Sequence record: OP557969.1 | DNA length: 64,000 bases | From: Escherichia phage ph0011 | Direction: 5' to 3' (one strand) | Part shown: piece after piece, positions 1 to 64,000 of the stretch | How positions within the stretch are numbered: position 1 is the first letter of the stretch | How the letters are laid out: every line of letters begins with the position of its first letter | Translations under genes and position numbers: made by a program | The notes under the pieces: model-generated | Database searches by the model: none | What the model was told of the DNA's origin: nothing | What the model saw: only the letters and a program-made list of their open reading frames with translations

Positions 1-13
1 AAGGAGCATTACG

Positions 14-625
14 TTGACAAATACAAATACTAATACATACTTTAGATATCTTCGCCTTGGTCTTTCCCTACGTCCTATTCGTGGTAAGTGTGATTCGCTT
101 ACAGATCTTGATTATGCATATGCATTACATCATGAAGGTGTACAGTATGTATTAGGTGATTATGGCGAATTTGAAGAAACAAATGACAGTACTGCTATTA
201 ATGCAGGTGTTGAAAATCTTAACAACATTGCTAATAGTTCTCGTCATGATATTGTGTTACAAATCCAGAACTTTATTGAACAACACACAGGTAAACGTGT
301 TTGGTGCTATGTAGGCACTGATGCACAAATGTCAATTTCCTTCGGGAACGATGAAGGATATGTTGCACAGCTTATTATGGATTTTGAATCTGAAGAGAAG
401 TTTTTAGAATTTAAAGAGAAAATCATCCAGTCACTCGTTGATATGGGTATCCCAGAAGATAAAATGCCAGAAGTTCAAAACATCGATGAATTTGTTTTGA
501 TTCCATCTGATGAAAAGTATGATGCAATGTTTACTGCTCTTAATATTCCCGGAGTTATTGTGGAGTACTTTGATGATGGTGATGATAGTATCTATATCGA
601 CCTAGATGATGATGATGATGAATAA
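14..625 (+). CDS. hypothetical protein with poly-acidic C-terminus (DLDDDDDE); TTG start after AAGGAG
   Basis: ORF track; SD-like aaggag at 1-6; hairpin terminator immediately downstream. Confidence 0.5.
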   Translation: MTNTNTNTYFRYLRLGLSLRPIRGKCDSLTDLDYAYALHHEGVQYVLGDYGEFEETNDSTAINAGVENLNNIANSSRHDIVLQIQNFIEQHTGKRVWCYVGTDAQMSISFGNDEGYVAQLIMDFESEEKFLEFKEKIIQSLVDMGIPEDKMPEVQNIDEFVLIPSDEKYDAMFTALNIPGVIVEYFDDGDDSIYIDLDDDDDE

Positions 626-632
626 TGCAAAC

Positions 633-659
633 AGCCCGACATAAGTTCGGGCTATTTTT
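633..659 (+). terminator. rho-independent terminator
   Basis: stem agcccga/tcgggct (633-639/647-653) followed by TTTTT. Confidence 0.6.
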
Positions 660-671
660 GTAAGGAAAAAT

Positions 672-941
672 ATGAATTACAAAAATATACAATTCACTTA
701 TATGGAATTATTTAAATTACACCATAAAAACAGAAGTTCTAACACAATTATTAAAAATGCGTTTACCCATAAACTATGGACAAATTACCTAGAAGAATTG
801 CGTGAATATTTTGTTGATACTGAAATTTTCATTGGTGGTAAAAAACGAAAAATACTTAGAGTCGATAGTTTTGGTGGTCGATTAGTTCTTTCATATAAAC
901 TTAATAACGATCTATGTTCTGTGAATTTGGTAGATTTATGA
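672..941 (+). CDS. small protein, member 1 of tandem NDIQFTY paralogue family
   Basis: N-terminal MNYKNIQFTY and C-terminal GGRLVLSY..VNLVDL shared with neighbours; stop overlaps next start (ATGA). Confidence 0.55.
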   Translation: MNYKNIQFTYMELFKLHHKNRSSNTIIKNAFTHKLWTNYLEELREYFVDTEIFIGGKKRKILRVDSFGGRLVLSYKLNNDLCSVNLVDL

Positions 942-1198
942 ATTATAAAGATTTCCAATTTACATTCAAATATATTCGTAGTATAGCAGATAAAAATAAT
1001 AGTGTGTTTTTAGAAGACACATGTTCTGAAATGATTAATACTGTTCGTGATAGGATTAAAGAAAAATTCAGTACTGTTATTATTAACGATGAACATGCAG
1101 AATTTTCAGATATAATAATTCGACGAGATGGTAAAGTTGAGGTTCAGTACTACACTGATTTTGGATTTACCAGTGTTACGTTGGAGATATTCCCTTGA
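938..1198 (+). CDS. small protein, member 2 of NDIQFTY paralogue family
   Basis: MNYKDFQFTF N-terminus; start moved to ATG 938 overlapping upstream stop. Confidence 0.55.
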   Translation: MNYKDFQFTFKYIRSIADKNNSVFLEDTCSEMINTVRDRIKEKFSTVIINDEHAEFSDIIIRRDGKVEVQYYTDFGFTSVTLEIFP

Positions 1199-1506
1199 GA
1201 TTAAATTTAAATGATATTCAATTTACATATAAAAATATATACGATTTGTATGATATGTATCTTTTTAGTGGGAAGATTGGTAACCATACTGAATCAAAAG
1301 AATCACCATTTATCCAAAATTACTTTGATTACTTAGATGCAGTTGGTGAATATATAAAAAAGAATTACAGTACTTACACTGATGGAGATGATATGTTTGA
1401 ATATTCAGGTATAAAATCTTATCAAGGAATTATCCATGTTGAGTTTCTTGAAAAAACTGATAGGGAGTTTATAGAGATCAAAGTGATGAAGTTAACGGAC
1501 CTGTAA
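1195..1506 (+). CDS. small protein, member 3 of NDIQFTY paralogue family
   Basis: LNLNDIQFTY motif; TTG start overlapping previous stop. Confidence 0.5.
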   Translation: MRLNLNDIQFTYKNIYDLYDMYLFSGKIGNHTESKESPFIQNYFDYLDAVGEYIKKNYSTYTDGDDMFEYSGIKSYQGIIHVEFLEKTDREFIEIKVMKLTDL

Positions 1507-1516
1507 GGATTGACAT

Positions 1517-1807
1517 ATGATTCTTAATGATATACAATTCACATATAGAGTTTTATACATGGAGTACTCTCATACTGATCCTAAAGACTATCACTATTAT
1601 GAAACCTTTCGAACGATATGGATTGAATTTTTAGATGAATTAAAAGCGTATTACGGTAGTGTTCGTATTGTTCGTGATGGTAGAATTTACACTTGTAAAG
1701 ATGTTGTCAGTCATAGTGGTAAGCTACGATTAGAATTATATACAGAAGGACATGGTTGGATTGGTGTAAATTTACTGGATTTAGATAATGAAACACAACT
1801 TAAATGA
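1517..1807 (+). CDS. small protein, member 4 of NDIQFTY paralogue family
   Basis: MILNDIQFTY motif; C-terminal GVNLLDL like other members. Confidence 0.55.
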   Translation: MILNDIQFTYRVLYMEYSHTDPKDYHYYETFRTIWIEFLDELKAYYGSVRIVRDGRIYTCKDVVSHSGKLRLELYTEGHGWIGVNLLDLDNETQLK

Positions 1808-2066
1808 CATACAAGTGTTCTATAGCTTCGTATATGAATCTTATGCATCAGAAGGTTACTATGAAAGTGTGTATTATTTTTTATGGCAACAATACCGTAC
1901 TATAGTACGAGATTTATATATAGGAAAATATATAACATACTGTGATAGTAGAATGATGTGCACAGATGTTCTTAGTTATCATGGTAGGTTGGTATTCCAG
2001 TTCGAAGACAGTGAAGGTAGTATGTCTTTAAATGTAAGAGATTTAAAAGGAGTGCATTTTGAATAA
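1788..2066 (+). CDS. small protein, member 5 of NDIQFTY paralogue family
   Basis: MKHNLNDIQVFY motif; C-terminal SLNVRDL. Confidence 0.55.
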   Translation: MKHNLNDIQVFYSFVYESYASEGYYESVYYFLWQQYRTIVRDLYIGKYITYCDSRMMCTDVLSYHGRLVFQFEDSEGSMSLNVRDLKGVHFE

Positions 2067-2259
2067 GTGTCCATATTGTAACAGTACTCAATTAGCTCGT
2101 TTCCGTTTAGATTCAGACTGGGCCACTGGTGCTGGTGATTTCTTTCCTATCAATGATGATGCAGAATATACAGAAGAACAGCACAAAGATTTTGATAAAT
2201 CATGGCGACCTGACATTGAGTGCATTTATTGTCTTAATTGTGAGCGTATACATGACTAA
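2059..2259 (+). CDS. small zinc-ribbon protein
   Basis: CPYCNS ... CIYCLNC paired CxxC motifs. Confidence 0.5.
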   Translation: MNKCPYCNSTQLARFRLDSDWATGAGDFFPINDDAEYTEEQHKDFDKSWRPDIECIYCLNCERIHD

Positions 2260-2515
2260 AGCTGAACTGATCGTACAAACACTGCGTTTATTGAGGGATT
2301 TAGATATCCCACGCATGGATGTGAAACTTGAAGATATCTACATTGAATCTCTTAGTGAAGATTACACCGATACCGTAATGATGCTGAATGACGTGCTTTA
2401 TCGTATAGATAGCATCAGTCGTCTTGGAAGTACTTTAAAAGTGAATATGGAAAGAGTTGATAAACTTTATGTACATATATATAGTCTACCTATTTCAATA
2501 TTAAACTATAGATGA
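2252..2515 (+). CDS. hypothetical protein
   Basis: ATG 2252 overlaps upstream stop; ORF track 2129 start is probably an upstream extension. Confidence 0.45.
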   Translation: MTKAELIVQTLRLLRDLDIPRMDVKLEDIYIESLSEDYTDTVMMLNDVLYRIDSISRLGSTLKVNMERVDKLYVHIYSLPISILNYR

Positions 2516-2802
2516 ATATTATATTGATACAAAAAACATATGCGTTATTGATGAAAGAATATACTAATACTTATGATGAAAAGTGCAGTGCAAATCATAA
2601 TATGTATAAATTCATTACCCAAGAGTACAGGGATTATATATATGCTGCGTTAGTGGGTAGATATTTCAGTACTAAAAAACGTAAAGAACTCAAAGTTGTA
2701 GATATTACTTTTTTCTACAACGGGCATATAACAATTCATGGTGTTGAACATAATTCACAAATATATCGTAACTATTCATTCAATGAGGTAACAATTATAT
2801 GA
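2512..2802 (+). CDS. small protein, divergent member of NDIQFTY family
   Basis: N-terminal LIQKTY resembles IQFTY motif; start/stop overlap. Confidence 0.5.
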   Translation: MNIILIQKTYALLMKEYTNTYDEKCSANHNMYKFITQEYRDYIYAALVGRYFSTKKRKELKVVDITFFYNGHITIHGVEHNSQIYRNYSFNEVTII

Positions 2803-2981
2803 GAGTAGTATTTTTTATCTGGAGTCTTTTCTCACTAGCAGTACTGACAGTTTCAGGTGCTTATTCTTTTTTAACAATGAACACATGGTATGTTAATTTA
2901 CTATTCCCAATTGTTGGTGTCGGTTTAGGATTTACTTTACATAGTGTATGTAAGGATTACAATGACAAATACAACAAATGA
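2799..2981 (+). CDS. small membrane protein
   Basis: two hydrophobic segments (FIWSLFSLAVLTV, LLFPIVGVGLGF). Confidence 0.45.
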   Translation: MRVVFFIWSLFSLAVLTVSGAYSFLTMNTWYVNLLFPIVGVGLGFTLHSVCKDYNDKYNK

Positions 2982-3240
2982 AGTTCTTATTGCTGAAACA
3001 ATGAATATGATTTATTTTATTACTACGGCACAGGATTTGTCTTATCCAGTGAAATCGTTACTTAGGTCAATGTATATTGATATTGTAAAAGAATATTATA
3101 AATCTAAACACAGAAGTATTATTAGTGTTTATCGTGATTATGAAAGGATTCGTATTTTATTCTGGAACAAGAACCGAGTTCGTGAGGAATGTGATCTAGT
3201 AGATTTTAAATTAGAGAATCTTTATTGTTACAAAATTTAA
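2962..3240 (+). CDS. hypothetical small protein (possible divergent NDIQFTY-family member)
   Basis: ATG 2962 after aagga; C-terminal CDLVDFKL resembles family C-termini. Confidence 0.45.
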   Translation: MTNTTNEVLIAETMNMIYFITTAQDLSYPVKSLLRSMYIDIVKEYYKSKHRSIISVYRDYERIRILFWNKNRVREECDLVDFKLENLYCYKI

Positions 3241-3296
3241 AAGATGATAAATATTTTACAAAAGAATGTTTTTTTAGAAAAAAAAGGATTTTGTAA

Positions 3297-4781
3297 ATGA
3301 AAGTATGTACGAATTTAAATGTTACTGGTGATATAACGTCTAATGGGATGACGTTAAGCAAGAATCATAATTATGAGAATTTTAGTGACCTACAAGAAAG
3401 ATGTACTAAAATGCTTTTACAATTTGATAAACCTGAAGTATACGATCCTGATATTACTATTACAATAACTACTAAAAATGTAAATTATACATATAAAGGA
3501 CCAATTGATGGTATGTGTGATATAGAAAATCCTTCATTGTATAAAATTTCCATGTATGTATACACTGACAAAGAGTATTTTATAAACGATGTACAATTAT
3601 CAGATGATGGTAGTTTTCATTTTTCTAAAACGAATAATGGCTCAAAACAATTTAGACTAATTAGAATATCTGATAATAAATGGATTGATACATTAGAATA
3701 TGCATTATTGACTAGAAGTTATATAATACCAGAAACTGAAGATTCGCAAGTTAGAAATACAATGAAAGATCGTTGTTACACATATGATCAAGCGGCAGTT
3801 GCTATTGCATTAATGGTACAAAACCACCCAGAGATGGATAGATATGTATATGGTTTGTGTCAATTGGTTGAGGAAAATGGTGGAATAAAATTTTTTGTTA
3901 ATAGGATATCGGCATTTTCCAATAGAGCATACTATAGAATGGGTAATGCTGCATGGGTATTATATGGATTAGCTTTTTACTTATGGAAATTCCCAGATGG
4001 GGTATATGCGAATTTGGCCCGTGAAAAACTTTTGTTAGGGTTAGAATGGGTATCAACTTTTAAAGTAACTACACCCGGTGATAAAAGAGAAGGTTTATAT
4101 ATGGGTGGAAAAGGAAAATTTATCAATAATGGTTCTCAATTTGACCCGAATTACATTGCTAGTTGGTGTGCAATGGAACACAATTTAGATCTTTGGTTTT
4201 TATTTGATCTATGCTCTGTTATTGGAATTCAGAATTATGATACAATAGCAAAGGAATTACATAATAATATAAATGATAAATTGTGGATAGAAAGTGAAGG
4301 ACGTTTTCGTCAAGGTGTACATGAAACAACAGATGATAATGCTGCTGCATTAGATCAATCATCATGGGGTGGTTTGTATTCTTTATATGCAGATGGTAAT
4401 GATACAAAAGCAGTAAAATGTCACAAATATATGGAACGTTTTATGTTTGGTACGTTGGAATGTGAGGGATATACGCCTTATAATAAATTATTTGGTTATC
4501 CAAATGCAGTACAAGGTGTATGGACTGAAGGAACTGCTGGTGTGGCTTTGTTTGAACGTGCATTGGGTAATGACAGAACTGCCGCAAAATTAATTGCTAA
4601 TTTGAAGCCTATATGTGACCCAGTTTATGGATATCGTGACTCATGTGATGACCCAGATTACGATGTTCTTCCAGATTGGCCTTCCTCGTGTAATACAGCA
4701 TGGATTATTCTGGCTATTAACCCACAAGGTTTCTGGAAAGTTGAAGCCCCACTGATGGATATTGGGCTTGTGAAATATTAA
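3297..4781 (+). CDS. hypothetical 494-aa protein; aromatic-rich helical core loosely reminiscent of (alpha/alpha)6 glycosidase-like folds
   Basis: long ORF; segments WVLYGLAFYLW, SWCAMEHNLDLWFLF, GVWTEGTAGVALF; fold assignment is inference only. Confidence 0.6.
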   Translation: MKVCTNLNVTGDITSNGMTLSKNHNYENFSDLQERCTKMLLQFDKPEVYDPDITITITTKNVNYTYKGPIDGMCDIENPSLYKISMYVYTDKEYFINDVQLSDDGSFHFSKTNNGSKQFRLIRISDNKWIDTLEYALLTRSYIIPETEDSQVRNTMKDRCYTYDQAAVAIALMVQNHPEMDRYVYGLCQLVEENGGIKFFVNRISAFSNRAYYRMGNAAWVLYGLAFYLWKFPDGVYANLAREKLLLGLEWVSTFKVTTPGDKREGLYMGGKGKFINNGSQFDPNYIASWCAMEHNLDLWFLFDLCSVIGIQNYDTIAKELHNNINDKLWIESEGRFRQGVHETTDDNAAALDQSSWGGLYSLYADGNDTKAVKCHKYMERFMFGTLECEGYTPYNKLFGYPNAVQGVWTEGTAGVALFERALGNDRTAAKLIANLKPICDPVYGYRDSCDDPDYDVLPDWPSSCNTAWIILAINPQGFWKVEAPLMDIGLVKY

Positions 4782-4793
4782 TTATAATAAAAA

Positions 4794-4826
4794 ATGAACA
4801 TATAAAAATATATGTTCATTTTTTTA
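4794..4826 (+). terminator. rho-independent terminator
   Basis: perfect 11-bp stem atgaacatata/tatatgttcat followed by TTTTTTT. Confidence 0.7.
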
Positions 4827-4845
4827 TGGACATTATTAATATTTG

Positions 4846-4854
4846 TGATATAAT
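4846..4854 (+). promoter_or_regulatory. extended -10 promoter element TGATATAAT
   Basis: exact TGaTATAAT in intergenic gap 30 nt upstream of SD. Confidence 0.45.
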
Positions 4855-4894
4855 ATTGGATAAGGAACAATAACTAACACAAGGAGTGTGGAAA

Positions 4895-5623
4895 GTGCTT
4901 GACCGTATCCGTTTTGCCACAGAGATGGCGAATGAATTAAACATGGCAAATTTTCAAATGTTAACATCAGTGATGGCTGAACATGCATGTGCTTATTCTG
5001 TAAGTGGTGTGCAGTGTGGTCAGGAGAATATGTTAGCAGATGTATATAGCGAAGTTCAAAGTAAACAATACAGTGTAAAGACGTACAAGGATAAGTTCGT
5101 TAGTCTTTATATGAATGAAGACATTTCAGAAGACCGCAAATATACTGATTTTATTATTGAACGAAGAGTATCAGGTGTATCTAATCCTAACGCACCAAGT
5201 GATGAAGTTTTTTCAGAAGTACTGAAAGATATATACGAAAATGAATTGAAAAGTAAGAATCATTACAATGTACGTGAAACTAACACTGTGCTCTTGGGAT
5301 ATGATGAAGACGATCAATATTATTATTTCCGTATGACAGAAGTCCCTTTTGAATACAAATCACCAAGTACTACTGCTGTAAAAGAATTTACCGAGAAAAG
5401 CAAGAACTACAAGAAACATGAAGGCAACCGTTGTAGTATAAATGGTTATAATGAAGATGGTGTTCATATATATGAATGGGTTCATCCTAATTGCCAGACA
5501 TATACCCGTTGCTTGAAGAAACGTTATAATTTAGAAGACAATGAATCCTTCTACTTTAAAGTTAAGAAACAAAGCTATACTCGCCCTGAAGATTCAGAAT
5601 TGATGGGTATGGTATATTTCTAA
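4895..5623 (+). CDS. hypothetical protein
   Basis: ORF track (4886 GTG); second in-frame GTG at 4895 has better spacing to AAGGAG. Confidence 0.55.
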   Translation: MLDRIRFATEMANELNMANFQMLTSVMAEHACAYSVSGVQCGQENMLADVYSEVQSKQYSVKTYKDKFVSLYMNEDISEDRKYTDFIIERRVSGVSNPNAPSDEVFSEVLKDIYENELKSKNHYNVRETNTVLLGYDEDDQYYYFRMTEVPFEYKSPSTTAVKEFTEKSKNYKKHEGNRCSINGYNEDGVHIYEWVHPNCQTYTRCLKKRYNLEDNESFYFKVKKQSYTRPEDSELMGMVYF

Positions 5624-5632
5624 GGAACTGTT

Positions 5633-5914
5633 ATGGATTTTTACCTACACACATGGTCATACGAACAATACATTACATTATATCTTGAGATTATTAATAC
5701 TGATCCCAGATATGGTTGTGATTTTGCTGATATTATAAAAGAGTATGCAGATGAGTTTGAGTTTGTATATCTTGGCTCTGACCTATTCGTGAAGAGTGTA
5801 GGTAAAACCGGACGCATCACTGAGATTGATTATGATACTGTTAGTGTGAATTTCTATGTTGATTTTCCTTGTGATGGCGTTGATGGTGTATATTGTCTAT
5901 ATGAAATAATTTAA
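5633..5914 (+). CDS. hypothetical small protein
   Basis: ORF track; terminator downstream. Confidence 0.5.
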   Translation: MDFYLHTWSYEQYITLYLEIINTDPRYGCDFADIIKEYADEFEFVYLGSDLFVKSVGKTGRITEIDYDTVSVNFYVDFPCDGVDGVYCLYEII

Positions 5915-5921
5915 ATTTTTA

Positions 5922-5946
5922 GGCCAGCGTTTGCTGGTCTTTTTTC
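5922..5946 (+). terminator. rho-independent terminator
   Basis: stem ggccagc/gctggtc followed by TTTTTT. Confidence 0.55.
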
Positions 5947-5958
5947 GCAGGTACAAAG

Positions 5959-6258
5959 ATGATTAGTATAGATTTAATTAACAGTACTATAAAGTTGTTG
6001 GCTGATGTAGTGAGAGAATCCAATGGAACTGTATACCCATCAATGTATAAAATCTTTGAACGATACATCAAGGATTGTAACATATCCTTATATGGACTGG
6101 CGGTTGATATAGACGACCACTATGAAATTAATACTTCATATAAAACAGGAATGTTAATTGGTATTAATATGATGGGATATTTTCCTTATTACTGTATAGG
6201 ATTACCAGATAGTACTATGGTAGATTACCCAGCCAGTACTATTAAATTAAGAGGATAA
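5959..6258 (+). CDS. hypothetical protein
   Basis: ORF track. Confidence 0.5.
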   Translation: MISIDLINSTIKLLADVVRESNGTVYPSMYKIFERYIKDCNISLYGLAVDIDDHYEINTSYKTGMLIGINMMGYFPYYCIGLPDSTMVDYPASTIKLRG

Positions 6259-6265
6259 AACTAAA

Positions 6266-6844
6266 ATGAATGTATTAGAATTAAGTACTAAGCTTATTAG
6301 TATGCGTAATGAGTGGTACGATTGGTTTTATAAAGGCACTGATATGGATTTTTCAAAATATCCATTTATGGAATCAGGATGTGATGCAAACTACCGCTGG
6401 TTGAGCAAAAGTGATTCTGGTTTATTCATTCGAATTGATGATAGTGGTCAAGGAATTTTAAAAGATTTAATTCGAGTTGAAGAACTCGTCCATGACAATT
6501 GGTGTGATAATGATCCATACCTTGGAAATATGATTTATGTAAGTGAAAATGATTGCATATTCGTTATCCAGCGTCATGGTGATTCTATGTTTTATGTAGC
6601 AGACAACAGTACACCTGACGGTGCGGCAGCCAGTGAACTTATGCCTAAGATTGGTATATTGGAATTTGGATTACCTGAGCACTTTCAGATTAGTACTTTA
6701 TACGATATTCCACCACTTGAGTTCTTTGAAGAATTTAAATTATACTACAATGATCTTCAAAAATTGAGTTCTGAACATCGAATTGAAATAATAGTCAAGT
6801 ACATGGATGGGACAAAATTAACCGATACGGGGATAGAATTTTGA
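6266..6844 (+). CDS. hypothetical protein
   Basis: ORF track. Confidence 0.55.
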   Translation: MNVLELSTKLISMRNEWYDWFYKGTDMDFSKYPFMESGCDANYRWLSKSDSGLFIRIDDSGQGILKDLIRVEELVHDNWCDNDPYLGNMIYVSENDCIFVIQRHGDSMFYVADNSTPDGAAASELMPKIGILEFGLPEHFQISTLYDIPPLEFFEEFKLYYNDLQKLSSEHRIEIIVKYMDGTKLTDTGIEF

Positions 6845-7530
6845 TTAAAGATTTAGATAGAATTTTATATGTACTAAGGGGTGTGATTACATTGCATCCA
6901 CAGATTAATCGCATGGAGCGTGTATTTGAATTAAAATCAATAGAAACTCCATATTCACATATATCAAATGTAGTTGGATCATTCAGTACTGAAGACTCTC
7001 CATATGATATTTGTGTATGTGAAGTACAACCAAGTTCGGATATTGGATTTGCTATTTTTGATAAAAATCGAAATCTTATTAGTATGTTTCAGTGCAATAA
7101 TCCTTTTTGGAAAACATGCCTGTATCCAGAGTGGGCTATGCTTGATCCAACAAAGAGTAACATTAAAGTGTACGACTCTAAAAACAAAGAAGTCGTTATT
7201 GATTTGGATGAGTCAATGACTGAGGAAGAACACTTTCAGTTAATGATGTTGCGAGCTATGCCTGAATACAATGCAATGATTAACACTGTGAAATATATTA
7301 ATGATACTATGCAATCATTGCGTACACATGAGTTTTGTCATCCAGTATTGTATGAAAATTTAGATTTAGACTTCAGTACTATTAAATTTAAAGATAATGT
7401 TGTAAATTACATTCAAGAGAATGTTAAATTTGATTTTATTAATACTATGAATAATAATCCAAAAACAAATTTCAGGCATCAGTATAATGAATCGCTCTCT
7501 AATGGACGCGATACCAGTTGGTGGAAATAA
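6841..7530 (+). CDS. hypothetical protein
   Basis: ORF track; start overlaps upstream stop. Confidence 0.55.
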   Translation: MIKDLDRILYVLRGVITLHPQINRMERVFELKSIETPYSHISNVVGSFSTEDSPYDICVCEVQPSSDIGFAIFDKNRNLISMFQCNNPFWKTCLYPEWAMLDPTKSNIKVYDSKNKEVVIDLDESMTEEEHFQLMMLRAMPEYNAMINTVKYINDTMQSLRTHEFCHPVLYENLDLDFSTIKFKDNVVNYIQENVKFDFINTMNNNPKTNFRHQYNESLSNGRDTSWWK

Positions 7531-7531
7531 T

Positions 7532-7795
7532 ATGAATATCCAAGATAGATTACAATTGTTGTGCACACTTGAACAAGCTGCTTATGAACTTGTTAATAAA
7601 ATCTCTGAAGAACTTCCCAAAGGAACTAGAGTTCGTGTTCGTGAAATGGATTATGTAACGGGTGAAATTGAAGAAAAAGTTTTAACAGTGGTTAAAGTAA
7701 CATACTATGAGTCAGAGCTATCAATTCAATGTAAGTCAGATAATGGTTACATTTCCTACTATGGCACTGATATAGAGATGGAGGTAATCAAATGA
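7532..7795 (+). CDS. hypothetical small protein (helix then K-G-x-x-V beta motif family)
   Basis: ATG 7532 directly after upstream stop; GGTGGA upstream. Confidence 0.5.
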   Translation: MNIQDRLQLLCTLEQAAYELVNKISEELPKGTRVRVREMDYVTGEIEEKVLTVVKVTYYESELSIQCKSDNGYISYYGTDIEMEVIK

Positions 7796-8934
7796 CCCTT
7801 TTACAAATATATGAAGATTTGATGCACTTATGTAATACCCGTGAGGCTTTCTTTTATGTAGATCATAAAAGTCCTGCTGGTGGCACATATCGTGTATTCA
7901 GTTATCGACTAGCATCATATACTGATTTCATGCAACCGAATGCATTGGAAACCCGTGGTTCTATGTGGGAAATCGATGACGATGGCAACATGATACGTTG
8001 TGCATCACGTTGTATGAAAAAGTTCTTTAATGCTTACGAAAATCCTGCTACGATGTTCCCTGCTGATACCAAATGTGATGACATTGCAGTAGTGATGCCT
8101 AAGTTGGATGGTTCAATTATCAGTTCTTACCGTGATAATGATGGTATTATTCGTTGTAAATCACATACCTCATTGTATTCTGACCATGCAATTAACAGTA
8201 CTCGACTAATTAACGAGAACCAGAATTTGTATCAGTACATTGATGAAGCTGAACGTTTGGGTTACACGGTTAACATGGAGTACACAAGCCCAGAGTACCG
8301 AATCGTATTGCCATATCAGGTAGAACAACTATTTGTTCTAAACGTCCGTCATCGTGTAAGTGGTGAATTGTTGTGTGGTAAAGCATTACGCGAAAAGTTT
8401 CCTTGTCTTTCACAGTACAGCACCAATATGACAGGTAAAGATATTCATCACACGTTTCCGGTAAGAAATACATTTCGTGAAAGTGTTGAAGAAGTTCATA
8501 AAATGCTTGATATTGAGGGTTTTGTTTGTATTCTAAAAGATGGGACAATGTGTAAAATAAAGACGGATTGGTATAGTTCATTACATCTAACAAAAGACAG
8601 TATCATTATTGATTCACATTTGTTCGAAGCTGTGTTAAATGGTTCAAGTGACGACTTGAAACAATTATTCAGTACTGACGAATATGCTATGCAAAAGATA
8701 TTGAGAATGGAACAATTGGTATTTTCGTGCTATAATTCATTACAAGATGAGGTAGAAAACTTCGTCAATACACACAAGCACTTGGGACGAAAGGAATTCG
8801 CAATGAAGGTTCAGGAGTGTTTGACTAATGAACTAAATCGTCAGGGCTTGGCCTTTGCAATGTATAACAATAAGTATGTTGATTATAAAGAAACTCTTAT
8901 CAAATACATGAAAGTAGTACTAAAGGACTTTTAG
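7792..8934 (+). CDS. rnlA: RNA ligase 1 (T4 RnlA/gp63-like)
   Basis: N-terminus REAFFYVDH..GGTYRVFSYRLASYTDF matches T4 Rnl1 (KFFYSDD..GRTYRIFSYNYASY); similar length (380 aa). Confidence 0.85.
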   Translation: MTLLQIYEDLMHLCNTREAFFYVDHKSPAGGTYRVFSYRLASYTDFMQPNALETRGSMWEIDDDGNMIRCASRCMKKFFNAYENPATMFPADTKCDDIAVVMPKLDGSIISSYRDNDGIIRCKSHTSLYSDHAINSTRLINENQNLYQYIDEAERLGYTVNMEYTSPEYRIVLPYQVEQLFVLNVRHRVSGELLCGKALREKFPCLSQYSTNMTGKDIHHTFPVRNTFRESVEEVHKMLDIEGFVCILKDGTMCKIKTDWYSSLHLTKDSIIIDSHLFEAVLNGSSDDLKQLFSTDEYAMQKILRMEQLVFSCYNSLQDEVENFVNTHKHLGRKEFAMKVQECLTNELNRQGLAFAMYNNKYVDYKETLIKYMKVVLKDF

Positions 8935-8963
8935 TATAATCTATAGCCTAAGCACAAGGAGAA

Positions 8964-9221
8964 GTGATGGCTAAACCTAAGTATAGAAATGACGGTTCCC
9001 TTTCTCCAACAGAGTTCAGGAAGATACAAGAAGAAATCGATACATTACAGCACAAACGCTCTAAGAAAGGTGTGAAGATTAGTAAGAAACGAATCGAGAA
9101 TACTTTCGGTTGTAGTAGTACTGAATATAAAAAGAAAAGGAAACCGAAAGATGTTAGACCGAGAATATATGATATTACTCGTTATACATCAAGACGTGAA
9201 AATAAGTTTGATCCACTATAA
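8964..9221 (+). CDS. small basic protein
   Basis: Lys/Arg-rich ORF. Confidence 0.45.
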   Translation: MMAKPKYRNDGSLSPTEFRKIQEEIDTLQHKRSKKGVKISKKRIENTFGCSSTEYKKKRKPKDVRPRIYDITRYTSRRENKFDPL

Positions 9222-9230
9222 GGAGTTCAT

Positions 9231-9461
9231 ATGAAAGTTGAAGTTCAGCATAGTATTGTTCAAGATATGTCGGTAGTGAAATTTCATTCTCTGAAAGATT
9301 ACTTCAGGTGTATCAAGTTTCTAGAAGAATCTCATTTACAGTGGACTCCATTGAAATACAGTTCATTTAATGATACAGCTAGTATTCGTTGTGATGAATC
9401 TGTACTTGTAAAAATTACAAAACGATTTGGGTTAGGTAAAATTAATGAGCACAGTAAATGA
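9231..9461 (+). CDS. hypothetical small protein
   Basis: ORF track. Confidence 0.45.
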   Translation: MKVEVQHSIVQDMSVVKFHSLKDYFRCIKFLEESHLQWTPLKYSSFNDTASIRCDESVLVKITKRFGLGKINEHSK

Positions 9462-9699
9462 CCTAAAATACTACAACCAAACTGCGGATACCTTTATTAC
9501 CCATTTATATGAAGAATTCAGTCGTATCCGCAATGAATATACTGGTAAATGTATTTTATATAGCTTTTATCATAGTGGTGAAATTGAACTTGCTTACATT
9601 ACTAAAGTGAAGTTTTCAGATGACTATCAATTACTCTTTGAATTAGACAATAGTTTCGTTATTGAAGCTAATTTGATAGTTGATGTACTAGATAAGTGA
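9445..9699 (+). CDS. hypothetical small protein
   Basis: ORF track. Confidence 0.45.
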   Translation: MSTVNDLKYYNQTADTFITHLYEEFSRIRNEYTGKCILYSFYHSGEIELAYITKVKFSDDYQLLFELDNSFVIEANLIVDVLDK

Positions 9700-9705
9700 G
9701 GACAC

Positions 9706-10020
9706 ATGAATAAAGAACTTGCTCAAAAAGGCATTGATCAGTTAAAGTACATTGAAAAGGAACTAATAGAATCAGTTGAATTAATGGTCGAAGATTTCGT
9801 GTTTGATTTTAAGAAAACATTGATTGGATGTAAAGTCAAATGCTGGGACCATACTATCAGGGAATGGTTTAGTACTATAATCCTTGATGTTAAAGTATCG
9901 CGTACTGCTTTTGGTAACTTAGTAAATGGTGAATGCTTTGTATACACTGAATACAATAACGGAACAAGACACCTTTCAAAAGGATGGCACAGACTCGAAG
10001 ATGTAGAATTCATTGAGTAG
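9706..10020 (+). CDS. hypothetical small protein
   Basis: ORF track. Confidence 0.45.
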   Translation: MNKELAQKGIDQLKYIEKELIESVELMVEDFVFDFKKTLIGCKVKCWDHTIREWFSTIILDVKVSRTAFGNLVNGECFVYTEYNNGTRHLSKGWHRLEDVEFIE

Positions 10021-10032
10021 TAAGGAGTAATA

Positions 10033-10965
10033 ATGCCGACTATCACACTAACAGTTGGTTTACCTGGATGTGGTAAAACAACATGGGCAGTACAAGAGAT
10101 TAAAAAAGCCAAATCCAAGACTATCAATATCAACCGTGATGATATTCGTGAATCGATGGCTGGGTCACATGATGCTTACAAATTCAATGATGCTAATGAG
10201 AAGTACGTAACTAATTTACAGTTCAGTGCAGCAAAATTAGCAGCAGAGAATGGTTGGAATATTATTGTATCCGACACAAACCTTAAACCACATTTCCGTG
10301 AACAATGGAAAATGTGGGCTAAAGATAATGGTTATGATTATAAAGAAAAGAACTTCTATGATGATTTTGTACCAAAGGAAGACCGTGGTGCAGATGTTCA
10401 TGAATTCTTTAAGATTAAAGAGTTTGTAAAACTTTGTAAGAAATATAACCTCCAGCGTGAGCGTTCAGTACAAGATAATATCATTGACACAATGGCAGAT
10501 ACGTACTATTATAGTAAGGCATTGCATATTGGTTACTATGGTAATTCTCGTGAAGAAGCGATTATCGTTGATATCGATGGAACTCTTGCTCATAAATGGA
10601 ACCGCAATCCATTTGATGAAAGTACAGTTCTCCAAGATACACCAGACGAAGAAGTTATTTTGTCTGTTATCGCCGAAGCAGTTTTTCATAAACGCAAGAT
10701 TATTGTCATGAGTGGTCGTACTGAAGGGTGTCGTGCTGACACAGAACAGTGGTTGAAGAATTGGGGTGTTCCCTACGATGCATTGTTTATGCGAGGCATT
10801 GATGATAAACGTCCCGATGATGTTGTTAAATTCGACCTGTACATGAAAAATGTGGTTGATCATTACGATGTTAAAAAAGTATATGATGACAGAGCACAAG
10901 TCGTATTCATGTGGCGTAAACTACTTGGATTGAAAGTGATGCAAGTTGCGGAAGGAAATTTTTAG
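10033..10965 (+). CDS. pseT: polynucleotide 5'-kinase/3'-phosphatase (T4 PseT-like)
   Basis: P-loop GLPGCGKTTWA, NINRDD, HAD-type IIVDIDGTLA phosphatase motif; colinear with T4 Pnk. Confidence 0.85.
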   Translation: MPTITLTVGLPGCGKTTWAVQEIKKAKSKTININRDDIRESMAGSHDAYKFNDANEKYVTNLQFSAAKLAAENGWNIIVSDTNLKPHFREQWKMWAKDNGYDYKEKNFYDDFVPKEDRGADVHEFFKIKEFVKLCKKYNLQRERSVQDNIIDTMADTYYYSKALHIGYYGNSREEAIIVDIDGTLAHKWNRNPFDESTVLQDTPDEEVILSVIAEAVFHKRKIIVMSGRTEGCRADTEQWLKNWGVPYDALFMRGIDDKRPDDVVKFDLYMKNVVDHYDVKKVYDDRAQVVFMWRKLLGLKVMQVAEGNF

Positions 10966-10971
10966 TACAAA

Positions 10972-11000
10972 AAGGGATCAGTATATGATCCCTTTTTCTT
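10972..11000 (+). terminator. rho-independent terminator
   Basis: stem agggatca/tgatccct followed by TTTTTCTT. Confidence 0.65.
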
Positions 11001-11191
11001 TTAAGGTACATTATAGTGAATGTAACAACACAAATGTTATTACGAAAAGATTATTTAGAAAATATAGAAAGATTCTATAGAATGTCTTTGTATGAAAATA
11101 AGCATAAAAATTATAATTTTGATAAACTGCTAAATTCCAGTACTGATGATTATTTATTTTCATCAATGTTTTATGTGAGAGGATTATTGTA

Positions 11192-11452
11192 ATGGATAAA
11201 TTTCATACAGATATAACACAGATAGGTAACCTTATCAATAGTCTAATTACTGATTTAGAAGAAAAGTACTTAGGGCGAAATGTATACGTAGAAATGTATG
11301 AAACATATGGTGTTATTGATATGATTTATTATAGTGCATTGAAATATGAAATACGTTTAACTGTATGTTTATATGAAAAAGGTACATTTAAAAGAAGTTC
11401 TGCAATCCGTCAAGTCGGAGTTGACGACATTGAATTATACGAGGAACAATGA
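11192..11452 (+). CDS. hypothetical small protein (helix then K-Y-x-G-x-x-V family)
   Basis: ORF track; EEKYLGRNVYVEMY motif. Confidence 0.5.
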   Translation: MDKFHTDITQIGNLINSLITDLEEKYLGRNVYVEMYETYGVIDMIYYSALKYEIRLTVCLYEKGTFKRSSAIRQVGVDDIELYEEQ

Positions 11453-11703
11453 TGTTTGAGCAGGACTTAGAGCTATTCAAAAGTTATATTGAGTACTTAG
11501 TTACTTTAGAAAAAGAGCTAACTGCAAAGTACAAGGGTGTTCGTGTTCAGTGCTGGTATGACGATTGTGATTATAAACGTGAACTTATTATTGACCGAAT
11601 ATATTTCATCGATGGTGTATTGAATGTACATGGTGTTAATGATTTTGGACATTCATATACTTATTCAAATAATGCAAAATTCAAGAGGATTGACAATGAA
11701 TGA
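11449..11703 (+). CDS. hypothetical small protein (same loose family)
   Basis: TAKYKGVRVQCWY motif; coupled start. Confidence 0.5.
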   Translation: MMFEQDLELFKSYIEYLVTLEKELTAKYKGVRVQCWYDDCDYKRELIIDRIYFIDGVLNVHGVNDFGHSYTYSNNAKFKRIDNE

Positions 11704-11998
11704 GTATTATCAAAATTTATTCAAATACATAAAACTAATAGATGATCTTGCTTTTGATTTTCTTAGTACTGATAAAGTTGATGAGCCTTTATATTATGAT
11801 TGTATTGGTTCACTTTGTTCATATGAAAAAGAAATATTAGAAAACAATTTACCATCAACGCTCTGTATTATCAATGGTTCTAAAGCGGTGGTGGTAGATG
11901 TTAATTTTTATAAATCACTTAATACAATTGTTTACAAGTTTGATAACACTGGGTTTAATCATATAACAGGTAATATTAAATCTGTGAGGTTCTTATGA
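11696..11998 (+). CDS. hypothetical small protein
   Basis: ATG 11696 overlaps upstream stop (ATGAATGA); ORF-track 11624 start is probably an extension. Confidence 0.45.
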   Translation: MNEYYQNLFKYIKLIDDLAFDFLSTDKVDEPLYYDCIGSLCSYEKEILENNLPSTLCIINGSKAVVVDVNFYKSLNTIVYKFDNTGFNHITGNIKSVRFL

Positions 11999-12291
11999 AT
12001 TTAAAACATTTGTTAGAACAGGCTCATTTATTGTATAGCTGTGCTGATGGTTCTGGTAAGGAGTATAGTGAAGTTTATTTAGAACTGTTTAGAACGGAAA
12101 TACACATAATTAGAAGATACTTAATTGATAATAAAACTGAAGTAAAAGTTAGATACCATAATGGTACTTTAAAGAATGGTATAATTATTGGATTGATAGT
12201 TTCACGAATGTCTAGTAATATTAAAGTTGCAATTAGATTAATGACTGATGATGGTGTCTACACCATAGAAGTAAGTGAGATTATATATTAA
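11995..12291 (+). CDS. hypothetical small protein
   Basis: ORF track; coupled start. Confidence 0.5.
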   Translation: MNLKHLLEQAHLLYSCADGSGKEYSEVYLELFRTEIHIIRRYLIDNKTEVKVRYHNGTLKNGIIIGLIVSRMSSNIKVAIRLMTDDGVYTIEVSEIIY

Positions 12292-12597
12292 ATGGATATA
12301 CAAACATTCAATAAACTTAAGTACTACGACAATGGTTTTACTATTATTATTAATGAACTGGATGGGATACCATATGAGTATCATAATGGTGTAATGAAAA
12401 TATTAAAAAGTATTTGTGATGATTTAAAAACTATATTTGAAAATGAATATGTTTACGACTTAGGCATAAACAATAAAAAATTATACATAAAGAAATTCAG
12501 TGGGACGCATTGTGGGCTGATGGTTAATTTGGGTTTATGTGCTGACAATAATTTTGAAGCATGTAGTTTATATCTGGATGAAATGCGAATCTCATGA
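12292..12597 (+). CDS. hypothetical small protein
   Basis: ATG immediately after upstream TAA. Confidence 0.5.
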   Translation: MDIQTFNKLKYYDNGFTIIINELDGIPYEYHNGVMKILKSICDDLKTIFENEYVYDLGINNKKLYIKKFSGTHCGLMVNLGLCADNNFEACSLYLDEMRIS

Positions 12598-12614
12598 GAC
12601 ATATCTTGAATCGG

Positions 12615-12623
12615 TGATATAAT
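12615..12623 (+). promoter_or_regulatory. extended -10 promoter element TGATATAAT
   Basis: exact 9-mer in intergenic gap upstream of 12656 gene. Confidence 0.4.
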
Positions 12624-12655
12624 TTCATTACAACACTGACAATGGAGTAGATGTT

Positions 12656-12985
12656 GTGGATGACGATTTTTTTAAAACGTTGGATAAAACGATAGTTATT
12701 CTATCTAGTTCATTAATGCACATTTTCAGTACTGATAATTCTTATAGTTCACATACATTTGATTTAATATGTAATAACTATGTAAATGGTATATCAGATG
12801 ATTTATGTCCATTTATTGCATATTTACTCGATGATAGTGAAGAATTTAATATATGCAACATTAGTTGTGGATTTGGTGATTGGATTGTGTTAAATGAACG
12901 TGGTGGGATCTGTTTATACACCGAAGATATTGGTAAATTTATATATAAAGGAGTAGAATATGTTAACAATCGCAGCAGTTATTAG
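12656..12985 (+). CDS. hypothetical protein (GTG start)
   Basis: GGAG 8 nt upstream of GTG. Confidence 0.45.
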   Translation: MDDDFFKTLDKTIVILSSSLMHIFSTDNSYSSHTFDLICNNYVNGISDDLCPFIAYLLDDSEEFNICNISCGFGDWIVLNERGGICLYTEDIGKFIYKGVEYVNNRSSY

Positions 12986-13550
12986 TGTACTAGGCGTAGC
13001 CATTACAGGTATGCTTGCTTACAATTACAACCGTAGTGTTATCGGTTATGTACTACTTAGTCTAGTACTAACACCAGTACTAGCCATCGTTACTTTATTA
13101 GTATTAGGTGAACGTAAAATCAACTTCATTATTAATGATAAACGTGATCAAGTTACACCCGAACCCGAAAAAGTTATCAATGAAGAACGAGAAGAGCAAA
13201 AAGTTGAAGTTCAAATGAAAGTGAATGTTCACAACGCACTTGATGAAACTGACCCTAAAGTTAATATTACTGTTGTTCCTAAAGTCAATGAAGTAAAGCC
13301 TAAAACAGCAACAAAAAGTTCTAAATCAAAGAAAAGCACCAAGACCACAAAGAAAGCTCGCAACACAAAAGGTAAGAATAAAAACAAAGTTCAAGATGAA
13401 CCACAACAAGACACACATGATCATACTTCCCATATTATTACAGCAGCTACAACCGCAGCAGTTGTGACACCATATATCTCTTCTGCTGATACTGGTTCAT
13501 ATGATAGCTCTAGCTGTGATTCAAACACTAGTTCTGGAAGCGGTGATTAA
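12960..13550 (+). CDS. membrane-anchored protein with Lys-rich low-complexity region
   Basis: two N-terminal hydrophobic helices; KTATKSSKSKKSTKTTKKARNTKGKNKNK tract. Confidence 0.55.
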   Translation: MLTIAAVISVLGVAITGMLAYNYNRSVIGYVLLSLVLTPVLAIVTLLVLGERKINFIINDKRDQVTPEPEKVINEEREEQKVEVQMKVNVHNALDETDPKVNITVVPKVNEVKPKTATKSSKSKKSTKTTKKARNTKGKNKNKVQDEPQQDTHDHTSHIITAATTAAVVTPYISSADTGSYDSSSCDSNTSSGSGD

Positions 13551-13552
13551 CA

Positions 13553-13885
13553 ATGAAACATCTTGTACAATATAATCAGTACTTGATTTCATTACACAAA
13601 ATGAAAGATGATTTCTTTAGAAGTGCTGAGATTGAACTCGTTGGTAAGATAGTAAAATTTACTGACGAGTATATCAAAAGATACACTGACATAGATGATG
13701 ACCCAGAGTATGAATCATACTACCAGTACATAAATCAATATACTAGAATGCGAATTGTTGGAATTTTAAAATTCGGTATACGATTAGTTGCACATGTGGA
13801 ATTCATCAATTACGAAGCAATTGATGCAGCAGCCTTTGGGGATGAAATTAGTTTAGATCATCTTATACTAGTTGATGAGGAATAA
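13553..13885 (+). CDS. hypothetical protein
   Basis: ORF track. Confidence 0.5.
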   Translation: MKHLVQYNQYLISLHKMKDDFFRSAEIELVGKIVKFTDEYIKRYTDIDDDPEYESYYQYINQYTRMRIVGILKFGIRLVAHVEFINYEAIDAAAFGDEISLDHLILVDEE

Positions 13886-13887
13886 TA

Positions 13888-14103
13888 ATGATTACATTTT
13901 TTGCAATATATGGGTTTGTTGCGTTTTGTTCATTTATATGTAACTTTCTAGTACTAAATTGGAATTGTTTCAAAGATGAAATCATAACTGCAATGAGTCT
14001 GCAATCAGCAGCACTAATGGCTATAATTTGGCCTGTAACTATGGTGTATCTTTTTATCTCAATAATAAAAGATATCACATCCCACTTCAAGAGAAAGAAA
14101 TAA
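13888..14103 (+). CDS. small membrane protein
   Basis: hydrophobic throughout (FFAIYGFVAFCSFICNFLVL). Confidence 0.45.
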   Translation: MITFFAIYGFVAFCSFICNFLVLNWNCFKDEIITAMSLQSAALMAIIWPVTMVYLFISIIKDITSHFKRKK

Positions 14104-14354
14104 TGTTTAACACAGACTATTCACATTTACGATATCTTATGTCTTTGGCTGATGATTTTATTAATGATTTGAAGCCTAAGTATATTGGACAGGAAGTAAG
14201 TTTGATAAACTCTAGGGGTTATGGAAAGTACATTATTACTGATATGTATATTAGCGGTGGAGAATGGCGTTTCAAAGTTAATACGTATCTTAAAGATGGT
14301 TCTTTTGCAGGTACACAAGTTACAAAACACACTAACATTATATGGTTGAAATAA
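14103..14354 (+). CDS. hypothetical small protein (K-Y-I-G-x-x-V family)
   Basis: ATG 14103 overlaps upstream TAA; LKPKYIGQEVSL motif. Confidence 0.5.
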   Translation: MFNTDYSHLRYLMSLADDFINDLKPKYIGQEVSLINSRGYGKYIITDMYISGGEWRFKVNTYLKDGSFAGTQVTKHTNIIWLK

Positions 14355-14356
14355 TA

Positions 14357-15100
14357 ATGAAACATTTCTTAGAAGTTACAGTACCGGATGATAAAGATTT
14401 ATATATTGTTGGTGATTTACATGGTAATGGAAAACTGTGGGACGCGACTAAGAAAGAGTTCGGTGTCACCAACGAAGATTACGTGTTTTCTGTTGGTGAT
14501 GTTATTGACCGTGGTGACCAGAACTCTAAGCTTCTATTTGAATTCCTTTTCGGTGAAAACCGTTTTATGATTACTGGGAACCACGAGATGATGTGTGTTG
14601 ATTCTGAAACTCATCGTGACTGGTATCACTGTTGGGTCCAAAATGGTGGAGATAAGTTCATTGATGAAGTTGGGGTAACAGGCATTCAATTCTTTCGTCA
14701 GTACTTAAATGATCTCCCTATGATTATCCAAATCAATCACCGAGGATTGAAGATTGGGTTAGTTCATGCAGGTGTTCCATTGGAATATACAACATGGGAA
14801 CGTTTCGTTAATGGGACAAAATCACTTAGTGCTGATATAATTGAGAAGTGCTTGTGGGAACGTGATACATTTGACTACTGCAAGAAAAATAACACATATT
14901 ACGCCCCTAGACTTGATGGTATCCATTGCGTATTTAGTGGTCATACCGCAGTATCTGACCCACTCATTTATGGTAATCGTATTTGGATTGATAGTCAGTT
15001 TTTAACAGGTGATTTGACTCTTGCAACTCCACAAAGCGGTGGGATGAGATACTTACGTAAAGAAAAAGATGAGTACTCATTCAATCGTTTCAAAAGGTAA
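14357..15100 (+). CDS. Ser/Thr protein phosphatase-type metallophosphoesterase
   Basis: GDLHG, GDVIDRGD, GNHE calcineurin-like metal-binding motifs. Confidence 0.75.
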   Translation: MKHFLEVTVPDDKDLYIVGDLHGNGKLWDATKKEFGVTNEDYVFSVGDVIDRGDQNSKLLFEFLFGENRFMITGNHEMMCVDSETHRDWYHCWVQNGGDKFIDEVGVTGIQFFRQYLNDLPMIIQINHRGLKIGLVHAGVPLEYTTWERFVNGTKSLSADIIEKCLWERDTFDYCKKNNTYYAPRLDGIHCVFSGHTAVSDPLIYGNRIWIDSQFLTGDLTLATPQSGGMRYLRKEKDEYSFNRFKR

Positions 15101-15105
15101 TAATT

Positions 15106-15366
15106 ATGCATGACGTAATTAAAAAATACTTAAATGATAGATATGTCCTGACAAAATCTATTAATTCTATACTAAAAGACCATGCTAATCAAATACATGA
15201 GATTCTATCCGAGAAACTTATTGGTTGTTCAGTTGAATTTGACTACAAAAAGAATATCGGAGTTATTCGACGTGTAGTTGATGTTTATGAACAAAATGTA
15301 TATGTTGAAATTGTATATGATGGTAAATTATTACAACTAAGTACTGAAGATTTGACATTTTTATAA
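15106..15366 (+). CDS. hypothetical small protein
   Basis: ORF track. Confidence 0.5.
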   Translation: MHDVIKKYLNDRYVLTKSINSILKDHANQIHEILSEKLIGCSVEFDYKKNIGVIRRVVDVYEQNVYVEIVYDGKLLQLSTEDLTFL

Positions 15367-15376
15367 GGAAATAGAA

Positions 15377-15604
15377 ATGAAAGTAATTCAAGTTATGGTA
15401 GAAAAATACCAAACTGAAGATGGTCGCATTTTTGATTCAGCAAAACAAGCTGAACATCATGAACGTATTATTTCTGGTACACGTAAAGTGTGTCCTACAT
15501 GTAATGGAACACAACAAGTACCGTCAGAGGATTACCGCAGCTTTTATGCTTGTCCACAGTGTGACGGTAAAGGTTACGTAGAAAAACAAGAGGTATGGAA
15601 ATGA
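15377..15604 (+). CDS. small zinc-ribbon protein
   Basis: CPTCNG ... CPQCDG. Confidence 0.5.
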   Translation: MKVIQVMVEKYQTEDGRIFDSAKQAEHHERIISGTRKVCPTCNGTQQVPSEDYRSFYACPQCDGKGYVEKQEVWK

Positions 15605-16014
15605 AATTATATTGCTTAACTAATATGTATTGTCAAGGTGTCCAAGCTGGTATTCAAGCATTTCATGCTGGAGTTAAACTAATCAAAGAATATGAAGGTT
15701 CTTCGTTCAGTACTATGATTGATGAATGGTACAATGAGCATGAAACTATTGTAGTACTAAATGCGGGTGGACATGATAAATTAAATTCTTATTATAAAGA
15801 CCTTAACAAACAGGGAACAGTTCCGTTTGCCAAATTCAATGAAGCTGGATTGAATGATGCTATTACATGTATAGCAGTACTGTGTACATCTGAAATGGTT
15901 GAAGATATGTCTATTATGCGTATGAATCTTCCTGCTGGTGATCAGTTAATGCAGGTGAAATATGGATCATTATTTGACACATTAAAAGCAATTAGTACTA
16001 TGAGGACTATTTGA
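15595..16014 (+). CDS. hypothetical protein
   Basis: ORF track. Confidence 0.5.
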   Translation: MEMKLYCLTNMYCQGVQAGIQAFHAGVKLIKEYEGSSFSTMIDEWYNEHETIVVLNAGGHDKLNSYYKDLNKQGTVPFAKFNEAGLNDAITCIAVLCTSEMVEDMSIMRMNLPAGDQLMQVKYGSLFDTLKAISTMRTI

Positions 16015-17213
16015 TGGATTTTCCAGAGAAGTTATTTGTTGCACGTTCCTATATAAACCACAACCAAGTTAATGGTTATATTATCGATGCAACAAAATCA
16101 CACACAAAAGCATTCGAAACAAAGAAAGAAAGAGCTGAGTACTGGGCCAACAAGAACAAACTCCCATCGTTGTATATTGATAATGTACCAACTACAGGTT
16201 TTTGTGTAGTTGATAAATTGACAATTCATGCACGTGAAACATATTTCACTATCCGACATCCTGAAGGATTTGAATTTATGATTAGTTCCAAAAACATGAA
16301 TGATTTGATTATTAATAATGATATAATTAAAGGTGTTTTTGTTGACCCAATGTTTTTCAATAATAACTTAGAGTTGATCAATGGTAAAACAAAAGCATTT
16401 GCTAAGTTGGTTGATAAAGAAAATAAAAAAGAAAAACAAAAAGAAATTGTAGCAGGACTCAAAGTTGGTGATGGCTTCACTTATAACAAAGAAGATTACT
16501 ATTACTGTGGTAAAGTACATGCAATTTGTATAAAGAAAACTAAAGAATTTGCATACCCAGATAAAAGTTCAGTATATCATTTAGTGTTTAATAGTTCTCG
16601 TGGAACTTATGCTTTGAATCAACGTTTGGATAATTACAAACTGGAACCTCGTGCTCTTTTGAATAAGAAGACTACAACAGATGAAGAAATTAAACTTGCT
16701 AATGAATTTTGGCAAAGCTATAGAACAAACAGACATAACCCATTAGGTGAATCTAACATTCCAGTACTGGTACACAATAAATCATTTAAAGCAAAAGACC
16801 TTAAAATTAAATACGAAGAAATAAATGTTGATGATCTTATGAACAATGGACGTTTCAACGAAAACGTACCATTCATGACTAAAGATAATGAACAATCTTA
16901 TCGCGTATTTTTTGGTGTAAGTAATAATACAACACGTAGTTATTACGGGCGTAGTGGAGATTACACTATCCATTACAATGATAAATTTGAACGATTTAGT
17001 GCATATCCAGTTCAAATAGATGATAATGGAATTATGGTAATGGATGTTGATATTAACACACACTCTTCATTCAGTACATGGAATGGTCATCGTTCTCCAT
17101 TCTTTCCACCAAATGAACGCAAAACATCAAGTACTCGTTACTATCAAGATAAGCCGTGTCACGTACAACTAGCAATCAGCAATCCACTTTACATTGGAAA
17201 GTATTATCTATAA
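16011..17213 (+). CDS. hypothetical 400-aa protein
   Basis: long ORF, coupled start; no motif recognised. Confidence 0.6.
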   Translation: MMDFPEKLFVARSYINHNQVNGYIIDATKSHTKAFETKKERAEYWANKNKLPSLYIDNVPTTGFCVVDKLTIHARETYFTIRHPEGFEFMISSKNMNDLIINNDIIKGVFVDPMFFNNNLELINGKTKAFAKLVDKENKKEKQKEIVAGLKVGDGFTYNKEDYYYCGKVHAICIKKTKEFAYPDKSSVYHLVFNSSRGTYALNQRLDNYKLEPRALLNKKTTTDEEIKLANEFWQSYRTNRHNPLGESNIPVLVHNKSFKAKDLKIKYEEINVDDLMNNGRFNENVPFMTKDNEQSYRVFFGVSNNTTRSYYGRSGDYTIHYNDKFERFSAYPVQIDDNGIMVMDVDINTHSSFSTWNGHRSPFFPPNERKTSSTRYYQDKPCHVQLAISNPLYIGKYYL

Positions 17214-17224
17214 AGGAATATACA

Positions 17225-18643
17225 ATGAGCATTTTAGCAATTATTGAAAGCATTAAAAATACTAGTAGTACACTAGGCAAAAAAGCTATCCTTGAACAAA
17301 ATAAAGATAACTTAACTTTACAAAAAGTACTGAAATATACTCTCGACCCTTCAATTGTAAGTGGCTATAAGAAACTCCCTGCCGCTGATGACGTAGATCA
17401 ACATATGACGTTAGATGAAGCAATTGATAAGCTAGAATGCATTTACAAGCGTAGCTTGACAGGAAATGCGGGGCGTGATTTCATTGCTTCAGTACTGGGT
17501 TCAGTATCAGAAGATGATCAGGAAGTTCTCCGTAAAATGCTCACTAAGAACCTTGATTGTGGTATCCAAGAAAAGAACTGCAATGATGTGTTTGGTAAAG
17601 GATTCATCAAAGACGAACCATATATGCGTTGTTCTTTGATTGACAAAAAGACTGCAAAGAACATTAACTTCAAAGACTATGGCTATGCAGTCTCTGAGGT
17701 GAAAATGGATGGTCAGTACTTGAACCACGTTGTCATTAATGGTTCATTAACTTCTACATCCCGTAATGGTAAACTCTACGACTTCCTGGGTTGTCGTGAT
17801 GGTGAGATGGCAGGTCTTGCTCACATCATCCAAAGTAAAGATGAACGTTTTAGTAGTGGTGTAGTCTTTATGGGTGAAGGTGTAGTACTGGATACTGATG
17901 GAGAAACCATTCTCCCGCGTACTACAGGTAATGGTATTATTCAGAAAGCTGGAAAAGATTCAATCACTCAAAGTGAAGCAATGCGTACTGTATTCGTTCT
18001 ATGGGATGTTGTTCCATATGATGCATTCAGTGAAGGTGTATGGAATGTAAAACGTAAAGAACGCCGCGAGATCTTAGTTGGTGCAATCAATGAACTCGGT
18101 AGTGAATTTGTTCGTATGGTTGGGTTCCGTAAAGTTAACAACATCAAAGAAGCATTTGAGTACAACAGTGAACTGATGAACAAAGGTGAAGAAGGTTCAG
18201 TACTGAAATGTGAAGATGGTATCTGGAAATCTCATACTTCTCCTAAGCAGTTGAAAATGAAACTTAAGATGCAATTGGATTTGCGTATTGTTGGTTTCAA
18301 TGAAGGTGAAGGTAAGCGTAAAGGTAGCCTTGGTTCTTTACAACTGGAAAGTGCATGTGGTACACTAAAAGTAAATGTAGGTACAGGTATCCGTGAAAAA
18401 GATGCCGAATGGACGTTTAAAACCATTTGGGAAAGAATGCAAGAACTCATTGGTAAAGTAGTAACCGTGGAGTGCAATGATATAGTACAAGATAAGCGTA
18501 CTGGCGAACCATCACTATTTTTACCTGTGTTTATTGAATTTAGATTTGACAAAAACACTTGCGACGATTATACTCGTATCTTAGAAATTCGTGATAGTGC
18601 AGTTGAAGTGTTTTCAAACAGTATTATTGAAGTTTTAGGTTAA
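17225..18643 (+). CDS. ATP-dependent DNA ligase (T4 gp30-like)
   Basis: N-terminus MSILAIIESIKNTSSTLGKKAILEQNKDN parallels T4 ligase; KMDG adenylation lysine motif; start set at ATG 17225 after AAGGAA (ORF track begins 17156). Confidence 0.85.
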   Translation: MSILAIIESIKNTSSTLGKKAILEQNKDNLTLQKVLKYTLDPSIVSGYKKLPAADDVDQHMTLDEAIDKLECIYKRSLTGNAGRDFIASVLGSVSEDDQEVLRKMLTKNLDCGIQEKNCNDVFGKGFIKDEPYMRCSLIDKKTAKNINFKDYGYAVSEVKMDGQYLNHVVINGSLTSTSRNGKLYDFLGCRDGEMAGLAHIIQSKDERFSSGVVFMGEGVVLDTDGETILPRTTGNGIIQKAGKDSITQSEAMRTVFVLWDVVPYDAFSEGVWNVKRKERREILVGAINELGSEFVRMVGFRKVNNIKEAFEYNSELMNKGEEGSVLKCEDGIWKSHTSPKQLKMKLKMQLDLRIVGFNEGEGKRKGSLGSLQLESACGTLKVNVGTGIREKDAEWTFKTIWERMQELIGKVVTVECNDIVQDKRTGEPSLFLPVFIEFRFDKNTCDDYTRILEIRDSAVEVFSNSIIEVLG

Positions 18644-18662
18644 CCATTTATTGGAGGTAATT

Positions 18663-19454
18663 ATGAAATTTGTCGTAACATCTGATGTACACGGTAGTAC
18701 TGATTACCTCCATAGTGGGGATTACAGCGATACAGTACTGATTATTGCGGGAGACTTCGATGAAGTTAAACGAAGTCGTTATCGTACTGGTATTGAATCA
18801 CTGTGTAAGCAGTTCAAGAATGTAGTTCTGGTTCCAGGAAACCATGAGTATTATGGTTCAAACATTCACAAAACGCATCGAGTACTGTCCGATATGCAAG
18901 ATGAGATTCCAAATTTCATCTTTTTGCAAAACAAATTTGTATGGCTGGATGGTGTACTGCTCGTTGGTAGCACACTATGGACTGACTTTGATAAAGGCAA
19001 TGCACTGGTTAAGTTTGATGCTCAACAAAAGATGAATGATTATAAACACATTCGTCATGGAACAACATCAGAACCGTGGAAACGTAAACTCAAACCTGAT
19101 GATGTTGAGTTCATGCATTATCAGGATAAACAATTTATCAAAAATTCAGTTGATACAGTTCGTCTAATGAATGATAATGATATCAAGGTTGTGGTGGTAA
19201 CACATCATGCACCAAGTTATCAGAGTGTATCTCCGAGATACAAGAATGACTCACTGAATGGATGTTATTGTTCTGATATGGACCAGTACATCGAAGATTT
19301 GGGTGCTGATGTTTGGATTCATGGTCACGTTCATAGTAGCTTTGACTACCACATTGGTAAGACACGTATCATTTGTAATCCACGAGGCTATGAATCGTAC
19401 AGTGGTGCTTGTGAGAATTTTGATTACAATCCAAAATTTGTAGTTGAAATCTAA
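18663..19454 (+). CDS. calcineurin-like metallophosphoesterase
   Basis: SDVHG, AGDFDE, GNHEYY, HGHVHS motifs; ATG 18663 follows GGAGG. Confidence 0.7.
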   Translation: MKFVVTSDVHGSTDYLHSGDYSDTVLIIAGDFDEVKRSRYRTGIESLCKQFKNVVLVPGNHEYYGSNIHKTHRVLSDMQDEIPNFIFLQNKFVWLDGVLLVGSTLWTDFDKGNALVKFDAQQKMNDYKHIRHGTTSEPWKRKLKPDDVEFMHYQDKQFIKNSVDTVRLMNDNDIKVVVVTHHAPSYQSVSPRYKNDSLNGCYCSDMDQYIEDLGADVWIHGHVHSSFDYHIGKTRIICNPRGYESYSGACENFDYNPKFVVEI

Positions 19455-19463
19455 GGTAAGGTT

Positions 19464-19859
19464 ATGATACATACATTTCACATTGATGATAAGATGCTTG
19501 TTATATTGAGTTGCTGTCATATGTTTCAACGATTGGGTATGCGTATGCTATACTCTTGTGACAAAATCCAATACTACAATCCTGATGGTACTGGTACAGT
19601 GATGAAAGATAGATATAACTTCACCCGTGATGTAAAACGAGCAGACGATTTAGATTCATTTGTGGGAAAGGCGTATGTTCTTGTTCATGATGACAGTCGT
19701 GGTGATGTGTTACCATTCAGCACTTTATCAATTAATATGTTCTTTAAATATGAACAATTTTCAAATACACTAAGAATGATTGAGATTGATTTTGATAACA
19801 TTCCTGTTGGTACACGTTATGAATTTCTTTATGCCCTTACCACAATAGGGGTGTACTGA
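19464..19859 (+). CDS. hypothetical protein
   Basis: ORF track. Confidence 0.5.
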   Translation: MIHTFHIDDKMLVILSCCHMFQRLGMRMLYSCDKIQYYNPDGTGTVMKDRYNFTRDVKRADDLDSFVGKAYVLVHDDSRGDVLPFSTLSINMFFKYEQFSNTLRMIEIDFDNIPVGTRYEFLYALTTIGVY

Positions 19860-20242
19860 TGGAAAATGTCGTTGTATATGTATTTGAGATCAATAATGAA
19901 ATCAAGTACGTAATTAATGGTTATAAACATTACACAAGAGCAGACCGAAAGCTGGAAATATATTCAAAAGAAGCAAGAAACTACTGCTTAGGTGATGATT
20001 CAGTTGAGGTTTGGATTGATGGAAATGCAGAGTATTTTGATGCTGACTTCTATGATGATCTTGACAAATCAAATGACTTGTACATTTATGTAGAAAATGA
20101 ACATTATTACACAAATTCTTTGTTTGACATTACCGACAGTACAGTATATGATACTGCTATGGTTAAGTTACTAAAGATTGACCACGATATGTTTAATAAA
20201 CATACAATTTGTGGTTTATTAGATTTTTTCAGAAACTTGTAG
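19859..20242 (+). CDS. hypothetical protein
   Basis: ORF track. Confidence 0.5.
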   Translation: MENVVVYVFEINNEIKYVINGYKHYTRADRKLEIYSKEARNYCLGDDSVEVWIDGNAEYFDADFYDDLDKSNDLYIYVENEHYYTNSLFDITDSTVYDTAMVKLLKIDHDMFNKHTICGLLDFFRNL

Positions 20243-20258
20243 ACAAATACGATCACTG

Positions 20259-20267
20259 TGATATAAT
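20259..20267 (+). promoter_or_regulatory. extended -10 promoter element TGATATAAT
   Basis: exact 9-mer 35 nt upstream of ClpP-like gene. Confidence 0.45.
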
Positions 20268-20301
20268 ACTCACATAAATGAAACAATAGAGGAAAATAAC
20301 A

Positions 20302-20997
20302 ATGGTTGAACAATTCAATTTTGGTGGTTATGCTAATGGTGAAGTAAGTAACATTTCTATTCCATATGTAGTTGAGAAAGTTAATGGTTCAGAACGTACA
20401 TATGATCTAGCATCTCGTATGATGCAAGACCGTATCATTTTCCTTGATACTGACTTCAATGACCAAATGGCACATATCATCAAACAACAATTGGTGTGGT
20501 TAGACTCACAAGGTGATTCCCCTATTACATTCTATATTAGCTCACCGGGCGGTTCAGTACACGCAGGATTGGGTATTGCAGATGTTGCCAAGTCTTGTGT
20601 TTCACCAATTCGTACTGTAGTAATGGGTTATGCAGCTTCAATGGGGTGTTATACTCAATCGGTAATTGGTACTAAAGGTTTTCGTTTAGGTGGTAAGCGT
20701 TCTTACTTTATGTGTCATCAAGTAAGTTCTGGCACACAAGGTTTAATTACCGACCAGAAGATTTCACTTAAACATTCTGATGAATTGAATACACTATTGA
20801 CCAAAGAAATCGCAGAAGCAGTAGGTGTTTCTCATGAACAACTACTGAAAGATGCAGACCGTGATTTGTGGTTGAATGCTGAAGAAGCACTCGAATATGG
20901 TGAAAAAGGATTTATCGATGGTATTATCCTTGGACCACGCAACGAGAAAGGTCAATACCTAGTCAAGCGTCGTGGTGGTGTTGAAGAGTGGGTGTAA
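20302..20997 (+). CDS. ClpP-family serine protease
   Basis: collinear with ClpP: RIIFLDTDFNDQMAHII, ISSPGGSVHAG, GYAASMG (Ser), MCHQ (His), DRDLWLNAEEALEYG (Asp). Confidence 0.8.
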   Translation: MVEQFNFGGYANGEVSNISIPYVVEKVNGSERTYDLASRMMQDRIIFLDTDFNDQMAHIIKQQLVWLDSQGDSPITFYISSPGGSVHAGLGIADVAKSCVSPIRTVVMGYAASMGCYTQSVIGTKGFRLGGKRSYFMCHQVSSGTQGLITDQKISLKHSDELNTLLTKEIAEAVGVSHEQLLKDADRDLWLNAEEALEYGEKGFIDGIILGPRNEKGQYLVKRRGGVEEWV

Positions 20998-21009
20998 AAT
21001 AGTTTTATT

Positions 21010-21036
21010 GATACCCCAAATGGGGTATCATCTTTT
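21010..21036 (+). terminator. possible terminator hairpin
   Basis: stem gatacccc/ggggtatc; weak T-tract. Confidence 0.4.
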
Positions 21037-21045
21037 GGAGATTAT

Positions 21046-21336
21046 ATGAAAGTTCTAGTTCGTAATAATACTGAAGTGGAAAGTGTATTAGATGATTCCG
21101 ATTTTATTAATGTTGCATTCGACCAAATGAGCACAGTAGTGCTTGAATTAAAAAATATAGATGAAGCCGAACGTGTACTGAATGGATTTGCAATTGTGCT
21201 TGAATTAATGAAAGAAGTATTAATTAAAAAGAACATGAATCCAGGTGATGTGGTTAAACATGCAGAAGCTGAGCGTAAAGAACACGGGTCATTCTCTGAT
21301 AAAAAATACATTCAAACTGATGAGGTAAAAGAATAA
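21046..21336 (+). CDS. hypothetical protein
   Basis: ORF track. Confidence 0.5.
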   Translation: MKVLVRNNTEVESVLDDSDFINVAFDQMSTVVLELKNIDEAERVLNGFAIVLELMKEVLIKKNMNPGDVVKHAEAERKEHGSFSDKKYIQTDEVKE

Positions 21337-21337
21337 T

Positions 21338-21784
21338 ATGTCCAATGCACAATATAAAGATGGTTATGACGCATACAAAGCAAAAGTAGTTCTAAGTGCT
21401 GAACAACTAAAAATGCAGCACCCATTGTATCGTCAGGGTTATCGTGCAGCACAAGCAGAATCGATGAAGAAAAATAATGTAACTTTCCCTACGACGTTAT
21501 ATGATATTCCAAAACGCCCACACATTTTTAAAGCAGAATGGACTGATATTATGGCAGCAACTAAACGTCCTCGTTTTGCTAAACTTCACACTGATGAAGG
21601 TCGATGGCTACTAATGGGTATTATGAAAGCAGTTGAGAATCAATCTCACAAAATCGTTCGTTATAAAGATGTTGTGGCTATGGTTGATAAAGCATTTGAT
21701 CTCGTGCTACAATACGGCTATGAAGAAGGCGTATTAACTGTTGCAGATTGTGAACAATATCAGTACACACCTTTTCAAAAATAG
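21338..21784 (+). CDS. hypothetical protein
   Basis: ORF track. Confidence 0.5.
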   Translation: MSNAQYKDGYDAYKAKVVLSAEQLKMQHPLYRQGYRAAQAESMKKNNVTFPTTLYDIPKRPHIFKAEWTDIMAATKRPRFAKLHTDEGRWLLMGIMKAVENQSHKIVRYKDVVAMVDKAFDLVLQYGYEEGVLTVADCEQYQYTPFQK

Positions 21785-21792
21785 TATAACAA

Positions 21793-21824
21793 AAAGGAAT
21801 CCAGATCTGGATTCCTTTTCTTAT
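21793..21824 (+). terminator. rho-independent terminator
   Basis: perfect palindrome ggaatccagatctggattcc followed by TTTT. Confidence 0.65.
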
Positions 21825-21875
21825 TACTGTATACTTAAATGAATATATGAAATTAGTTCTGGTTTAGAGGACATA

Positions 21876-22400
21876 ATGAAATATACACAACTAAACAACA
21901 ATGATACTAATATATGGTTAGGAAATATATCTAAAACACTTGAATTGGTTAAATTCACACTACAAAAATCGGTCGATATTGAAATTAATATTAAGAAAGA
22001 AATATTAAAACATTATCATAAAAATAAATTTTACAAGTTTATTTCTAAATTAATCTATGGGTTATATGATATTGAAGATATTTGTATTGGGTACAGTACT
22101 GGTATTTGTTTCACTACTGATGGTATAATGAATGATTTAAATTTTCGACTAACCCGCGAAGAACAAGATTTTCGTATATTTTGTGATAATATCATGAATG
22201 AAGATAAAATCCAATTTGTGATTGAATTGAGTCAGATATGGTCTGTATATGCAGACAAACCATTCGAAATTAATGAATCAGATATATTAAACTATATTCG
22301 AATAATGAAAATTCATGATTTATGTAAAAACGCATTACTAAGTATTGGAGCCTATGATGAAGCATACGACGTGGTTAAAGATAGCAGAAGTGGTTGCTGA
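21876..22400 (+). CDS. hypothetical protein
   Basis: ORF track; 3' end overlaps cd start. Confidence 0.5.
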   Translation: MKYTQLNNNDTNIWLGNISKTLELVKFTLQKSVDIEINIKKEILKHYHKNKFYKFISKLIYGLYDIEDICIGYSTGICFTTDGIMNDLNFRLTREEQDFRIFCDNIMNEDKIQFVIELSQIWSVYADKPFEINESDILNYIRIMKIHDLCKNALLSIGAYDEAYDVVKDSRSGC

Positions 22401-22836
22401 AGAAAGTAAATGTCTTTCTCAAAAAGTTGGGTGTGTGATTGTTAAAAATAACCGAGTATTGAGTACTGGTTATAATGGTACTCCATCTAAACAACCTAAT
22501 TGTTGTGATGTTAATCAACATTTAGTTAAGAATGGTCGTTTTCAAGACTGGATTAGTGATGAAGCAAAGCATGAACACCATGAGTGGAGTAATATTCATG
22601 AAATACATGCAGAAATGAATGCACTGTTATATAGTTCTCCGACTGAGCGTCAAGGTTCAACACTTTACACAACACTCCAACCGTGTTATACTTGTTCTAA
22701 ATTGATAGCGGGGAGTGGTGTTTCTCGTGTAATTTATCAAAAAAGTTATCCTCGTACTCCACCAGAGGCTATTAAAGTACTGGAAGATGCTGGGATTATT
22801 GTAAATTGCATTTATGATAAGGATCTTGACAAATGA
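22357..22836 (+). CDS. cd: dCMP deaminase (T4 Cd-like)
   Basis: ESKCLSQKVGCVIV, STGYNGTPS, HAEMNAL and PCYTCSK zinc-binding motifs as in T4 Cd; start at ATG 22357 after GGAG. Confidence 0.8.
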   Translation: MKHTTWLKIAEVVAEESKCLSQKVGCVIVKNNRVLSTGYNGTPSKQPNCCDVNQHLVKNGRFQDWISDEAKHEHHEWSNIHEIHAEMNALLYSSPTERQGSTLYTTLQPCYTCSKLIAGSGVSRVIYQKSYPRTPPEAIKVLEDAGIIVNCIYDKDLDK

Positions 22837-23090
22837 CATTATTGGCAATCGCTGGTTTTTTGTTTATATTAGTTTTCTTGTTATTATTGGTAATGTTTGT
22901 TATTGATGATAACGATGGATATTTCAGAAATTATAAAGTACGCTTTTCTGCACAAAATAATAAGTATTATATTGTGAATTGTATTAAACATCGTGAAAAG
23001 AATGTAACAAATAGATTTGGATTTACAATTTATTACAAAGACCGCGTAGAGGCTGATATGATTTGTCAAAAACTTAACACAGTAGAATAA
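22833..23090 (+). CDS. small membrane protein
   Basis: N-terminal hydrophobic helix LLAIAGFLFILVFLLLLVMFVI. Confidence 0.5.
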   Translation: MTLLAIAGFLFILVFLLLLVMFVIDDNDGYFRNYKVRFSAQNNKYYIVNCIKHREKNVTNRFGFTIYYKDRVEADMICQKLNTVE

Positions 23091-23117
23091 AAAAAGGAGC
23101 CATATGGCTCCTTTTTT
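23090..23117. terminator. bidirectional rho-independent terminator
   Basis: palindrome ggagccatatggctcc flanked by A-run and T-run. Confidence 0.65.
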
Positions 23118-23320
23118 ATGTTTTTACGTAAGATGTATAGATCATTATTCAATTTGATTTTGTGAATCATATACATAGAACAAAAACCTCCAACACCTGC
23201 TTTTTCATCTTTTAATTTAATGAAGAAAGTATCATCTCTTAGACTTTCATCTGAATTTTCGATACTATCAATAGAAAAAGGAAGTCTTCCGGTTAATGCA
23301 ATTATGCTACTCTAAGGAAA

Positions 23321-23342
23321 GTGCATGATAATTATCATGCAC
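23321..23342. repeat. 22-bp perfect palindrome just 3' of the minus-strand gene
   Basis: gtgcatgataattatcatgcac. Confidence 0.5.
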
Positions 23343-23356
23343 TATATTATTAAAAA

Positions 23357-26029
23357 TTAAGCACTGATTGTTACAGTTGCAGTATCTTTTTTATTACCAT
23401 CCACTGTAGTCACTGTAATGATTACAGAACCTTCTTCTAGAGCAGTTACTAATCCATCATCACTAATAGATACTTTAGTAGGTTTATCTGCACTATAAGT
23501 TACTGATTTGTTAGTTGCTTTAGCTGGTAGAACTTCTGGAACTAGTTGAACTGTTTTAGTTCCTGATAGTGAAAGTTCAGTAGTTTTAGGTGTTAAACTA
23601 ACACTGGATACTGGAACTGGAATATTAACGATTACTGATGTTTGACCAGTAACATCACTACCATCAGCGGCAGTAGCGATAATATTTGCAGTACCATTAG
23701 TTAGTGCAGTTACGATACCAGTATTAGCATCTACTTTAGCAATTTCTGGAGCACTGGATGACCAAATTACATTTTTATTGGTTGCATCACTTGGGGTAAT
23801 TGCAGCAGCCATTTGTTTAGTTGCATTCAATGTAGTCAAAGTTTGATCTTTAGGAGTTACATCAATTGCAGTTACTGGCACTGGAATATTAACAGTAATA
23901 ACACCTTGACCTGTTTTACCACTTCCATCAGCAGCAGTTGCGATAATGTTTGCAGAACCGTTAGTTAACGCAGTTACAACACCAGTACTAGCATCTACTT
24001 TCGCTACAGCAGGTTTACTGGAAGACCATGTTACAGATTTATTTGTTGCGTTAGTTGGAAGAACTTCAGCAGCCATTGCTTGAGTTGCGTTAACAGCAGT
24101 CAATGTTTTAGTTGCTGGAGTAACATTAATAGATGCGACTGGAACTGGAATTGCTACAGTTACCGCACATTTTGCAGTTTTTGCTCCATCAGCAGTTGTT
24201 ACTGTGATATCAGCAGTGCCATTTGCTACAGCAGTGATTAAACCAGTTGGACTAACAGTTGCCACTCCATCAGCAGAAGTACTATAAGTTACTGCTTTGT
24301 TGGTAGCATTAGGTGGTAGTACAGTTGGTGTTAGTTGTTGAGTATCACCGACTGAAGTTAATTTAGCACTTGTTGGAGATACTGATACACTTGCAACAGG
24401 AACTGGAATGTTAACAGTTACCACGCAAACTTTAGAAAATCCACCATCAGATGTGGTTGCTGTAATATTTGCAGTACCGTTTGCAACAGCAGTGATTAAA
24501 CCAGTTGGACTTACCGTTGCGACACCCTCAGCAGAAGTAGTGTATGAAATATCTTTACGACGAGCGTTATCTGGAATAACAGATGCAGTTAGTTGTTGAG
24601 TAGCACCTACAGAAGTTAGGGTTGCTGTCAACGGAGTCATATTAATTCCAGTTACTGGGATCGTTACATCAATCACTGATTCAGCAGTTTTAGCACCATC
24701 ATCAGTGGTAACAGTAATAGTTGTAGTACCGTTATCAACCGAAGTTACTAGACCAGTATTACTAACTTTTGCTACGTCTGGATATGAAGAAACATATGAA
24801 ACTGCTTTATTGGATGCAGTTGCAGGAGCAACGGTTGTTTCTAATTGTTTAGTATCACCTAATGTTGAGAATGTATAAGTACTAGGAGTCATTGTGACAC
24901 CAGATACTGGTGTTTTCACTGTGATTGTAGTAGTGTCCGTTTTAGCACCATCTTCGGTTGTAGCTGTAATCACCACTGTGCCGTTAGCCACACCAGTTAC
25001 TAGACCAGAAGTAGGGTTAACAGTTGCTATATCAGGTGTTGCTGAAGACCACGTGACGTTTTTATTAGTTGCATCATCAGGAGATATTGTAGCAGTTAAT
25101 TGTTGAGTACTGCCAACGTTAATTGATGCAGTTTTAGGAGAAACAACAACACCACTAACTGGAGTTGTTACAGTAACAGTACATTTTGAAACAAATGAAC
25201 CATCAACTGTAGTTGCAATTACATCAGTACTGCCATCTGCAATACCAGTTACCATACCAGTTGGACTTACAGTTGCGAAGCGTGGTATACTGGATGACCA
25301 AATAACACTTTTATCACTTGCATCATCGGGTGATACGGTAGCTGTTAGTTGATGAGTTTTACCAACACCAAGAGATAGAGTTGAAGGAGAAACAACAACA
25401 CCACTAACTGGAGTTGTTACAGTAAATGCACAAACATCGGTGAAACCACCATCATGAGTAGTAACTGTTACATTTGCATTACCATTAGCACGGGCAATTG
25501 CTAAACCAGTTTGAGCATCAACTTCAACTATTGTTGGAGCAGAGGAACTATAACTTACTGTTGGATCATTTGCATAATCTGGATTAATTGTAGCTGATAG
25601 TTGTTGTGTGCTACCAACTTTAAGTGCTACTACTTTGGGTGAAATAATAACACCATTAACTGGTGTAGTATAATCACGTTTAACCACACGACCATTGTTC
25701 AATTTAATAATACGACCCATATAAAGAGTAGCATATCCCTTACTAATCCCATCATCTACATAAATCATAAATGAATTGTCTTGAACCATATTAATTGCGT
25801 CTACTGGCTTAACAGTATTTGGAATGTCGATACCACGGGTATCATACCAACACATGGAAACTTTGTAATATATATCACCATTATCATTGATGAGATCATA
25901 CACGTTACTGGAACGTTGACGGTTAATATATAAAGTTTCGGTTAATACCTTACCATCGATTTTAGCGACAGAAACTTTAATACCACCAATACCAAATGGC
26001 AATTTACCTTCACTAGATATTGCTTTCAT
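23357..26029 (-). CDS. Ig-like (Big_2-type) repeat protein, probable virion surface/decoration or adhesin protein
   Basis: 890 aa; about ten tandem ~85-aa repeats of pattern VSGVVVSP..VG.TQQLTATV.P..ATNK.V.WSS..P..A.V...GLVT..A.G...ITATT.DG; late-promoter motif upstream. Confidence 0.8.
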   Translation of the reverse strand: MKAISSEGKLPFGIGGIKVSVAKIDGKVLTETLYINRQRSSNVYDLINDNGDIYYKVSMCWYDTRGIDIPNTVKPVDAINMVQDNSFMIYVDDGISKGYATLYMGRIIKLNNGRVVKRDYTTPVNGVIISPKVVALKVGSTQQLSATINPDYANDPTVSYSSSAPTIVEVDAQTGLAIARANGNANVTVTTHDGGFTDVCAFTVTTPVSGVVVSPSTLSLGVGKTHQLTATVSPDDASDKSVIWSSSIPRFATVSPTGMVTGIADGSTDVIATTVDGSFVSKCTVTVTTPVSGVVVSPKTASINVGSTQQLTATISPDDATNKNVTWSSATPDIATVNPTSGLVTGVANGTVVITATTEDGAKTDTTTITVKTPVSGVTMTPSTYTFSTLGDTKQLETTVAPATASNKAVSYVSSYPDVAKVSNTGLVTSVDNGTTTITVTTDDGAKTAESVIDVTIPVTGINMTPLTATLTSVGATQQLTASVIPDNARRKDISYTTSAEGVATVSPTGLITAVANGTANITATTSDGGFSKVCVVTVNIPVPVASVSVSPTSAKLTSVGDTQQLTPTVLPPNATNKAVTYSTSADGVATVSPTGLITAVANGTADITVTTADGAKTAKCAVTVAIPVPVASINVTPATKTLTAVNATQAMAAEVLPTNATNKSVTWSSSKPAVAKVDASTGVVTALTNGSANIIATAADGSGKTGQGVITVNIPVPVTAIDVTPKDQTLTTLNATKQMAAAITPSDATNKNVIWSSSAPEIAKVDANTGIVTALTNGTANIIATAADGSDVTGQTSVIVNIPVPVSSVSLTPKTTELSLSGTKTVQLVPEVLPAKATNKSVTYSADKPTKVSISDDGLVTALEEGSVIITVTTVDGNKKDTATVTISA
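23560..25700 (-). repeat. tandem coding repeats (~255-bp period) within Ig-like gene, including identical 40-nt segments
   Basis: ggagaaacaacaacaccactaactggagttgttacagtaa occurs at ~25139 and ~25390. Confidence 0.6.
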
Positions 26030-26066
26030 ATACTTTCCTTTATAAAATTGTATTGTATTGTTATAT

Positions 26067-26074
26067 TATTTATA
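26067..26074 (-). promoter_or_regulatory. T4-type late promoter motif TATAAATA (minus strand)
   Basis: tatttata on + strand, ~37 nt upstream of minus-strand ATG at 26029. Confidence 0.45.
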
Positions 26075-26329
26075 TTATAACAAAATTATTTTAGTATTAA
26101 AAAGGTGTTCGAATGCTTCTTGAAATCTGGCTTGGACAGGTCAATCTTTGCTTTTAAAATGGAATTGTAAACTGCCTCCTGATATGATATCATAGTTTAA
26201 ATGGTAAATCAATAAACTTAACAAAAAAAACTTGCTACTACAGTCATAATTGTTCAATTTTGTACTTGACATAATTAATCAATTATTGTACTATTGTTAA
26301 TGTTCCTTAACTCAAATCCGAGGTAATCA

Positions 26330-26935
26330 ATGAAACTATTCTTGAAAGAGATTGTACAAACCGTTGTTTTAATCGCTGCATTAAATTTTCCAGCAGCGGC
26401 AGAAGTTTCAAAAAAAGCATCTGTTCTTCTATTAAATGAACAGGTTGTATCAATGGATGGTGAACTAAATGATAATACGGTACAAGAAGTAGAGCAGTTG
26501 TGGAAAGAAAAAAGATTTAAAATTTTAACAATTACATCACCTGGGGGTGATTTTGATGCTGGTATTAAAATGGCAAATTTTGTTAGAGACAATGGTATAA
26601 ATTTAATTGTTTCTAAATATTGCAATTCGGCATGTACTGTGGTATTCTTTAGTGTATCCCCAGAAAAGCGATATATGACAAATCAATCAGTACTGGGATT
26701 GCATAATATTTCAATCAAAAGTAACGTTAAAGATATGGATCATACTTTCGTATCTGTTAGACAACTATCATCATTTACTGAAGAAATGGCAACAAAAGTA
26801 GGATTTTTATTTACACTATATTCAGCTAATGGTATTCCACCTAGCATTCTATATAAAGTTAGTCGTTCACGTGGTGAAGATGTTGTTATCTTAACAAAAA
26901 CAGACCTAATAAATTACGGTTCAGTCAATCCATGA
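26330..26935 (+). CDS. secreted ClpP/crotonase-fold (S49-like) protein
   Basis: N-terminal signal-like segment; TSPGGDFDAG resembles ClpP SPGG motif. Confidence 0.5.
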   Translation: MKLFLKEIVQTVVLIAALNFPAAAEVSKKASVLLLNEQVVSMDGELNDNTVQEVEQLWKEKRFKILTITSPGGDFDAGIKMANFVRDNGINLIVSKYCNSACTVVFFSVSPEKRYMTNQSVLGLHNISIKSNVKDMDHTFVSVRQLSSFTEEMATKVGFLFTLYSANGIPPSILYKVSRSRGEDVVILTKTDLINYGSVNP

Positions 26936-27003
26936 AAATAATTATAATAACAGGATGATTATGTTGTTCTTCCTTTGTTATTAACTATATCGGAAATATA
27001 ACC

Positions 27004-27264
27004 ATGACAAACATCCAGAATTTGACATCTATTATTTTTTATGCTACAGTGGTGATATATGCTATTGTACTTATTTTAACAGTTTTTATATACAAAGATT
27101 ACAAAAAAGGCTTTATTAATAGCACAACAATCAAGTTCAATTCTAAATTTAAAGAAATTATATTTTATGTTTTGACAACATCATATTTGTTGTGTATATT
27201 GTTACTAGGGCCATTGATTTATATTTTATATACAACATTATTTGCAATTGGAGCTATTTTATGA
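27004..27264 (+). CDS. small membrane protein
   Basis: three hydrophobic segments. Confidence 0.5.
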   Translation: MTNIQNLTSIIFYATVVIYAIVLILTVFIYKDYKKGFINSTTIKFNSKFKEIIFYVLTTSYLLCILLLGPLIYILYTTLFAIGAIL

Positions 27265-27857
27265 CATGTATTATTGCACACACTAACGGTGTAACTTCAT
27301 TTATTGCAGGGGACAAGATGGGGAGTGATGGTTTTACGAAATCAATCCAAACAGAGCCGAAAGTGTTTGAGAAAGAATTCGTAAAGATTAGTGGTGATGA
27401 CGGCTTGACTCGTACAAAAGATGTTATGACTTTTGGATTCACTACATCATTTCGTATGGGGCAACTGCTAACTTACAATTTAAATTTACCAGACCAAAAT
27501 TCAAATGAGACGTTTCTACAGTACTTAGTACTGAAAGTTATTCCTATTATTCGCCAAATGTTTAAAGACGAATGGGGTGCACGTGATACATCACAAGATG
27601 TTGGTGGTGGTCAATTTATTATTTTACACAATCATAAGATTTATGAAATTCAGGAAGATTTTTCAGTTCTCCAGTCAAAATCAAGTATTGCATCAGTTGG
27701 TAGTGGTACATATCATGCAATTGCAGCGATGCAAGCATACATTGAACTCGAAAAAGAAACTAACGTACAACTTCATGAACGTATCAAATCTATTTTCAAA
27801 ATTGTCAGTGATAATGTGTCGAGTGTAAGTGAAGAGTTTGATGTATTAAAATATTAA
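27261..27857 (+). CDS. HslV/proteasome beta-like Ntn hydrolase
   Basis: M-T start (Thr1 nucleophile) TCIIAHTNGVTSFIAGD and IASVGSGTYHAIAAMQAY parallel HslV TTIVSVRRNGHVVIAGD and IAIGSGGPYAQAAARAL; ATG 27261 overlaps upstream stop with GGAG upstream. Confidence 0.65.
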   Translation: MTCIIAHTNGVTSFIAGDKMGSDGFTKSIQTEPKVFEKEFVKISGDDGLTRTKDVMTFGFTTSFRMGQLLTYNLNLPDQNSNETFLQYLVLKVIPIIRQMFKDEWGARDTSQDVGGGQFIILHNHKIYEIQEDFSVLQSKSSIASVGSGTYHAIAAMQAYIELEKETNVQLHERIKSIFKIVSDNVSSVSEEFDVLKY

Positions 27858-27872
27858 AATTATAAGAGAGAA

Positions 27873-28067
27873 ATGATGGCATACACAATTTATGAATGGA
27901 TTTTGAGTTTTATTATAGTATTTTTTATGGTTGTAATTTACAATAATGCTAAATGCTTATATAGAGATTTAAAATCCAATGGTTATCATGCAAACAATAA
28001 TTTAATGTATGCCTATCATATTGGAATCATTCTATTATTATCAATATATTTAATTGGCTTTATATAA
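27873..28067 (+). CDS. small membrane protein
   Basis: two hydrophobic helices. Confidence 0.45.
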   Translation: MMAYTIYEWILSFIIVFFMVVIYNNAKCLYRDLKSNGYHANNNLMYAYHIGIILLLSIYLIGFI

Positions 28068-28076
28068 GGATTACGT

Positions 28077-28829
28077 ATGATATCAGAAAAATTCATAAGT
28101 AATGAGGGAAACAAGAGATTACTTATCATCTCAGGAGCAGGTCTTTCCGTTGAAAGTGGTATGGACCCATTTCGTTTCGATGATGGCCTATGGGATACAT
28201 TTAAAATTAATGATGTATGTAATATTGCAAATTTAGATACAAAATATCATATTGTTCATTCGTTTTATAACACGCTGCGTGTTAAACTGGGTCAATGTGA
28301 ACCAAATGCAATGCATTATTTTATAAAATCATTAGAGGAACAATATGGTGATTGTTTCCTTCATATGACTTCAAATATGGATGATCTTTACACCCGTATT
28401 GGCGGTAAAGAACTTAAACTTCATGGTAATTTATGTGAAGTGATAGAAAATTATAGTATTAATGGTGATGATTACAACATTGTTAACTGTGGTTATGAGC
28501 CATATATCCCAAAACATGATATTTTTGCTAAACCAAATGTAGTGATGATTGGTGAGTATCATCGTTATGTAGATGGTGTACGCCTACCAATATATGAAGA
28601 ACGAAATAATGTCTTGAAATCCCTTGATGAAAATGATACAGTTATTGTTATTGGTAGCAGCGATACTGTTCTTGTATGGTCCCGATTGGTAGCATCATTG
28701 CCATGTTATAGTGTCAATGTTAATATTAGAAAGAATGATAATGATTTTTTGTTTAATGAAAAAATTATCAAGCCAGCAACCAAAGCAATACCACAACTAG
28801 AGACTATAATTAAGGAACGTATGAAATGA
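28077..28829 (+). CDS. SIR2-family (sirtuin-like) NAD-dependent enzyme
   Basis: GAGLSVESGMDPFRFDDGLW, TSNMDDLYTR, LHGNL, VIVIGSSDTV match sirtuin motifs (CobB GAGISAESGIRTFR..GLW, TQNIDNLHER, HG, IGTSG); zinc tetra-Cys module not evident. Confidence 0.75.
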   Translation: MISEKFISNEGNKRLLIISGAGLSVESGMDPFRFDDGLWDTFKINDVCNIANLDTKYHIVHSFYNTLRVKLGQCEPNAMHYFIKSLEEQYGDCFLHMTSNMDDLYTRIGGKELKLHGNLCEVIENYSINGDDYNIVNCGYEPYIPKHDIFAKPNVVMIGEYHRYVDGVRLPIYEERNNVLKSLDENDTVIVIGSSDTVLVWSRLVASLPCYSVNVNIRKNDNDFLFNEKIIKPATKAIPQLETIIKERMK

Positions 28830-29377
28830 GTGTTAAAGAAGTTCCCTTTGGTGAATATGGTTCACGTGCAAATTTTGTATTCTGCTATTTCTTTGCAAGA
28901 GGATGTAATCCCTACGAAAACTATGAGTTGAATGATATACCAGAAGTAAATTTAGTATTACTTCAACTACGATGGGATGGCCTTCTGGGTGGATGTGGTG
29001 GTACAGTTGAAAGTACTGATATCTCATTAGAAGATGCGTTGCGTCGTGAAATACAAGAAGAAATGAACTACTATATTTTTGTTTCTCACCTAAAACCACT
29101 TAAAACGTTTGAAATTTACCCAGGTGCAAACAGTCATAGTTTCAGTTATGAAGTAACATATGATGAGTTAAAATACATTCGTGATGGGTATACAACTGCC
29201 AAACATGCAAGTGCCGAAGTTGCTGGTGTAAATTTATGTCACATTTCTCGTTATTCTAAGGGACAAAATCGAGAAGCGGGATATAATAATCTTATGACAC
29301 AGAACTTCATCGGTACAGCAAAACACGAATTAGCGTATCTGGTACAAAAAGAGAACTTACTAATTAGCTATCTATAG
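28826..29377 (+). CDS. divergent Nudix-like protein
   Basis: GGCGGTVE ... RREIQEEMN resembles Nudix box G-x5-E-x7-REUxEExGU with longer spacer; start overlaps SIR2 stop (ATGA). Confidence 0.45.
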   Translation: MSVKEVPFGEYGSRANFVFCYFFARGCNPYENYELNDIPEVNLVLLQLRWDGLLGGCGGTVESTDISLEDALRREIQEEMNYYIFVSHLKPLKTFEIYPGANSHSFSYEVTYDELKYIRDGYTTAKHASAEVAGVNLCHISRYSKGQNREAGYNNLMTQNFIGTAKHELAYLVQKENLLISYL

Positions 29378-29387
29378 GAGTTTAAAA

Positions 29388-29708
29388 ATGTCTTACTCTA
29401 TGTTTTTGGATGACATTCGTGATGCAAAACAATATTACCCTAATCAAGATATGGTAGTATGTCGTGATTTTAACAGTGCGTGTGAATATGTTGTTAAAAA
29501 TGGAATTCCAGCATTTGTATCATTTGACCATGACTTGGGTGATATGAGTGGAGACGAAAAAACTGGATATTCTTTTGCTAAATTTCTTATTGATTATATG
29601 TTTGATAATAATATTAAAGAACCGTTTGAGTACTTTGTGCACAGTAGTAACCCAGTTGGTAAAGTTAACATTGAAACATACTTAAACAATGGATTTAATG
29701 CATTATGA
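29388..29708 (+). CDS. hypothetical protein, possible receiver(REC)-like fold
   Basis: FLDDIRD ... FVSFDHDLGD ... VHSSNP acidic-pocket pattern; weak inference. Confidence 0.45.
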   Translation: MSYSMFLDDIRDAKQYYPNQDMVVCRDFNSACEYVVKNGIPAFVSFDHDLGDMSGDEKTGYSFAKFLIDYMFDNNIKEPFEYFVHSSNPVGKVNIETYLNNGFNAL

Positions 29709-30007
29709 TTCAAACACATATTAAAAGTATCATTTGCACTATACTACTAGGTGTAGGAGTTCTATGGTTCAGTAATTATCACGAGAACACTAAGCGTACA
29801 AATATTCACTATAATACCGCAGAAGTTGTAAGTTTAGGACAATGTAGTGAGTACAAATGTTCGTTTATGTACAAAACCAGTAATGGTGAAGTACGTAATG
29901 GACTATCTAGTGAACCAGTTTCGATTGGTCAAATTGTTTACCAGGAGTGCTGGGAAGAAAAGGTTCGAGGTTCACGATGTTATGTTGAATACGAACCAAA
30001 AATGTAA
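29705..30007 (+). CDS. membrane-anchored small protein
   Basis: N-terminal TM IICTILLGVGVLWF. Confidence 0.5.
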   Translation: MIQTHIKSIICTILLGVGVLWFSNYHENTKRTNIHYNTAEVVSLGQCSEYKCSFMYKTSNGEVRNGLSSEPVSIGQIVYQECWEEKVRGSRCYVEYEPKM

Positions 30008-30070
30008 TAATAACATGAGTCAATAATAATAGCCGAGTACAAGGATGTACTCACAATTCAAGGATGTTTT

Positions 30071-31510
30071 ATGAAAAAATATACAATTGACACAAACGTA
30101 CTACTATCTGATCCAAATGCATCTGTTGCTTTTGATGGTGCTGCAATCATTCTACCATTTACAGTACTGGAAGAATTGGATTCGATTAAGAGTCGCAATG
30201 TTGATGTTTCACGTGATGCTCGTGTTGCGATTCGTAACATTGAAGCAATTATTGCAGAGGCATCACATAATGAGATTAGTTGTACTGGTGTTAATATTGC
30301 TGATGTTCATACCAATATGAGTCCTGAAAGCAAATTGTTTGTTATTACAAACGAAGAAGCTGAAGCACTAATTCGTACTAAGGCAATTGAAGATAAAGTT
30401 CAAACACTTCTCAAAAGTTCTGTACCAGATGATAAAATTATCTTAGTCGCTTTAGCAACTGATTCAGTACTGGTTACCCGTGATATCAATATGCGTATCA
30501 AGGCTCTTAGTTATGGAGTTGAAGTACAGGATTATCGTCATGATGTGGTTATCGGTGATAGCGATCTAATGCACGTAGGTCAACATCATCTCGATATCGA
30601 TTTCTGGGCAGAATTCAGTGGGATTGAAAATGCTGAAATTAAATCTGAAAAAACAGGTCGCCGCCTGTATCATTATATCCCAACACATCTAATCAAAGAT
30701 CTTCTTCCACAAAATCTTTGTATTGGTGACTATCTATATGATAATGCTGATGTGCTCTTTGTTTACGAAGGTCAGTCTGCAATCGAAGAAGATGATGGTA
30801 GTCTAACACCAGAAGATATTTTGGTCTTCCAAGATATTGGTCAATCTGTTGCATTACGTGCTAATGTATGGGATATTAAAGCTAAGAATGTCAAACAAGC
30901 ACTAGCTATTAATAGTATTCTCGATCCCGATGTACATCTAACAGTTCTACTAGGTTCTGCTGGGACAGGAAAAACACTAATTACGATTGCTACTGCACTA
31001 GAGTTAGTTCTGGAAAAACGTAAATACGACCGTATTATCTTCTCTAAAACACAAGATTCACAGTTTGAAGATATCGGATTCTTGCCTGGTTCAGAGGCCG
31101 AGAAAGTGATTCCATTTTGTGGTCCAGCGATTGACGCACTAGAGTACCTACATAAAGATGATGCAAATCCACAAGGTAGCATTGAGGAAATCATGAAACG
31201 TAATGTTATCCAGTTCAAAGCATTGAACTTTATTCGTGGTCGTTCTTTTGCCAATACAATTCTAATTGTGGATGAAGCACAGAACTTAACACCAGCCCAG
31301 CTAAAAACTGTCTTGACAAGAGCCGGAGAAAACTGTAAAGTAATCATACTTGGTAACCTAGCACAGATCGATAACAAGTTTATCAGTCCAGTAAACAGCG
31401 GTCTAACTTATGTAACTGAGAAATTTAAAAATTGGTCTGGTTGTCGTATCATTGAATTGGAAGGTGTTGTTCGTTCACCACTTGCTGAATTTGCTGAAGA
31501 AAATATGTAA
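30071..31510 (+). CDS. phoH: PIN domain-PhoH-like ATPase
   Basis: N-terminal PIN-like (IDTNVLLSDP, LEELD); Walker A VLLGSAGTGKT, Walker B ILIVDEAQN. Confidence 0.8.
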   Translation: MKKYTIDTNVLLSDPNASVAFDGAAIILPFTVLEELDSIKSRNVDVSRDARVAIRNIEAIIAEASHNEISCTGVNIADVHTNMSPESKLFVITNEEAEALIRTKAIEDKVQTLLKSSVPDDKIILVALATDSVLVTRDINMRIKALSYGVEVQDYRHDVVIGDSDLMHVGQHHLDIDFWAEFSGIENAEIKSEKTGRRLYHYIPTHLIKDLLPQNLCIGDYLYDNADVLFVYEGQSAIEEDDGSLTPEDILVFQDIGQSVALRANVWDIKAKNVKQALAINSILDPDVHLTVLLGSAGTGKTLITIATALELVLEKRKYDRIIFSKTQDSQFEDIGFLPGSEAEKVIPFCGPAIDALEYLHKDDANPQGSIEEIMKRNVIQFKALNFIRGRSFANTILIVDEAQNLTPAQLKTVLTRAGENCKVIILGNLAQIDNKFISPVNSGLTYVTEKFKNWSGCRIIELEGVVRSPLAEFAEENM

Positions 31511-31514
31511 TATT

Positions 31515-31537
31515 GTATGGGACAATATGTCCCATAC
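31515..31537 (+). terminator. hairpin (terminator or operator) overlapping promoter
   Basis: gtatgggac/gtcccatac perfect 9-bp stem; no T-tract. Confidence 0.35.
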
Positions 31538-31538
31538 A

Positions 31539-31547
31539 TGATATAAT
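31539..31547 (+). promoter_or_regulatory. extended -10 promoter element TGATATAAT
   Basis: exact 9-mer 33 nt upstream of ATG 31580. Confidence 0.45.
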
Positions 31548-31579
31548 GCTGTTATCATAATACAGAAGGAGATAGTAAA

Positions 31580-31768
31580 ATGGCTAAACAACCTAAGAAA
31601 AAAGAACCAGTAGCTAAAGTTAAAAAAGCAAAAGTTATTACATCCACAGAACAACGTATGTACGAACAACGTAAGAGTGAAACACTTTCTGGTCTACAAG
31701 CTCTTCGCAAACAAGGAGTCCTAACTCGTGCACAATATCGTAAGTTGGTAACACAAAAAGGTTATTGA
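31580..31768 (+). CDS. small basic protein
   Basis: Lys-rich 62 aa; strong SD aaggag. Confidence 0.55.
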   Translation: MAKQPKKKEPVAKVKKAKVITSTEQRMYEQRKSETLSGLQALRKQGVLTRAQYRKLVTQKGY

Positions 31769-31869
31769 TACATTTGAAGTAATATTATGGGGTTCTTAAT
31801 AAATAACCTTATAAGAATAATAATACTTTTTATTAAATTAAAAAGAACTCCATGTGTTATTTCAGTTTT

Positions 31870-31898
31870 TATCCCTGTCGGTTGGCAGGGATTTTTTC
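31870..31898 (+). terminator. rho-independent terminator
   Basis: stem atccctg/cagggat followed by TTTTTT. Confidence 0.6.
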
Positions 31899-31994
31899 TA
31901 TCTATGTATTGACAAAAGGATTAATTTATGAGAACATGTATAAAAGGCCGTATGACATTCCATTAGGTTAGTTTTTAACTTAAAGGAGATATAT

Positions 31995-32552
31995 ATGTTT
32001 TTTGACCAAACATTTACGTTGTACCATGATTCTGGTAAAGTTGAGATTATTGAAAATCTATTACAGTACATTGCAGATCATGATGGTGTTGAACGTTTCC
32101 ATAGTAAGATGAAATTCGATTTAGCTGAATTCAACAAAAAGAATCGTGAAACTTTTTGGAAGAACCGATTCTATTATGAAATGTTTCCAGAAAGGTTTGT
32201 TGGTTATTATCTTTGTACTGAGAAAGGTTTATTAGTATCTCCAGATTTACTTATGGGTGAATACATGGTTCTCTATAATGAGTACTGGAAAAATAAACGT
32301 AACGCTCGTGACATTGAGTGGAGACATAAGCGTTCGTACATGTACAAACACAACCACTCCCGATACAAACGTCCTAAGACTCAACAAGAGCGTCGTATGG
32401 CGTGTGCAGTACTGAAGGACGAGGGGGAACCTGAAATACGTGGAAGACGTAAGATGCGTTCATTACCATCGTATTGGAACGATATCAGAACAAGACATAG
32501 TACCGGATGGAAATACAGTACTAAGCGTAAAAAACAATACAAAGGGGGCTAA
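31995..32552 (+). CDS. hypothetical protein with basic C-terminus
   Basis: ORF track; SD aaggag. Confidence 0.55.
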   Translation: MFFDQTFTLYHDSGKVEIIENLLQYIADHDGVERFHSKMKFDLAEFNKKNRETFWKNRFYYEMFPERFVGYYLCTEKGLLVSPDLLMGEYMVLYNEYWKNKRNARDIEWRHKRSYMYKHNHSRYKRPKTQQERRMACAVLKDEGEPEIRGRRKMRSLPSYWNDIRTRHSTGWKYSTKRKKQYKGG

Positions 32553-32579
32553 TGCTCCCTATTTTATAGGTTAAACGTT

Positions 32580-32909
32580 ATGAGCAAAATTAATGTTGAT
32601 GTAGATATTGGTTATATTGAAATTGAACCGTGTAGTATTGATACAATGATTGACACTCTTAGTAAGTACCGTGCAGAGTACAGGGGGCATATTAGTATTT
32701 CACCAGACGGTGGTTACGGTGGATTCCATGGATACAATGTGATTTGGTCCAGAGAAGAAACAGACGAAGAATATAATACACGAATTGAAGCTGAATCTAA
32801 AAGACGTGAAGAAATTGAACGTCAAGAAATGAAACACTTAATGAACAAGAAATCATTAAGTACCGAAGAGAAATCTAAACTGCTAAAATACATCAAGGAT
32901 TACATGTAA
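32580..32909 (+). CDS. hypothetical protein
   Basis: ORF track. Confidence 0.5.
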   Translation: MSKINVDVDIGYIEIEPCSIDTMIDTLSKYRAEYRGHISISPDGGYGGFHGYNVIWSREETDEEYNTRIEAESKRREEIERQEMKHLMNKKSLSTEEKSKLLKYIKDYM

Positions 32910-33559
32910 TGAAAAATGTAACACAAGAAAAGATTTTATACCTTGCAAAATATAATGGTGGTTTCAATATCATTAGCCGTGAGTACCATGGTAATTTGGC
33001 TAAGTTGATTGACAGTTTGTTAGAATTTGATTTCATTAAATGGGAAACTAATGAACTTTGGTACGAATATGCTGGACAGCAATGGGAAAGTGACTACGAA
33101 CATGCAATTCATACGTATACAATTACTAAAAGTGGTGAAGTATGTTTAGCTATCATGCGTTGTGCATATACTTACAAACATCACAAAGGTGAAGAAAAGC
33201 ATATTCGCAGAAACGAAGAATTACTTCACCTAATGGGTGAAGCTGGTATTACAATGCATGACTTGTTCAATGAACCAAGATGGACTAGAACTCTTACTAA
33301 AGCTGAATATAAATCATTACGATACATTGATGAACAAAGCAACACCCCAGATGAAATTGATGATGTTAGTGATGATGAACTAAGCCTAAAAAATGTATTT
33401 GAAAGTACCAGCACTGAAAGTATTACTGATATTTCAGTACAGATGGCACTAAAAGCAATGGAACTTTTCAAGACACAATATGAAGGACACAGTGCTGAAG
33501 AAGTAGAGCGTGAGTTCATTACACGTGTACAGATTGCATTGTTCCAATCGAAAAAGTAG
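32909..33559 (+). CDS. hypothetical protein
   Basis: ORF track. Confidence 0.5.
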   Translation: MKNVTQEKILYLAKYNGGFNIISREYHGNLAKLIDSLLEFDFIKWETNELWYEYAGQQWESDYEHAIHTYTITKSGEVCLAIMRCAYTYKHHKGEEKHIRRNEELLHLMGEAGITMHDLFNEPRWTRTLTKAEYKSLRYIDEQSNTPDEIDDVSDDELSLKNVFESTSTESITDISVQMALKAMELFKTQYEGHSAEEVEREFITRVQIALFQSKK

Positions 33560-33565
33560 GATGAT

Positions 33566-33652
33566 ATGAAATTTTTACTTGTACTAATCGCAGTTCTTAT
33601 GGTATTATCTTGTTTAGTTAGTAATGGTAAACCATCAATTGAGAACTTATGA
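33566..33652 (+). CDS. possible 28-aa lipoprotein-like peptide
   Basis: MKFLLVLIAVLMVLSC resembles signal peptide of next gene; not in ORF track; weak SD. Confidence 0.25.
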   Translation: MKFLLVLIAVLMVLSCLVSNGKPSIENL

Positions 33653-33667
33653 ATAGGTGATTAAATT

Positions 33668-33901
33668 ATGAAATTTATTTCTATAGCAATTATTTCAGCA
33701 CTCATGATGTTAGTAACAGGATGTGCACCTAAAGTTGATGAGATGGATGCTGAAATCATCCGTCAAGGTTTAACAAAACTAAATCACCAAGGAACACTAT
33801 ACGCATGTCATACTATGCGTCATGGGCAAGATCTTAATCTCATGTGCAGGAAGATTGTGAACCGCAAACGTCTTAATACTGTTCCGAAGGATGCACAATG
33901 A
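33668..33901 (+). CDS. putative lipoprotein
   Basis: signal peptide with lipobox LVTGC. Confidence 0.55.
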   Translation: MKFISIAIISALMMLVTGCAPKVDEMDAEIIRQGLTKLNHQGTLYACHTMRHGQDLNLMCRKIVNRKRLNTVPKDAQ

Positions 33902-34068
33902 AAGAAATAATTGGCTACAAATGTAAAAATTGTGGCAAAGATCAGGGTAAGCATTCAGTACAAGGAATGGCTTGTCCAAATCCAGGGCGTGGTAATTTCA
34001 GAGGATTCAGTACTGAAAAGTCTTATGAACCTGATTATTCAAAACCAGTGATGGGCTATAAGTTATGA
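33898..34068 (+). CDS. small Cys-rich protein (56 aa)
   Basis: CKNC ... C ... coupled ATGA overlaps at both ends; below ORF-track size cutoff. Confidence 0.45.
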   Translation: MKEIIGYKCKNCGKDQGKHSVQGMACPNPGRGNFRGFSTEKSYEPDYSKPVMGYKL

Positions 34069-34427
34069 GTGATTATGTAGCATTTCTTCATCGATATGGT
34101 GAAGCTAAAGAAAAACATATTATTCGTATGCCAGTATATGGTGAAAAAGACTGGTACAAAAGCACTATCAGTGTAGGTGCATTTCGTAACCGTGAATCTG
34201 AATTCTTTCTTGGTAAGCAACATGAACGACCTGTTCTTTGTTCACTGTGGCGTTTAGATGAATGGGATAGTGAAAATTCCAGAACGGCTGAATCAATGAT
34301 GGTAGTTGTTGGTATTGCGAACTATCAGCACCCATATGACATGTTGCCTACATTTGAACATGCTTCTTTGTTTGACTTTTACAAAGCAGTAGGGTATGAT
34401 TATAAAAAGAAGCGTTACATTAAATAA
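34065..34427 (+). CDS. hypothetical protein
   Basis: ORF track. Confidence 0.5.
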   Translation: MSDYVAFLHRYGEAKEKHIIRMPVYGEKDWYKSTISVGAFRNRESEFFLGKQHERPVLCSLWRLDEWDSENSRTAESMMVVVGIANYQHPYDMLPTFEHASLFDFYKAVGYDYKKKRYIK

Positions 34428-34441
34428 CAGCACCTTTTAAA

Positions 34442-35068
34442 TTGGAGAAAATCATGACTACATCTGAAAAGTACTGGTGGATTATGGGCCATCCTAAATT
34501 CATCAACGGAGATATGGTTCCCCCAAGGATTGATATCGAACCACATGATGTGTGTCCAATCACAAACCGCATTGAATCATTTAAAGCTCTGAATACAAAG
34601 ACACAATTTTGGGTAGAATTCATCTCACCTATGTACGTTGAGCAAGATGATGAATGGGTACAAGCACATGATTATGAGTTAGATTGCGGTGGTGATACTT
34701 ATGATGAGGCAATTGATGCACTATACAAAAATGTACTAAACACTTATGGTGATTACACCCAACAAGAAGCAGACGATACGTTTAATAAGATCCATGCAGC
34801 CATTTCTACATCATCAATTTACAATTCTGCAAAAACAGTTTGGGAAGAACGTCACGGGTGGAGTTCATCTGTAATTGATGCAGAAGCCAAAGAAACAATT
34901 CTCGAAGACATAAAAAATATAAAAAGTACAATAGAAGCCTTGCGTGAATTTATAAAGTCTTGTACAATAGAACAACAGAAAGAGGCAAAGATGCATTTGG
35001 AGAGTGAAGAATGTAAACTTTGGGTTCTAGAGAAATCTATTGAAAAGGGTATAGACTTAGACTTATGA
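34442..35068 (+). CDS. hypothetical protein
   Basis: ORF track. Confidence 0.5.
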   Translation: MEKIMTTSEKYWWIMGHPKFINGDMVPPRIDIEPHDVCPITNRIESFKALNTKTQFWVEFISPMYVEQDDEWVQAHDYELDCGGDTYDEAIDALYKNVLNTYGDYTQQEADDTFNKIHAAISTSSIYNSAKTVWEERHGWSSSVIDAEAKETILEDIKNIKSTIEALREFIKSCTIEQQKEAKMHLESEECKLWVLEKSIEKGIDLDL

Positions 35069-35433
35069 ATCGTAAACTTGAGAAACTAATTGAAGAACTA
35101 CGCCGGATGCCACCCATCGAGCAAGTGGGGAGTTACAAACGTTATCGTGTGATTGCTCGTGCACTAGATAAGAAAGGTCGTGTATTGGCAACACGTACTA
35201 ATTCTTACACACATACTCACCCAGTACAGAAAGGTTTTGCAATCCGTGCTGGAAGACCACAAGGTGAGTTTCTTCATGCTGAAATTTCATGTTTATTAGC
35301 TTCACGTGCTGAAGTTCATACTTTGTTGATTGCACGGATAAGTAAAGATGGTATTCCAGTTCCAGCCAAGCCTTGTGAGATTTGTACGTTGGCAATTATG
35401 GAATATGGGGTCAAAGAAATTATTCACACATGA
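35065..35433 (+). CDS. cytidine/deoxycytidylate deaminase-like zinc enzyme
   Basis: HAEISCL and PCEIC zinc-ligand motifs with typical spacing. Confidence 0.6.
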   Translation: MNRKLEKLIEELRRMPPIEQVGSYKRYRVIARALDKKGRVLATRTNSYTHTHPVQKGFAIRAGRPQGEFLHAEISCLLASRAEVHTLLIARISKDGIPVPAKPCEICTLAIMEYGVKEIIHT

Positions 35434-35654
35434 AAAAAATTGAACGCTACAAAAACCATACAGTTGTGACTGAAGATGATATATTTTATTATTATATTTT
35501 CAGACCCACACACTGTTTACAAATAACGACATTTGAGAATGATAATTTCAAAGATGTCAACTTCCATATAACAGATTTAGCTAAATATTCCAGAACTGAA
35601 CACTTTAGTAATCTAGTATTTGTGTACTGTATTCCAAACTCAAATAATAAGTAG
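35430..35654 (+). CDS. hypothetical small protein
   Basis: ATG 35430 overlaps upstream stop. Confidence 0.45.
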   Translation: MKKIERYKNHTVVTEDDIFYYYIFRPTHCLQITTFENDNFKDVNFHITDLAKYSRTEHFSNLVFVYCIPNSNNK

Positions 35655-35663
35655 GAGATCAAA

Positions 35664-36023
35664 ATGGCTAAAACAATTTCTTTAAAAAATGAAAAGGTAG
35701 GACAACGAAAAGATGGTTTCTATGGTTTTTCTTGGACTACATTATTTTTTGGACCTTTCCCTGCATTGTTTCGTGGTGACTTTATTACGTTCATCGGTGC
35801 ATTTGTAATTTACTTCATCCTCAACGCAGTGTCTTTTTGGATTGTGGGTACAATTGCAATGGTCGTGTGGGCGTTTATTTACAATAAGTACTACACGGTG
35901 AATCTCATCAAGAATGGGTATAAATTCAATGGTACACATGAAGAAAATGCTGAAGCTGCAATGGCTTTGCAAATTGATTTGAATAAAAACAACACAGTTG
36001 ATAAAAATAAAGATCCTGAGTAA
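35664..36023 (+). CDS. membrane protein
   Basis: two TM helices. Confidence 0.5.
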   Translation: MAKTISLKNEKVGQRKDGFYGFSWTTLFFGPFPALFRGDFITFIGAFVIYFILNAVSFWIVGTIAMVVWAFIYNKYYTVNLIKNGYKFNGTHEENAEAAMALQIDLNKNNTVDKNKDPE

Positions 36024-36242
36024 ATGGAAAAATATGATATAATTTACGATTATTACGGTAAGGCTTATATGAAGTGTGGACGTTATGTTGAACTCTCTAA
36101 TAGAGAATCAATAGATCCCCACACTCTTATAACAATTCATAACTCGTACTATAAAAAAGTTACAATAGCTAATTTCGCTACCTACGTAAATAATCCGTTA
36201 TTTCCTTACATTATTCAGTACTACTGTCGAGTTATAAAATAA
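36024..36242 (+). CDS. hypothetical small protein
   Basis: ORF track. Confidence 0.45.
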   Translation: MEKYDIIYDYYGKAYMKCGRYVELSNRESIDPHTLITIHNSYYKKVTIANFATYVNNPLFPYIIQYYCRVIK

Positions 36243-36253
36243 GGTAAAAAGAC

Positions 36254-36664
36254 ATGTTAGCCGATGATTTTATGTCTCTAAGTACCAAAATATTTGATAT
36301 ATTAGGGGATGAAATAGATTTTCATCTAAATGATACAACTATACCATTCGAAGATGGTGGTTATTTTTTCGCAATTGGTTATAAGTACAATGTTGATTTT
36401 TCAATTCCGGTTCCTGATGGAAGTGATTATGCAGAATCAACATATTTTGAATTTCAGTTCAGTGGGCATACTGAGCGTTTACTAACATATAGACGTAAAG
36501 GAAATTTCAGTAGGCCAGAGATCATATTAATGGATTTTGAAAAACGCATAGAACTTGCAAAGAATAATCCATTTATTAGTACTTACGCGTTAAACCAACT
36601 TATTGAACTATTTGATGGCTATCCAGACAGAATACGAGGGTCGTTACGTATAAATGCAGAATGA
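36254..36664 (+). CDS. hypothetical protein
   Basis: ORF track. Confidence 0.5.
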   Translation: MLADDFMSLSTKIFDILGDEIDFHLNDTTIPFEDGGYFFAIGYKYNVDFSIPVPDGSDYAESTYFEFQFSGHTERLLTYRRKGNFSRPEIILMDFEKRIELAKNNPFISTYALNQLIELFDGYPDRIRGSLRINAE

Positions 36665-36839
36665 AATCTTTAAAAAAGAATACGATGGTGAAAGCCTTTA
36701 TGATATTCAGAGAGATGTTCATGAAGCCTTTGATTCAAAATTTAACCCATTAGCTGAACAAATCCCACAAGATGAATTTGGTTTTCAGGAAGGCACTTTC
36801 ACAGTGACTATTACATGGAGTCCAGATGAGACTAGCTAA
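36654..36839 (+). CDS. hypothetical small protein
   Basis: ORF track. Confidence 0.4.
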   Translation: MQNEIFKKEYDGESLYDIQRDVHEAFDSKFNPLAEQIPQDEFGFQEGTFTVTITWSPDETS

Positions 36840-36942
36840 ACTTGTCATAGGGTGTAGTGCAATTGCTGCATATATGATTTTTTCACCTCCAACCAATGTA
36901 TTACTGCTAATTTGGGCGGTTGTTATATTAGCAGTACTTTAA
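36826..36942 (+). CDS. possible 38-aa hydrophobic peptide
   Basis: MRLAKLVIGCSAIAAYMIFSPPTNVLLLIWAVVILAVL; GGAG 5 nt upstream; terminator follows; not in ORF track. Confidence 0.35.
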   Translation: MRLAKLVIGCSAIAAYMIFSPPTNVLLLIWAVVILAVL

Positions 36943-36943
36943 A

Positions 36944-36973
36944 GCACCCCATAGTGGGTGTTTTTCTTTTTTT
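36944..36973 (+). terminator. rho-independent terminator
   Basis: stem caccc/gggtg followed by 13-nt T-rich run. Confidence 0.6.
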
Positions 36974-37106
36974 GTACAAATAAAAAGCAATGTCTCAATT
37001 CCTTGATATAGGTCAAGAGAAATAACCAGCTATTACGCTATAATGCTTTCTGTTGTTGTTAAATAACTTCACCCCCAGATGATTTCAAAAATACAAGGAG
37101 TGTACT

Positions 37107-38912
37107 GTGCAATTGAATAAATTATACACGGACGTAACGAATTTTCTAAACCAGAGTAATACTGATCTTACAAATGAAAACGCAAATAAAGATGCCAAAT
37201 GTGTAAATACACACAGAGATTTACTTGCTGGTATCTTATCTAAACATTATTCACAAGATGTTATTCCAAAGGATCTAATGCAGTGGCACAATGATGGATA
37301 TGGTCACATTCATGATTTGGACTACTATATTAGTCCATTAACAAACTGTTGTTTGGTTAATTATCCAGATATGCTTAAACATGGGTTTACTATCGGGTGT
37401 GCTAAAATCGAAGAACCAAAGAGTTTTAGTGTAGCATGTACGGTGCTAACACAGATTGTACAAGCTGTTGCAAGTTCCCAATATGGTGGTCAATCGTTGG
37501 CTCACATTGATGTCGGATTGGAACCTTATGTACAAAAGTCTTGGGAAAAGTTATTAGAAAAACAAAAGAAATATAATCTAAGCGATGATTTTATTGAAGA
37601 AGAATTACGAAAAGAAGTATATGATGGGTGTCAAACATTACTATATCAGACCAATTCAATGATTAGCACTAATGGACAAGCTGCATTCATTTCTCTTAGT
37701 TTAGGACTTAATACTTCCAAATTTGGAAAATTAATCACTGAACAGTACTTGAAAGTTCACGAGAATGGTTTAGGTAAAGATAAGATTACACCAGTGTTTC
37801 CTAAAGTTATTTTCTTTCTACAAGATGGTATTAACATGAATGTCAATGATAGTAATTATGATCTTAAACAGTTAGCTATGCGTTGTGCATCAAAAAGAAT
37901 CTATCCAGATTTTGTTTCAGTACCATTAAATCATAAAGTGACGGGAAGTAGTAGCACTGCGGTAACACCGATGGGCTGTCGTTCATTCTTAGGAAAATGG
38001 GAAGATTCAAATGGAAATGAACAATACAACGGTCGCTTCAATTTAGGTGTAGTTTCTATCAATTTACCACTAATTGCTCTTGAAAGTGCCTCAGATGGAG
38101 AGTTTTTTGATAAAATAGACGAGCATATGAATATTGCATATCGTGCTCAGATGAACCGCGTAGAGCGTTTAAAAGGTACAAAAGCGAAACAGAATCCAAT
38201 TTTGTTTATGGAAGGTGCATTAACACGTTTAAGTGCAGAAGAAACTATTGACAAGCTATTTTACAATGGTTATGCTAGTATTAGTATTGGTTATGTTGGA
38301 CTTGTTGAATGTTCGGAAATCCTCACTGGTTCTATCAGTAAGGAGTTTTGTATGTCAGTACTGAATTATATGAAAGTAAAATGCGATGAGTTCAAAAAAG
38401 AAAGTAATATTGCTTTTAGTCTATATGGAACTCCAGCAGAGTCGCTTTGTTATAAATTTGCACGTTGCATTGAAGCAAAATATCCTTCAGTTCTCAAACG
38501 AGATTTCATTACAAATTCATTCCATCAACCAGTATGGGTTGAAAGTTCCGCTTTTGAAAAGTGGGATTATGAGGAAAACTTTGCGTATCTAAGCAATGGT
38601 GGGAATATTAGCTATGTTGAAACACCAAACCTGGCTAATAATATACAAGCACTTGAAACATTGATCAATTATGCATATGATAAAATTCCATATTTTGGAA
38701 TTAATCAGAAAGTAGATAAGTGTTTTGAATGTAATTTTGAGGGAGAATTTAGTGTAGATAAAAATGGTTTTCATTGCCCTGTATGTAATAACAGAAATGA
38801 GCGAACAATGTCTGTTATACGTAGGGTATCTGGATATCTTAGTGCACCAAATAGTCGCCCGTTTAATAAAGGTAAACAAGCTGAAGTAATTCAGCGTATA
38901 CAGCATATGTAA
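37107..38912 (+). CDS. nrdD: anaerobic ribonucleoside-triphosphate reductase, class III
   Basis: collinear with T4 NrdD ([23 protein letters not shown] zinc site, C-terminal glycyl-radical RRVSGYL); GTG start after AAGGAG; uninterrupted ORF. Confidence 0.9.
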
Positions 38913-38923
38913 GGAGATATATT

Positions 38924-39286
38924 ATGTCAATTCAAGGTAAACAAGTAATGTCAGGTGAGCACATCGGAACCATCATGCTGGTGGATAATGATATTGCACG
39001 TATTATTGTATCTAAAACATTTTCAGAAAATGATGAAGTACTTTTGAGTACTTTTGACGGCGAAGAACTTCGTGACGTTCAGGTTAAACATGAACCTGGT
39101 ATTGAAGGTGGTCAGCATTTGAATGTAAATGTTCTATCTAAAGAACAACTCATTGATGCACAAAATAACCCTGAAAAGTATCCACAGCTTACTATTCGTG
39201 TTAGTGGTTATGCAGTACGTTTCAATTCACTAACAAAAGAACAACAAGATGATGTAATTTCTCGTACATTCACAAAAGAACTATGA
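38924..39286 (+). CDS. autonomous glycyl-radical cofactor (GrcA/YfiD-like; T4 Y06I-like)
   Basis: [10 protein letters not shown]...[34 protein letters not shown] nearly matches the GrcA / pyruvate formate-lyase C-terminal glycyl-radical domain. Confidence 0.85.
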
Positions 39287-39612
39287 TGGATTTAAAACCA
39301 ATTGTAGTGAACAAATACAAAGAACCGTATGATGTGTACATTGGTCGTGGGTCTAAATGGGGTAACCCATTTACCCATATCAATGATAAACAGACAAAAG
39401 CCGAATTCATTGTTGCTACAAGGGAAGAATCAATTGAAAAATTCCGAGAATACATTATTGACCGTATTTCTAATGGCGAAATTAAAATTGATGATTTACT
39501 TGAATTAGCAGGTAAACGTCTTGGATGTTTCTGCAAACCAAAATCATGTCACGGCGATGTTCTTGTTGAAATAGTGAGTGCAATATTAGATGAATTACCA
39601 GACGATAATTAA
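39283..39612 (+). CDS. hypothetical protein with C-terminal [11 protein letters not shown] motif
   Basis: ORF track; Cys/His cluster. Confidence 0.5.
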
Positions 39613-40069
39613 AGATGACCTTATTAATGGTGAGGGGGTGAGGTGCTCCCTTTTTGTTAGTGGGTGTAGCCATTGTTGTGCCAAATGCTTCAACGAAAAG
39701 GCATGGGATTATAGAAGTGGCCAAGAGTTCAGTACTGAAACAATTGATATAATTTTAGCTGAACTCAGTAAACCGTACATTAGTGGGTTATCACTACTTG
39801 GTGGAGATCCACTAATGAAAAAGAACATCGAAACAATTTTAGAACTATGTAAAATTGTAAAAGATACTTATCCAAATAAAACTATTTGGTGCTGGAGTGG
39901 GTATACTTTAGAAGAGATTATGGATAATCATGCATCTCCAATACTGGAGTACATAGATGTATTGGTTGATGGTAAATTCATAGAAGCAGAAAAGAATTTA
40001 GAATTACCATTTAGAGGCTCTAATAATCAACGTATTCTTCGCAAAGGCGTAGATTATGCATTATCTTGA
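39590..40069 (+). CDS. nrdG: anaerobic ribonucleotide reductase activating protein (radical SAM)
   Basis: collinear with T4 NrdG (MNY start, Cys cluster GCSHCCAKC, LLGGDPL, RGSNNQRI). Confidence 0.85.
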   Translation: MNYQTIIKDDLINGEGVRCSLFVSGCSHCCAKCFNEKAWDYRSGQEFSTETIDIILAELSKPYISGLSLLGGDPLMKKNIETILELCKIVKDTYPNKTIWCWSGYTLEEIMDNHASPILEYIDVLVDGKFIEAEKNLELPFRGSNNQRILRKGVDYALS

Positions 40070-40098
40070 TATTACAGAAATGTGGAAATATATGAAGA

Positions 40099-40121
40099 AG
40101 CACCCTTTGGGTGCTTTTTTT
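40099..40121 (+). terminator. rho-independent terminator
   Basis: stem agcaccc/gggtgct followed by TTTTTTT. Confidence 0.7.
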
Positions 40122-40128
40122 ATAATAT

Positions 40129-40136
40129 TATAAATA
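40129..40136 (+). promoter_or_regulatory. T4-type late promoter motif TATAAATA
   Basis: exact octamer 31 nt upstream of ATG 40168. Confidence 0.5.
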
Positions 40137-40167
40137 CACTATGAATATCTAGATAGAAGGGATATAT

Positions 40168-42867
40168 ATGGCAAATAAAATATATGGTGGTATTGATGTT
40201 ACACACAATGTCACAGTAAAAGGTAAGAGAAGTGCTCAGAGCATCAATGATGACGTATTTGATGAAAACGGCAATCTCACAATAGATGCATATACACAAA
40301 ATGATATGTTAGAAATGGTTGGTATGTTACCAATTTCTCGTTATGGTACACAAAACTATCTACCTGCTGGGGTTAATGGTACAACAGTTGGTTCTTCAGA
40401 AAATATTAATTCCAGAAATACAAAATTATTTTTGGAAGATGATAACACTTTAGTAATGTTACGTCCAGGTACTAATGGTAGTACTCAAGGTGTTTATTAT
40501 AGTTATATGACCCAAGCAGTAGGTACAACAAATACAAGTCGTATGGTTAATACTACTCGTGCATATAAACCCAATTACTTTGGTGCAGCATACGCAGTTT
40601 ATTTGTACCCAAGTAGTAATGATATTACTTGCGGTTTAGTGAGAATGGAGAATACCGATGGTACATATGTTGATAAAGTTTTTGTGTCAGATAATAATGG
40701 TACATTGAATGATGCAATGCACACTGGTATTATTCTATCAGATCATACAGCAGTACAACCTTTTGGTGCAATACAATTTGTTATTCGTGCAGAAGATGGT
40801 GCATTATATTTTTTTAGTTTAGACACACCAAATAATACTCTTAAAATATCCGTTACTAAAGTTACTTTTAGTCCAAGTAATAACCCAGGTGGTGGTACTT
40901 ATAGTATTACTAGAATTACTGGTTGGACTACAAGAACTTTTTATAATGCAATGATAGCTGATGAGAACATTGTTCCTACGATGAAAATAAATTCAACAAA
41001 TACCAATGATACTCCATACGTTTTAATTCCAAGCGGTATTATTGGGTTTGGTGTTTATATGACAGATCCAGATTTATATGTTGCACAGAGATCAGGTACA
41101 TCTACATTCAAATTTAGATTATGTGGTGATATGTGGATGAGTAATGGTAGATATGACATACGACCACAACATAGTTTTAGTATGACTTTTGATGTTGCAA
41201 CGAAGCAATGTGCACTCGATAATATGACAACGACTACACCAGTTGCTGTTTATGACAATGGTTCTAGCATGAATGCAACTGGACCTTGCTTGACAACTGA
41301 CCCATTTTATCTTCATGCAGGTGCACGTAATATTTTCAGTAATTATTGCTATATTCCATCAACAGGGGATGCGTTTTGTTCATTTTCACCAAACCTAGCA
41401 GAACCATTGAATTTATCATATGCAAAATACCCACCAAAATCTTTATTTGATTTGATGGATGTTAGAAGTGTGTCAGCAACTAATTTTATTAATGGTGTAG
41501 TAACACCAAGATTTGGTTCAGCAGTTGGGTCATACCAAGTAGGTGTAGAGTTATTACCAAATAACAGTACTAAACAATATTCAAGACGTTCTGGTGATGG
41601 TCGTTTTTTTCCATCCTATGCTGTTCATAAATCTACACCAAACTTTACATTCAAGTCGTTGAATTATGGTACAGTACCTGGTTATGAACCAACACCTGAC
41701 AGAAATTTCATAACCACACCAGAATCACGCATTTTTATAAGTTCAATATCTGGTTCAAACGTCACTACTAATGGTGGTGTTTTGGTTGCTGACATTAGAA
41801 CATCAACACCAATTAGTTTTGATTATAAAGGTAATGTACTGAATAATGGTACAATCAGTATGTCTCAAGATATAATGAATGCTATTAGGAATTCAGAATT
41901 TGCTAAAGTTGCTGGTTCTTGGGATATATCCCCAGCATCAGTAAAAACATTATCAGTTTTCGTTCCACAACAAACTGATATTCCTGTTTTCGCGGTTCTT
42001 GCTGCAACAACTAATTCCAGAGGACTATATATTCGTATGATTGAATTAGGTGTTAATACAAGAACAGGAGATATTACAACGTGGGCATTTAAACGTTTAG
42101 TACATGAAAGTGTTCAAGCTCTGGATTACAAAACTGATGCCGGATATTATCTTGATAGTGGAAGTATTGGTATTACTATATATGATGCTGGTTCTTTTTA
42201 CTTCATTGGTGGTGGTATTCCAGGTTTCTTTCCTACAGTTGGTAATACAGCTTCACCTTTTTTTCGTGCTACTGTAGATAAAGCAAGTAAGCAATTTAAT
42301 AATTTCCATATAGCTGGTAATCGACCTATCTATGCATTAGACGGTCAACCATTTGCTTTACCTGGTATTGGATTTGGTATTCTTCAAAGTATAGATCTTC
42401 AAAACAAAACTATTTTTAGAAAGTATGGAACTACATTAGAAGATTATAATGCATGGACTGATAAAGGAGATCCATTCATTTGCGTTGTTTCACAAGACGT
42501 TGCTCAAGGTTTTATTATATACTTCACTGAAGAGACACCAGTACTGATATCAGGTAAGCACTATACATTACCAATATCAAATATTGATTTAACAAAAGTG
42601 AAAGCAAATCCTGCGAATACTACATTTTATGTGTATATTAAATTAGTGCAGGGTATTGCAAAGTATCATATATCAACAACTGAATTAGCTGAAACTCAGT
42701 CAATATTCTGGATTGGTACAGTGAAAACTAATGATTTACAAATAACCGAAATTAATATCGTTAAACGTTCTCGTTTAGATCTGTTTGGTGCATCCTATGA
42801 CGCTGCCGGAAGTTCATTCCCAGTTAGTTCTGGTTTCCCTTCAGGTTCTGGTAATGTGAATTGGTAA
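40168..42867 (+). CDS. large paralogue A (899 aa), probable late/virion protein of unknown function
   Basis: shares ~110-aa N-terminal and ~120-aa C-terminal regions with 43479-46220; late promoter upstream. Confidence 0.75.
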   Translation: MANKIYGGIDVTHNVTVKGKRSAQSINDDVFDENGNLTIDAYTQNDMLEMVGMLPISRYGTQNYLPAGVNGTTVGSSENINSRNTKLFLEDDNTLVMLRPGTNGSTQGVYYSYMTQAVGTTNTSRMVNTTRAYKPNYFGAAYAVYLYPSSNDITCGLVRMENTDGTYVDKVFVSDNNGTLNDAMHTGIILSDHTAVQPFGAIQFVIRAEDGALYFFSLDTPNNTLKISVTKVTFSPSNNPGGGTYSITRITGWTTRTFYNAMIADENIVPTMKINSTNTNDTPYVLIPSGIIGFGVYMTDPDLYVAQRSGTSTFKFRLCGDMWMSNGRYDIRPQHSFSMTFDVATKQCALDNMTTTTPVAVYDNGSSMNATGPCLTTDPFYLHAGARNIFSNYCYIPSTGDAFCSFSPNLAEPLNLSYAKYPPKSLFDLMDVRSVSATNFINGVVTPRFGSAVGSYQVGVELLPNNSTKQYSRRSGDGRFFPSYAVHKSTPNFTFKSLNYGTVPGYEPTPDRNFITTPESRIFISSISGSNVTTNGGVLVADIRTSTPISFDYKGNVLNNGTISMSQDIMNAIRNSEFAKVAGSWDISPASVKTLSVFVPQQTDIPVFAVLAATTNSRGLYIRMIELGVNTRTGDITTWAFKRLVHESVQALDYKTDAGYYLDSGSIGITIYDAGSFYFIGGGIPGFFPTVGNTASPFFRATVDKASKQFNNFHIAGNRPIYALDGQPFALPGIGFGILQSIDLQNKTIFRKYGTTLEDYNAWTDKGDPFICVVSQDVAQGFIIYFTEETPVLISGKHYTLPISNIDLTKVKANPANTTFYVYIKLVQGIAKYHISTTELAETQSIFWIGTVKTNDLQITEINIVKRSRLDLFGASYDAAGSSFPVSSGFPSGSGNVNW

Positions 42868-42877
42868 TGGAGAGAAT

Positions 42878-43468
42878 ATGTCTTATAAATTTAGAGCAGA
42901 TGTGGAAGCTTATGCTTCCGTTAAATCACAAGGAAAAAATACTGGGACCACGATAACTGTTCGTTCTGGTAATGTGTATCAAGCTGATGCAAATGGGAAT
43001 ATTGATATACCAGTCATGAGTACAGATGATGTGAATTACATTACCAGTTCGTTTCCGTTATCACAATTTGGACCACTTTACAGTGATGAACCATTAGGTA
43101 TTACTTCTGCGGGTTTCAATTTAACTTTCAGCAAAGAATTACCGTTATTCATGGCGGGAGCGGCGTATACCCTCCCAGCAAAAACAATAACAGATCCTGG
43201 TGTTTCTGGTACTAATATTGAAACACATTATGTATATGTTATATTAGATGTTGGGGTAGCTGACTACCTCATTTCTAAAACTCAACGACCTGAAAGTAGT
43301 GTTAATATGTACATCGGAAAACTAACAGTTTTCCCAGATGGCATTACAGGGGTCAGTATAAATAAAGTGTCAAGATTTGACAACTTCAGAGTAAGTTCTA
43401 CAAAAATTGGTTCAGCTATCCCTATCAGTTCTGGTTCACCAGATGTGAATGGTATGATAGAATGGTAA
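42878..43468 (+). CDS. short paralogue (196 aa) carrying the shared C-terminal domain
   Basis: C-terminal VSRFDNFRV..SSGSPDVNGMIEW aligns with C-termini of both large paralogues. Confidence 0.65.
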   Translation: MSYKFRADVEAYASVKSQGKNTGTTITVRSGNVYQADANGNIDIPVMSTDDVNYITSSFPLSQFGPLYSDEPLGITSAGFNLTFSKELPLFMAGAAYTLPAKTITDPGVSGTNIETHYVYVILDVGVADYLISKTQRPESSVNMYIGKLTVFPDGITGVSINKVSRFDNFRVSSTKIGSAIPISSGSPDVNGMIEW

Positions 43469-43478
43469 AGGAATATAT

Positions 43479-46220
43479 ATGGCTTCTAGACGAATTATAG
43501 GAAACGCAGATATACTAGGGAATTTAAAAATTAATGGAAAGTATGCATTACGTTCCCTTAATGGTGTTCCTGCTGACTCTGCTGGTAAAATCACTTATCA
43601 ATATTATGACAAAGCGGAAGTAAATCAGATATTTGATATGCTTCCAGTTTCAAGGGTAGGTGATCAAGATTACCTACCAATGAGTATTAACGGTACTTTT
43701 GAAGGTGCTTCTTCCTTTTCATTTGCAAAAATAATGCAACCTTGTATCATTGAAAATGATGGAACTGGTGTAATTTTACGTGCAGGTACAAATGGAAGTT
43801 CTTATGGTTACTATTATACTTATATTAAAAATATAAGAGATATAGAAACACTAACTCAAGATAATATAATTACAACCAATACGATGTATAGACCGTCTGT
43901 GCTACCAAGTACTGATTACATTTATGAATTTTATGGGTCAAATGCATATGAATTACTATTTTGGGAATCAACTGATAGAACATCATATTACCTTACATTA
44001 ACAAATGAAACATTGAATGAATCAGCACACAAGCATTGCAGAATTCCAAAAACAGCAATAACAAATAAACCAATATATGCACACATCGTAAATGATTCAG
44101 TTTATATATGGTGTATGGATTCAAGTGTATTTAGTAGTGTTCGCGGGTGTGCATTTATTATATACACAGTACCTTTAACTGCATTTAATACTGGTTCAGT
44201 TTCTACCGTAACACAGATTGGTGGTTATTCAGGAAGAACTATAAGAGATGCAACATATACTGCATCTAATAATATTCGCGTTTATGATAGCTATTCTATT
44301 TTAGGTTCAGGTGGTGATGCACTAATAGTATATGATAATGGTATTTCCAGAATAGATTATTGGGAAAATAACGTATTTAATACCCAAGCAGTTCTTAGCC
44401 CAGATGGTACAAAAATAAGAGTTGCGATCTATCCAGGATTCCGTGTTTTCACTGAAACAAAAACATCTAGTGTATATGCACTTGGTATTAGCTTTACATA
44501 TGATATCAGTACTAAAACAATGACACTTGACGGTTCTGAACGTGGTCCAATCAGAGTATCAGCTAATACATCAACTGGTAGTATAACAGTAAGAAACCCG
44601 TTTTCAATCAATATGGAAAACTTTACAGGGTTTTATGACGGTGCACTTGGCAACTATGGTTCAATCTGTCAAACTTCTGATGGTTTTGTTTTCACCACCA
44701 AAGCAAGATGGACATCCACACCAACATATGCAGTACAAACATACAAAGTTTCTGGTACACCTTATGATAGTTGGGTCGCTAAAACACGTACTGCTAGTAA
44801 TTTAAAACGTGTCGAAGTAATGCCAGTTTATGGTTCCCCTGTCGGTGAAAACTTAATAGGTGTTCGTTTCGTAGATAAACGTAAGATACTTGTTGCATGT
44901 TCTGGCACTGCTGATGGAATTTCTTATGGTTATGATAGTACAGTTTTTACTGAAATAGGTGAGAATCCGACTTATGTTTATAAAAACTTGGAACAAAATA
45001 CCACAATGAATGGTTTTGCACCATCAAGTAATAGACACTATTTAAGTACTGATTACAAATATGCAGGTATGATAACATTGGTTGATGCAAATGGAAATGT
45101 CAGCACTTATGGTTCTTCGTTAATAGAAGACATCGATAAACCAGCGTATGGAAAATTCGACCCAGTTACAATGGACTTCGACAGTAATAGATATGAAATT
45201 TCAGGAACAACATTATCAAGTATAGGTGATAATGCAATCGCTAAAGCTGGATTGTCTGGAATAACTGATCATAAAACTGTTTTTTATTATGTACCTGATA
45301 CTACATATTCTAAATCGATTGCAGTCACTTCTGCATTAAACGGTACTACCAATGTGTGTTATATTATTTTTTCCGAAATATCATGTAGTGCAGTTGGTAC
45401 AAGTGGTACTATAATTTTACGTGATATTAATGTTGATACAGCAAGATATACATCAATGACGAATACATTCCAAATTTCACCAAATGAAATGGTCAAACGT
45501 TGGGCTGGTATGACGGTTTCTAAGTTTAGTGGTTTTAACTACTTAGGTGTGAACATTTTATATGGCATTGATACCCCAGGTTGGACTCGTTATCCTAACA
45601 TGATTGCTAAAGTGAAAAATGGTATTATTTCAAGTCAACGATATATGGAAACAACTTATATTTCAAACGCACAATTTGATATAGGTACAATTCCAGGGAT
45701 TGGGTTTGGATATTACCAAATGAACAAAAACGATTATCAAACTAAATCAGTTTTTGCTGTATGTGGTACTACTGAAGCAGATATGGATAAACTAATATCT
45801 GGTAATGAAACGATATCACAGTACTTAGTTATTGCTTCACAGGACGTGGCACAAGGGTTTCATGTATACTTTTCACAAGAAGTACCAGTTTTCTTGGGTG
45901 GAAAGTTTGCAAAGATACCACCGACTATGATAGACTTATCTACTATAAGTACTACACCAGAGAATTCAACATTCTACATATATGCGGTGATGGATAGAGA
46001 TACATCCACAGCATCGTATCAGATATCACTACATCAATTATCAGAAACTATGACATCAACATACATTGGTAAGATAGTAACTAATAATAATGGTATTGCA
46101 TCAATCGAGTCTGAAAAAGTTTCCAGATTCTTGCTATACCGTCCAAGTACCTACAATCGTGGTTCTGCGATCCCAGCAAGTTCTGGTGTTCCGTCAGGAA
46201 CAGGTACACGTTGGAATTAA
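43479..46220 (+). CDS. large paralogue B (913 aa), probable late/virion protein
   Basis: N-terminal MLPVSRVGDQDYLP and C-terminal QDVAQGFHVYFSQEVPV shared with paralogue A. Confidence 0.75.
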   Translation: MASRRIIGNADILGNLKINGKYALRSLNGVPADSAGKITYQYYDKAEVNQIFDMLPVSRVGDQDYLPMSINGTFEGASSFSFAKIMQPCIIENDGTGVILRAGTNGSSYGYYYTYIKNIRDIETLTQDNIITTNTMYRPSVLPSTDYIYEFYGSNAYELLFWESTDRTSYYLTLTNETLNESAHKHCRIPKTAITNKPIYAHIVNDSVYIWCMDSSVFSSVRGCAFIIYTVPLTAFNTGSVSTVTQIGGYSGRTIRDATYTASNNIRVYDSYSILGSGGDALIVYDNGISRIDYWENNVFNTQAVLSPDGTKIRVAIYPGFRVFTETKTSSVYALGISFTYDISTKTMTLDGSERGPIRVSANTSTGSITVRNPFSINMENFTGFYDGALGNYGSICQTSDGFVFTTKARWTSTPTYAVQTYKVSGTPYDSWVAKTRTASNLKRVEVMPVYGSPVGENLIGVRFVDKRKILVACSGTADGISYGYDSTVFTEIGENPTYVYKNLEQNTTMNGFAPSSNRHYLSTDYKYAGMITLVDANGNVSTYGSSLIEDIDKPAYGKFDPVTMDFDSNRYEISGTTLSSIGDNAIAKAGLSGITDHKTVFYYVPDTTYSKSIAVTSALNGTTNVCYIIFSEISCSAVGTSGTIILRDINVDTARYTSMTNTFQISPNEMVKRWAGMTVSKFSGFNYLGVNILYGIDTPGWTRYPNMIAKVKNGIISSQRYMETTYISNAQFDIGTIPGIGFGYYQMNKNDYQTKSVFAVCGTTEADMDKLISGNETISQYLVIASQDVAQGFHVYFSQEVPVFLGGKFAKIPPTMIDLSTISTTPENSTFYIYAVMDRDTSTASYQISLHQLSETMTSTYIGKIVTNNNGIASIESEKVSRFLLYRPSTYNRGSAIPASSGVPSGTGTRWN

Positions 46221-46226
46221 TTTTAA

Positions 46227-46254
46227 AGCTCGTCTATTGACGGGCTTTTCTTTT
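46227..46254 (+). terminator. rho-independent terminator
   Basis: stem agctcgtc/gacgggct (one G-U) followed by TTTTCTTTT. Confidence 0.55.
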
Positions 46255-46288
46255 GTGTGTATAATACAAAGAAATATAGGAGGAAATT

Positions 46289-46855
46289 ATGGTCAAATCA
46301 TTACTACCACCACCAAAACGACATAAAATTAAAGAAATGAAAGAACAACGTACATTAAAGATGTACAACAATTTAGTTAATTTACTTTGCAAAAGTCCAT
46401 CACTCAAAGAAATATTCACCACAGATGATGATCGTAATGCACTTATTGAGATGAAGTATATGCTCAGTAAAATGTCCTTTTACAAATTTGTCAAAGAATA
46501 CTCAACTGAACCATTCAGTCCTCGTTGGCGAGTCAAACCAAGAGAGTATTTTTTCGGTGGTTCATATACTGATATCATTCAAGATACGGTGATAGGCGTA
46601 GAGTTCGAGATTGATTATGAGCCTAATGGTGTGGAAAACTGGCAGATTGACAAACATTTACCAAGTGAAGATGAAATTTATGTTTATGCAAGAAAACAGT
46701 CAACTTTCAGTTCAAAAATTGCTCTTAATAATTTAGATTCATTTATTATTTTCTATACATTTGTCGGTGTAGATAAAATGGCAACTAAACTCAATGAATT
46801 ATCATTGCAACAAAAACAGATTAATGCATACAAAGACATTACAGATTTATACTAA
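46289..46855 (+). CDS. member 1 of tandem ~170-190-aa paralogue trio
   Basis: shared pattern LKEIFTTDDDRNALIEMKYMLSK with next two genes. Confidence 0.6.
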   Translation: MVKSLLPPPKRHKIKEMKEQRTLKMYNNLVNLLCKSPSLKEIFTTDDDRNALIEMKYMLSKMSFYKFVKEYSTEPFSPRWRVKPREYFFGGSYTDIIQDTVIGVEFEIDYEPNGVENWQIDKHLPSEDEIYVYARKQSTFSSKIALNNLDSFIIFYTFVGVDKMATKLNELSLQQKQINAYKDITDLY

Positions 46856-46861
46856 TGAGGA

Positions 46862-47383
46862 TTGGATATGTTTTTTGGACAGTTTAAAAAACCTGACAGT
46901 ACTTTAATTTGGCATGAAATCATCTTTAAAATTATATCTAAAAGCTACTCACTAAAAGATATTATCAAAACAGATCATGATCGACGTGTTCTGTTAGAAG
47001 CAAAATATAAATTGAGCAAACACCCGTTACTTTCTTTAATCATTGATTACGTTAATGATTATGAATCCAGTCGTTGGAAGTGGGAAGACGGAGGTTTATT
47101 TCGTGGAAAAACATTCTACGGTGCAGAACGATATGTATTCAGTGATACAGCAAATGGTGTTAAGTTTGCTATTAGAAACTTTAACTCCAAAGAAAATGAT
47201 TATCTTGAAAGTGGAGTTAAGGTGTATATAGATAATAATAACAATGTACTTACATATGACGAATCACTAATTATGTTACAAATAATGCGTGGAGTTGAAA
47301 GTGTAAGACACAATCTTACTAAGTTGAAAATCCAGCAAAATGATATACATAATAGACAGAAAATTAAGGGTTTATATAAATGA
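46862..47383 (+). CDS. member 2 of tandem paralogue trio
   Basis: LKDIIKTDHDRRVLLEAKYKLSK. Confidence 0.6.
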   Translation: MDMFFGQFKKPDSTLIWHEIIFKIISKSYSLKDIIKTDHDRRVLLEAKYKLSKHPLLSLIIDYVNDYESSRWKWEDGGLFRGKTFYGAERYVFSDTANGVKFAIRNFNSKENDYLESGVKVYIDNNNNVLTYDESLIMLQIMRGVESVRHNLTKLKIQQNDIHNRQKIKGLYK

Positions 47384-47889
47384 TTTCATTTTTCAAAAAG
47401 AAAGAAAAAGTTGATGAAACTGGATTAGAATCGTTTCTATGGACTCTTATCATTAAAAAAAGTCCATTAATGAAAGAATATGCTATCAATGATGCTAATA
47501 GAAAAACTATCATTGAATACAAATACGAATTATCAAAATGTGATCCAATAGTTTATCACTTTGCGAAGTACTGTTCTAAAAATTTATCGGATATCACGAT
47601 TGAACACGAGTCAGTACCAATGAGTTTTCCTTATGGTGATTGGGTAAATACTTTTGATATTTTCGATGGGTCTAATGGATTCCGTTTCTTTTACTCGTCA
47701 AATAAAGCAAATGTTCGTATTAAAACTGAGATAGGTTGGGCACAGCATAGCACAAATAAAGAAGATTATAATTTACTAGCTGACGTATACCGAAGTGTGA
47801 AGAATTCAAAGGATATTGATGAAAGAATTAAAAAGCAAAATCGTATTTCTTTATCACTTGAAACATACAAGTCAAAGTATGGTGGTTAA
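47380..47889 (+). CDS. member 3 of tandem paralogue trio
   Basis: MKEYAINDANRKTIIEYKYELSK. Confidence 0.6.
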   Translation: MISFFKKKEKVDETGLESFLWTLIIKKSPLMKEYAINDANRKTIIEYKYELSKCDPIVYHFAKYCSKNLSDITIEHESVPMSFPYGDWVNTFDIFDGSNGFRFFYSSNKANVRIKTEIGWAQHSTNKEDYNLLADVYRSVKNSKDIDERIKKQNRISLSLETYKSKYGG

Positions 47890-47891
47890 CT

Positions 47892-48293
47892 ATGACTACA
47901 GTTGATGATATCTATAGTACTATACGCAATATGAGCACAGATAGAAAAGTATTTGGTGATAAAGAAAAATCTAAGTGTTATGGTATTGATTCTTTTGATA
48001 TAATTTCGTATGAGTACAATACGAATGGAAATAGTTCACTGAATATTGTCTGCCCTCGTGACCCAGAAAATAATTTTATGTATGTTGAAATTAATAATGA
48101 TGGAATGTTTTTTACAAAAGTTTTTAAAGGTGGAATTAATTACGAAACAATTGAATGTATGAATGAAGAAACTTTCTTTCAAGAAGATACAATTATCAAT
48201 TTAGGTTTTAGTTTTGATGATTATAAAACATTAGAACATGACTTTAATCGTTATTATAACGGTTTCTTAAAGGAGTTAACAATTTATCTATGA
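47892..48293 (+). CDS. hypothetical protein
   Basis: ORF track. Confidence 0.5.
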   Translation: MTTVDDIYSTIRNMSTDRKVFGDKEKSKCYGIDSFDIISYEYNTNGNSSLNIVCPRDPENNFMYVEINNDGMFFTKVFKGGINYETIECMNEETFFQEDTIINLGFSFDDYKTLEHDFNRYYNGFLKELTIYL

Positions 48294-49522
48294 ATAACCA
48301 ATATGTTGAACAAACAATAGTGAAACACTTGGCTGGGTCACAAGCCTACGGAACCAGTACACCTGAAAGTGATACTGATTATCGTGGTATTTTTCTTGCT
48401 AATAAAGAATTTATTCTTACGCCATTCTATAAGGTTAAAGAAGTAGCTGATAAAAATGAAGAAGATACCAAATTCTATGAGTTAAATCAGTATTTAAAAT
48501 TATACACTGATGCTAACCCTAATATTCTGGAATCACTATGGGTTGAACCAGAACACATTGTAGAAAGTACTGAGATTTATGACTATCTTCGTTCATTTAA
48601 CCAAAAACTTCTTAGTTCCAAGATTGCATTTTCATACACTGGATATGCATATAATCAAATTAAACGTATGACAAATCACCACGGTTGGATGGATAAAGAG
48701 CGTATTGCTGAAAAACGTTTAAATGAGATTTTAGAAGAACACCCAGTCGATGAGGTTCTTGTGTGGATGTATGATTCATTCCCACAATATCTTGTTGACC
48801 GTTTAGATACATCCAAATTACATCCATTTAATGCTAAAAAGATTGATTTTGAAAAATACATGCGTGATACGTCATTGCAGTTAGTTTCGAAAAATCCATT
48901 AAAGCAATATCATTTTGTAAGATTAGTGCATAACTACACTACTGATAAAATTCTAGATCGTGATTTCAATTTATTGAATTTTAACAATGGGTATGAACTA
49001 ATTCATTACGGAGAAAACATTTTTGCGATTATTAAAAATCCAAATGAAAGTACAATCAACGGTGATGGTTCATTGCGACATTTTTCAAAAGAGCGTAGTA
49101 CTGAAGAGTTGAAAACCAAACCAGAACTAATTGTCAAATTTAACGAAAAAGAATATCAGGAAAATAGTGAGAATAGAAAAAGTTATCATAAATGGAAAGA
49201 AAATCGTAATGCCAAACGTGCTATTTTAGAATCACTACACGGCTATGATTGCAAAAGTGCAATGCATACCATTAGACTATTGAATAGTGCAGAAGATGCA
49301 TTACAAAGTGGGATTATTCAAGTTAAACGCCCAGATGCACAGATGTTGATGGATATTCGTAATGGTAAATGGAAGTATGAAGAAGTTTTAGAATATTTCG
49401 ATGATAAAGTAAAATATATCCGTGATGTTCTATATAAGAAATCAGAACTTCCAAAAAAACCAGATATTAAATTAGCATCGAAAATTATCATTGATATCCG
49501 AGAGATGCAATGGTATAAGTAA
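48290..49522 (+). CDS. nucleotidyltransferase-fold protein (Pol-beta-like NTase superfamily)
   Basis: N-terminal GSQAYGTSTPESDTDYRGIF matches the G[GS]x(9-13)Dh[DE] NTase signature. Confidence 0.6.
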   Translation: MNNQYVEQTIVKHLAGSQAYGTSTPESDTDYRGIFLANKEFILTPFYKVKEVADKNEEDTKFYELNQYLKLYTDANPNILESLWVEPEHIVESTEIYDYLRSFNQKLLSSKIAFSYTGYAYNQIKRMTNHHGWMDKERIAEKRLNEILEEHPVDEVLVWMYDSFPQYLVDRLDTSKLHPFNAKKIDFEKYMRDTSLQLVSKNPLKQYHFVRLVHNYTTDKILDRDFNLLNFNNGYELIHYGENIFAIIKNPNESTINGDGSLRHFSKERSTEELKTKPELIVKFNEKEYQENSENRKSYHKWKENRNAKRAILESLHGYDCKSAMHTIRLLNSAEDALQSGIIQVKRPDAQMLMDIRNGKWKYEEVLEYFDDKVKYIRDVLYKKSELPKKPDIKLASKIIIDIREMQWYK

Positions 49523-49616
49523 TATATGGGTGTAATAGTTATAAAAAATTCCATTACACACCAAATCACTTCAGTGATTTATATCTTGACATTGAAAAAA
49601 ATAATTATGTATAGTT

Positions 49617-49647
49617 AGAGAACTTCATATGGAGTTCTCTTTTTTTA
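49617..49647 (+). terminator. rho-independent terminator
   Basis: 8-bp stem agagaact/agttctct followed by TTTTTTT. Confidence 0.65.
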
Positions 49648-49660
49648 TAAGGGTGATTAA

Positions 49661-50062
49661 ATGTTAAATGAACGTATTAAAAATGCACTATATGTATTGA
49701 ACCAAGAAGTTAATTCTATTAATAAAAGTACTGAGCGATATAAAGTATTACATGAAATTAGACAAGAATTGGAATCTATTAATAAGGGAAAATGGGTTCT
49801 TGAACGCGAACGAACTATTGTTGAAAAAGCAATTGCAAAATTCATCTCTGAACGTTATGGTAAAATTTCAGAGGAAGATGTACTAATGAACTTACATCTT
49901 TCACAAACGGAAGTGATGGAGAAATTTCATTTTGATTCATTAGACTGGTTGGAAATGATCATGGAATTGGAAGAAGAATTCAATGTAGAAGTAGATTTAT
50001 ATTATGAAAAACAAGAAACCAAACTATATGAACTAGCAGAACATATTAAACTAATGATGTAA
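49661..50062 (+). CDS. protein with acyl-carrier-protein-like C-terminal domain
   Basis: FDSLDWLEMIMELEEEFNVEV resembles ACP helix-II motif (DSLDTVELVMALEEEF) including the conserved Ser. Confidence 0.5.
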   Translation: MLNERIKNALYVLNQEVNSINKSTERYKVLHEIRQELESINKGKWVLERERTIVEKAIAKFISERYGKISEEDVLMNLHLSQTEVMEKFHFDSLDWLEMIMELEEEFNVEVDLYYEKQETKLYELAEHIKLMM

Positions 50063-50115
50063 ACATATACCATTATATACTCTAAATAATATCATCAACT
50101 ACAGGAGATGATATT

Positions 50116-50490
50116 ATGAGTGTACTAGAAATTATTGTTTCAAAAATTTTAATTCCATATTGGAAGCCGATTTCTTTTGCGTTATTACTCGGTGGTGCGG
50201 CATTATCAGGTTGGAAAGCTAATACTTATTATACTGGTTATCAGCAAAGTATCGAGCAACAAATAGCCAAACAGGTTGATGTCGCACTTGATAAAATGCA
50301 ACAGGAAAATGCAAAAAATTACATTGAAACAAAAAAAATCATGGAAGATAATGCTAAAGTTATTGAAACGAAAGTTCCTTATATAGTAGAACGCAAAGTT
50401 TATAAGAATGTGTGTTTAGATGAAGATGGCGTGAAAATTCTAAATGATCTAAAACAAAATTCACAAGCAATGAGGAATAAGTTAAAATGA
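50116..50490 (+). CDS. i-spanin-like protein (N-terminal TM plus periplasmic coiled coil)
   Basis: TM segment ISFALLLGGAALSGW; overlaps downstream lipoprotein gene. Confidence 0.55.
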   Translation: MSVLEIIVSKILIPYWKPISFALLLGGAALSGWKANTYYTGYQQSIEQQIAKQVDVALDKMQQENAKNYIETKKIMEDNAKVIETKVPYIVERKVYKNVCLDEDGVKILNDLKQNSQAMRNKLK

Positions 50491-50795
50491 AAAAAATATT
50501 AGTCCCAATGATTTCTTTTTTAATTATAAGTGGTTGTGCTGAACAAGCAAAACTACAATCACCTGCACCTATTAAACAAGAAATTCTATTAGAAAGATGT
50601 GATGATGATACACCTCTGCCACAAAAAATCATGATTGACAATAATGGTTTTAAAGGTTATGATGGTGCAGAAATTCTTAAAGTACTTACTCGTTGGGATG
50701 CAATCTATAATGAGTGTGCTTTAAAACATGATGCCTTGATTAAAACTATTCGCGATTTACAAGGCAAAGATATTAAAATTAATATCAAGGAATAA
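50487..50795 (+). CDS. o-spanin-like outer-membrane lipoprotein
   Basis: signal peptide with lipobox IISGC; start overlaps i-spanin stop (ATGA). Confidence 0.55.
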   Translation: MKKILVPMISFLIISGCAEQAKLQSPAPIKQEILLERCDDDTPLPQKIMIDNNGFKGYDGAEILKVLTRWDAIYNECALKHDALIKTIRDLQGKDIKINIKE

Positions 50796-50796
50796 A

Positions 50797-51414
50797 ATGA
50801 ACAAATATCATGTTTACTATAAGACTAATTTATCACTACTGGAAAAATTAAACCATAAAAGTACTAAGATTAAACACTACACATTAAATGGAATTACTTT
50901 TAAGTATTTTCCACAAAAAGTTCTTACATTTATTAAGAATCCAAAATGCATAGCATGTGGTATTGAAGCAACAGAAGTACGTATTGAACGTACATTTAGT
51001 TCTGACCCAATTTTCGGTAAACCACATTTAAATCTATATGCAGTATGTGGTCTTTATGAAGTTTTAATGACAGTTGACCATAATAATCTAGCATCAAAAG
51101 GTGGTCCAGATTTAGAGTCGAACTTTAATACTATGTGCTCCAGATGCAATCAACTACGTTCAAATAAAACTGAATCAGTTGATGAGTTTCTTGTGAAAGT
51201 TAAAGGTCGTAATCTTCTACAAGAACATATGAATAATTTCTTTAATGTGCAAAATGGACAAAAGAAAAATAGTATTGATAAATCAAAACTACTAGAAGAA
51301 CGTAGATTACAACAAGAATTATGGGAAACTGATCATTTATGGCATGTTCGAGAATTTGGTCGCCATATGAAAGCGTTAAAAAAAGAACAAAAGAAATTGA
51401 ACAATCACAATTAA
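50797..51414 (+). CDS. HNH endonuclease (free-standing, possible homing endonuclease)
   Basis: TVDHNNLASKGG ... N ... CSRCNQLRSN matches HNH motif. Confidence 0.65.
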   Translation: MNKYHVYYKTNLSLLEKLNHKSTKIKHYTLNGITFKYFPQKVLTFIKNPKCIACGIEATEVRIERTFSSDPIFGKPHLNLYAVCGLYEVLMTVDHNNLASKGGPDLESNFNTMCSRCNQLRSNKTESVDEFLVKVKGRNLLQEHMNNFFNVQNGQKKNSIDKSKLLEERRLQQELWETDHLWHVREFGRHMKALKKEQKKLNNHN

Positions 51415-51424
51415 TATGCTATGA

Positions 51425-51456
51425 TAGGGACTTGAGAAATCGAGTCCCTATTTTTT
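51425..51456 (+). terminator. rho-independent terminator
   Basis: 9-bp stem tagggactt/gagtcccta followed by TTTTTT. Confidence 0.65.
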
Positions 51457-51467
51457 GGAGAAAATAA

Positions 51468-51824
51468 ATGAAATCGAAAATCTTTTTACCACAATTAATG
51501 TGGCATCTGGCAGAGTTAGATGAAGATGATGAATACACTGACTATGGTACATGGGATGACAGTACTGAAACTTTCAAACCAGATATGAAATACAAAATCA
51601 TTTGCAACGAAAGTAAAGGGCACAGAAGGTGGACTGAAGAATTTGATCTCGTATTTCTTGACATGAGTACAAACAAGTTTTATCATTGTACATATGAACG
51701 AGGTTTAACAGAAGACAGACCAGTACAACCATTCAGTAATGAAACTGATGGTGTTAAGTGCAATGAAGTTTCTGTTATAAGAGAAGAAATTATCACTTAT
51801 CGAACTTTGTGGAAATATTTGTAA
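51468..51824 (+). CDS. hypothetical protein
   Basis: ORF track. Confidence 0.5.
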   Translation: MKSKIFLPQLMWHLAELDEDDEYTDYGTWDDSTETFKPDMKYKIICNESKGHRRWTEEFDLVFLDMSTNKFYHCTYERGLTEDRPVQPFSNETDGVKCNEVSVIREEIITYRTLWKYL

Positions 51825-51825
51825 A

Positions 51826-52224
51826 ATGCTTAAAGAATTAGATTTTTCAAACTTAGAAATTATCAGTGCTGTTAAAAACATCTCCGACATGGGAGATGAG
51901 AAATCAGTGCTTGTTACTATTACTTTTGTAAAAGAAGAAGATAGTTATAGTCATTTGACTGGTATTGAAGAACTAATTCATAAAACCAATCTTGAAAATA
52001 ATGGTAAACTCATCAAACTTCAGGCATCCTATATCCAAAAAACATCAAATTTTATAGACATAAATAATATAGTCAAGGTGGTATATAATCATCCTGACCA
52101 CAAATATAGGAATACATCAAGAAATGAAAATATTGCGAAAGATACTAACATCATAGAAGATGTTGACTTTATCAATACTATTTTTGATCGTTGCTCTATT
52201 GATTTGAAAAAAGTATACATGTAA
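51826..52224 (+). CDS. hypothetical protein
   Basis: ORF track. Confidence 0.5.
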   Translation: MLKELDFSNLEIISAVKNISDMGDEKSVLVTITFVKEEDSYSHLTGIEELIHKTNLENNGKLIKLQASYIQKTSNFIDINNIVKVVYNHPDHKYRNTSRNENIAKDTNIIEDVDFINTIFDRCSIDLKKVYM

Positions 52225-52244
52225 TGGGACAATAATTGAACCTG

Positions 52245-52253
52245 TGATATAAT
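52245..52253 (+). promoter_or_regulatory. extended -10 promoter element TGATATAAT
   Basis: exact 9-mer at the start of the non-coding island. Confidence 0.45.
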
Positions 52254-52546
52254 GTATATTGTAAAATGACAACGGACATTGTAAAAAATGGACACTGAAA
52301 ACCTAATTCACTTGAAAATGTAAAGGATAGATGAGCTTTACCGTTGTAGCGAACAGCAGAAGAAACCCGTTAGAGTACTGGCATTCAAACAAACACGATG
52401 TAAGACCACGAATCACGGCGACACGGCTGTATAAAGAACTCCGATAAGCATACAGAGAGTTCCTAGATAGATGTATAAGGTTCGCACCTTACCAGATTTG
52501 CTAAGGGAGTTTAAGAATGGCGAACGCAATTTTTACAAGAAAGTTG

Positions 52547-52563
52547 CGTCCAAAATTTGAGAA
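52547..52563 (+). repeat. 17-nt direct repeat copy 1 (cgtccaaaatttgagaa)
   Basis: identical to 52700-52716; extended repeat agaaag..cgtccaaaatttgagaa. Confidence 0.6.
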
Positions 52564-52699
52564 CAAGTACTACTTTGATCGAATAGAGTTAGTACTGAGT
52601 GCTGTTGATGAAAAGACCAGCGACCGTTGCATATGACTGCGATAGAGAGAAACCGAGCAACCCGCTTTCGCTCTCTAAATCTTTGGTACGAGAAAGATC

Positions 52700-52716
52700 C
52701 GTCCAAAATTTGAGAA
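52700..52716 (+). repeat. 17-nt direct repeat copy 2 (cgtccaaaatttgagaa)
   Basis: identical to 52547-52563. Confidence 0.6.
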
Positions 52717-52754
52717 ATTCGCAATTCGATAATATCCGATGCCATCAGCGTCAA

Positions 52755-52780
52755 GAAGAGACTTAATTGTCTCTTTTTTA
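52755..52780 (+). terminator. rho-independent terminator
   Basis: stem gagac/gtctc (loop ttaatt) followed by TTTTTT. Confidence 0.6.
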
Positions 52781-52784
52781 TTAC

Positions 52785-52809
52785 TTTCATTCCCCTGTGG
52801 GGGATGAAA
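52785..52809 (+). other. 11-bp-stem hairpin
   Basis: tttcattcccc tgt ggggatgaaa; no T-tract. Confidence 0.5.
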
Positions 52810-52873
52810 TAGTCCTCAACAAATCCCGTCAAGTTATTAAAATACATTATCATTATTCAGAAGTAACAAGTTT

Positions 52874-52919
52874 ACGAAGTAAACGAAGTGACTTCTTGGG
52901 TTGCGAGAGAACGAAGTGA
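52874..52919 (+). promoter_or_regulatory. three direct repeats of ACGAAGT(A/G)A upstream of 52920 gene
   Basis: copies at 52874, 52883 and 52911; third copy sits where an SD would be. Confidence 0.35.
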
Positions 52920-53348
52920 ATGAGTAACACAACGAAAATATATAATAAATCTGAATTAACACAATTGTTATTCAAAGAATATTTTGAGTTTCAGATAAAA
53001 GACGAACATCAATTACCACAACAATACTTGAAAAGAATTAAAGATACGTCAGTAATTACTAAAGAAACTAATTTTTATAATAGTATTTTGGATTTCGTTA
53101 AATCAGTTCATACGACAAGACCTATTGTAGTTTTGTTTTTTGATAAATCTATCCCTTTAGTAGTTCCCGAAAATGTATTTTTTATCTCAGAAACTGATTT
53201 AAATAACCAAAGTACTATAAGTAGATTAAGAAATTGCTTACTTGTAGTATGTGATTCTTATTTGTATAATAACAGAATACTATGGGATAGAAGCAAACGC
53301 AATGCAATTTCGGAAATGAACCCTGAACTTACATTTATTATTAACTAA
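52920..53348 (+). CDS. hypothetical protein
   Basis: ORF track; no canonical SD. Confidence 0.5.
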   Translation: MSNTTKIYNKSELTQLLFKEYFEFQIKDEHQLPQQYLKRIKDTSVITKETNFYNSILDFVKSVHTTRPIVVLFFDKSIPLVVPENVFFISETDLNNQSTISRLRNCLLVVCDSYLYNNRILWDRSKRNAISEMNPELTFIIN

Positions 53349-53354
53349 ATACCA

Positions 53355-53362
53355 TATAAATA
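53355..53362 (+). promoter_or_regulatory. T4-type late promoter motif TATAAATA
   Basis: exact octamer 18 nt upstream of ATG 53381. Confidence 0.45.
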
Positions 53363-53380
53363 ACTCTAAGGAGAGATTTT

Positions 53381-53821
53381 ATGGAAAATATTGAAAATTT
53401 GAGACATGTTATGGATTTTATCATTGATACTGAAGAAGATAGTGCTTATGATGAAATCCTACTAACTTTTATTGAAAATAGTTTGTTTTTAAGTTCTGCT
53501 GCACATAACTGGCATTTACAAAGCCGATTCTATACTAAGCATCTTCAACTGGATGAACTATACAAAGAGTTACCTGAGTATGTTGATGCATTTGTAGAGG
53601 GTATTATGAACACACGCGGTGCATTACAGGTAGGAACTGGTAACAGTTATCGTTTTACCCCTATCGAAGATTGTGTACCAATTCTTGAAGAATATGCGAG
53701 TCAATGTAAAGCCATTCATGCTATGCTTGAGGAAGCTGAAGACTATGGCAGTACTAACACATTAGAAGATATTATTAGTTTTGTAGACGGTGTGCTTTAC
53801 AAACTTAAAGTTTTACAATAA
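53381..53821 (+). CDS. hypothetical protein, possible ferritin/Dps-like four-helix protein
   Basis: AAHNWHLQSRFYTKHLQLDELY loosely resembles the Dps HWN..G..F...HE..D signature; weak inference. Confidence 0.5.
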   Translation: MENIENLRHVMDFIIDTEEDSAYDEILLTFIENSLFLSSAAHNWHLQSRFYTKHLQLDELYKELPEYVDAFVEGIMNTRGALQVGTGNSYRFTPIEDCVPILEEYASQCKAIHAMLEEAEDYGSTNTLEDIISFVDGVLYKLKVLQ

Positions 53822-53827
53822 AATATA

Positions 53828-53858
53828 TGGAGAGTCATTATGACTCTCCATTTCTTTT
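53828..53858 (+). terminator. rho-independent terminator
   Basis: perfect 10-bp stem tggagagtca/tgactctcca followed by TTTCTTTT. Confidence 0.65.
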
Positions 53859-53869
53859 GGAGGATATAT

Positions 53870-54223
53870 ATGAGTGATTACCGAGTAACATCTGGACTAA
53901 TGGCCCGACTTATTGAAGCAGTTCCTAAAGAGGATTATGAAGCTATTTCAGATCGTCTTTTTGACGCAGATTCTAAACTCCATATTACATATGATGGTAC
54001 ATTAATTTACAGTACTGATATTGATATTCCTAGCTATGAATTTGAGATTTCTTTTGGTAGCAAACTAAGTACTGAAGAATTCGCTCGAAAATGTGAGCGT
54101 GAAGGGCTGTGTATTGATATCAGTTCAGTTCAGCCATACACGTCACTGTGGTATGATGGTGCTGATAGTCCAATGTCTACTACAACTTTACAGGATTTTC
54201 TAAATGCAAATAAAAAAGATTAA
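53870..54223 (+). CDS. hypothetical protein
   Basis: ATG 53870 after GGAGG; ORF-track start 53840 lies inside the terminator hairpin. Confidence 0.5.
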   Translation: MSDYRVTSGLMARLIEAVPKEDYEAISDRLFDADSKLHITYDGTLIYSTDIDIPSYEFEISFGSKLSTEEFARKCEREGLCIDISSVQPYTSLWYDGADSPMSTTTLQDFLNANKKD

Positions 54224-54596
54224 ATTCCACCAGCATTGTTCTATACATGAATGTGATGATTGTGGTATGAACATGAGTGACATTTATACAGTTTCCTGTA
54301 AAGGATTCAAATTCACACACGGTGAACCTGCTTATTGTTATGGGACAGAAGAAGGTGATATCGAAGTAGTACTGAAAGAATTGTTCCAGTACTTGCAAAG
54401 TGCTGGTTATGATGTTACAATGCCCACATATTACGAAGATGATTATGACTCACATGTAGAAGAAAATACATATTATAATCAATTTGTTCATGGTAATGGA
54501 TTTATCACATACCTTCATGAGAATGGTATTGAGGTAAAAACTAAGTACACAAGTGATGATTACGAAAGTGATGACTCTATGGAGATTGAAGATTGA
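54204..54596 (+). CDS. hypothetical acidic protein
   Basis: ORF track. Confidence 0.45.
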   Translation: MQIKKIKFHQHCSIHECDDCGMNMSDIYTVSCKGFKFTHGEPAYCYGTEEGDIEVVLKELFQYLQSAGYDVTMPTYYEDDYDSHVEENTYYNQFVHGNGFITYLHENGIEVKTKYTSDDYESDDSMEIED

Positions 54597-55177
54597 AAGC
54601 AAAAGACCTAGCAGCACTGTTGATGCAGAATCCTGAAATGGAAGTTTATCATGAGCATATGCATATTGATGATATGTATGAAGCGTACTATTCACCAGAA
54701 AATGTATCTGGTATTGAAATCACACCAAGTGGTGTATTCATCAGTACTGAACGTATTGATTACAATTCCCAGCAAGAAATCAAAACTCCACATAAAAAAC
54801 CTCGCATTGGTGCTATTGAACTTGTATTTCAACAGGATCGTCTGGTTGAGTACAACGAAGACGATGGTTCTACTCGAACTGATGTTGAGAATGTTGTTTT
54901 TCGTTTTTATAATGCATATGAAGACCCAACAACAGGTGAAGATTTCTTCCGTGAACTATTAAATGATGGGGAAGTTTATGGTGAAGATGGAACTGTGTTT
55001 GTATTGGACCCTAATTATGATCCAGATCACAACACATGGCAATTCTATACACCACAAGATGTAATGGAGGTTAAAGTACTTACTGACATTGACGATATGT
55101 GGAATCCAGTATATACTTCGATGACATTTGACGAAGCAAAGAAATACTTCGTTTCTAAACTAAACATTAAACAATAG
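54593..55177 (+). CDS. hypothetical protein (TTG start)
   Basis: GGAG 8 nt upstream of TTG. Confidence 0.5.
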   Translation: MKAKDLAALLMQNPEMEVYHEHMHIDDMYEAYYSPENVSGIEITPSGVFISTERIDYNSQQEIKTPHKKPRIGAIELVFQQDRLVEYNEDDGSTRTDVENVVFRFYNAYEDPTTGEDFFRELLNDGEVYGEDGTVFVLDPNYDPDHNTWQFYTPQDVMEVKVLTDIDDMWNPVYTSMTFDEAKKYFVSKLNIKQ

Positions 55178-55191
55178 GGATTCTCGAATTT

Positions 55192-55473
55192 ATGAAAATT
55201 GTTGCAAGTGCATGGATGAAACAATCAGATGGTACAAGTGCTTTTGAAGAGTATGGTTTTGTTGAAAGTGTAGAAGAATTAAATCGTTTCAAAAGTGAAA
55301 ATGATGATGATGTATTTGATATTGTATTCACCTATCACCATATTCCAAATGATACCGATTATGAACATTATTATTACAATCCTGACCTATTGGAAATTCT
55401 AGTGTGCGACAATCAACATGAAATTGATGAAAACACTGCTCTACTAATGTTGAGCACTGTGTCTCCGGTATAA
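55192..55473 (+). CDS. hypothetical protein
   Basis: ORF track. Confidence 0.5.
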   Translation: MKIVASAWMKQSDGTSAFEEYGFVESVEELNRFKSENDDDVFDIVFTYHHIPNDTDYEHYYYNPDLLEILVCDNQHEIDENTALLMLSTVSPV

Positions 55474-55481
55474 GGAGTTAT

Positions 55482-55961
55482 ATGTATAACCTTACAATTA
55501 TCCGCGAACCAAATGAATATGATGGTGATACGACATATGGTGAAGTTTTGGTATTTCAAAGTGCTGAACAAAGTGAAATTGAACGTGAATTAAAAGATTA
55601 TTTACGTGAACATTTATATCTATACCGTACTGATGCAAATTGTCATTATGGTGATATAATGTTTATTGTAACACACAATGGTGTAGTAATTGAATATGTG
55701 AATATGACAAATGCTATGGATTTTCTTAATTACACTGATACTTCTACACCATTGGATAATTATTTCAGTACTGTTTTTGATGAATTACGTAAGAACGTTT
55801 CTAGAAATGATAGATTCTGCACTAATGTTGGATTATTAGAATCAAATACAAGAAAGAATCTTTCTAAAAAGTATGATGAAGAACGTAAGAAAAATTTGGA
55901 AATTAAACATTTGCATGAGTTAATGAAGAAATATCCCAACGAGGTCAAATATGGCTCTTAG
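55482..55961 (+). CDS. hypothetical protein
   Basis: ORF track. Confidence 0.5.
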   Translation: MYNLTIIREPNEYDGDTTYGEVLVFQSAEQSEIERELKDYLREHLYLYRTDANCHYGDIMFIVTHNGVVIEYVNMTNAMDFLNYTDTSTPLDNYFSTVFDELRKNVSRNDRFCTNVGLLESNTRKNLSKKYDEERKKNLEIKHLHELMKKYPNEVKYGS

Positions 55962-56289
55962 AGGACAAACTCAATATAAGTGTATTGAAGAAATAAGAAA
56001 GAAAGACGGAACACTTTTTGACAGGAAATTAAAACAAGAATATAAAGACCTAAGAGATGTTATACGAAATGAAAGTTTCGGTGGGAAGCGTAGACAGAAG
56101 ATTTATGAATTTCTGAAGAATGGTTTAGAAATTCAAGTCAATGGACTTCATTGTGTACAAACTAAAAACGATCCAGATATTTTACGTCTTTTAAAAGAGG
56201 GTAAAATAGAAATGTTCAATACCCCAATTTCATCCTATGGTAATAGATTAAAATGTAAGCACACATACTTAAGGATTAAAAATGGGTAA
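55951..56289 (+). CDS. hypothetical protein
   Basis: ORF track. Confidence 0.5.
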   Translation: MALRGQTQYKCIEEIRKKDGTLFDRKLKQEYKDLRDVIRNESFGGKRRQKIYEFLKNGLEIQVNGLHCVQTKNDPDILRLLKEGKIEMFNTPISSYGNRLKCKHTYLRIKNG

Positions 56290-56866
56290 ATTAGTATATT
56301 ACTATGGTAGTATGTCTAGTGGTAAAAGTACTCATCTTTTGCAAAAAGCATATAACCATAAGAAAAATGGAATGAAGGTAATTTACTTAACCAGTGCACT
56401 TGATGATCGTTATGGAACTGGAAAGATTACTTCAAGGATTGGCATCGAAGCTGAGGCTGAAGTAATTCCAAAAAATGACATTAGTGTTCTTCTTAAAGTT
56501 AAAGAAACTCTCAATAATGATGTTGACATTAACAGTATCTATGTTGATGAATGTCAATTTTTAAACAGGGAACAGATTGACCATTTAGCTGATATCGCAG
56601 ATAATTATGGTGTTGATGTTTCTTGTTATGGAATCCGAACAGATTTTGAATCCAACCTATTTGAAGGTTCACAAAGACTGTTTGAAATAGCTGATGACAT
56701 ACACGAACTTAAGAACGTGTGTGAGAATAAGAAGTGTGGTAAAGAAGCTACCATGAATGCTCGTATAGTTGAAAGTACGGAGAAAGTGTTTATTGGTGGT
56801 GACGAATCATATAAAAGCCTATGCAGAAAATGTTACAAAGACTATATGAGGAATAAAAATGGTTGA
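56282..56866 (+). CDS. tk: thymidine kinase
   Basis: P-loop GSMSSGKST, VDECQF, GIRTDFESNLFEGS, C-terminal zinc Cys pairs; collinear with T4 Tk. Confidence 0.85.
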   Translation: MGKLVYYYGSMSSGKSTHLLQKAYNHKKNGMKVIYLTSALDDRYGTGKITSRIGIEAEAEVIPKNDISVLLKVKETLNNDVDINSIYVDECQFLNREQIDHLADIADNYGVDVSCYGIRTDFESNLFEGSQRLFEIADDIHELKNVCENKKCGKEATMNARIVESTEKVFIGGDESYKSLCRKCYKDYMRNKNG

Positions 56867-57080
56867 TACATTATTGAAACGCGTTTTGAATAACGTACTA
56901 TATGGATTAAAAAAAGCAACAAATCTTATTTTTAGTTCAGTAGAAATGATTATTACAGTGCTGGTATTTTCACTTGTGCTACATTTTGTACCATTCTGGT
57001 TAGTTTTCATTGCACTCATTATTACACTTGGTGTACATGTTTATAATGTTTACTTAGAATTAATGAAAGATGGTGATTAA
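56859..57080 (+). CDS. small membrane protein
   Basis: two TM helices. Confidence 0.5.
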   Translation: MVDTLLKRVLNNVLYGLKKATNLIFSSVEMIITVLVFSLVLHFVPFWLVFIALIITLGVHVYNVYLELMKDGD

Positions 57081-57088
57081 ATTTAGTT

Positions 57089-57115
57089 AGACCTCACTAT
57101 GTGGGGTCTTTTTTT
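57089..57115 (+). terminator. rho-independent terminator
   Basis: stem agacctcac/gtggggtct followed by TTTTTTT. Confidence 0.6.
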
Positions 57116-57127
57116 AAGGTAAATGAT

Positions 57128-57571
57128 ATGCATATTGAGGTAGAGACATTCAAACGTTTTATCGACATTTGTCGTCATACGAGTCTTGTATATTTGGGTC
57201 CAGGTGCAAACTTCAGAACATTATCTTCAATTTTAGGATATACTGAGCCATCATGTATATATTATGATGGTAATATGATTCATCTCACTGATGGTGATTT
57301 TAATGTTCAGTACATTTCCCAATGTGATATGTATGTGTTTAATACACCAGAATATAATATTATTATTGAAGAACGTACTAAAGATAATTACCCAACCAAA
57401 TATGTAAGTTGGGATAGAACAGACTGTGTATATGCTACTGGACCAGTACAGAAACCTATGAATTATCCTACTATTCATTTGAATTTTATCCATGATGAAA
57501 TAAAAGATTACTGTAACAGTATTTCTGATTCAGAAACAAAATACTTTCCTATTATATTTTTTAAGGTTTGA
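57128..57571 (+). CDS. hypothetical protein
   Basis: ATG 57128; ORF-track GTG 57101 lies inside the terminator. Confidence 0.5.
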   Translation: MHIEVETFKRFIDICRHTSLVYLGPGANFRTLSSILGYTEPSCIYYDGNMIHLTDGDFNVQYISQCDMYVFNTPEYNIIIEERTKDNYPTKYVSWDRTDCVYATGPVQKPMNYPTIHLNFIHDEIKDYCNSISDSETKYFPIIFFKV

Positions 57572-57963
57572 TTATGAGATGGCGTAAACGACACGTAAAA
57601 AGATTTGATAAAATAATCAAAAAGTATTTCTCGCACAAGATAGATCCAATGGTCCTTCAGATAAGGAATAGTATCTTTGACCGACGTTACCCACAGTGTT
57701 TAGAATCATTAGGTCGTAAGCGTTCCAAGAATGAATATCAGGTATATCGTTATGATTTATCAGAATTCTTTTTGAATACTCGTGTATCTGTTCCAATCCG
57801 AGTGTACTCAAGGGTAAAACGAAGTAGAATTCAAGATATCACGTATGGTTATCTTATGCTTGAAATTAGCGAACTCAATGAAAAAATGGGTAGAAATTTC
57901 AGTACTTTATGCCTAGAAAACCATGATACGATCAAAAGAATAATAGAAGAGATGGGAAAGTAG
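57568..57963 (+). CDS. hypothetical basic protein
   Basis: ORF track. Confidence 0.5.
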   Translation: MIMRWRKRHVKRFDKIIKKYFSHKIDPMVLQIRNSIFDRRYPQCLESLGRKRSKNEYQVYRYDLSEFFLNTRVSVPIRVYSRVKRSRIQDITYGYLMLEISELNEKMGRNFSTLCLENHDTIKRIIEEMGK

Positions 57964-57992
57964 GATTTTTAGTGCTATAATTGGAGATGTGT

Positions 57993-58337
57993 ATGAAATA
58001 TATTGATAAAGGTACAGTTGAGACGCAGTACTGGAATATTCATATGGCTGGTGATATCCAAACAGCAAGGGAGTACACAAGAAAATTTGCATTCAATCAT
58101 GGTTTTTGTGTACAATTGACCCCATGTGAATACATCTATACTGGTGGTCTTGAAAGTGGAATATGTGCTCGTATTATTCAGTACCCACGCTTCCCAAAAG
58201 AAGAAGTATATCTCAACAGAGATGTATTAAACTATGCTAAGGGTTTAGCTGAAGAGATGTGTCAAAAGAGTTTTACTATTGAGCGAAACAATGATACAAT
58301 CTATTATGAAAGCGATGAACCTTTACACAAGAAATAA
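57993..58337 (+). CDS. hypothetical protein
   Basis: ATG 57993 after GGAG. Confidence 0.5.
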   Translation: MKYIDKGTVETQYWNIHMAGDIQTAREYTRKFAFNHGFCVQLTPCEYIYTGGLESGICARIIQYPRFPKEEVYLNRDVLNYAKGLAEEMCQKSFTIERNNDTIYYESDEPLHKK

Positions 58338-58348
58338 AAGGAAAATAT

Positions 58349-58480
58349 ATGAATGGACTAAAGAAGTTTGGTAAAGATTTTCTAAAATGTATACGTTATA
58401 CATATGATGCAAATCCAGAAATGACTGCTATTGTAGGTGTGTTTATTGCACTCGTTGTATTAAGTTTTATTATGGTGTAA
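58349..58480 (+). CDS. small membrane protein (43 aa)
   Basis: SD aagga 7 nt upstream; C-terminal TM IVGVFIALVVLSFIMV; below ORF-track cutoff. Confidence 0.4.
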   Translation: MNGLKKFGKDFLKCIRYTYDANPEMTAIVGVFIALVVLSFIMV

Positions 58481-58484
58481 AAAT

Positions 58485-64000: not shown

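Follow-up and report, generated by a model that had tools for sequence, protein, structure and literature searches.

A small zinc deaminase encoded by Escherichia phage ph0011 (122 aa, Table 1) belongs to the CDA-fold zinc deaminase superfamily and, within it, to a distinct phage clade that is nearest to the dCMP deaminases and yet lies outside them. The gene was analysed within a window, meaning the whole stretch of 64,000 nucleotides that was studied, which also encodes a T4-like dCMP deaminase. The reading favoured here, at a probability of about one half, is that the small protein is an unregulated (non-allosteric) deoxycytidine-nucleotide deaminase that feeds dTTP synthesis. Its substrate, its preferred phosphorylation state, its oligomeric state and its physiological role are what we infer; the analysis itself shows the fold, the conserved catalytic and deoxycytidine-contacting residues, the missing regulatory elements, the phage-only distribution and purifying selection.

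The second deaminase gene and its setting

The first-pass annotation of this DNA, made from the letters alone, had pointed to a 122-aa ORF with an HAE...PCxxC motif and proposed that it encodes a second, standalone deaminase, for which nucleotides, nucleic acids and other molecules were all named as candidate substrates. The ORF and its motif were confirmed by direct reading of the DNA, by the specificity of the motif, by matches to PF00383 and to a PHROG, and by dN/dS. The distance from H to C is 33 residues, a spacing shared by 85 of 193 family sequences and more frequent than any other. When the six-frame segments of the window (n=257) were searched with the regular expression [HC]xE...[PS]CxxC, the two deaminases were found and nothing else, and the same search of three complete phage genomes (892, 540 and 465 segments) returned the orthologue alone. 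The HAE...PCxxC motif of the 122-aa protein is not a chance match. Pfam PF00383 matched the protein only narrowly (26.2 bits, cut-off 25), but it matched 70 of 70 diverse family members, with a best E of 3e-16. The PHROGs search assigned the protein to phrog_174, 'dCMP deaminase' (E 1e-11), and no NCBIfam model came near its cut-off. Additionally, dN/dS was 0.039 in comparison with 121Q (41 synonymous and 8 non-synonymous differences) and 0.032 in comparison with Sharanji, and the gene is under strong purifying selection.

The other deaminase gene in the window, at 22357..22836, encodes a protein of 159 aa that matched T4 Cd (PDB 1VQ2) with an E of 2.2e-34 and PF00383 at 75.7 bits, and that carries both the GYNG allosteric motif and the HEWS...HAE insertion. 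Judged by its sequence, this product is a true T4-like Cd. The 122-aa and 159-aa proteins share 21% identity with a pairwise E of 0.07, so the small gene is distinct from the T4-like cd, as had been claimed, and the two are not recent paralogues. The paper on phage Sharanji lists a 'tRNA-specific adenosine deaminase' (PMC11895373). That protein is a homologue of the T4-like Cd and comes from a different gene than the 122-aa protein.

The region is 87-93% identical at the DNA level to about 30 Asteriusvirus jumbo coliphages, including EC.P1, 121Q, PBECO4 and Sharanji. The 122-aa protein is 100% identical to the NCBI entry 'CMP/dCMP-type deaminase domain-containing protein [Escherichia phage ph0011]', and its orthologue in 121Q is gene 490, annotated 'dCMP deaminase', with PhoH, Sir2 and Nudix genes upstream and NrdD/NrdG downstream. 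The gene at 22357..22836 corresponds to 121Q gene 469, which is annotated 'dCMP deaminase' as well, and phage CBB was reported to have 'two CMP/dCMP deaminases' (PMC5259590). Taken together, the GenBank records and the CBB paper mean that the second deaminase is already on record, as an annotation only. The observation is therefore correct, but it is not new. No description was found in the searchable literature of the nature of the clade, a very large and phage-only group of minimal, strongly basic proteins without the hallmarks of dCMP deaminases; that literature contains no activity test for any member of the family.

Table 1. Features of the small deaminase gene, its neighbours and the comparator gene, with positions counted from the first letter of the window
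Feature	Position	Strand	Basis or remark
Minimal zinc deaminase CDS, 122 aa	35065..35433	+	ATG start, stop included; ORF list
H71-A72-E73 codons, zinc ligand and catalytic glutamate, start of helix alpha2	35275..35283	+	sequence read
P103-C104-E105-I106-C107 codons, two Cys zinc ligands, start of helix alpha3	35371..35385	+	sequence read
N46-S-Y-T-H-T-H52-P53-V-Q55 signature, beta2 end and extra helix before alpha2	35200..35229	+
R91 codon, beta3 end, directly before the 10-residue hairpin insertion preceding PCxxC	35335..35337	+
208-aa ORF, PHROG 16370 (unknown function), upstream of deaminase	34442..35068	+
74-aa ORF downstream of deaminase, equivalent to 121Q gene 491	35430..35654	+
Canonical T4-like dCMP deaminase (GYNG, HAE, PCYTC), comparator	22357..22836	+
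Terminator-like hairpin, 3' of deaminase block	36941..36964	+	consensus scan only
Matching terminator-like hairpin, upstream of deaminase block	32543-32560		consensus scan only

The ATG of the deaminase gene overlaps the TGA stop of the 208-aa ORF (ATGA), which suggests translational coupling, and its own stop overlaps the ATG of the 74-aa ORF in the same manner (ATGA, followed by an A7 run). With such overlaps at both ends, the gene lies in a tightly packed plus-strand block. The 208-aa ORF was not kept beside family members in the other neighbourhoods that were checked, and the 74-aa ORF had no Pfam or PHROG match. The hairpin downstream of the block may close the transcription unit that holds the deaminase. 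Promoter-like sites were not above chance, as 18 were found and 24.6 were expected. It was also considered that the deaminase might be a split gene, because the start of the 74-aa ORF, KNHTVVTEDDIFYYYIF, bears a vague likeness to the beta4-turn-beta5 tail found in relatives. This likeness was judged to be chance since the ORFs downstream of other tail-less members contain nothing similar.

Predicted fold and family distribution

An AlphaFold2 model of the 122-aa protein, built on a 21-sequence alignment, reached a pLDDT of 92.0 and a pTM of 0.85. It consists of alpha1 (residues 3-14), beta1 (28-34), beta2 (40-45), an extra helix (53-61), alpha2 with the HAE residues (72-80), beta3 (86-92), a short hairpin, alpha3 with PCxxC (105-114) and beta4 (118-121), after which the chain ends at T122. 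There is no helix alpha4 and no beta5 in the model, and those relatives that have a tail pass from beta4 straight to beta5. The first-pass annotation had named the absence of a deaminase fold from structure prediction as the result that would speak against it; the fold is predicted, and together with the profile matches and the conserved catalytic residues it supports the description of a small standalone zinc enzyme of the cytidine deaminase fold.

Conservation was counted over 160 family sequences reaching down to 27% identity with the 122-aa protein. Both catalytic segments are nearly invariant (H71 in 159, A72 in 157 and E73 in all 160; P103 in 159, C104 and C107 in all 160), and a second set of positions is conserved almost as well (N46 in 158, H52 in 149, P53 in 147 and Q55 in 141). 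R91 is kept in 157 of the 160 and is invariant in a second family alignment, so that the family can be recognized by the signature NSYxKTHPxQ plus a near-invariant Arg. The protein would be a catalytically competent, minimal zinc-dependent hydrolytic deaminase in which H71, C104 and C107 hold the zinc and E73 shuttles the proton. The opposite proposal, of a catalytically inactive remnant or of a regulatory subunit that might, for example, partner the canonical dCMP deaminase as ADAT3 partners ADAT2, is the least probable of the explanations weighed here, given that the catalytic residues are all retained in at least 157 of the 160 sequences and that three of the phages described below have no canonical deaminase that could serve as the partner. 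By its place in the predicted topology, R91 would lie near the active or zinc site, as would H52 and the K50 of the signature. The invariant R91 and the conserved K50 suggest a ligand that bears phosphate.

The family is large and essentially phage-restricted. An exhaustive profile search over 1.84 billion representatives of 50% identity clusters found 4290 proteins at E<=1e-3 and 1011 at E<=1e-10, and the best 150 of the 4290 are all 99-166 aa long. With tblastn the family was found in 195 of 50,697 INPHARED phage records, mainly in Synechococcus T4-like phages (57), Pseudomonas phages including phiKZ-like ones (47), Escherichia phages (32) and Aeromonas phages (15), and also in phages of Klebsiella, Salmonella, Erwinia and Yersinia. 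When IMG/VR was scanned with a motif, at least 509 family loci were confirmed. However, when 185,579 bacterial and archaeal species (one genome each) were scanned with a closely related motif pattern, only 5 loci were found, all of them on short contigs (0.7-8 kb) of metagenome-assembled genomes and probably phage contamination; an earlier scan of cellular genome contigs for the family had found no locus. This is a very widespread phage-only enzyme that occurs in phiKZ-like, Rak2-like and T4-like cyano- and Aeromonas phages.

The genes around the deaminase vary greatly across the family. In KTN4, Sf-CH5, 4L372XY and Carin-5 the neighbourhoods are all different and have no common partner. When the neighbours at 77 metagenomic loci were clustered, no cluster was present in more than 10 loci, an antisense artefact apart. 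A Pfam scan of two genes on each side in 35 non-redundant groups likewise found no recurrent family; the most frequent, the 2OG-Fe(II) oxygenases, accounted for 4 of 139 proteins. Two of the 35 groups have a canonical PF00383 deaminase beside the family member, and in one case the genes overlap by ATGA. A defence or anti-defence role was also considered and was set aside, as PADLOC returned no defence-related match.

In several phages the small protein is the only deaminase of its fold. KTN4 (phiKZ species, 280 kb), Aeromonas phage 4L372XY (124 kb) and Cobetia phage Carin-5 (155 kb) were scanned with the motif, the family HMM and phmmer with the T4-like Cd as query, and the window served as the positive control, in which both deaminases were found. 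In all three genomes the family member was the only CDA-fold deaminase detected, though the annotation of Carin-5 includes a Dcd-type dCTP deaminase, which is another C-to-U enzyme. Each of the three carries genes for both thymidylate synthase and ribonucleotide reductase and has a G+C content of 36-37%, in a host of about 60-66% G+C. The window itself has 33.5% G+C, and E. coli about 51%. Among the metagenomic family loci, 75 of 80 have a G+C content below 45%.

Relation to known deaminases and candidate substrates

A search of the PDB with the single 122-aa sequence gave nothing significant. When family profiles were used, the top matches were the dCMP deaminases of S-TIM5 (4P9C, 2.8e-10) and S. 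mutans (2HVV, 3.6e-8), and those of T4 (1VQ2, 1.2e-6) and human (2W4L, 2.6e-6) were matched as well. The profiles also matched the Mycoplasma TadA-like 6L2M (7.9e-8) and the M. capricolum tRNA-specific deaminase (8e-8 to 2e-7), followed by TadA entries (4e-5 to 1e-1) and cytidine deaminase (1.6e-4). With the family HMM, scores were 32-42 bits for canonical phage dCMP deaminases and 19.3 bits for E. coli TadA. From these sequence comparisons the closest characterised relatives of the phage-restricted clade are the dCMP deaminases. However, in structure the protein resembles TadA, guanine deaminase and cytidine deaminase almost as closely as it does dCMP deaminases, which weighs against the deoxycytidine-nucleotide reading.

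The dCMP deaminases are defined by a hexameric ring, an allosteric G(Y/W)N(A/G) motif and the contacts of helix alpha4, which follows beta4 and touches a loop of the neighbouring protomer in the ring (PMC12088426). At the position of the allosteric motif the 122-aa protein has R44-T45-N46-S47 instead, and the family consensus there is G-x-N-S with a variable position 45 (T in 29, V in 18 and Y in 17 of 160 sequences). Helix alpha4 is absent, as the end at T122 follows beta4 directly. Two of the defining features of dCMP deaminases are therefore not found in this protein. Unlike the enzymes 4P9C, 2HVV and 1VQ2, it has no T4-type second zinc site and it carries a 10-residue hairpin before PCxxC, and both the NSYxKTHPxQ motif and R91 are peculiar to its family. 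Compared with the canonical phage deaminases that were checked, family members are also more basic (pI of about 9.6-9.8 rather than about 6-8.6) and smaller (100-135 aa rather than 138-193 aa). The lack of alpha4, beta5 and the allosteric motif weighs against a deoxycytidine-nucleotide deaminase, while the missing allosteric apparatus, for its part, suggests that the enzyme acts without regulation.

T4 Cd contacts the deoxycytidine moiety through V24, N40, A105, E106 and P131 (PMC12697855). These residues align with V29, N46, A72, E73 and P103 of the 122-aa protein, all of which are conserved. Most of these contact residues are conserved in TadA as well, which makes them a poor discriminator. 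Together with the nearest PDB profile matches and the low dN/dS they speak for the deoxycytidine-nucleotide reading. The position of the gene between PhoH, Sir2 and Nudix genes on one side and NrdD/NrdG on the other also speaks for a role in the nucleotide pool, as do the dTMP synthase, thymidine kinase and DHFR of its relatives; Rak2-type phages encode these three enzymes and a dNMP kinase (PMC3622015; PMC11895373). Likewise, the occurrence as the sole deaminase of its fold in AT-rich genomes that encode thymidylate synthase fits a conversion of surplus nucleotides from C to U to T, and the low G+C content of the window and of most metagenomic family loci agrees with it. In the favoured reading, the enzyme would turn cytosine into uracil in free deoxycytidine nucleotides, namely dCMP and possibly dCDP or dCTP, and it would not be subject to the allosteric control by dCTP and dTTP that governs the T4-like Cd of the same phage. 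A C-rich pool, including the products of host DNA breakdown, would in this way be pushed to dUMP, dTMP and dTTP for a genome of 33.5% G+C.

The charge of the protein raises the question of whether its substrate is larger or more highly phosphorylated than dCMP. The 122-aa protein has a pI of 9.84 and a net charge of +9, which makes it the fifth most basic of the 112 ORF products of the window (median pI 5.47). This is a property of the family, whose median pI is 9.57 and in which 96% of 159 representatives exceed 8.5, and it sets the family apart from the T4-like Cd (7.03), two canonical phage deaminases (6.09 and 8.62) and the E. coli enzymes TadA (7.28) and Cdd (5.42). About 15 positions are conserved as K or R in the family, and by topology some of them would belong to the loops that flank the active site. 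Such uniform basicity fits a polyanionic substrate, either a triphosphate or a nucleic acid, better than it fits dCMP. An accumulation of Lys and Arg has been found to accompany a preference for triphosphates (PMC12088426). Additionally, phage 'dCMP deaminases' can prefer triphosphates, 5mC/5hmC or ssDNA and be inactive on dCMP (10.1101/2024.12.05.627091; PMC12697855), and these shifts in substrate weigh against the dCMP-type reading. The phage enzymes with shifted specificity, namely mSCD-B5, the XP-12 5m-dCTP deaminase, the dCTP deaminases of PBS1 and PhiR1-37 and the PBCV-1 bi-DCD (7FH4), differ from the small deaminase in that they keep the full fold, whereas the small deaminase is truncated; mSCD-B5 (154 aa), for example, is described as having a 'prototypical mononucleotide deaminase fold'.

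The main rival to the deoxycytidine-nucleotide reading is that the protein deaminates cytosine in polynucleotides, either ssDNA or RNA. Its targets could be the nucleic acids of the host, which it would damage or reprogramme, or the transcripts of phage or host, which it would edit. Without the C-terminal elements the active site would be open, and the basic surface would bind the backbone. The strong and conserved positive charge fits this proposal, as does the fact that the chain stops after beta4 and has no equivalent of the C-terminal segment that caps other deaminases, and a canonical nucleotide deaminase is encoded by the same phage. There is also precedent, as deamination of ssDNA was seen with 56 of the 194 phage 'dCMP deaminase' homologues that were soluble (10.1101/2024.12.05.627091). 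However, none of the nucleic-acid deaminase families MafB19, DddA/SCP1.201, SsdA and APOBEC gave a model match above threshold (MafB19 reached 13.3 bits with a cut-off of 27), and none was closest in structural similarity. An enzyme of this kind would have the phage's own unmodified DNA as a target too, and the neighbourhoods contain no conserved protective partner, whether a uracil-glycosylase inhibitor or another protein. The charge by itself is a weak argument here, since the RNA-acting TadA of E. coli is neutral. Overall, action on polynucleotides is considered unlikely.

Another small molecule is a further and slightly less favoured candidate. Cytidine or deoxycytidine could be deaminated for salvage, in the manner of cytidine deaminase and together with the phage thymidine kinase. 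Other candidates are cytosine as the free base, a dC nucleotide modified at C5, and a signalling nucleotide that contains cytosine or adenine and serves a host defence system. The insertion before PCxxC gives the H-to-C spacing of 33 residues, and tetrameric cytidine deaminases have a similar spacing. A thymidine kinase is indeed encoded by RaK2-type phages (PMC3622015), and the substrate range of phage PF00383 proteins is known to drift. However, the homotetrameric cytidine deaminases and blasticidin-S deaminase (about 130 aa) have a CxE three-Cys zinc site, in which Cys takes the place of the His of HAE, and the protein in the window lacks beta5 altogether. The zinc site and the score of TIGR01354 (12.7 bits, cut-off 113.65) argue that the protein is not a tetrameric cytidine deaminase. 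Among genes for 5mC-selective deaminases on modified contigs, 70% adjoin a thymidylate-synthase homologue (10.1101/2024.12.05.627091). Unlike the 5mC/5hmC-specific enzymes, the small deaminase family has no such homologue in cis. The defence dCTP deaminase model NF041025 scored 10.8 bits (cut-off 400), and PADLOC returned no match. R91 and K50 suggest a ligand with phosphate. Overall, a small-molecule substrate other than a deoxycytidine nucleotide is considered improbable.

It is more improbable still that the protein is a TadA-like deaminase of adenosine 34 in the phage or host tRNA-Arg(ACG). In TadA and ADAT2-ADAT3, helices follow beta4, and in TadA they bind the anticodon arm and so form the tRNA-binding surface; none is present in the 122-aa protein. 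No NCBIfam TadA model matched, and the HMM score of E. coli TadA given above is weak. The missing helices, the lack of a curated match and the weak score together argue against membership in the TadA family. Additionally, the window has no tRNA genes, the host TadA is essential and already present, and the 'tRNA-specific adenosine deaminase' of Sharanji is the T4-like Cd homologue, another gene. On the outcome of all of these comparisons the protein was filed as a separate phage clade of the CDA-fold superfamily.

Annotation of the family and its wider meaning

The label 'dCMP deaminase' on 121Q gene 490 and on many of its relatives rests on a borderline domain match. As two defining features of dCMP deaminases are also lacking, the label is better read as 'CDA-fold deaminase' with the substrate left unspecified. 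Simple redundancy with other deaminases is unlikely because the gene co-occurs with a T4-like Cd in Asteriusviruses, this phage included, and with a Dcd-type enzyme in Carin-5, and adjoins canonical deaminases in 2 of 35 groups. This co-occurrence counts against the favoured reading. Since several AT-rich phages have no other deaminase of this fold, the enzyme probably helps to shift nucleotide pools from C to T.

A bolder view, possible though doubtful, is that the family forms a class of its own, confined to phages, of the smallest cytosine deaminases in nature that act on polynucleotides or nucleoside triphosphates. Its members would act on ssDNA or RNA, to attack the host or to edit, or directly on dCTP, and would not be redundant dCMP deaminases. 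Such a class may be characterised by a length of 100-125 aa, a four- or five-stranded core, the lack of alpha4 and a charge of about +9. If this is true, it would provide an unusually compact scaffold for base editors. The clade merits biochemical study and may also be of use in the search for compact scaffolds of base editors. Its members of 100-122 aa are smaller than the deaminases known from base editors.

Charge and gene neighbours of the mini-deaminase

The mini-deaminase at 35065-35433 in the window has a computed pI of 9.84 and a net charge of +9, compared with a median pI of 5.47 for the ORFs of the window and a pI of 7.03 for its T4-like dCMP deaminase. The median pI of the mini-deaminase family is 9.57, and values above 8.5 were found in 96% of its 159 representatives. 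Such strong basicity is unusual, both for the protein in the window and for the family as a whole.

Some uncultured phages carry a canonical dCMP deaminase of 135-145 aa directly downstream of the mini-deaminase, and this adjacency hints at a functional link between the two types or a heteromer of both. Besides its mini-deaminase, Cobetia phage Carin-5 has a Dcd-type dCTP deaminase, as annotated, and two genes that are thymidylate-synthase-like. It also encodes a dNMP kinase, a deoxyribonucleotidase and a nucleoside deoxyribosyltransferase. The pyrimidine toolkit as a whole is unusually rich and might point to modified DNA.

Features in the window and in comparison loci (L numbers)
Feature	Location	Strand	Remark
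Terminator-like hairpin	32543-32560	+	one side of small-ORF block
77-aa ORF	33668-33901	+	lipoprotein-like signal peptide (…LMMLVTGC)
56-aa ORF	33898-34068	+	overlaps 77-aa ORF; CxxC…C pattern resembling small zinc ribbon
74-aa ORF	35430-35654	+	3' of mini-deaminase; ATGA overlap at start, then A7 run
Terminator-like hairpin	36941-36964	+	other side of small-ORF block
Ig-like repeat protein, 890 aa	23357-26029	-	about nine repeats
Mini-deaminase/dCMP deaminase pair	L070 2719-3461 (IMG/VR)		stop/start overlap, ATGA
Mini-deaminase/dCMP deaminase pair	L072 2109-2851 (IMG/VR)		stop/start overlap, ATGA
Mini-deaminase/dCMP deaminase pair	L019 6025-7230		adjoining genes
Carin-5 pyrimidine toolkit	L105 24314-24928; L105 18287-19513; L107 1644-2540		

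The small-ORF block and the missing tail

The two hairpins bracket about 12 small plus-strand ORFs, including the deaminase; sigma-70-like promoter matches in this region were not above chance. The window deaminase lacks the beta4-turn-beta5 tail, and the N-terminus of the 74-aa ORF (KNHTVVTEDDIFYYYIF) loosely resembles that tail, with 5 of 18 residues identical to the tailed relative P0046, as if the tail had been split off. No similar downstream pattern was found after other tail-less family members, however, so the resemblance is probably due to chance.

Comparison with related jumbo coliphages

At the position of the 77-aa and 56-aa ORFs, Sharanji encodes a WGR-domain protein, which 121Q lacks. 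The 890-aa protein, one of only 2 minus-strand ORFs among 112 in the window, has the repeat pattern VSPxTxxLxVGxTxQLTATVxPxDAxNKxVxWSS. The product of gene 471, which holds the corresponding position in 121Q and is annotated 'structural protein; Ig domain', has only 125 aa; this difference suggests that the repeats have expanded in ph0011. Sharanji gp491 (WNN14772.1; L093 2993-3472) was published as a 'tRNA-specific adenosine deaminase' (PMC11895373). This label is probably wrong; the protein is a homologue of the T4-like dCMP deaminase at 22357-22836 in the window.

Follow-up and report, generated by a model that had tools for sequence, protein, structure and literature searches.

A patchy grcA gene and a predicted FNR-type promoter in the nrdD-nrdG operon of an Asteriusvirus-like jumbo coliphage

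The stretch analysed here, referred to as the window, comprises 64,000 nucleotides of Escherichia phage ph0011 (record OP557969.1), an Asteriusvirus-like jumbo coliphage of the PBECO4 group. Taken jointly with the mechanism proposed below, positions 37107 to 40069 probably correspond to a self-contained four-gene operon, in which a terminator and an FNR-type promoter are followed by nrdD, grcA, a DUF4326 gene, nrdG and a second terminator (Table 1). An earlier note had described this segment as a module of three genes, nrdD, a GrcA-like gene and nrdG. All three identities hold at family-specific thresholds and the coordinates given for the three open reading frames are exact, but the fourth one, which codes for the DUF4326 protein inside the same limits, had been overlooked. 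The gene content as such is ordinary, since both anaerobic reductases and GrcA homologues are well-known, annotated phage proteins. Nor is the module itself new: public databases contain an identical GrcA protein, and about 1,600 phage records include a GrcA homologue. The new elements are the patchy presence of grcA in the nrdD-nrdG gap of Rak2-like phages, a probable nrdD intron of close relatives at a site other than that of T4, and the FNR-type box preceding the operon.

Table 1. Features of the nrdD-nrdG locus of phage ph0011 (positions in the window)
Feature	Position	Strand	Details
Upstream intrinsic terminator	36941..36973	+	9-bp stem and U-run; terminator scan
FNR-type box TTGATATAGGTCAA	37003..37016	+	9/10 consensus positions of TTGATnnnnATCAA
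-10 hexamer TATAAT	37039..37044	+	Perfect; 22 nt past the FNR box; -35 match absent
TAAATA block	37060..37065	+	Invariant in seven phages of four groups (alignment)
nrdD	37107..38912	+	Class III (anaerobic) ribonucleoside-triphosphate reductase; 601 aa; GTG start
Empty intron insertion site	38048..38049	+	Codon 314/315, NLG/VV
grcA-like	38924..39286	+	Autonomous glycyl radical cofactor ("spare part" for pyruvate formate-lyase); 120 aa
DUF4326 gene	39283..39612	+	109 aa; between grcA and nrdG
nrdG	39590..40069	+	Radical-SAM activase of NrdD; 159 aa; motif Cys26-x3-Cys30-x2-Cys33
Closing intrinsic terminator	40094..40121	+	12-bp stem and U-run, read from sequence

The operon genes overlap or stand close together, between terminators on both flanks. 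The upstream terminator (RNA fold of -11.2 kcal/mol, z -3.5) insulates the operon against transcription from upstream, and the closing one folds at -16 kcal/mol (z -6.3). Terminators are annotated in phage UE-S1 at the positions equivalent to both of them.

The nrdD GTG start is preceded by AAGGAG at 37095-37100. Its product is matched by the Pfam NRDD family (E 1.4e-164) and passes the NCBIfam equivalog cut-offs of both NF006732 (769 bits versus 657) and TIGR02487 (531 versus 326). The T4 NrdD structure 1H78 aligns with it from end to end (E 1e-164), and all the functional elements are present and aligned with this structure, namely the glycyl-radical motif (Gly576 in RVSGY), the finger-loop thiyl cysteine (Cys291 in PMGCRS), the second active-site cysteine (TNCC, Cys81/Cys82) and the four-cysteine Zn-ribbon (Cys539/542/557/560, CFEC...CPVC). 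Asn312 is a further key residue. The phage enzyme resembles T4 NrdD in its length of about 600 residues, in the absence of an ATP-cone and in the conservation of all these catalytic and Zn residues. The only differences lie in the radical-motif residues beside the glycine, the RVSGY of ph0011 being replaced by RTCGY or RVCGY in T4 and Aeh1. The segment Met289-Gly-Cys291 is identical in T4. A third cysteine is absent, and a methionine lies two residues before the thiyl cysteine, which is taken here to be the exact place of the formate-type methionine. The phage NrdD would thus be of the formate-dependent type found in T4 and E. coli. Class III reductases of E. coli, T4 and L. lactis use formate (PMC4390871; PMC4009431), and PMC4390871 deals both with the T4 and E. 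coli enzymes as formate users and with the Cys-Met proposal.

As in T4, the NrdG activase is encoded downstream of nrdD, with accessory cargo in the intervening gap. NrdG matches Fer4_12 (E 2.6e-52) and scores 195 bits against TIGR02491, for a cut-off of 126. It contains the CX3CX2C cluster motif, and the catalytic residues of both NrdD and NrdG are conserved. The DUF4326 protein (PF14216) is recognized by its Pfam profile (E 3.2e-24, 85.8 bits for a gathering score of 25). Its gene overlaps the stop of grcA by 4 nt (ATGA) and the start of nrdG by 23 nt.

The grcA-like gene has its own AAGGAG (38911-38916), and the radical glycine of its product is Gly95 in RVSGY. The protein is recognized by Pfam Gly_radical (E 1e-17), and its top PDB match is E. 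coli GrcA (6OWR, E 3.8e-31), with which it shares 54% identity in BLASTP (66 identities over 123 columns, residues 3-120). The T4 homologue Y06I, mentioned in the earlier note, is real: it corresponds to T4 Vs.6 and is 58% identical. The TIGR04365 alignment covers residues 14-120 and phrog_1209 matches the full length (E 1.6e-50). The N-terminal half is thus homologous to that of GrcA, which is needed for binding cleaved PFL (PMC8683613). The C-terminal 60 residues had been described as almost identical to GrcA, which is too strong: they are highly similar, with 48/62 identities to E. coli GrcA and 49/61 to PflB over the last 62 residues (77-80%). By comparison, T4 Vs.6 and E. coli GrcA differ at only one of the last 60 positions. 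Since the ph0011 domain shares 80% identity with host PflB and, outside the five-residue motif, is unrelated to the C-terminus of the phage's own NrdD, it points to PFL as the target.

The GrcA-like protein falls below the curated equivalog cut-off of TIGR04365 (129.5 versus 170 bits), as do the experimentally validated T4 Vs.6 (153.3 bits) and the whole set of five additional phage GrcAs (105-140 bits); this cut-off is tuned to bacterial proteins. The gene is under purifying selection, with a dN/dS of about 0.11. In its C-terminal half, dN is 0.007 for a dS of 0.47-0.57 against UE-S1 and TH47, and 0.040 for a dS of 0.40 against A4. Like T4 Vs.6 and E. coli GrcA/YfiD, the protein is a stand-alone chain of about 120 residues with a homologous N-terminal half and a C-terminal glycyl-radical domain that copies the PflB C-terminus. 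In the account of Wagner et al. (2001) given in PMC8683613, YfiD and Y06I reconstitute oxygen-cleaved pyruvate formate-lyase; both rescue the cleaved enzyme once activated by PFL-AE (PMC8683613; PMC12338860). These experiments concern YfiD and T4 Y06I; the same activity is predicted for the ph0011 protein. The genomic setting also differs, since grcA lies within the nrdD-nrdG operon in ph0011 and vs.6 is located about 17 kb from nrdDG in T4.

Comparison with other phages shows that grcA is a patchy accessory gene of the nrdD-nrdG gap in Rak2-like jumbo phages. It occupies this position in five Rak2-like lineages or more, and has diverged in step with NrdD and NrdG. The gene arrangement of phage A4 and of K64-1-like phages is equal to that of ph0011. 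PBECO4-type, K64-1-like and Munch-like phages and Yen9-03 have the same operon frame, an FNR box and NrdD proteins 72-95% identical, but differ in their cargo: the gap contains DUF4326 only in PBECO4, grcA only in the Munch-like phages, and grcA with three additional unrelated ORFs in Yen9-03. An HNH endonuclease is found there in TH47 and mobC in T4, and the gap is empty at four loci of the survey (L149, L153, L155, L161). Most Asteriusviruses, PBECO4 included, and many Rak2-like relatives are devoid of grcA, yet they keep nrdD-nrdG and the FNR box, so that grcA is dispensable for the reductase. Outside this group, grcA lies directly 3' of nrdG in Aeh1-like phages. It lies far from nrdDG in T4, RB43 and T5-like phages, which implies that a functional coupling is not general.

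An alignment-based search was needed for the IMG/VR survey, the single-protein NrdD locus search having given two loci only. The patchy presence of grcA in this survey led to the rejection of two simple histories, an insertion in the ph0011 lineage and an ancestral gene with a single loss in PBECO4. It makes defensible only the view of an old resident of the slot, subject to repeated loss or exchange.

The earlier note was silent on the regulatory signals of the operon. The FNR-type box upstream of nrdD would be centred at -41.5 if transcription starts 7 nt past the -10 hexamer, at about 37051, a start deduced from this hexamer alone. The sites of class II FNR promoters fall at -41.5 +/-4 (PMC3688515). 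The combination of an FNR box, 22 nt and TATAAT occurs once in the 64-kb window for 0.08 expected, with a search pattern that was defined after the site had been seen. Taken by themselves, 9/10 boxes show no enrichment over the window (14 observed for 10 expected). A 9/10 or 10/10 box is present at the same position in 22/22 nrdD upstream regions of Rak2-like jumbo phages, the 10/10 form being found in UE-S1, TH47, the K64-1-like and Munch-like phages, Yen9-03 and several IMG/VR relatives. The box is kept while its N4 spacer and the flanking DNA vary, and some relatives have a weaker -10 (TATTTT or TTGAAT). The TAAATA block further downstream may act in the 5' UTR or as an additional promoter of the phage type. 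Taken together, the conservation of the box and its geometry imply a predicted oxygen-gated expression through host FNR.

No perfect FNR box was found anywhere in the fetched stretches of T4, T5-like phages, RB43 and Aeh1, and the 1.5 kb preceding grcA/vs.6 in T4, RB43, T5-like and other T4-like phages, or preceding Aeh1 nrdD, contain none with at most one mismatch. The 300 nt upstream of T4 nrdD contain no box with fewer than two mismatches and none with a matching -10. A generic scan of IMG/VR for an FNR box with TATAAT was uninformative, giving at least 120 matches, mostly random; among the matches listed, one adjoins nrdD. No description of an FNR-dependent phage promoter was found in the literature searched. 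Among the closest known systems are the E. coli FNR promoters of nrdDG, yfiD (grcA) and focA-pflB, which have the same consensus box and, with the start deduced above, the same class II position near -41.5. Host nrdD, yfiD and focA-pflB are themselves FNR-activated (PMC3688515), and the same functional gene set is switched on without oxygen in the E. coli regulon (PMC3688515; PMC4009431). E. coli keeps the reductase, the activase and the spare part in separate operons, whereas a single promoter is predicted in ph0011. Unlike those of the E. coli regulon, the predicted ph0011 signal sits on a lytic phage genome.

A mechanism can be proposed on these grounds. In an anoxic infected cell, the host [4Fe-4S] FNR dimer would bind the box at -41.5 and recruit the host sigma-70 RNA polymerase to a promoter with a perfect -10 and no -35. 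By homology with T4 and E. coli, NrdG and S-adenosylmethionine would then generate the glycyl radical on Gly576 of NrdD, which would supply phage DNA synthesis with dNTPs by reducing NTPs at the expense of formate. By analogy with the experiments on T4 Vs.6/Y06I and YfiD, the host PFL activase would install a glycyl radical on Gly95 of GrcA, which would stand in for the C-terminal radical domain that oxygen has cleaved from host pyruvate formate-lyase. The repaired PFL may keep formate and acetyl-CoA/ATP flowing in micro-oxic cells. Formate made by PFL and used as reductant by NrdD would, in our own reasoning, be the link between GrcA and NrdD. The DUF4326 protein, a widespread small phage protein, is probably a passenger of the variable gap. 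The strict form of this proposal is that the four genes are transcribed only with active host FNR, that this control is conserved across the Rak2-like phages of Escherichia, Klebsiella, Salmonella and Yersinia, and that GrcA sustains PFL formate for NrdD; from the sequence comparisons, it is advanced with moderate confidence.

Several other explanations have to be weighed against this proposal. The least probable one, which can be considered as refuted, is that the GrcA-like ORF is a decaying fragment, derived either from the tail of nrdD by a frameshift or from a PFL gene captured as a pseudogene, as the earlier note had envisaged and as the "pyruvate formate-lyase" annotation of some databases could suggest. 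The nrdD gene closes with a complete glycyl-radical domain of its own and a TAA stop, the grcA ribosome-binding site is distinct, the length is that of T4 Vs.6, the alignment with GrcA is nearly complete and includes the N-terminal half, and the ORF is selectively maintained (see dN/dS above) and conserved in several phage groups. It is also improbable, though less so, that the phage NrdD would be the enzyme for which GrcA is a spare part, or that NrdG would activate GrcA, in a self-contained set of enzyme, activase and repair kit. The location of grcA between nrdD and nrdG in one operon would fit this idea, as would the RVSGY motif that NrdD shares with PFL and GrcA, and spare parts for other glycyl radical enzymes are considered possible in the field (PMC8683613). 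However, the similarity to the NrdD C-terminus does not extend beyond these five residues, an RVSGY NrdD is also found in relatives without grcA, and with the T4 homologue, activation came from PFL-AE and the enzyme rescued was PFL (PMC8683613).

Two further alternatives are unlikely but more serious. The gap also collects homing endonucleases and unrelated genes, and the adjacency of grcA may thus be incidental: the gap would be a recombination or insertion hot spot, grcA and DUF4326 independent passengers, and PFL repair would serve energy metabolism and not nucleotide reduction. Its cargo, which ranges from nothing to an HNH endonuclease or mobC, the remote grcA of T4, RB43 and T5-like phages, and the DUF4326 homologues that do not adjoin nrdDG elsewhere are all in line with this possibility. 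It accounts less well for the position kept in five diverged Rak2-like lineages and the renewed adjacency in Aeh1-like phages, for the parallel divergence of GrcA, NrdD and NrdG, for a shared FNR-type promoter predicted to give grcA the oxygen-dependent expression that the host gives yfiD, and for the fact that the reductant of this reductase type is made by PFL. The palindrome could similarly be a phage-regulator operator or a chance occurrence, the operon following its normal temporal programme regardless of oxygen. This reading, as doubtful as the preceding one, is favoured by the chance frequency of 9/10 boxes in an AT-rich genome, by the invariant TAAATA as a possible phage-type promoter and by the weaker -10 of some relatives. 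Against it, the half-sites fit the FNR consensus exactly, with TTGA where CRP has GTGA, the box reaches 10/10 in many relatives and is invariant while adjoining bases drift, and the -10 always follows it at the distance canonical for class II (PMC3688515). Moreover, all known hosts (Escherichia, Klebsiella, Salmonella, Yersinia) have FNR, and the genes downstream code for oxygen-labile enzymes with FNR-activated host counterparts.

If true, a lytic phage promoter read through host FNR would clearly illustrate how a virus can sense the physiology of its host with the host's own regulator, and FNR gating would account for the way in which gut phages are spared the production of oxygen-labile enzymes of no use to them. 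That grcA is repeatedly linked to nrdDG suggests a metabolic coupling, in which PFL-derived formate would feed the phage reductase. The presence or absence of grcA, DUF4326, the intron and the homing endonuclease among near-identical phages provides natural knock-outs.

The nrdD gene of ph0011 is free of intron, as the earlier note had proposed: the ORF is continuous, and Rfam gave no family match in the whole 64-kb window. The check for intron-like RNA in related phages that the same note had suggested did yield a probable intron, but elsewhere than at the T4 site. Close relatives carry an insertion of 354 or 1173 nt exactly at nrdD codon 314/315. The 354-nt form, found at two loci (L019 and L020), is matched by RF00028 with 39 bits (E 1.5e-8) for a gathering score of 50. 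In TH47, the same insertion, located at this codon, contains a GIY-YIG endonuclease ORF, and Rfam did not find a group I intron in this phage at the gathering or E-value threshold. This is ascribed to the homing-endonuclease ORF splitting the intron, the ORF-less version of L020 having given the sub-threshold match. These close relatives thus probably carry a group I intron in nrdD at codon 314/315, a site differing from that of the T4 group I intron, which lies near codon 177-181 with I-TevII.

Four tightly packed ORFs were called on one strand, preceded and closed by intrinsic terminators that are both annotated in UE-S1 as well (see the table). The earlier note had recognised nrdD, a GrcA-like gene and nrdG at 37107-40069, and family profiles and structure alignment uphold this observation and its interpretation with minor corrections; the DUF4326 gene inside the stretch (Pfam E 3.2e-24) had been missed. 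Judged from sequence, the family assignments of the operon proteins are unambiguous. NrdD matches Pfam NRDD (E 1.4e-164) and scores above the equivalog cut-offs of two NCBIfam models, and its alignment with the crystal structure of T4 NrdD extends from end to end; NrdG lies above the TIGR02491 cut-off and carries the cluster motif Cys26-x3-Cys30-x2-Cys33. NrdD is complete, with RVSGY including Gly576, the finger-loop Met289-Gly-Cys291, Cys81/82, Asn312, four Zn-ribbon cysteines and a TAA stop. The module as such is not new, and public records already carry its annotation.

Elements of the operon and its flanks (window coordinates)
Feature	Position	Strand	Length	Basis or location
Intrinsic terminator upstream of operon	36941-36973			terminator scan/RNA fold
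FNR-type box TTGATATAGGTCAA	37003-37016			between upstream terminator and nrdD
TATAAT (-10)	37039-37044			22 nt after FNR-type box
nrdD	37107-38912	+	601 aa	ORF calling
GrcA-like gene	38924-39286	+	120 aa	ORF calling
DUF4326 gene	39283-39612	+	109 aa	ORF calling
nrdG	39590-40069	+	159 aa	ORF calling
Intrinsic terminator closing operon	40094-40121			RNA fold

The nrdD start is a GTG six nt downstream of AAGGAG. The 621- and 622-aa forms annotated in UE-S1 (L001 1744) and PBECO4 (L002 1740) probably start too far upstream, since it is the 601-aa form whose start, with its ribosome-binding site, is conserved in the alignment; in the window the upstream ATG is out of frame owing to a 1-nt indel. 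The radical motif (38830-38844, residues 572-577) reads RVSGY, also the PFL/GrcA form, throughout the jumbo-phage group, whereas T4 NrdD has RTCGY and Aeh1 NrdD RVCGY. A small cytidine/dCMP-deaminase-like gene (35065-35433, 122 aa) precedes the operon by about 1.7 kb and is likewise conserved in this position in K64-1-like, Munch-like and Yen9-03 phages.

The box upstream of nrdD matches the consensus TTGATnnnnATCAA of FNR, the host oxygen sensor, at 9/10 positions. By its spacing to TATAAT, it is centred at -41.5 from the inferred transcription start, as are the FNR sites of class II FNR-activated promoters (PMC3688515); no -35 match accompanies the TATAAT of this putative promoter. The combination of box, spacing and TATAAT, a pattern defined after the fact, is found a single time in the window (0.08 expected), and 9/10 boxes alone occur there at chance frequency, so that the case rests on conservation. 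A 9/10 or 10/10 box is found 90-106 nt from nrdD in all 12 fetched relatives (four groups), and also in 10 of 10 IMG/VR loci of the Rak2-like jumbo-phage group that include the upstream region. In seven of the fetched loci the perfect box occurs exactly once, always upstream of nrdD, the other five having the 9/10 form. In alignment the half-sites are essentially invariant, and the N4 spacer and adjacent intergenic DNA vary; the gap to a usually perfect TATAAT is 22-23 nt across Rak2-like phages of Escherichia, Klebsiella, Salmonella and Yersinia (besides the window, box positions include L001 1701, L003 1696, L011 3087, L013 2690 and L014 3093). No perfect box is present in the T4, T5-like, RB43 or Aeh1 loci scanned.

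Among unrelated IMG/VR lineages, 9/10 or 10/10 FNR-like boxes lie 60-95 nt upstream of nrdD in L157, L160, L198, L201 and L203, which suggests that FNR control of phage nrdD may be more general; others lie about 224-239 nt upstream (L165-L169, L173), and none was seen upstream of nrdD in Tequatrovirus-like IMG/VR loci. The host nrdDG, yfiD (grcA) and focA-pflB are FNR-activated (PMC3688515, PMC4009431). No report of FNR-dependent phage promoters was found in the searchable literature, and the putative FNR-type promoter is worth following up. A TAAATA block (37060-37065), about 10-15 nt past the inferred transcription start, does not vary among seven phages from four groups and may be a phage-type promoter or leader element.

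The 120-aa protein contains a Pfam Gly_radical domain, and among solved structures E. coli GrcA (6OWR, E 3.8e-31) is its best match, ahead of the PflB C-terminus. It is 54% identical to E. coli GrcA (residues 3-120 aligned) and 58% identical over its full length to T4 Vs.6, the homologue that the earlier note gives under its former name Y06I. The description of its C-terminus as almost identical to GrcA was overstated (48/62 residues shared with E. coli GrcA, 49/61 with PflB); it fits T4 Vs.6 instead, whose last 60 residues equal E. coli GrcA bar one position. A frameshifted nrdD portion or a PFL pseudogene, as the note had envisaged, is ruled out, given the complete nrdD, the near full-length grcA alignment, an AAGGAG ribosome-binding site between nrdD and grcA, and a dN/dS of about 0.11 against relatives. 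For the C-terminal half, dN is 0.007 and dS about 0.5 against UE-S1 and TH47, and 0.040 and 0.40 against A4. Such purifying selection argues for a functional gene. The protein scores below the curated NCBIfam GrcA cut-off TIGR04365 (129.5 vs 170 bits), as do the experimentally validated T4 Vs.6 (153.3 bits) and every further phage GrcA examined (105-140 bits for six, among them the window protein). This cut-off is thus no argument against membership; by excluding phage GrcAs, it tends to steer automatic annotation toward 'pyruvate formate-lyase' or 'hypothetical'.

The gene identities and catalytic residues, the arrangement of the operon, the selection that keeps grcA intact and the conservation of the box can be read in the DNA itself, and the most likely mechanism builds on them. 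By analogy with characterised homologues, NrdG would put the radical on NrdD Gly576, NrdD would reduce NTPs with formate (PMC4009431, PMC4390871), and GrcA, activated by the host PFL activase, would stand in for the oxygen-cleaved PflB radical domain (PMC12338860, PMC8683613). We infer that host FNR would gate operon expression, and that GrcA would keep PFL-derived formate available and so help the reductase indirectly. Repair of NrdD itself by GrcA is unlikely, since its radical domain is a copy of that of PflB (80%) and not of the C-terminus of the phage NrdD.

The window phage can be classed as an Asteriusvirus-like (PBECO4 group) jumbo coliphage, with UE-S1 as best nucleotide match (90%). 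Contigs of about 350 kb in NCBI, ENA and Logan already encode a 100% identical GrcA, and 1,594 phage records hold GrcA homologues (T4-like vs.6, T5-like and others). UE-S1, TH47 and A4 are the only Asteriusvirus phages that cover the whole query (~95%); cover falls to 82% in PBECO4 and about 30 others because grcA is missing there. In place of 38837-39282, PBECO4 has 81 bp coding solely for a divergent nrdD 3' end. Over the last ~25 nrdD codons (38837-38912 vs L002 3533-3608), grcA-carrying phages differ from PBECO4 GNPSSRGFNKGKQQECCERIQHK, whose tail resembles the Munch-like one; the boundary of grcA presence or absence is thus a recombination joint of mosaic type and does not reflect a clean deletion.

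Among other Rak2-like jumbo phages with grcA between nrdD and nrdG, the gene order is nrdD-grcA-DUF4326-nrdG in K64-1-like Klebsiella phages, nrdD-grcA-nrdG in Munch/SE_PL-like Salmonella phages and nrdD-ORF-grcA-ORF-ORF-nrdG in Yersinia phage fHe-Yen9-03, with GrcA identities to the window (66-77%) paralleling those of NrdD (72-74%) and NrdG (71-79%). Further IMG/VR relatives have nrdG right behind nrdD or other inserts between them, and TH47 a free-standing 328-aa HNH-type endonuclease gene between DUF4326 and nrdG (L003 5627-6613). In T4, mobC occupies the same slot; vs.6 directly follows nrdG in Aeh1-like phages, and vs.6/grcA lies away from nrdDG in T4, RB43 and T5-like phages. Given these varied contents, grcA has long resided in this variable slot but is dispensable, and the slot polymorphism is worth following up. 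The DUF4326 gene shares ATGA with the grcA stop, and its end and the nrdG start overlap by 23 nt. Its family is strongly conserved: 35 homologues taken from widely varied metagenomic contigs are 55-88% identical to the window protein and have an invariant C-x-C-x-P-x2-C-H-G-D motif. Published comparative work predicts that its members are enzymes of ADP-ribose-related metabolism. Since no nrdDG linkage was seen elsewhere in the loci examined, it is treated as a passenger gene.

The window nrdD is uninterrupted, as the earlier note had stated, and an Rfam search of the window found no family. The search for intron-like structured RNA in related phages, which the note had advised, was positive, but not at the T4 site. 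In two near-identical relatives (L019, L020; 1772-2125), which encode the same GrcA as the window, a 354-nt insertion lies exactly between nrdD codons 314 and 315 (between NLG and VV; window 38048/38049), adjoining the active-site Asn, whereas T4 has its intron near codon 177-181. Its match to a group I intron model is full-length (39 bits, E 1.5e-8, gathering score 50 not reached), and a group I intron is probable at this alternative site, which is worth following up. In TH47 (L003 2741-3913, 1173 nt), the same element also carries a 279-aa GIY-YIG homing endonuclease ORF, and the ORF-less 354-nt form still contains a 3'-end remnant of this gene.

Follow-up and report, generated by a model that had tools for sequence, protein, structure and literature searches.

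The nucleotidyltransferase (NTase) gene considered here lies within 64 kb of DNA from Escherichia phage ph0011, the whole of which is called the window below. Its open reading frame (ORF), 48290-49522 on the + strand, opens with ATG and encodes a product of 410 aa; the ATG overlaps the TGA of an upstream 133-aa ORF (ATGA at 48290-48293), an AAGGAG stands ~14 nt upstream of the start, and the genes around it lie on the + strand throughout, in DNA with a GC content of ~30-35%. The NTase is the last member of a putative five-gene unit (46289-49522), after three small ORFs that are paralogs of one another and the 133-aa ORF; the unit is preceded by a promoter match and bracketed by two terminator-like hairpins (46225-46248 and 49617-49640), all of them consensus matches only. 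Searches with Pfam and PHROGs-type profiles found no known domains in the other four ORFs of the unit, and the nearest neighbours of the NTase gene are small ORFs without assigned function, tail-fibre genes and lysis genes. The features of the immediate locus are as follows:

46237..46265, + strand: sigma70-like promoter by consensus match only (TTGACG-17-TATAAT), preceding the putative unit 46289-49522
47892..48293, + strand: upstream 133-aa ORF (phrog_22376, function unassigned), its stop overlapping the NTase start
48290..49522, + strand: RlaP-family (PF10127) nucleotidyltransferase gene, ortholog of 121Q gp506, 410 aa plus stop
49617..49647, + strand: terminator-like hairpin (49617-49640) plus T-run downstream of the NTase gene, a consensus match only

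The window is that of an Asteriusvirus (121Q/PBECO4-like) jumbo coliphage: a megablast search with positions 46000-52000 matched 35 Escherichia/Salmonella jumbo phages of this genus, among them 121Q, PBECO4, SP27 and phAPEC6, with the best match to UE-S1 (93.7% identity). The NTase genes of 121Q, PBECO4 and other Asteriusvirus members (phrog_388) are orthologs in the same synteny; in 121Q a 3.4-kb tail-fibre insertion without counterpart in ph0011 follows gp506, and there is otherwise no difference of substance. At the protein level the ph0011 enzyme is 96% identical to 121Q gp506, 97% to its SP27 counterpart and 98% to cluster P0001, and gp506, like several other relatives, already carries the label "nucleotidyltransferase". 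Comparison with 121Q shows purifying selection in every segment of the gene, including an insertion specific to the clade (dN/dS 0.135). The 133-aa ORF is kept only within the Asteriusvirus-like clade, and a search for a conserved partner gene found no relationship between it and the ORFs that precede the T2, 4MG and Vibrio-phage homologs; the earlier description of the protein as phage-borne and stand-alone, with no fused or adjoining partner, is confirmed.

That description came from a sequence-only reading of this DNA, which had also reported a 410-aa ORF with a GS-x9-SDxD motif. Frame and motif are present exactly, and the signal is far beyond chance: the Pfam family PF10127 (RlaP) matches aa 12-131 over profile positions 23-144 of 249, with 57.5 bits against a gathering cutoff of 23 (E 2e-15); phrog_388, "nucleotidyltransferase", matches aa 3-409 (E 6e-76); and dN/dS against 121Q gp506 is 0.066. 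The Pfam description of PF10127 is "RNA repair pathway DNA polymerase beta family". The family is widely distributed, with 735 homologs in a set of 5.8 billion proteins (PF10127 being found in 120 of the 120 listed), 6784 cluster representatives at E<=1e-3 in a HMMER scan of 1.84 billion such representatives, and members in 1207 phage records by tblastn, including Vequintavirinae, Lak megaphages and the T-even NrdC.11 gene. NCBIfam and PADLOC searches with the NTase gave no meaningful match, and sequence and profile searches of the PDB matched no chain in a copy that apparently lacked the PfRlaP structure. Judged by these profile matches, the protein is a member of the RlaP family and not an orphan NTase, and it is almost certainly an active RlaP-family NTase. 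The Pol-beta NTase fold proposed earlier holds up on the PF10127 match, the Foldseek neighbours and a conserved catalytic triad, and the profile and structure searches led to RlaP and to no unrelated fold; the specificity class, previously left open, can be narrowed to the PF10127 RlaP subfamily, two bacterial members of which have been characterised (PMC12776372). As a finding this is an ordinary one that alone adds little, the gene being already annotated in near-identical phages and the family already named, surveyed in jumbo phages and partly characterised in bacteria.

Only the N-terminal half of the protein aligns directly to the PF10127 profile, and the remaining ~330 aa had been set aside as unrecognised. 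This no longer applies: the phrog_388 alignment is full-length, and short RlaPs and T4/T2 NrdC.11 have helical domains homologous to the C-terminal domain. An AlphaFold2 model (pLDDT 91.4, pTM 0.80) and the comparison of relatives divide the protein as follows:

48290..48691, + strand: N-terminal Pol-beta NTase catalytic domain, aa 1-134, matching PF10127 positions 23-144 and an alpha/beta fold in the model
48335..48382, + strand: G16-S17-x9-S27-D28-x-D30 motif (GSQAYGTSTPESDTDY), with two of the three catalytic carboxylates; G16, S17, D28 and D30 each 98% conserved in 186 homologs
48464..48466, + strand: D59 in an EEDTK motif directly before strand 61-64, the proposed third carboxylate from position and conservation
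48692..48904, + strand: clade-specific helical insertion (aa ~135-205), which at least 94% of family representatives lack; helices in the model, dN/dS 0.135
48905..49144, + strand: middle beta-rich module, aa ~206-285, present in ~350-aa long-form relatives and missing from short RlaPs of 230-290 aa
49145..49519, + strand: C-terminal helical domain, aa 286-410, seen in the model, with W302, R306, N307, R310, E314, R347 and D349 conserved
49241..49276, + strand: GYDCKSAMHTIR motif, with conserved D320, K322 (100%), H326 and R329 (100%), an intein site in distant homologs

Complete short relatives of 230-290 aa correspond to NTase aa ~7-130 joined within ~10 residues to aa ~290/320-408, and they match PF10127 over positions ~17-234, that is, over both domains. 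Viral short NTases from BFVD (232-287 aa) reach target-normalised TM-scores of 0.71-0.77 in superpositions that cover both ends of the model, and when the family alignment was compared by hhalign with the NrdC.11-like protein of T2 (337 aa), the probability was 97.9% (E 5e-13) across both domains, the GxDxKxxxHxxR motif included. Because short relatives, model superpositions and the NrdC.11 alignment all span both ends, the protein is a canonical RlaP core of two domains, with a ~150-aa insert (aa 135-285) between them. The first part of the insert, a ~65-aa insertion typical of the Asteriusvirus-like clade, is entered in the model by a very long helix that leads from the NTase domain into the helical segment ~135-205; the second, the beta-rich module, possibly has a role in substrate specificity. 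A cleft is taken to lie between the NTase domain and the predicted basic C-terminal helical domain. In the PfRlaP crystal structure the terminal helix of the latter packs against the NTase domain and a basic cleft results, an arrangement matched by the model helices, the short relatives and the conserved R306, R310, K322, R329 and R347. The stand-alone long form is shared with T4/T2 NrdC.11 (337 aa), another phage protein co-resident with RNA ligase 1 (Rnl1) and polynucleotide kinase/3'-phosphatase (Pnkp); the two differ in that identity is ~27% over the hhalign columns and ~29% where tblastn matches the N-terminus, alignment of the middle region is poor, and NrdC.11 lacks the 65-aa insertion.

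The catalytic apparatus is that expected of a Pol-beta NTase, with the signature hG[GS]-x9-13-DxD and a third conserved carboxylate. Around the motif the N-terminus reads AGSQAYGTSTPESDTDYRG (G16-S17-x9-S27-D28-T29-D30), and G16, S17, S27, D28, D30 and D59 are invariant in 31 homologs that are 39-85% identical. In a wider set of 186 long-form homologs from phage, metagenomic and bacterial sequences, 23-43% identical to the NTase, the acidic triad D28/D30/D59 is kept at 98/98/93%, so that the loss of the triad, for which homologs were inspected, is not seen in this set. The third catalytic acid, missing from the earlier description, is probably D59, the best candidate by virtue of its position (in EEDTK, ahead of a beta-strand) and its conservation. 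The same 186 sequences also conserve N76-P77-N78, E81, Q123, H130, W302, R306, N307, R310 and E314, and further along D320, K322 (100%), H326, R329 (100%), R347 and D349.

Four functional classes had been offered for the protein, namely RNA end modification, cGAS/DncV-like signalling, minimal NTase (MNT) toxins/antitoxins and antibiotic NTases; the first fits the family assignment and the other three found no support. A cGAS/DncV-like CD-NTase was rejected on the lack of any PADLOC, SMODS or other CD-NTase Pfam match and on a Foldseek comparison with CdnD of E 1.1 and probability 0.06. Toxin-antitoxin NTases of the minimal or AbiEii type are ~100-150 aa long against 410 aa here, the neighbouring genes lack HEPN or toxin domains, PADLOC returned no match, and MNT structures match the core fold only (Foldseek E 0.075). 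For the aminoglycoside NTases (KNTase/ANT) there is weak fold similarity and no family-level match past the core fold.

The closest solved structures by Foldseek are the Hailong protein HalB and NTases of the KNTase/ANT type, at 6-17% identity and with no family-level sequence match, and these neighbours bear on three further readings. An enzyme that transfers nucleotides to a small molecule or to a protein (AMPylation), aimed at a host factor or metabolite, would resemble KNTase, ANT(3'')(9), DrrA and GlnE, all of them structural neighbours that have the layout of NTase plus helical domain in common with the ph0011 enzyme; we regard it as improbable. Synthesis of nucleotide or oligonucleotide signals or decoys against nucleotide-based host immunity, in the manner of CD-NTases or of Hailong HalB, is very unlikely: identity to HalB is just 15%, the PADLOC, SMODS/CD-NTase and CdnD results given above speak against it, PF10127 membership is clear, and characterised members of the family stop at 1-2 additions and do not extend DNA (PMC12776372). 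Partners and substrates differ too: HalB is paired with the HalA channel and makes oligo-dA by protein (Tyr) priming, and the KNTase/ANT enzymes act on aminoglycosides. A bolder version, to which we give hardly any credence, is that the ~150-aa module (aa 135-285) has retargeted the NTase to become a template-independent, possibly protein-primed, HalB-like oligonucleotide synthase whose product is a decoy or signal that silences nucleotide-gated defences; if true, it would account for the missing RNA ligase linkage in phages and in cyanobacterial chromosomes.

Published work on RlaP centres on RNA ends. RlaP takes its name from an association with RNA ligase genes (Burroughs & Aravind 2016, as cited in PMC12776372 and PMC7824862), and it has since been reported to be the NTase found most often in jumbo phages, with a distribution that parallels that of RNA ligases and a predicted role in putting back nucleotides lost from cleaved RNA ahead of ligation (Iyer et al. 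2021, PMC7824862). The enzymes of P. fluorescens and P. aeruginosa (PfRlaP and PaRlaP) have been characterised biochemically (Carruthers, Fatma & Huang, bioRxiv Dec 2025, PMC12776372): among E. coli macromolecules they label RNA alone, adding 1-2 NMPs (or dNMPs) to a 3'-OH and not to a 3'-phosphate, with Mn2+ as the best metal, and neither genomic nor synthetic DNA is an acceptor. Their acceptors are many cellular RNAs, among them rRNA and full-length tRNA, with a preference for the 5' half of a broken-tRNA mimic and for a break in the anticodon loop over the acceptor end (PMC12776372). The resulting 3'-OH suits 5'-P ligases such as T4 Rnl1, and treatment with RlaP and then T4 Rnl1 partly restores aminoacylation to a tRNA lacking one anticodon-loop nucleotide (PMC12776372). 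In the same study T4 NrdC.11 is assigned to cluster 5 of the family, and ligase linkage is shown by only some members (PMC12776372). With the Pseudomonas enzymes the ph0011 NTase shares the Pfam family, the GS...DxD motif with a third Asp, the NTase and C-terminal helical domains and the predicted chemistry at an RNA 3'-OH (PMC12776372); it differs in length (410 aa against ~250 aa), in the ~150-aa module between the domains and in having no adjoining gene for RtcB or another RNA ligase.

That the enzyme works on DNA ends, filling gaps or acting as a terminal transferase in replication, recombination or repair, might be suggested by genomic position: on one ~127-kb phage-like metagenomic contig the homolog sits between recA/uvsX-like and uvsW-like genes, and the T-even homolog lies in the nrdC nucleotide-metabolism region. 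However, gene position is not constant between phage lineages, and the bacterial RlaPs have no activity on genomic or synthetic DNA (PMC12776372), which makes such a role highly unlikely.

The window holds several other genes concerned with RNA ends, which are set out here together with a PIN-PhoH protein:

7792..8934, + strand: T4-type RNA ligase 1 (Rnl1) with a tRNA-specific C-domain (PF09511 + PF20819; phrog_562, E 6e-109), a likely partner in trans
10033..10965, + strand: T4-type polynucleotide kinase/3'-phosphatase (Pnkp; PF25109 HAD_PNKP, E 7e-43, + AAA_33; phrog_505, E 2e-95), a likely partner in trans
30071-31510: PIN-PhoH protein
62645..63757, + strand: class-II CCA-adding/poly(A)-polymerase-type tRNA nucleotidyltransferase (PF01743 + PF12627; 121Q gp539)

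Rnl1 is the counterpart of 121Q gp438 and is 37% identical to T4-like RnlA, and Pnkp is the counterpart of 121Q gp443. The class-II CCA-adding enzyme/PAP belongs to the same superfamily as the NTase and, like the activity predicted here, is template-independent, acts on RNA 3' ends and takes part in tRNA end repair; it is of a different family, the NTase ORF having no PF01743 match. No tRNA genes were found within the 64-kb window, and the closest relatives carry 8.

Two kinds of genomic association have been used to recognise RlaP, and they give different answers here. Adjacency to, or an operon with, an RNA ligase (RtcB or Rnl-type) is not found at the ph0011 NTase: neither the unit 46289-49522 nor its flanks contain an RNA ligase gene, and Rnl1 is 39 kb away. 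Residence in the same genome as an RNA ligase and end-healing enzymes is found, in the form of Rnl1 and Pnkp within the window, among the few lineages compared. Both genes, and the CCA-adding-type NTase with them, also reside with the NTase in 121Q, in the unrelated Vequintavirinae phage 4MG and in T-even phages; in 4MG these are an Rnl1-like gene and a CCA enzyme that lies 2.5 kb upstream of the NTase homolog, alongside about 24 tRNAs. The NTase and Rnl1 have close homologs (at least 60% identity) in almost the same number of phage records, 45 and 44 respectively.

We favour, at a probability of roughly 60%, a role in which the NTase would replace nucleotides on the 3' ends of cleaved tRNA or other RNA before Rnl1 seals them, countering host anticodon nucleases. 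By analogy with the bacterial enzymes it most likely extends the 3'-OH of damaged RNA by 1-2 NMPs, in a template-free and Mn2+-dependent manner, and among such ends it would prefer the 5' half that is left when a tRNA is cleaved in its anticodon loop; that the phage long form shares the substrate of the bacterial RlaPs, and has Pnkp and Rnl1 as its partners in vivo, is what we infer from these parallels. In the proposed sequence a host anticodon nuclease or ribotoxin would cut the tRNA and may trim a nucleotide from it. Wobble-nucleotide excision by RloC, which removes a nucleotide when cutting tRNA, is a lesion of this type. Pnkp (10033-10965) would then take off the 2',3'-cyclic or 3' phosphate and phosphorylate the 5'-OH, RlaP would put back the missing nucleotide(s), one or two, at the 3'-OH, and Rnl1 (7792-8934) would seal the 3'-OH/5'-P nick. 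The presence of a separate CCA enzyme (62645-63757) to handle acceptor-end damage argues that RlaP serves another lesion.

Several considerations weigh against a repair role. The operonic ligase linkage that named the family is absent, and distant homologs occur in unrelated contexts: there are no RNA-repair genes next to the NTase homolog in three distant phage neighbourhoods, and there is no RNA ligase among the conserved neighbours of about 80 bacterial long-form loci, mostly from filamentous cyanobacteria. The ORF clusters around 79 bacterial homologs are lineage-specific and housekeeping only (L21, a ChlI-like AAA protein, GHL10, Kdp and pentapeptide proteins), and such surroundings count against repair, as does the fact that the T4 homolog, NrdC.11, belongs to a fragment that T4 can lose under laboratory conditions (PMC9825161). 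The NTase is also divergent from the characterised Pseudomonas enzymes, and the ~150-aa insert could change the substrate.

An RNA 3'-end enzyme that works apart from ligase-coupled repair would sit comfortably with this absence of an operonic link. Its task might be the tailing or marking of RNAs, of the host or of the phage, so as to direct their decay, stabilisation or translation, or else the repair of tRNA acceptor ends. The biochemistry of RlaP fits, in that 1-2 nt are added to many RNAs including rRNA and full-length tRNA (PMC12776372), and homologs fused to RNase_T suggest 3'-end trimming and refilling. We nonetheless consider it unlikely, since Rnl1 and Pnkp co-occur with the NTase in three phage lineages; for acceptor ends in particular, the phage already has an enzyme of the CCA-adding type dedicated to them (62645-63757), and characterised RlaPs favour the broken anticodon-loop end over the acceptor end (PMC12776372).

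Were the NTase confirmed as the nucleotide-restoring partner of Pnkp and Rnl1, it would mean that phages can reverse tRNA lesions thought to be beyond repair, such as wobble-nucleotide excision of the RloC type. The window, in which Rnl1, Pnkp, RlaP and a CCA-adding enzyme are found together, is a handy test case for this, and substrate specificity could be approached through the inserted module.

It is worth noting, finally, that most of the long homologs (~700 aa) in the family are intein-containing proteins, and that only two of them, P0150 and P0208, are true fusions, in which the NTase is joined to an RNase_T 3'-5' exonuclease. In at least six distant homologs the intein is placed exactly at GYD|xKHAMH, and the fusions and the inteins at this site are in keeping with an enzyme of RNA 3' ends whose helical domain contains a critical motif.

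Distant homologs of the window's RlaP-family nucleotidyltransferase (NTase) are interrupted by inteins in several members of the protein collection (P0094, P0121, P0131, P0136, P0149 and P0206), and P0123, P0124 and P0139 are probably intein-bearing as well. These elements are ~300-350 aa long and are inserted exactly inside the conserved GYDxKHAMH motif, between GYD and xKHAMH, at a site that corresponds to D320/C321 of the window NTase. Their first residue is Cys, their last three are HGN, and the residue after the intein is T, S or C; the one in P0123 contains a LAGLIDADG domain. Among long-form homologs, P0150 and P0208 carry a C-terminal fusion to RNase_T, a DEDD 3'-5' exonuclease. Bacterial chromosomes encode >570 long-form homologs of ~355 aa, mostly in filamentous cyanobacteria (Nostoc, Calothrix, Chamaesiphon, Planktothrix), where the neighbours at the loci surveyed (L009-L088) are housekeeping genes and no RNA ligase was found nearby.

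Features of the window considered here are as follows:
23357-26029, minus strand, Ig-like repeat gene, 890 aa, nine Big_2 repeats
46289-47889, three tandem paralogous small ORFs of 188, 173 and 169 aa (two phrog_18641, one phrog_7868)
49661-50062, acyl-carrier-protein (ACP)-like ORF, 133 aa, matching PP-binding and phrog ACP families
50116-50490, Rz-like i-spanin, overlapping the next ORF
50487-50795, lipoprotein ORF with an ISGC lipobox
50797-51414, HNH endonuclease, next after the lipoprotein ORF

The tandem paralogs lie directly upstream of the NTase, with which they probably form one transcription unit; all three share the motif ...D.R..L.E.KY.LSK, and no known domain was found in any of them. 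Downstream, the PP-binding score of the ACP-like ORF (20.8 bits) falls exactly on Pfam's threshold, and there is no obvious partner synthase nearby. The lipoprotein ORF, whose 121Q counterpart is annotated as hypothetical, is likely the o-spanin.

In phage 121Q (locus L001, 9541-12959, compared with window 49523-49660) and in most of the Asteriusvirus relatives, the NTase is separated from the ACP-like gene by ~3.4 kb of inserted DNA with two tail-fibre genes (gp507-509), whereas the window, UE-S1 and slurp01 lack it. The insertion is therefore polymorphic as an indel, and the intergenic site where it lies is promoter/terminator-like.

Accessory genes related to RNA and NAD are abundant elsewhere in the window (7792-10965, 28077-31510 and 60214-63757), and include Rnl1, Pnkp, Sir2 with a Nudt16-like Nudix, PIN-PhoH, an HPF/RaiA ribosome hibernation factor and a CCA-adding-type NTase. 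The Ig-like repeat gene is the sole large minus-strand gene of the window and sits in a region of raised local GC (0.39). Because the equivalent place in 121Q holds only a 125-aa Ig-domain structural gene, the comparison suggests that it arose by repeat expansion or replacement.

What the first reader, a model, noticed from the sequence alone, without database searches (positions are those of the whole stretch)
49661..50062. Protein with acyl-carrier-protein-like motif
The C-terminal half contains FDSLDWLEMIMELEEEF, closely resembling the phosphopantetheine attachment helix of ACP (DSL Ser, acidic helix II). The N-terminal ~60 aa look coiled-coil. No acyltransferase or synthase partner is evident nearby.
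Basis: inference. Interest (0 to 1): 0.45.

Follow-up and report, generated by a model that had tools for sequence, protein, structure and literature searches.

The report
Jumbo-phage ACP-fold protein, serine dispensable
This E. coli jumbo-phage gene does encode a protein with an acyl-carrier-protein fold, but its closest relatives have replaced the cofactor-attachment serine with almost any residue while keeping a nearby tryptophan, so it most likely works as a protein-binding module and not as a carrier of acyl groups.

Summary
The ORF (49661-50062, +, 133 aa) and its FDSLDWLEMIMELEEEF motif are real. The window is an Asteriusvirus-like E. coli jumbo phage. The C-terminal ~80 residues are homologous to ACP by sequence (Pfam PP-binding exactly at threshold; E. 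coli ACP E~3e-4) and by predicted fold (pLDDT 90; all top PDB matches are ACPs). Residues 4-41 form a helical hairpin specific to a small family found in RaK2-like jumbo phages and related metagenomic contigs.

The fold is present, but the serine is not conserved. In the window's subgroup (16 sequences) that position is S/W/T/D/N/R/E/K, while Trp96, three residues later, is invariant. In a sister subgroup (9 sequences) Ser is invariant and position 96 varies. A Trp-bearing orthologue still models as an ACP fold.

No phosphopantetheinyl transferase or acyl-ACP enzyme was found nearby, nor among the named products of a 378-kb relative (most genes there are unnamed). The gene is under purifying selection and has its own conserved sigma70-like promoter. 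It sits beside the spanin genes but belongs to a separate transcription unit.

Best reading: a cofactor-independent pseudo-ACP acting through its conserved acidic helix II, possibly as a decoy for host ACP-dependent enzymes. Its function has not been tested.

The parts
49586..49615 (+). sigma70-like promoter (TTGACA-18 nt-TATAGT, 11/12 match) upstream of the gene
   Evidence: Both hexamers are conserved in 121Q and Turkey5 (12/12 in each), although the Turkey5 protein is only 37% identical. Function is inferred, not measured.
49617..49647 (+). 10-bp hairpin plus T-run, directly after the -10 hexamer: terminator of upstream transcription. The predicted start site of the promoter above falls inside its 5' arm.
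   Evidence: RNA fold dG -12.9 kcal/mol, z -3.7, 0 of 200 shuffles as stable. Conserved in 121Q and Turkey5. The same promoter-hairpin-gene geometry recurs at 60526-60600.
49650..49656 (+). Shine-Dalgarno-like AGGGTGA, 4 nt before the ATG
   Evidence: Read from the sequence.
49661..50062 (+). CDS, 133 aa: two-domain ACP-fold protein (PHROG 18343)
   Evidence: dN/dS 0.18-0.40 against orthologues, so it is a functional gene.
49670..49783 (+). N-terminal helical hairpin (residues 4-41) with the conserved S23-x-x-R26-Y27 motif at the start of helix 2. It is specific to this phage family.
   Evidence: AF2 secondary structure. Conservation. It has no match in PDB or Pfam. Its orientation relative to the ACP domain is not fixed: pTM 0.64, and family members superpose at 15-18 A rmsd over full length.
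49817..50056 (+). ACP-fold domain (residues 53-132): helix I 53-66, inserted short helices 71-76 and 82-89, helix II 93-107, helix III 113-116, helix IV 122-132
49934..49981 (+). D92-S93-L94-D95-W96 followed by acidic helix II: the most conserved segment of the family. S93 (49937-49939) is variable among orthologues. W96 (49946-49948) is invariant in the window's subgroup.
50082..50088 (+). CTAAATA, a T4-late-promoter-like motif 28 nt before the i-spanin start. It marks the beginning of a separate, probably late, transcription unit.
   Evidence: A related late motif, ATAAATA, was reported for phage CBB in PMC5259590.
50116..50490 (+). Context, not part of the feature: i-spanin (N-terminal TM segment, Rz-like, phrog_1152)
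50487..50795 (+). Context, not part of the feature: o-spanin lipoprotein (lipobox ISGC), overlapping the i-spanin gene by 4 nt
48290..49522 (+). Context: RlaP-family nucleotidyltransferase, the usual first gene of the operon that ends with the ACP-like gene in related phages

Best explanation
The gene encodes a cytoplasmic, acidic (pI ~4.9), two-domain protein: a family-specific N-terminal helical hairpin tethered to a domain with the acyl-carrier-protein fold. In the lineage this window belongs to (Asteriusvirus, Alcyoneusvirus and metagenomic relatives), the family no longer depends on the 4'-phosphopantetheine cofactor. I propose it acts as a protein-protein interaction module (a 'pseudo-ACP'). 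It would dock through the conserved acidic recognition helix II (D92, D95, E98, M101, E104, F107, E110), with the invariant Trp96 taking over part of the role of the lost prosthetic arm or stabilising the cofactor-free fold. The most likely specific version is an ACP mimic made from its own sigma70-type promoter that occupies host ACP-client enzymes or ACP-binding proteins. This would resemble apo-ACP, which inhibits glycerol-3-phosphate acyltransferase and stops E. coli growth. SHOWN: the ORF, the ACP fold, non-conservation of Ser, invariance of Trp96, conservation concentrated on helix II, purifying selection, and no named carrier-pathway enzyme in a relative. INFERRED: cofactor independence of the window's own copy, early expression, the binding mode, and the identity of any target.
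For: Fold and homology. Reciprocal rate shift: the window's subgroup (n=16) has position 93 = S5/W3/T2/D2/N/R/E/K and W96 in 16/16; the sister subgroup (n=9) has S93 in 9/9 and seven residue types at position 96. Even 89%-identical sequences differ at 93 (N versus R). A Trp93 orthologue still models as an ACP fold: pLDDT 87.5, PDB top hits all ACPs, TM up to 0.78. Conservation is concentrated on helix II (mean 1.29 bits versus 1.8-2.75 elsewhere), on the residues that align with D35, D38, E41, M44, E47 and F50 of E. coli ACP. The gene is under purifying selection (dN/dS 0.18-0.40) yet is the fastest-evolving of six adjacent genes: dN is 0.21 against 121Q, versus 0.017-0.085 for the neighbours. 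No AcpS homologue was found in any RaK2-like phage. No PPTase, Fab, Lpx or Pls enzyme and no acyl-ACP synthetase is named in 350 kb of vB_Ec-M-J or among the ten nearest window genes. It has its own conserved sigma70-like promoter. Precedents: Plasmodium mACP has Ser replaced by Phe, carries no Ppant and works as a binding subunit, with the aromatic residue contributing to the interface (PMC8547962). Apo-ACP inhibits glycerol-3-phosphate acyltransferase and growth (review PMC3896788). A preprint predicts a phage ACP-host FabZ contact.
Against: The window's own copy, and its closest relatives (UE-S1, P0001-P0004, P0008), do retain Ser93 together with every residue expected for AcpS recognition, so modification in vivo cannot be excluded. 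The sister subgroup keeps Ser strictly, which suggests the ancestral function did use the cofactor. No binding partner has been identified, and no interface prediction could be run. The role of the N-terminal hairpin is unexplained. Helix II conservation could partly reflect fold stability and not an interface. The promoter is a consensus match with cross-phage conservation, not a measured transcription start. In several relatives the gene has no promoter of its own and sits at the end of an operon. Rapid evolution fits poorly with targeting highly conserved host enzymes.
Confidence: 0.55

Rival explanations
1. It is a genuine holo-carrier in this particular phage. Host AcpS phosphopantetheinylates Ser93, and the protein shuttles an acyl or other thioester-bound group for a phage- or host-encoded enzyme.
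For: Ser93 sits in a canonical D-S-L-D context, and D92, L94, D95, E98 and M101 match the ACP residues at the same positions. All six close relatives in the window's sub-clade keep Ser. The sister subgroup keeps Ser in 9/9. Dedicated ACPs that acylate one specific protein are known, for example IacP/SipB (PMC5279801).
Against: Orthologues in the same genomic slot of other E. coli Asteriusviruses have Trp, Asn or Arg at this position. No acyltransferase, ligase, synthase or PPTase was found nearby or among the named products of a relative's genome. The protein scores 28-29 bits against ACP equivalog cut-offs of 66-106.
Confidence: 0.17
2. It is a lysis-module component functionally tied to the spanins next to it, for example by supplying acyl groups for the o-spanin lipoprotein or by regulating lysis timing from the cytoplasm.
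For: The order ACP-like gene, i-spanin, o-spanin is kept in all 15 loci with flanking sequence, across Asterius-, Alcyoneus-, Mimas-, Eneladusvirus, Munch-like phages and two metagenomic contigs, even where the upstream genes differ. PMC7760394 noted this proximity.
Against: In seven lineages a strong rho-independent terminator and a TAAATA late-type motif separate the two, and the ACP-like gene abuts or overlaps the stop of the gene upstream of it. The two are therefore different transcription units. By established knowledge of Lgt and Lnt, bacterial lipoprotein acylation uses phospholipid donors, not acyl-ACP. The protein has no signal peptide or TM segment, and Ser is dispensable. These phages are strongly collinear overall, so adjacency alone is weak evidence.
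Confidence: 0.08
3. It is an adaptor subunit of a phage-encoded complex, or it self-associates: the ACP domain binds a phage partner or its own or another copy's N-terminal hairpin, as mitochondrial ACP binds LYR-motif helical proteins. There would be no host target.
For: The second conserved patch is the S-x-x-R-Y motif of the hairpin. The S93/W96 rate shift resembles the co-adaptation of Plasmodium mACP (Ser to Phe) with Isd11. The gene ends a conserved operon headed by the RlaP nucleotidyltransferase.
Against: AF2 does not place the hairpin confidently against the ACP domain (pTM 0.63-0.64; 15-18 A rmsd between family models). The operon partners vary: the conserved 187-aa oxygenase-like neighbour of RaK2, CBB and BF is absent from the window and from 350 kb of vB_Ec-M-J.
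Confidence: 0.15
4. It is a decaying remnant of a captured ACP gene with no current function.
For: The key catalytic-site residue has been lost, and the gene evolves faster than its neighbours.
Against: dN/dS is 0.18-0.40. The ORF is intact in five phage lineages. D92, D95 and W96 are invariant, helix II is conserved, and the promoter is conserved.
Confidence: 0.05

Closest known systems
Bacterial type II FAS acyl carrier protein AcpP (Pfam PF00550; TIGR00517)
   Same: Same four-helix fold. D-S-L-D at the N-terminus of an acidic helix II, with equivalents of D35, D38, E41, M44, E47 and F50 conserved.
   Different: 133 aa against ~78 aa. It has an extra N-terminal helical hairpin and a ~6-residue insertion before helix II. 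It scores 28-29 bits against cut-offs of 66-106. Ser is not conserved among orthologues. There is no fab gene context.
Plasmodium falciparum mitochondrial ACP (mACP), PMC8547962
   Same: An ACP-fold protein that has lost the Ppant serine, keeps the acidic helix, uses an aromatic residue at the former cofactor site, and acts as a binding subunit, not a carrier.
   Different: There the aromatic residue (Phe113) sits at the Ser position itself and the partner (Isd11) is known. Here the invariant aromatic residue is three residues downstream (W96), the Ser position is free to vary, the partner is unknown, and the window's own copy still has Ser.
'Acyl carrier protein' of Mimasvirus, Eneladusvirus and Munch-like jumbo phages (CBB_163, GAP32_159, Serratia BF_0158, Yen9-03 g156), discussed in PMC7760394
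   Same: Same two-domain architecture, same position immediately upstream of the spanin pair, and same PHROG-level family.
   Different: That subgroup keeps Ser in 9/9 and has no conserved Trp at position 96. It is only 24-30% identical to the window protein. The Eneladusvirus protein was detected by LC-MS/MS in virion preparations, whereas the phAPEC6 orthologue gp313c is not in that phage's virion proteome table.
Short single-domain phage ACPs (e.g. Achromobacter phage Motura gp339, Salmonella phage ViI ACP; PHROGs 5934 and 4154)
   Same: ACP fold and a DSLD motif. They are annotated as auxiliary metabolic or host-takeover genes.
   Different: They lack the N-terminal hairpin, have a different genomic context and retain Ser.
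Apo-ACP as an inhibitor in E. coli (review PMC3896788)
   Same: Cofactor-free ACP acts by binding an ACP-client enzyme (glycerol-3-phosphate acyltransferase) and stops growth. This is the mechanistic model for a decoy role.
   Different: That is an overexpression artefact of the host's own protein. No inhibition has been shown for the phage protein.

Membership tests
ACP / PP-binding superfamily (fold and homology level) | Four-helix ACP fold | tested here: met
   AF2 pLDDT 90.3. All 50 top PDB Foldseek hits are ACPs, prob 1.00, TM 0.67-0.78 over ~80 columns.
ACP / PP-binding superfamily (fold and homology level) | Significant profile match to PF00550 | tested here: inconclusive
   20.8 bits, exactly the gathering cut-off, and only residues 91-113. 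Supported by phmmer to E. coli ACP at E~3e-4 and PHROG ACP families at 8.7e-8.
ACP / PP-binding superfamily (fold and homology level) | D-S-L motif with Ser at the N-terminus of helix II | tested here: met
   D92-S93-L94 in the window protein aligns with D35-S36-L37 of E. coli ACP.
Functional carrier protein (holo-ACP/PCP) | Attachment Ser conserved among orthologues | tested here: not met
   S5/W3/T2/D2/N/R/E/K in the window's subgroup of 16, the 8th most variable of 133 positions.
Functional carrier protein (holo-ACP/PCP) | 4'-phosphopantetheinylation of the Ser | not testable with these tools
   Needs mass spectrometry. The AcpS-recognition residues are present in the window copy.
Functional carrier protein (holo-ACP/PCP) | Cognate PPTase and/or acyl-loading or acyl-using enzyme encoded with it | tested here: not met
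   None among the ten neighbours. None named in 350 kb of vB_Ec-M-J, where most genes are 'hypothetical'. The host AcpS could still act.
AcpP equivalog (TIGR00517 / NF002148-51) | Score above the curated cut-off | tested here: not met
   28-29 bits against cut-offs of 66-106. The RaK2 orthologue has no hit at all.
DltC / D-alanyl carrier protein (the label used in phage fEgEco12) | Score above the NF003464 cut-off | tested here: not met
   16.9 bits against a cut-off of 68.
PHROG 18343: two-domain ACP-like protein of RaK2-like jumbo phages | Full-length profile match | tested here: met
   E=6.5e-40, residues 2-132 on profile positions 1-137 of 138. An exhaustive HMMER search of 1.84 billion representatives finds only about 10 full-length clusters.
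PHROG 18343: two-domain ACP-like protein of RaK2-like jumbo phages | Position immediately upstream of the i-spanin/o-spanin pair | tested here: met
   15 of 15 loci with flanks. TM segment and lipobox checked in 9 of them.
Cofactor-independent ACP (Plasmodium mACP type) | Loss of the Ppant Ser with the fold and acidic helix II retained | tested here: inconclusive
   Met for the orthologous group, including a Trp93 orthologue that models as an ACP fold. The window's own copy still has Ser93.
Cofactor-independent ACP (Plasmodium mACP type) | Stable binding to a defined partner (LYR-type or other) | not testable with these tools
   No multimer prediction or interaction data were available.

The most novel reading that the evidence does not exclude
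The Asteriusvirus/Alcyoneusvirus branch of this family is a new class of phage host-takeover effector. It would be an early-expressed pseudo-ACP that has exchanged the phosphopantetheine arm for an invariant tryptophan and jams host ACP-dependent enzymes of membrane-lipid or lipid A synthesis (PlsB, LpxA/D, FabZ), or other ACP-binding proteins such as SpoT, MukB or IscS. It would do so by mimicking the recognition helix of host ACP.
Probability: 0.2. Interest if true: 0.7.

Novelty: new variant of a known kind. Interest (0 to 1): 0.42.

Why it matters
Genome pipelines routinely label phage 'acyl carrier proteins' as auxiliary metabolic genes, but I found no experimental work on any of them. 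For this family the label is misleading in one large branch. The fold and recognition helix are kept, while the one residue that makes a carrier a carrier is free to vary. This is the same evolutionary route taken by the malaria parasite's mitochondrial ACP. If the protein turns out to be a decoy for host ACP clients, it would be a compact, natural inhibitor scaffold aimed at an essential and druggable hub of bacterial lipid metabolism. The naturally occurring S, W, N, R, T, D, E and K alleles would then form a ready-made mutational series. If it does not, the practical outcome is a corrected annotation.

Tried and rejected
(1) The search for related loci with the family alignment on IMG/VR failed because the alignment has no stretch conserved enough. 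I used tblastn on phage records and exact-protein look-ups instead.

(2) A 432-aa BFVD entry, 61% identical over the ACP-like part, looked like an informative fusion. It is a frameshift artefact in the UNVERIFIED record of phage CMSTMSU, where the nucleotidyltransferase and i-spanin genes are also fragmented.

(3) Co-transcription with the spanins is rejected. Terminators and late-type motifs lie between the two in seven lineages.

(4) The highly conserved 187-aa HxD...H...R protein just upstream in RaK2, CBB, BF and Munch was a candidate universal partner. It has no Pfam hit and is absent from the window and from 350 kb of vB_Ec-M-J.

(5) A virion-protein role is not supported. The phAPEC6 orthologue gp313c is not in the 62-protein virion table, although an Eneladusvirus relative was detected by LC-MS/MS.

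(6) A phage-encoded AcpS was not found by tblastn. Sfp-type enzymes were not searched separately.

(7) The weak Pfam hits to UBR4 and PSMD12 for the N-terminal region are far below threshold and I treat them as noise.

(8) The papers on UE-S1 and fEgEco12 do not mention the gene.

Full report
WHAT IS THERE. The window is 33.5% G+C. It is 92% identical over 4 kb to Escherichia phage UE-S1 and 78-90% identical to other ~350-kb Asteriusvirus jumbo phages such as slurp01, 121Q, PBECO4 and phAPEC6. The ORF listing gives an ATG-initiated ORF at exactly 49661-50062 on the + strand, 133 aa. The reported motif FDSLDWLEMIMELEEEF is residues 91-107.

IS IT ACP-LIKE? Yes, by several independent measures.
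- Pfam PP-binding scores 20.8 bits, exactly the gathering cut-off, but over residues 91-113 only.
- PHROG families named 'acyl carrier protein' match at 8.7e-8 and 5.5e-5. The best match (6.5e-40, full length) is PHROG 18343, which has no assigned function.
- phmmer against PDB sequences aligns residues 53-113 with E. coli ACP at E~3e-4.
- An AlphaFold2 model built on a 14-sequence family alignment has mean pLDDT 90.3. Its 50 best Foldseek matches in the PDB are all acyl carrier proteins, with prob 1.00 and target-normalised TM 0.67-0.78 over ~80 columns.

The model has a helical hairpin (4-18, 23-41), a low-confidence linker (pLDDT ~63), and then the ACP helices: I 53-66, II 93-107, III 113-116 and IV 122-132. 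Two short inserted helices lie between I and II. The pTM is only 0.64, and family members superpose over full length at 15-18 A rmsd in BFVD. The hairpin is therefore not confidently docked on the ACP domain.

The protein is not an AcpP equivalog. NCBIfam ACP models give 28-29 bits against cut-offs of 66-106, DltC gives 16.9 against 68, and the RaK2 orthologue hits nothing.

THE SERINE. The word-index search returned nine close relatives, and four of them read FDWLDW instead of FDSLDW. I extended the sample in three ways: tblastn over 50,697 phage records, an exhaustive HMMER profile search of 1.84 billion representatives that gave only 28 hits at E<=1e-3 and about ten full-length clusters, and annotated loci. 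This produced 25 full-length two-domain sequences. They fall into two groups.
- Group A: Mimasvirus CBB, GAP32 and XbC2; Kaldavass (unclassified); Eneladusvirus BF and Yen9-03; Munch; and two metagenomic clusters. It has D-S-L-D with Ser in 9/9 and seven different residues at position 96.
- Group B: the window, UE-S1, 121Q, vB_Ec-M-J, Turkey5, RaK2 and metagenomic clusters, 16 sequences in all. It has S5/W3/T2/D2/N1/R1/E1/K1 at position 93 (2.73 bits, the 8th most variable of 133 positions) and Trp96 in 16/16.

D92 and D95 are invariant in both groups. Two sequences that are 89% identical differ at position 93 (N versus R). The window's TCA (Ser) differs from the TGG (Trp) of 121Q and vB_Ec-M-J at two bases. 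A 121Q-type Trp93 protein still models as an ACP fold: pLDDT 87.5, PDB top hits all ACPs, TM up to 0.78.

The fold is present, and the Ser is not conserved.

IS THE GENE FUNCTIONAL? Pairwise dN/dS is 0.18-0.40, which indicates purifying selection. It is nevertheless the fastest-evolving of six adjacent genes. Against 121Q its dN is 0.21, compared with 0.017-0.085 for the spanins, the HNH endonuclease, orf118 and DUF7325. Conservation is concentrated in two places. The first is helix II: mean entropy 1.29 bits against 1.8-2.75 for the other segments, with D92, L94, D95, E98, M101, E104, F107 and E110 conserved. The second is an S23-x-x-R26-Y27 motif at the start of the second hairpin helix. All family members are acidic, with pI 4.2-5.0.

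PARTNERS. The ten nearest genes are three paralogous proteins of unknown function, a fourth unknown, an RlaP-family nucleotidyltransferase, an Rz-like i-spanin, an o-spanin lipoprotein, an HNH endonuclease, another unknown and a DUF7325 protein. I read the annotation of 350 kb of the 378-kb relative vB_Ec-M-J; the remainder is RCC1-like repeats and the second copy of the terminal repeat. It names no phosphopantetheinyl transferase, Fab/Lpx/Pls enzyme or acyl-ACP synthetase, only a small 'acetyltransferase' in the terminal repeat. Most genes in that record are 'hypothetical', so this is absence of annotation, not proof of absence.

CONTEXT AND TRANSCRIPTION. In all 15 loci with flanking sequence, the gene is followed directly by a ~120-aa protein and then a ~100-aa protein. 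This holds in five phage lineages and two metagenomic contigs. In the nine loci I translated, the first has an N-terminal TM segment and the second a lipobox, which makes them an i-spanin/o-spanin pair. PMC7760394 already remarked on this proximity in Eneladusvirus.

The two are not one transcription unit. In CBB, GAP32, XbC2, BF, Yen9-03, Munch and one metagenomic contig, a strong rho-independent terminator lies between them, followed by a [C/G/T]TAAATA motif. In the window only the motif remains (CTCTAAATAATA, 50080-50091). It resembles the T4 late promoter and the ATAAATA late motif reported for CBB (PMC5259590). Such motifs are depleted in the window and tend to lie 19-32 nt before ORF starts.

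Upstream, the gene abuts or overlaps the stop codon of the preceding gene in RaK2, CBB, BF and both metagenomic contigs. It is the last gene of an operon headed by the RlaP nucleotidyltransferase. In the window, 121Q and Turkey5 it has instead acquired its own TTGACA-N17/18-TATAAT-type promoter, followed at once by a hairpin and a T-run (dG -12.9 kcal/mol, z -3.7). Both elements are conserved although the Turkey5 protein is only 37% identical. The predicted start site falls inside the 5' arm of the hairpin. The element can therefore terminate incoming transcripts without terminating its own. The same geometry recurs at 60526-60600.

MECHANISM. Several things are shown: an ACP fold with a conserved recognition helix, a dispensable cofactor site, a lineage-specific invariant Trp one helical turn after that site, purifying selection, and no named carrier pathway. 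From this I infer that the group-B proteins, the window's included, act without phosphopantetheine as protein-binding modules.

Two literature precedents make this concrete. First, Plasmodium mitochondrial ACP has replaced the Ser by Phe and carries no Ppant. It is essential as a subunit that binds Isd11-Nfs1, and the Phe contributes to the interface (PMC8547962). Second, cofactor-free ACP is a stronger inhibitor of E. coli glycerol-3-phosphate acyltransferase and of growth than holo-ACP (review PMC3896788).

The version I favour is an ACP decoy made early from the sigma70-type promoter that occupies host ACP clients. A 2026 preprint computationally predicts a phage ACP-host FabZ contact. From my own recollection of ACP structures, not tested here, the residue equivalent to W96 (Thr39 of E. 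coli ACP) lies at the mouth of the acyl pocket. A Trp there could plug the pocket and stabilise the apo fold, or it could insert into a partner's pantetheine tunnel.

I give 0.55 to 'cofactor-independent binding module'. Within that, roughly a third goes to the host-decoy version.

RIVALS.
- True carrier, 0.17. The window copy and its six nearest relatives keep Ser and all AcpS-recognition residues, and group A keeps Ser strictly. It is disfavoured by the Ser-less orthologues and by the absence of any partner enzyme.
- Adaptor for a phage complex or for its own hairpin, 0.15. This is compatible with the conserved R-Y patch and the operon context.
- Functional link to the spanins, 0.08. This is weakened by the intervening terminators and by the fact (established knowledge of Lgt and Lnt) that lipoprotein acylation uses phospholipids, not acyl-ACP.
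- Decaying remnant, 0.05. This is contradicted by the dN/dS values and the invariant residues.
- Virion component. Not supported for Asteriusvirus: gp313c is absent from the phAPEC6 virion table. An Eneladusvirus relative was, however, detected by LC-MS/MS.

NOVELTY. The gene and its 'ACP' label are already in databases and in one paper. What I did not find in the literature I searched is the group-specific loss of the attachment serine coupled to gain of an invariant Trp. I rate this as a new variant of a known kind, and of moderate interest. It becomes clearly interesting only if a target is found.

Noticed in passing
window 60526-60600: A second sigma70-like promoter (TTGACA-17-TATACT) is followed immediately by a hairpin (GGGACAGAATTAATCTGTCCC) plus a T-run, with an ORF start 46 nt after the -10 hexamer. 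This is the same geometry as upstream of the ACP-like gene, which suggests a recurrent combined terminator/promoter cassette in this phage.
   Followed up: partly
window 46289-47889: Three tandem paralogous genes (188, 173 and 169 aa; PHROGs 18641 and 7868, function unknown) lie upstream of the RlaP nucleotidyltransferase. A metagenomic relative has the same triplet.
   Followed up: partly
window 40129, 50082, 53345-53362: T4-late-promoter-like motifs (TATAAATA, CTAAATA) occur only 3-4 times in 64 kb, against roughly 10-14 expected from base composition. About half lie 19-32 nt upstream of ORF starts, which is consistent with a genuine late-promoter signal that is avoided elsewhere.
   Followed up: partly
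L004 2441-3004 (RaK2_00008); L005 2412-2981 (CBB_162): A 187-aa protein immediately upstream of, and overlapping, the ACP-like gene in RaK2, CBB, BF, Munch and a metagenomic contig is 52-75% identical across genera. It has an HxD...H...R pattern reminiscent of 2OG-Fe(II) oxygenases and no Pfam hit. It is absent from the window and from 350 kb of vB_Ec-M-J. It probably explains the 'oxidoreductase' label in K64-1.
   Followed up: partly
L012 1735-2187 (GAP32_159): The GAP32 'acyl carrier protein' is annotated as 84 aa, but the ORF extends upstream to a 137-aa two-domain protein like the rest of the family. The deposited start is probably wrong.
   Followed up: yes
L024 (phage CMSTMSU MH494197); P0007; P0010: Some deposited or assembled copies have frameshifted ends or apparent fusions: a 432-aa nucleotidyltransferase-ACP 'fusion', and C-termini reading ...HIQTCCK.... 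These occur in records where neighbouring genes are also fragmented, so I take them as sequencing or assembly errors, not biology.
   Followed up: yes
window 51826-52224: A DUF7325 protein (Pfam E=2e-54) is conserved a few genes downstream of the spanins in the window and in both metagenomic contigs. Its 121Q counterpart is annotated 'structural protein'.
   Followed up: no
vB_Ec-M-J OQ718158 333206-350767 (outside the window): There is an array of at least 14 tandem ~380-aa genes annotated 'regulator of chromosome condensation' (RCC1-like) on the minus strand near the right end of the genome.
   Followed up: no
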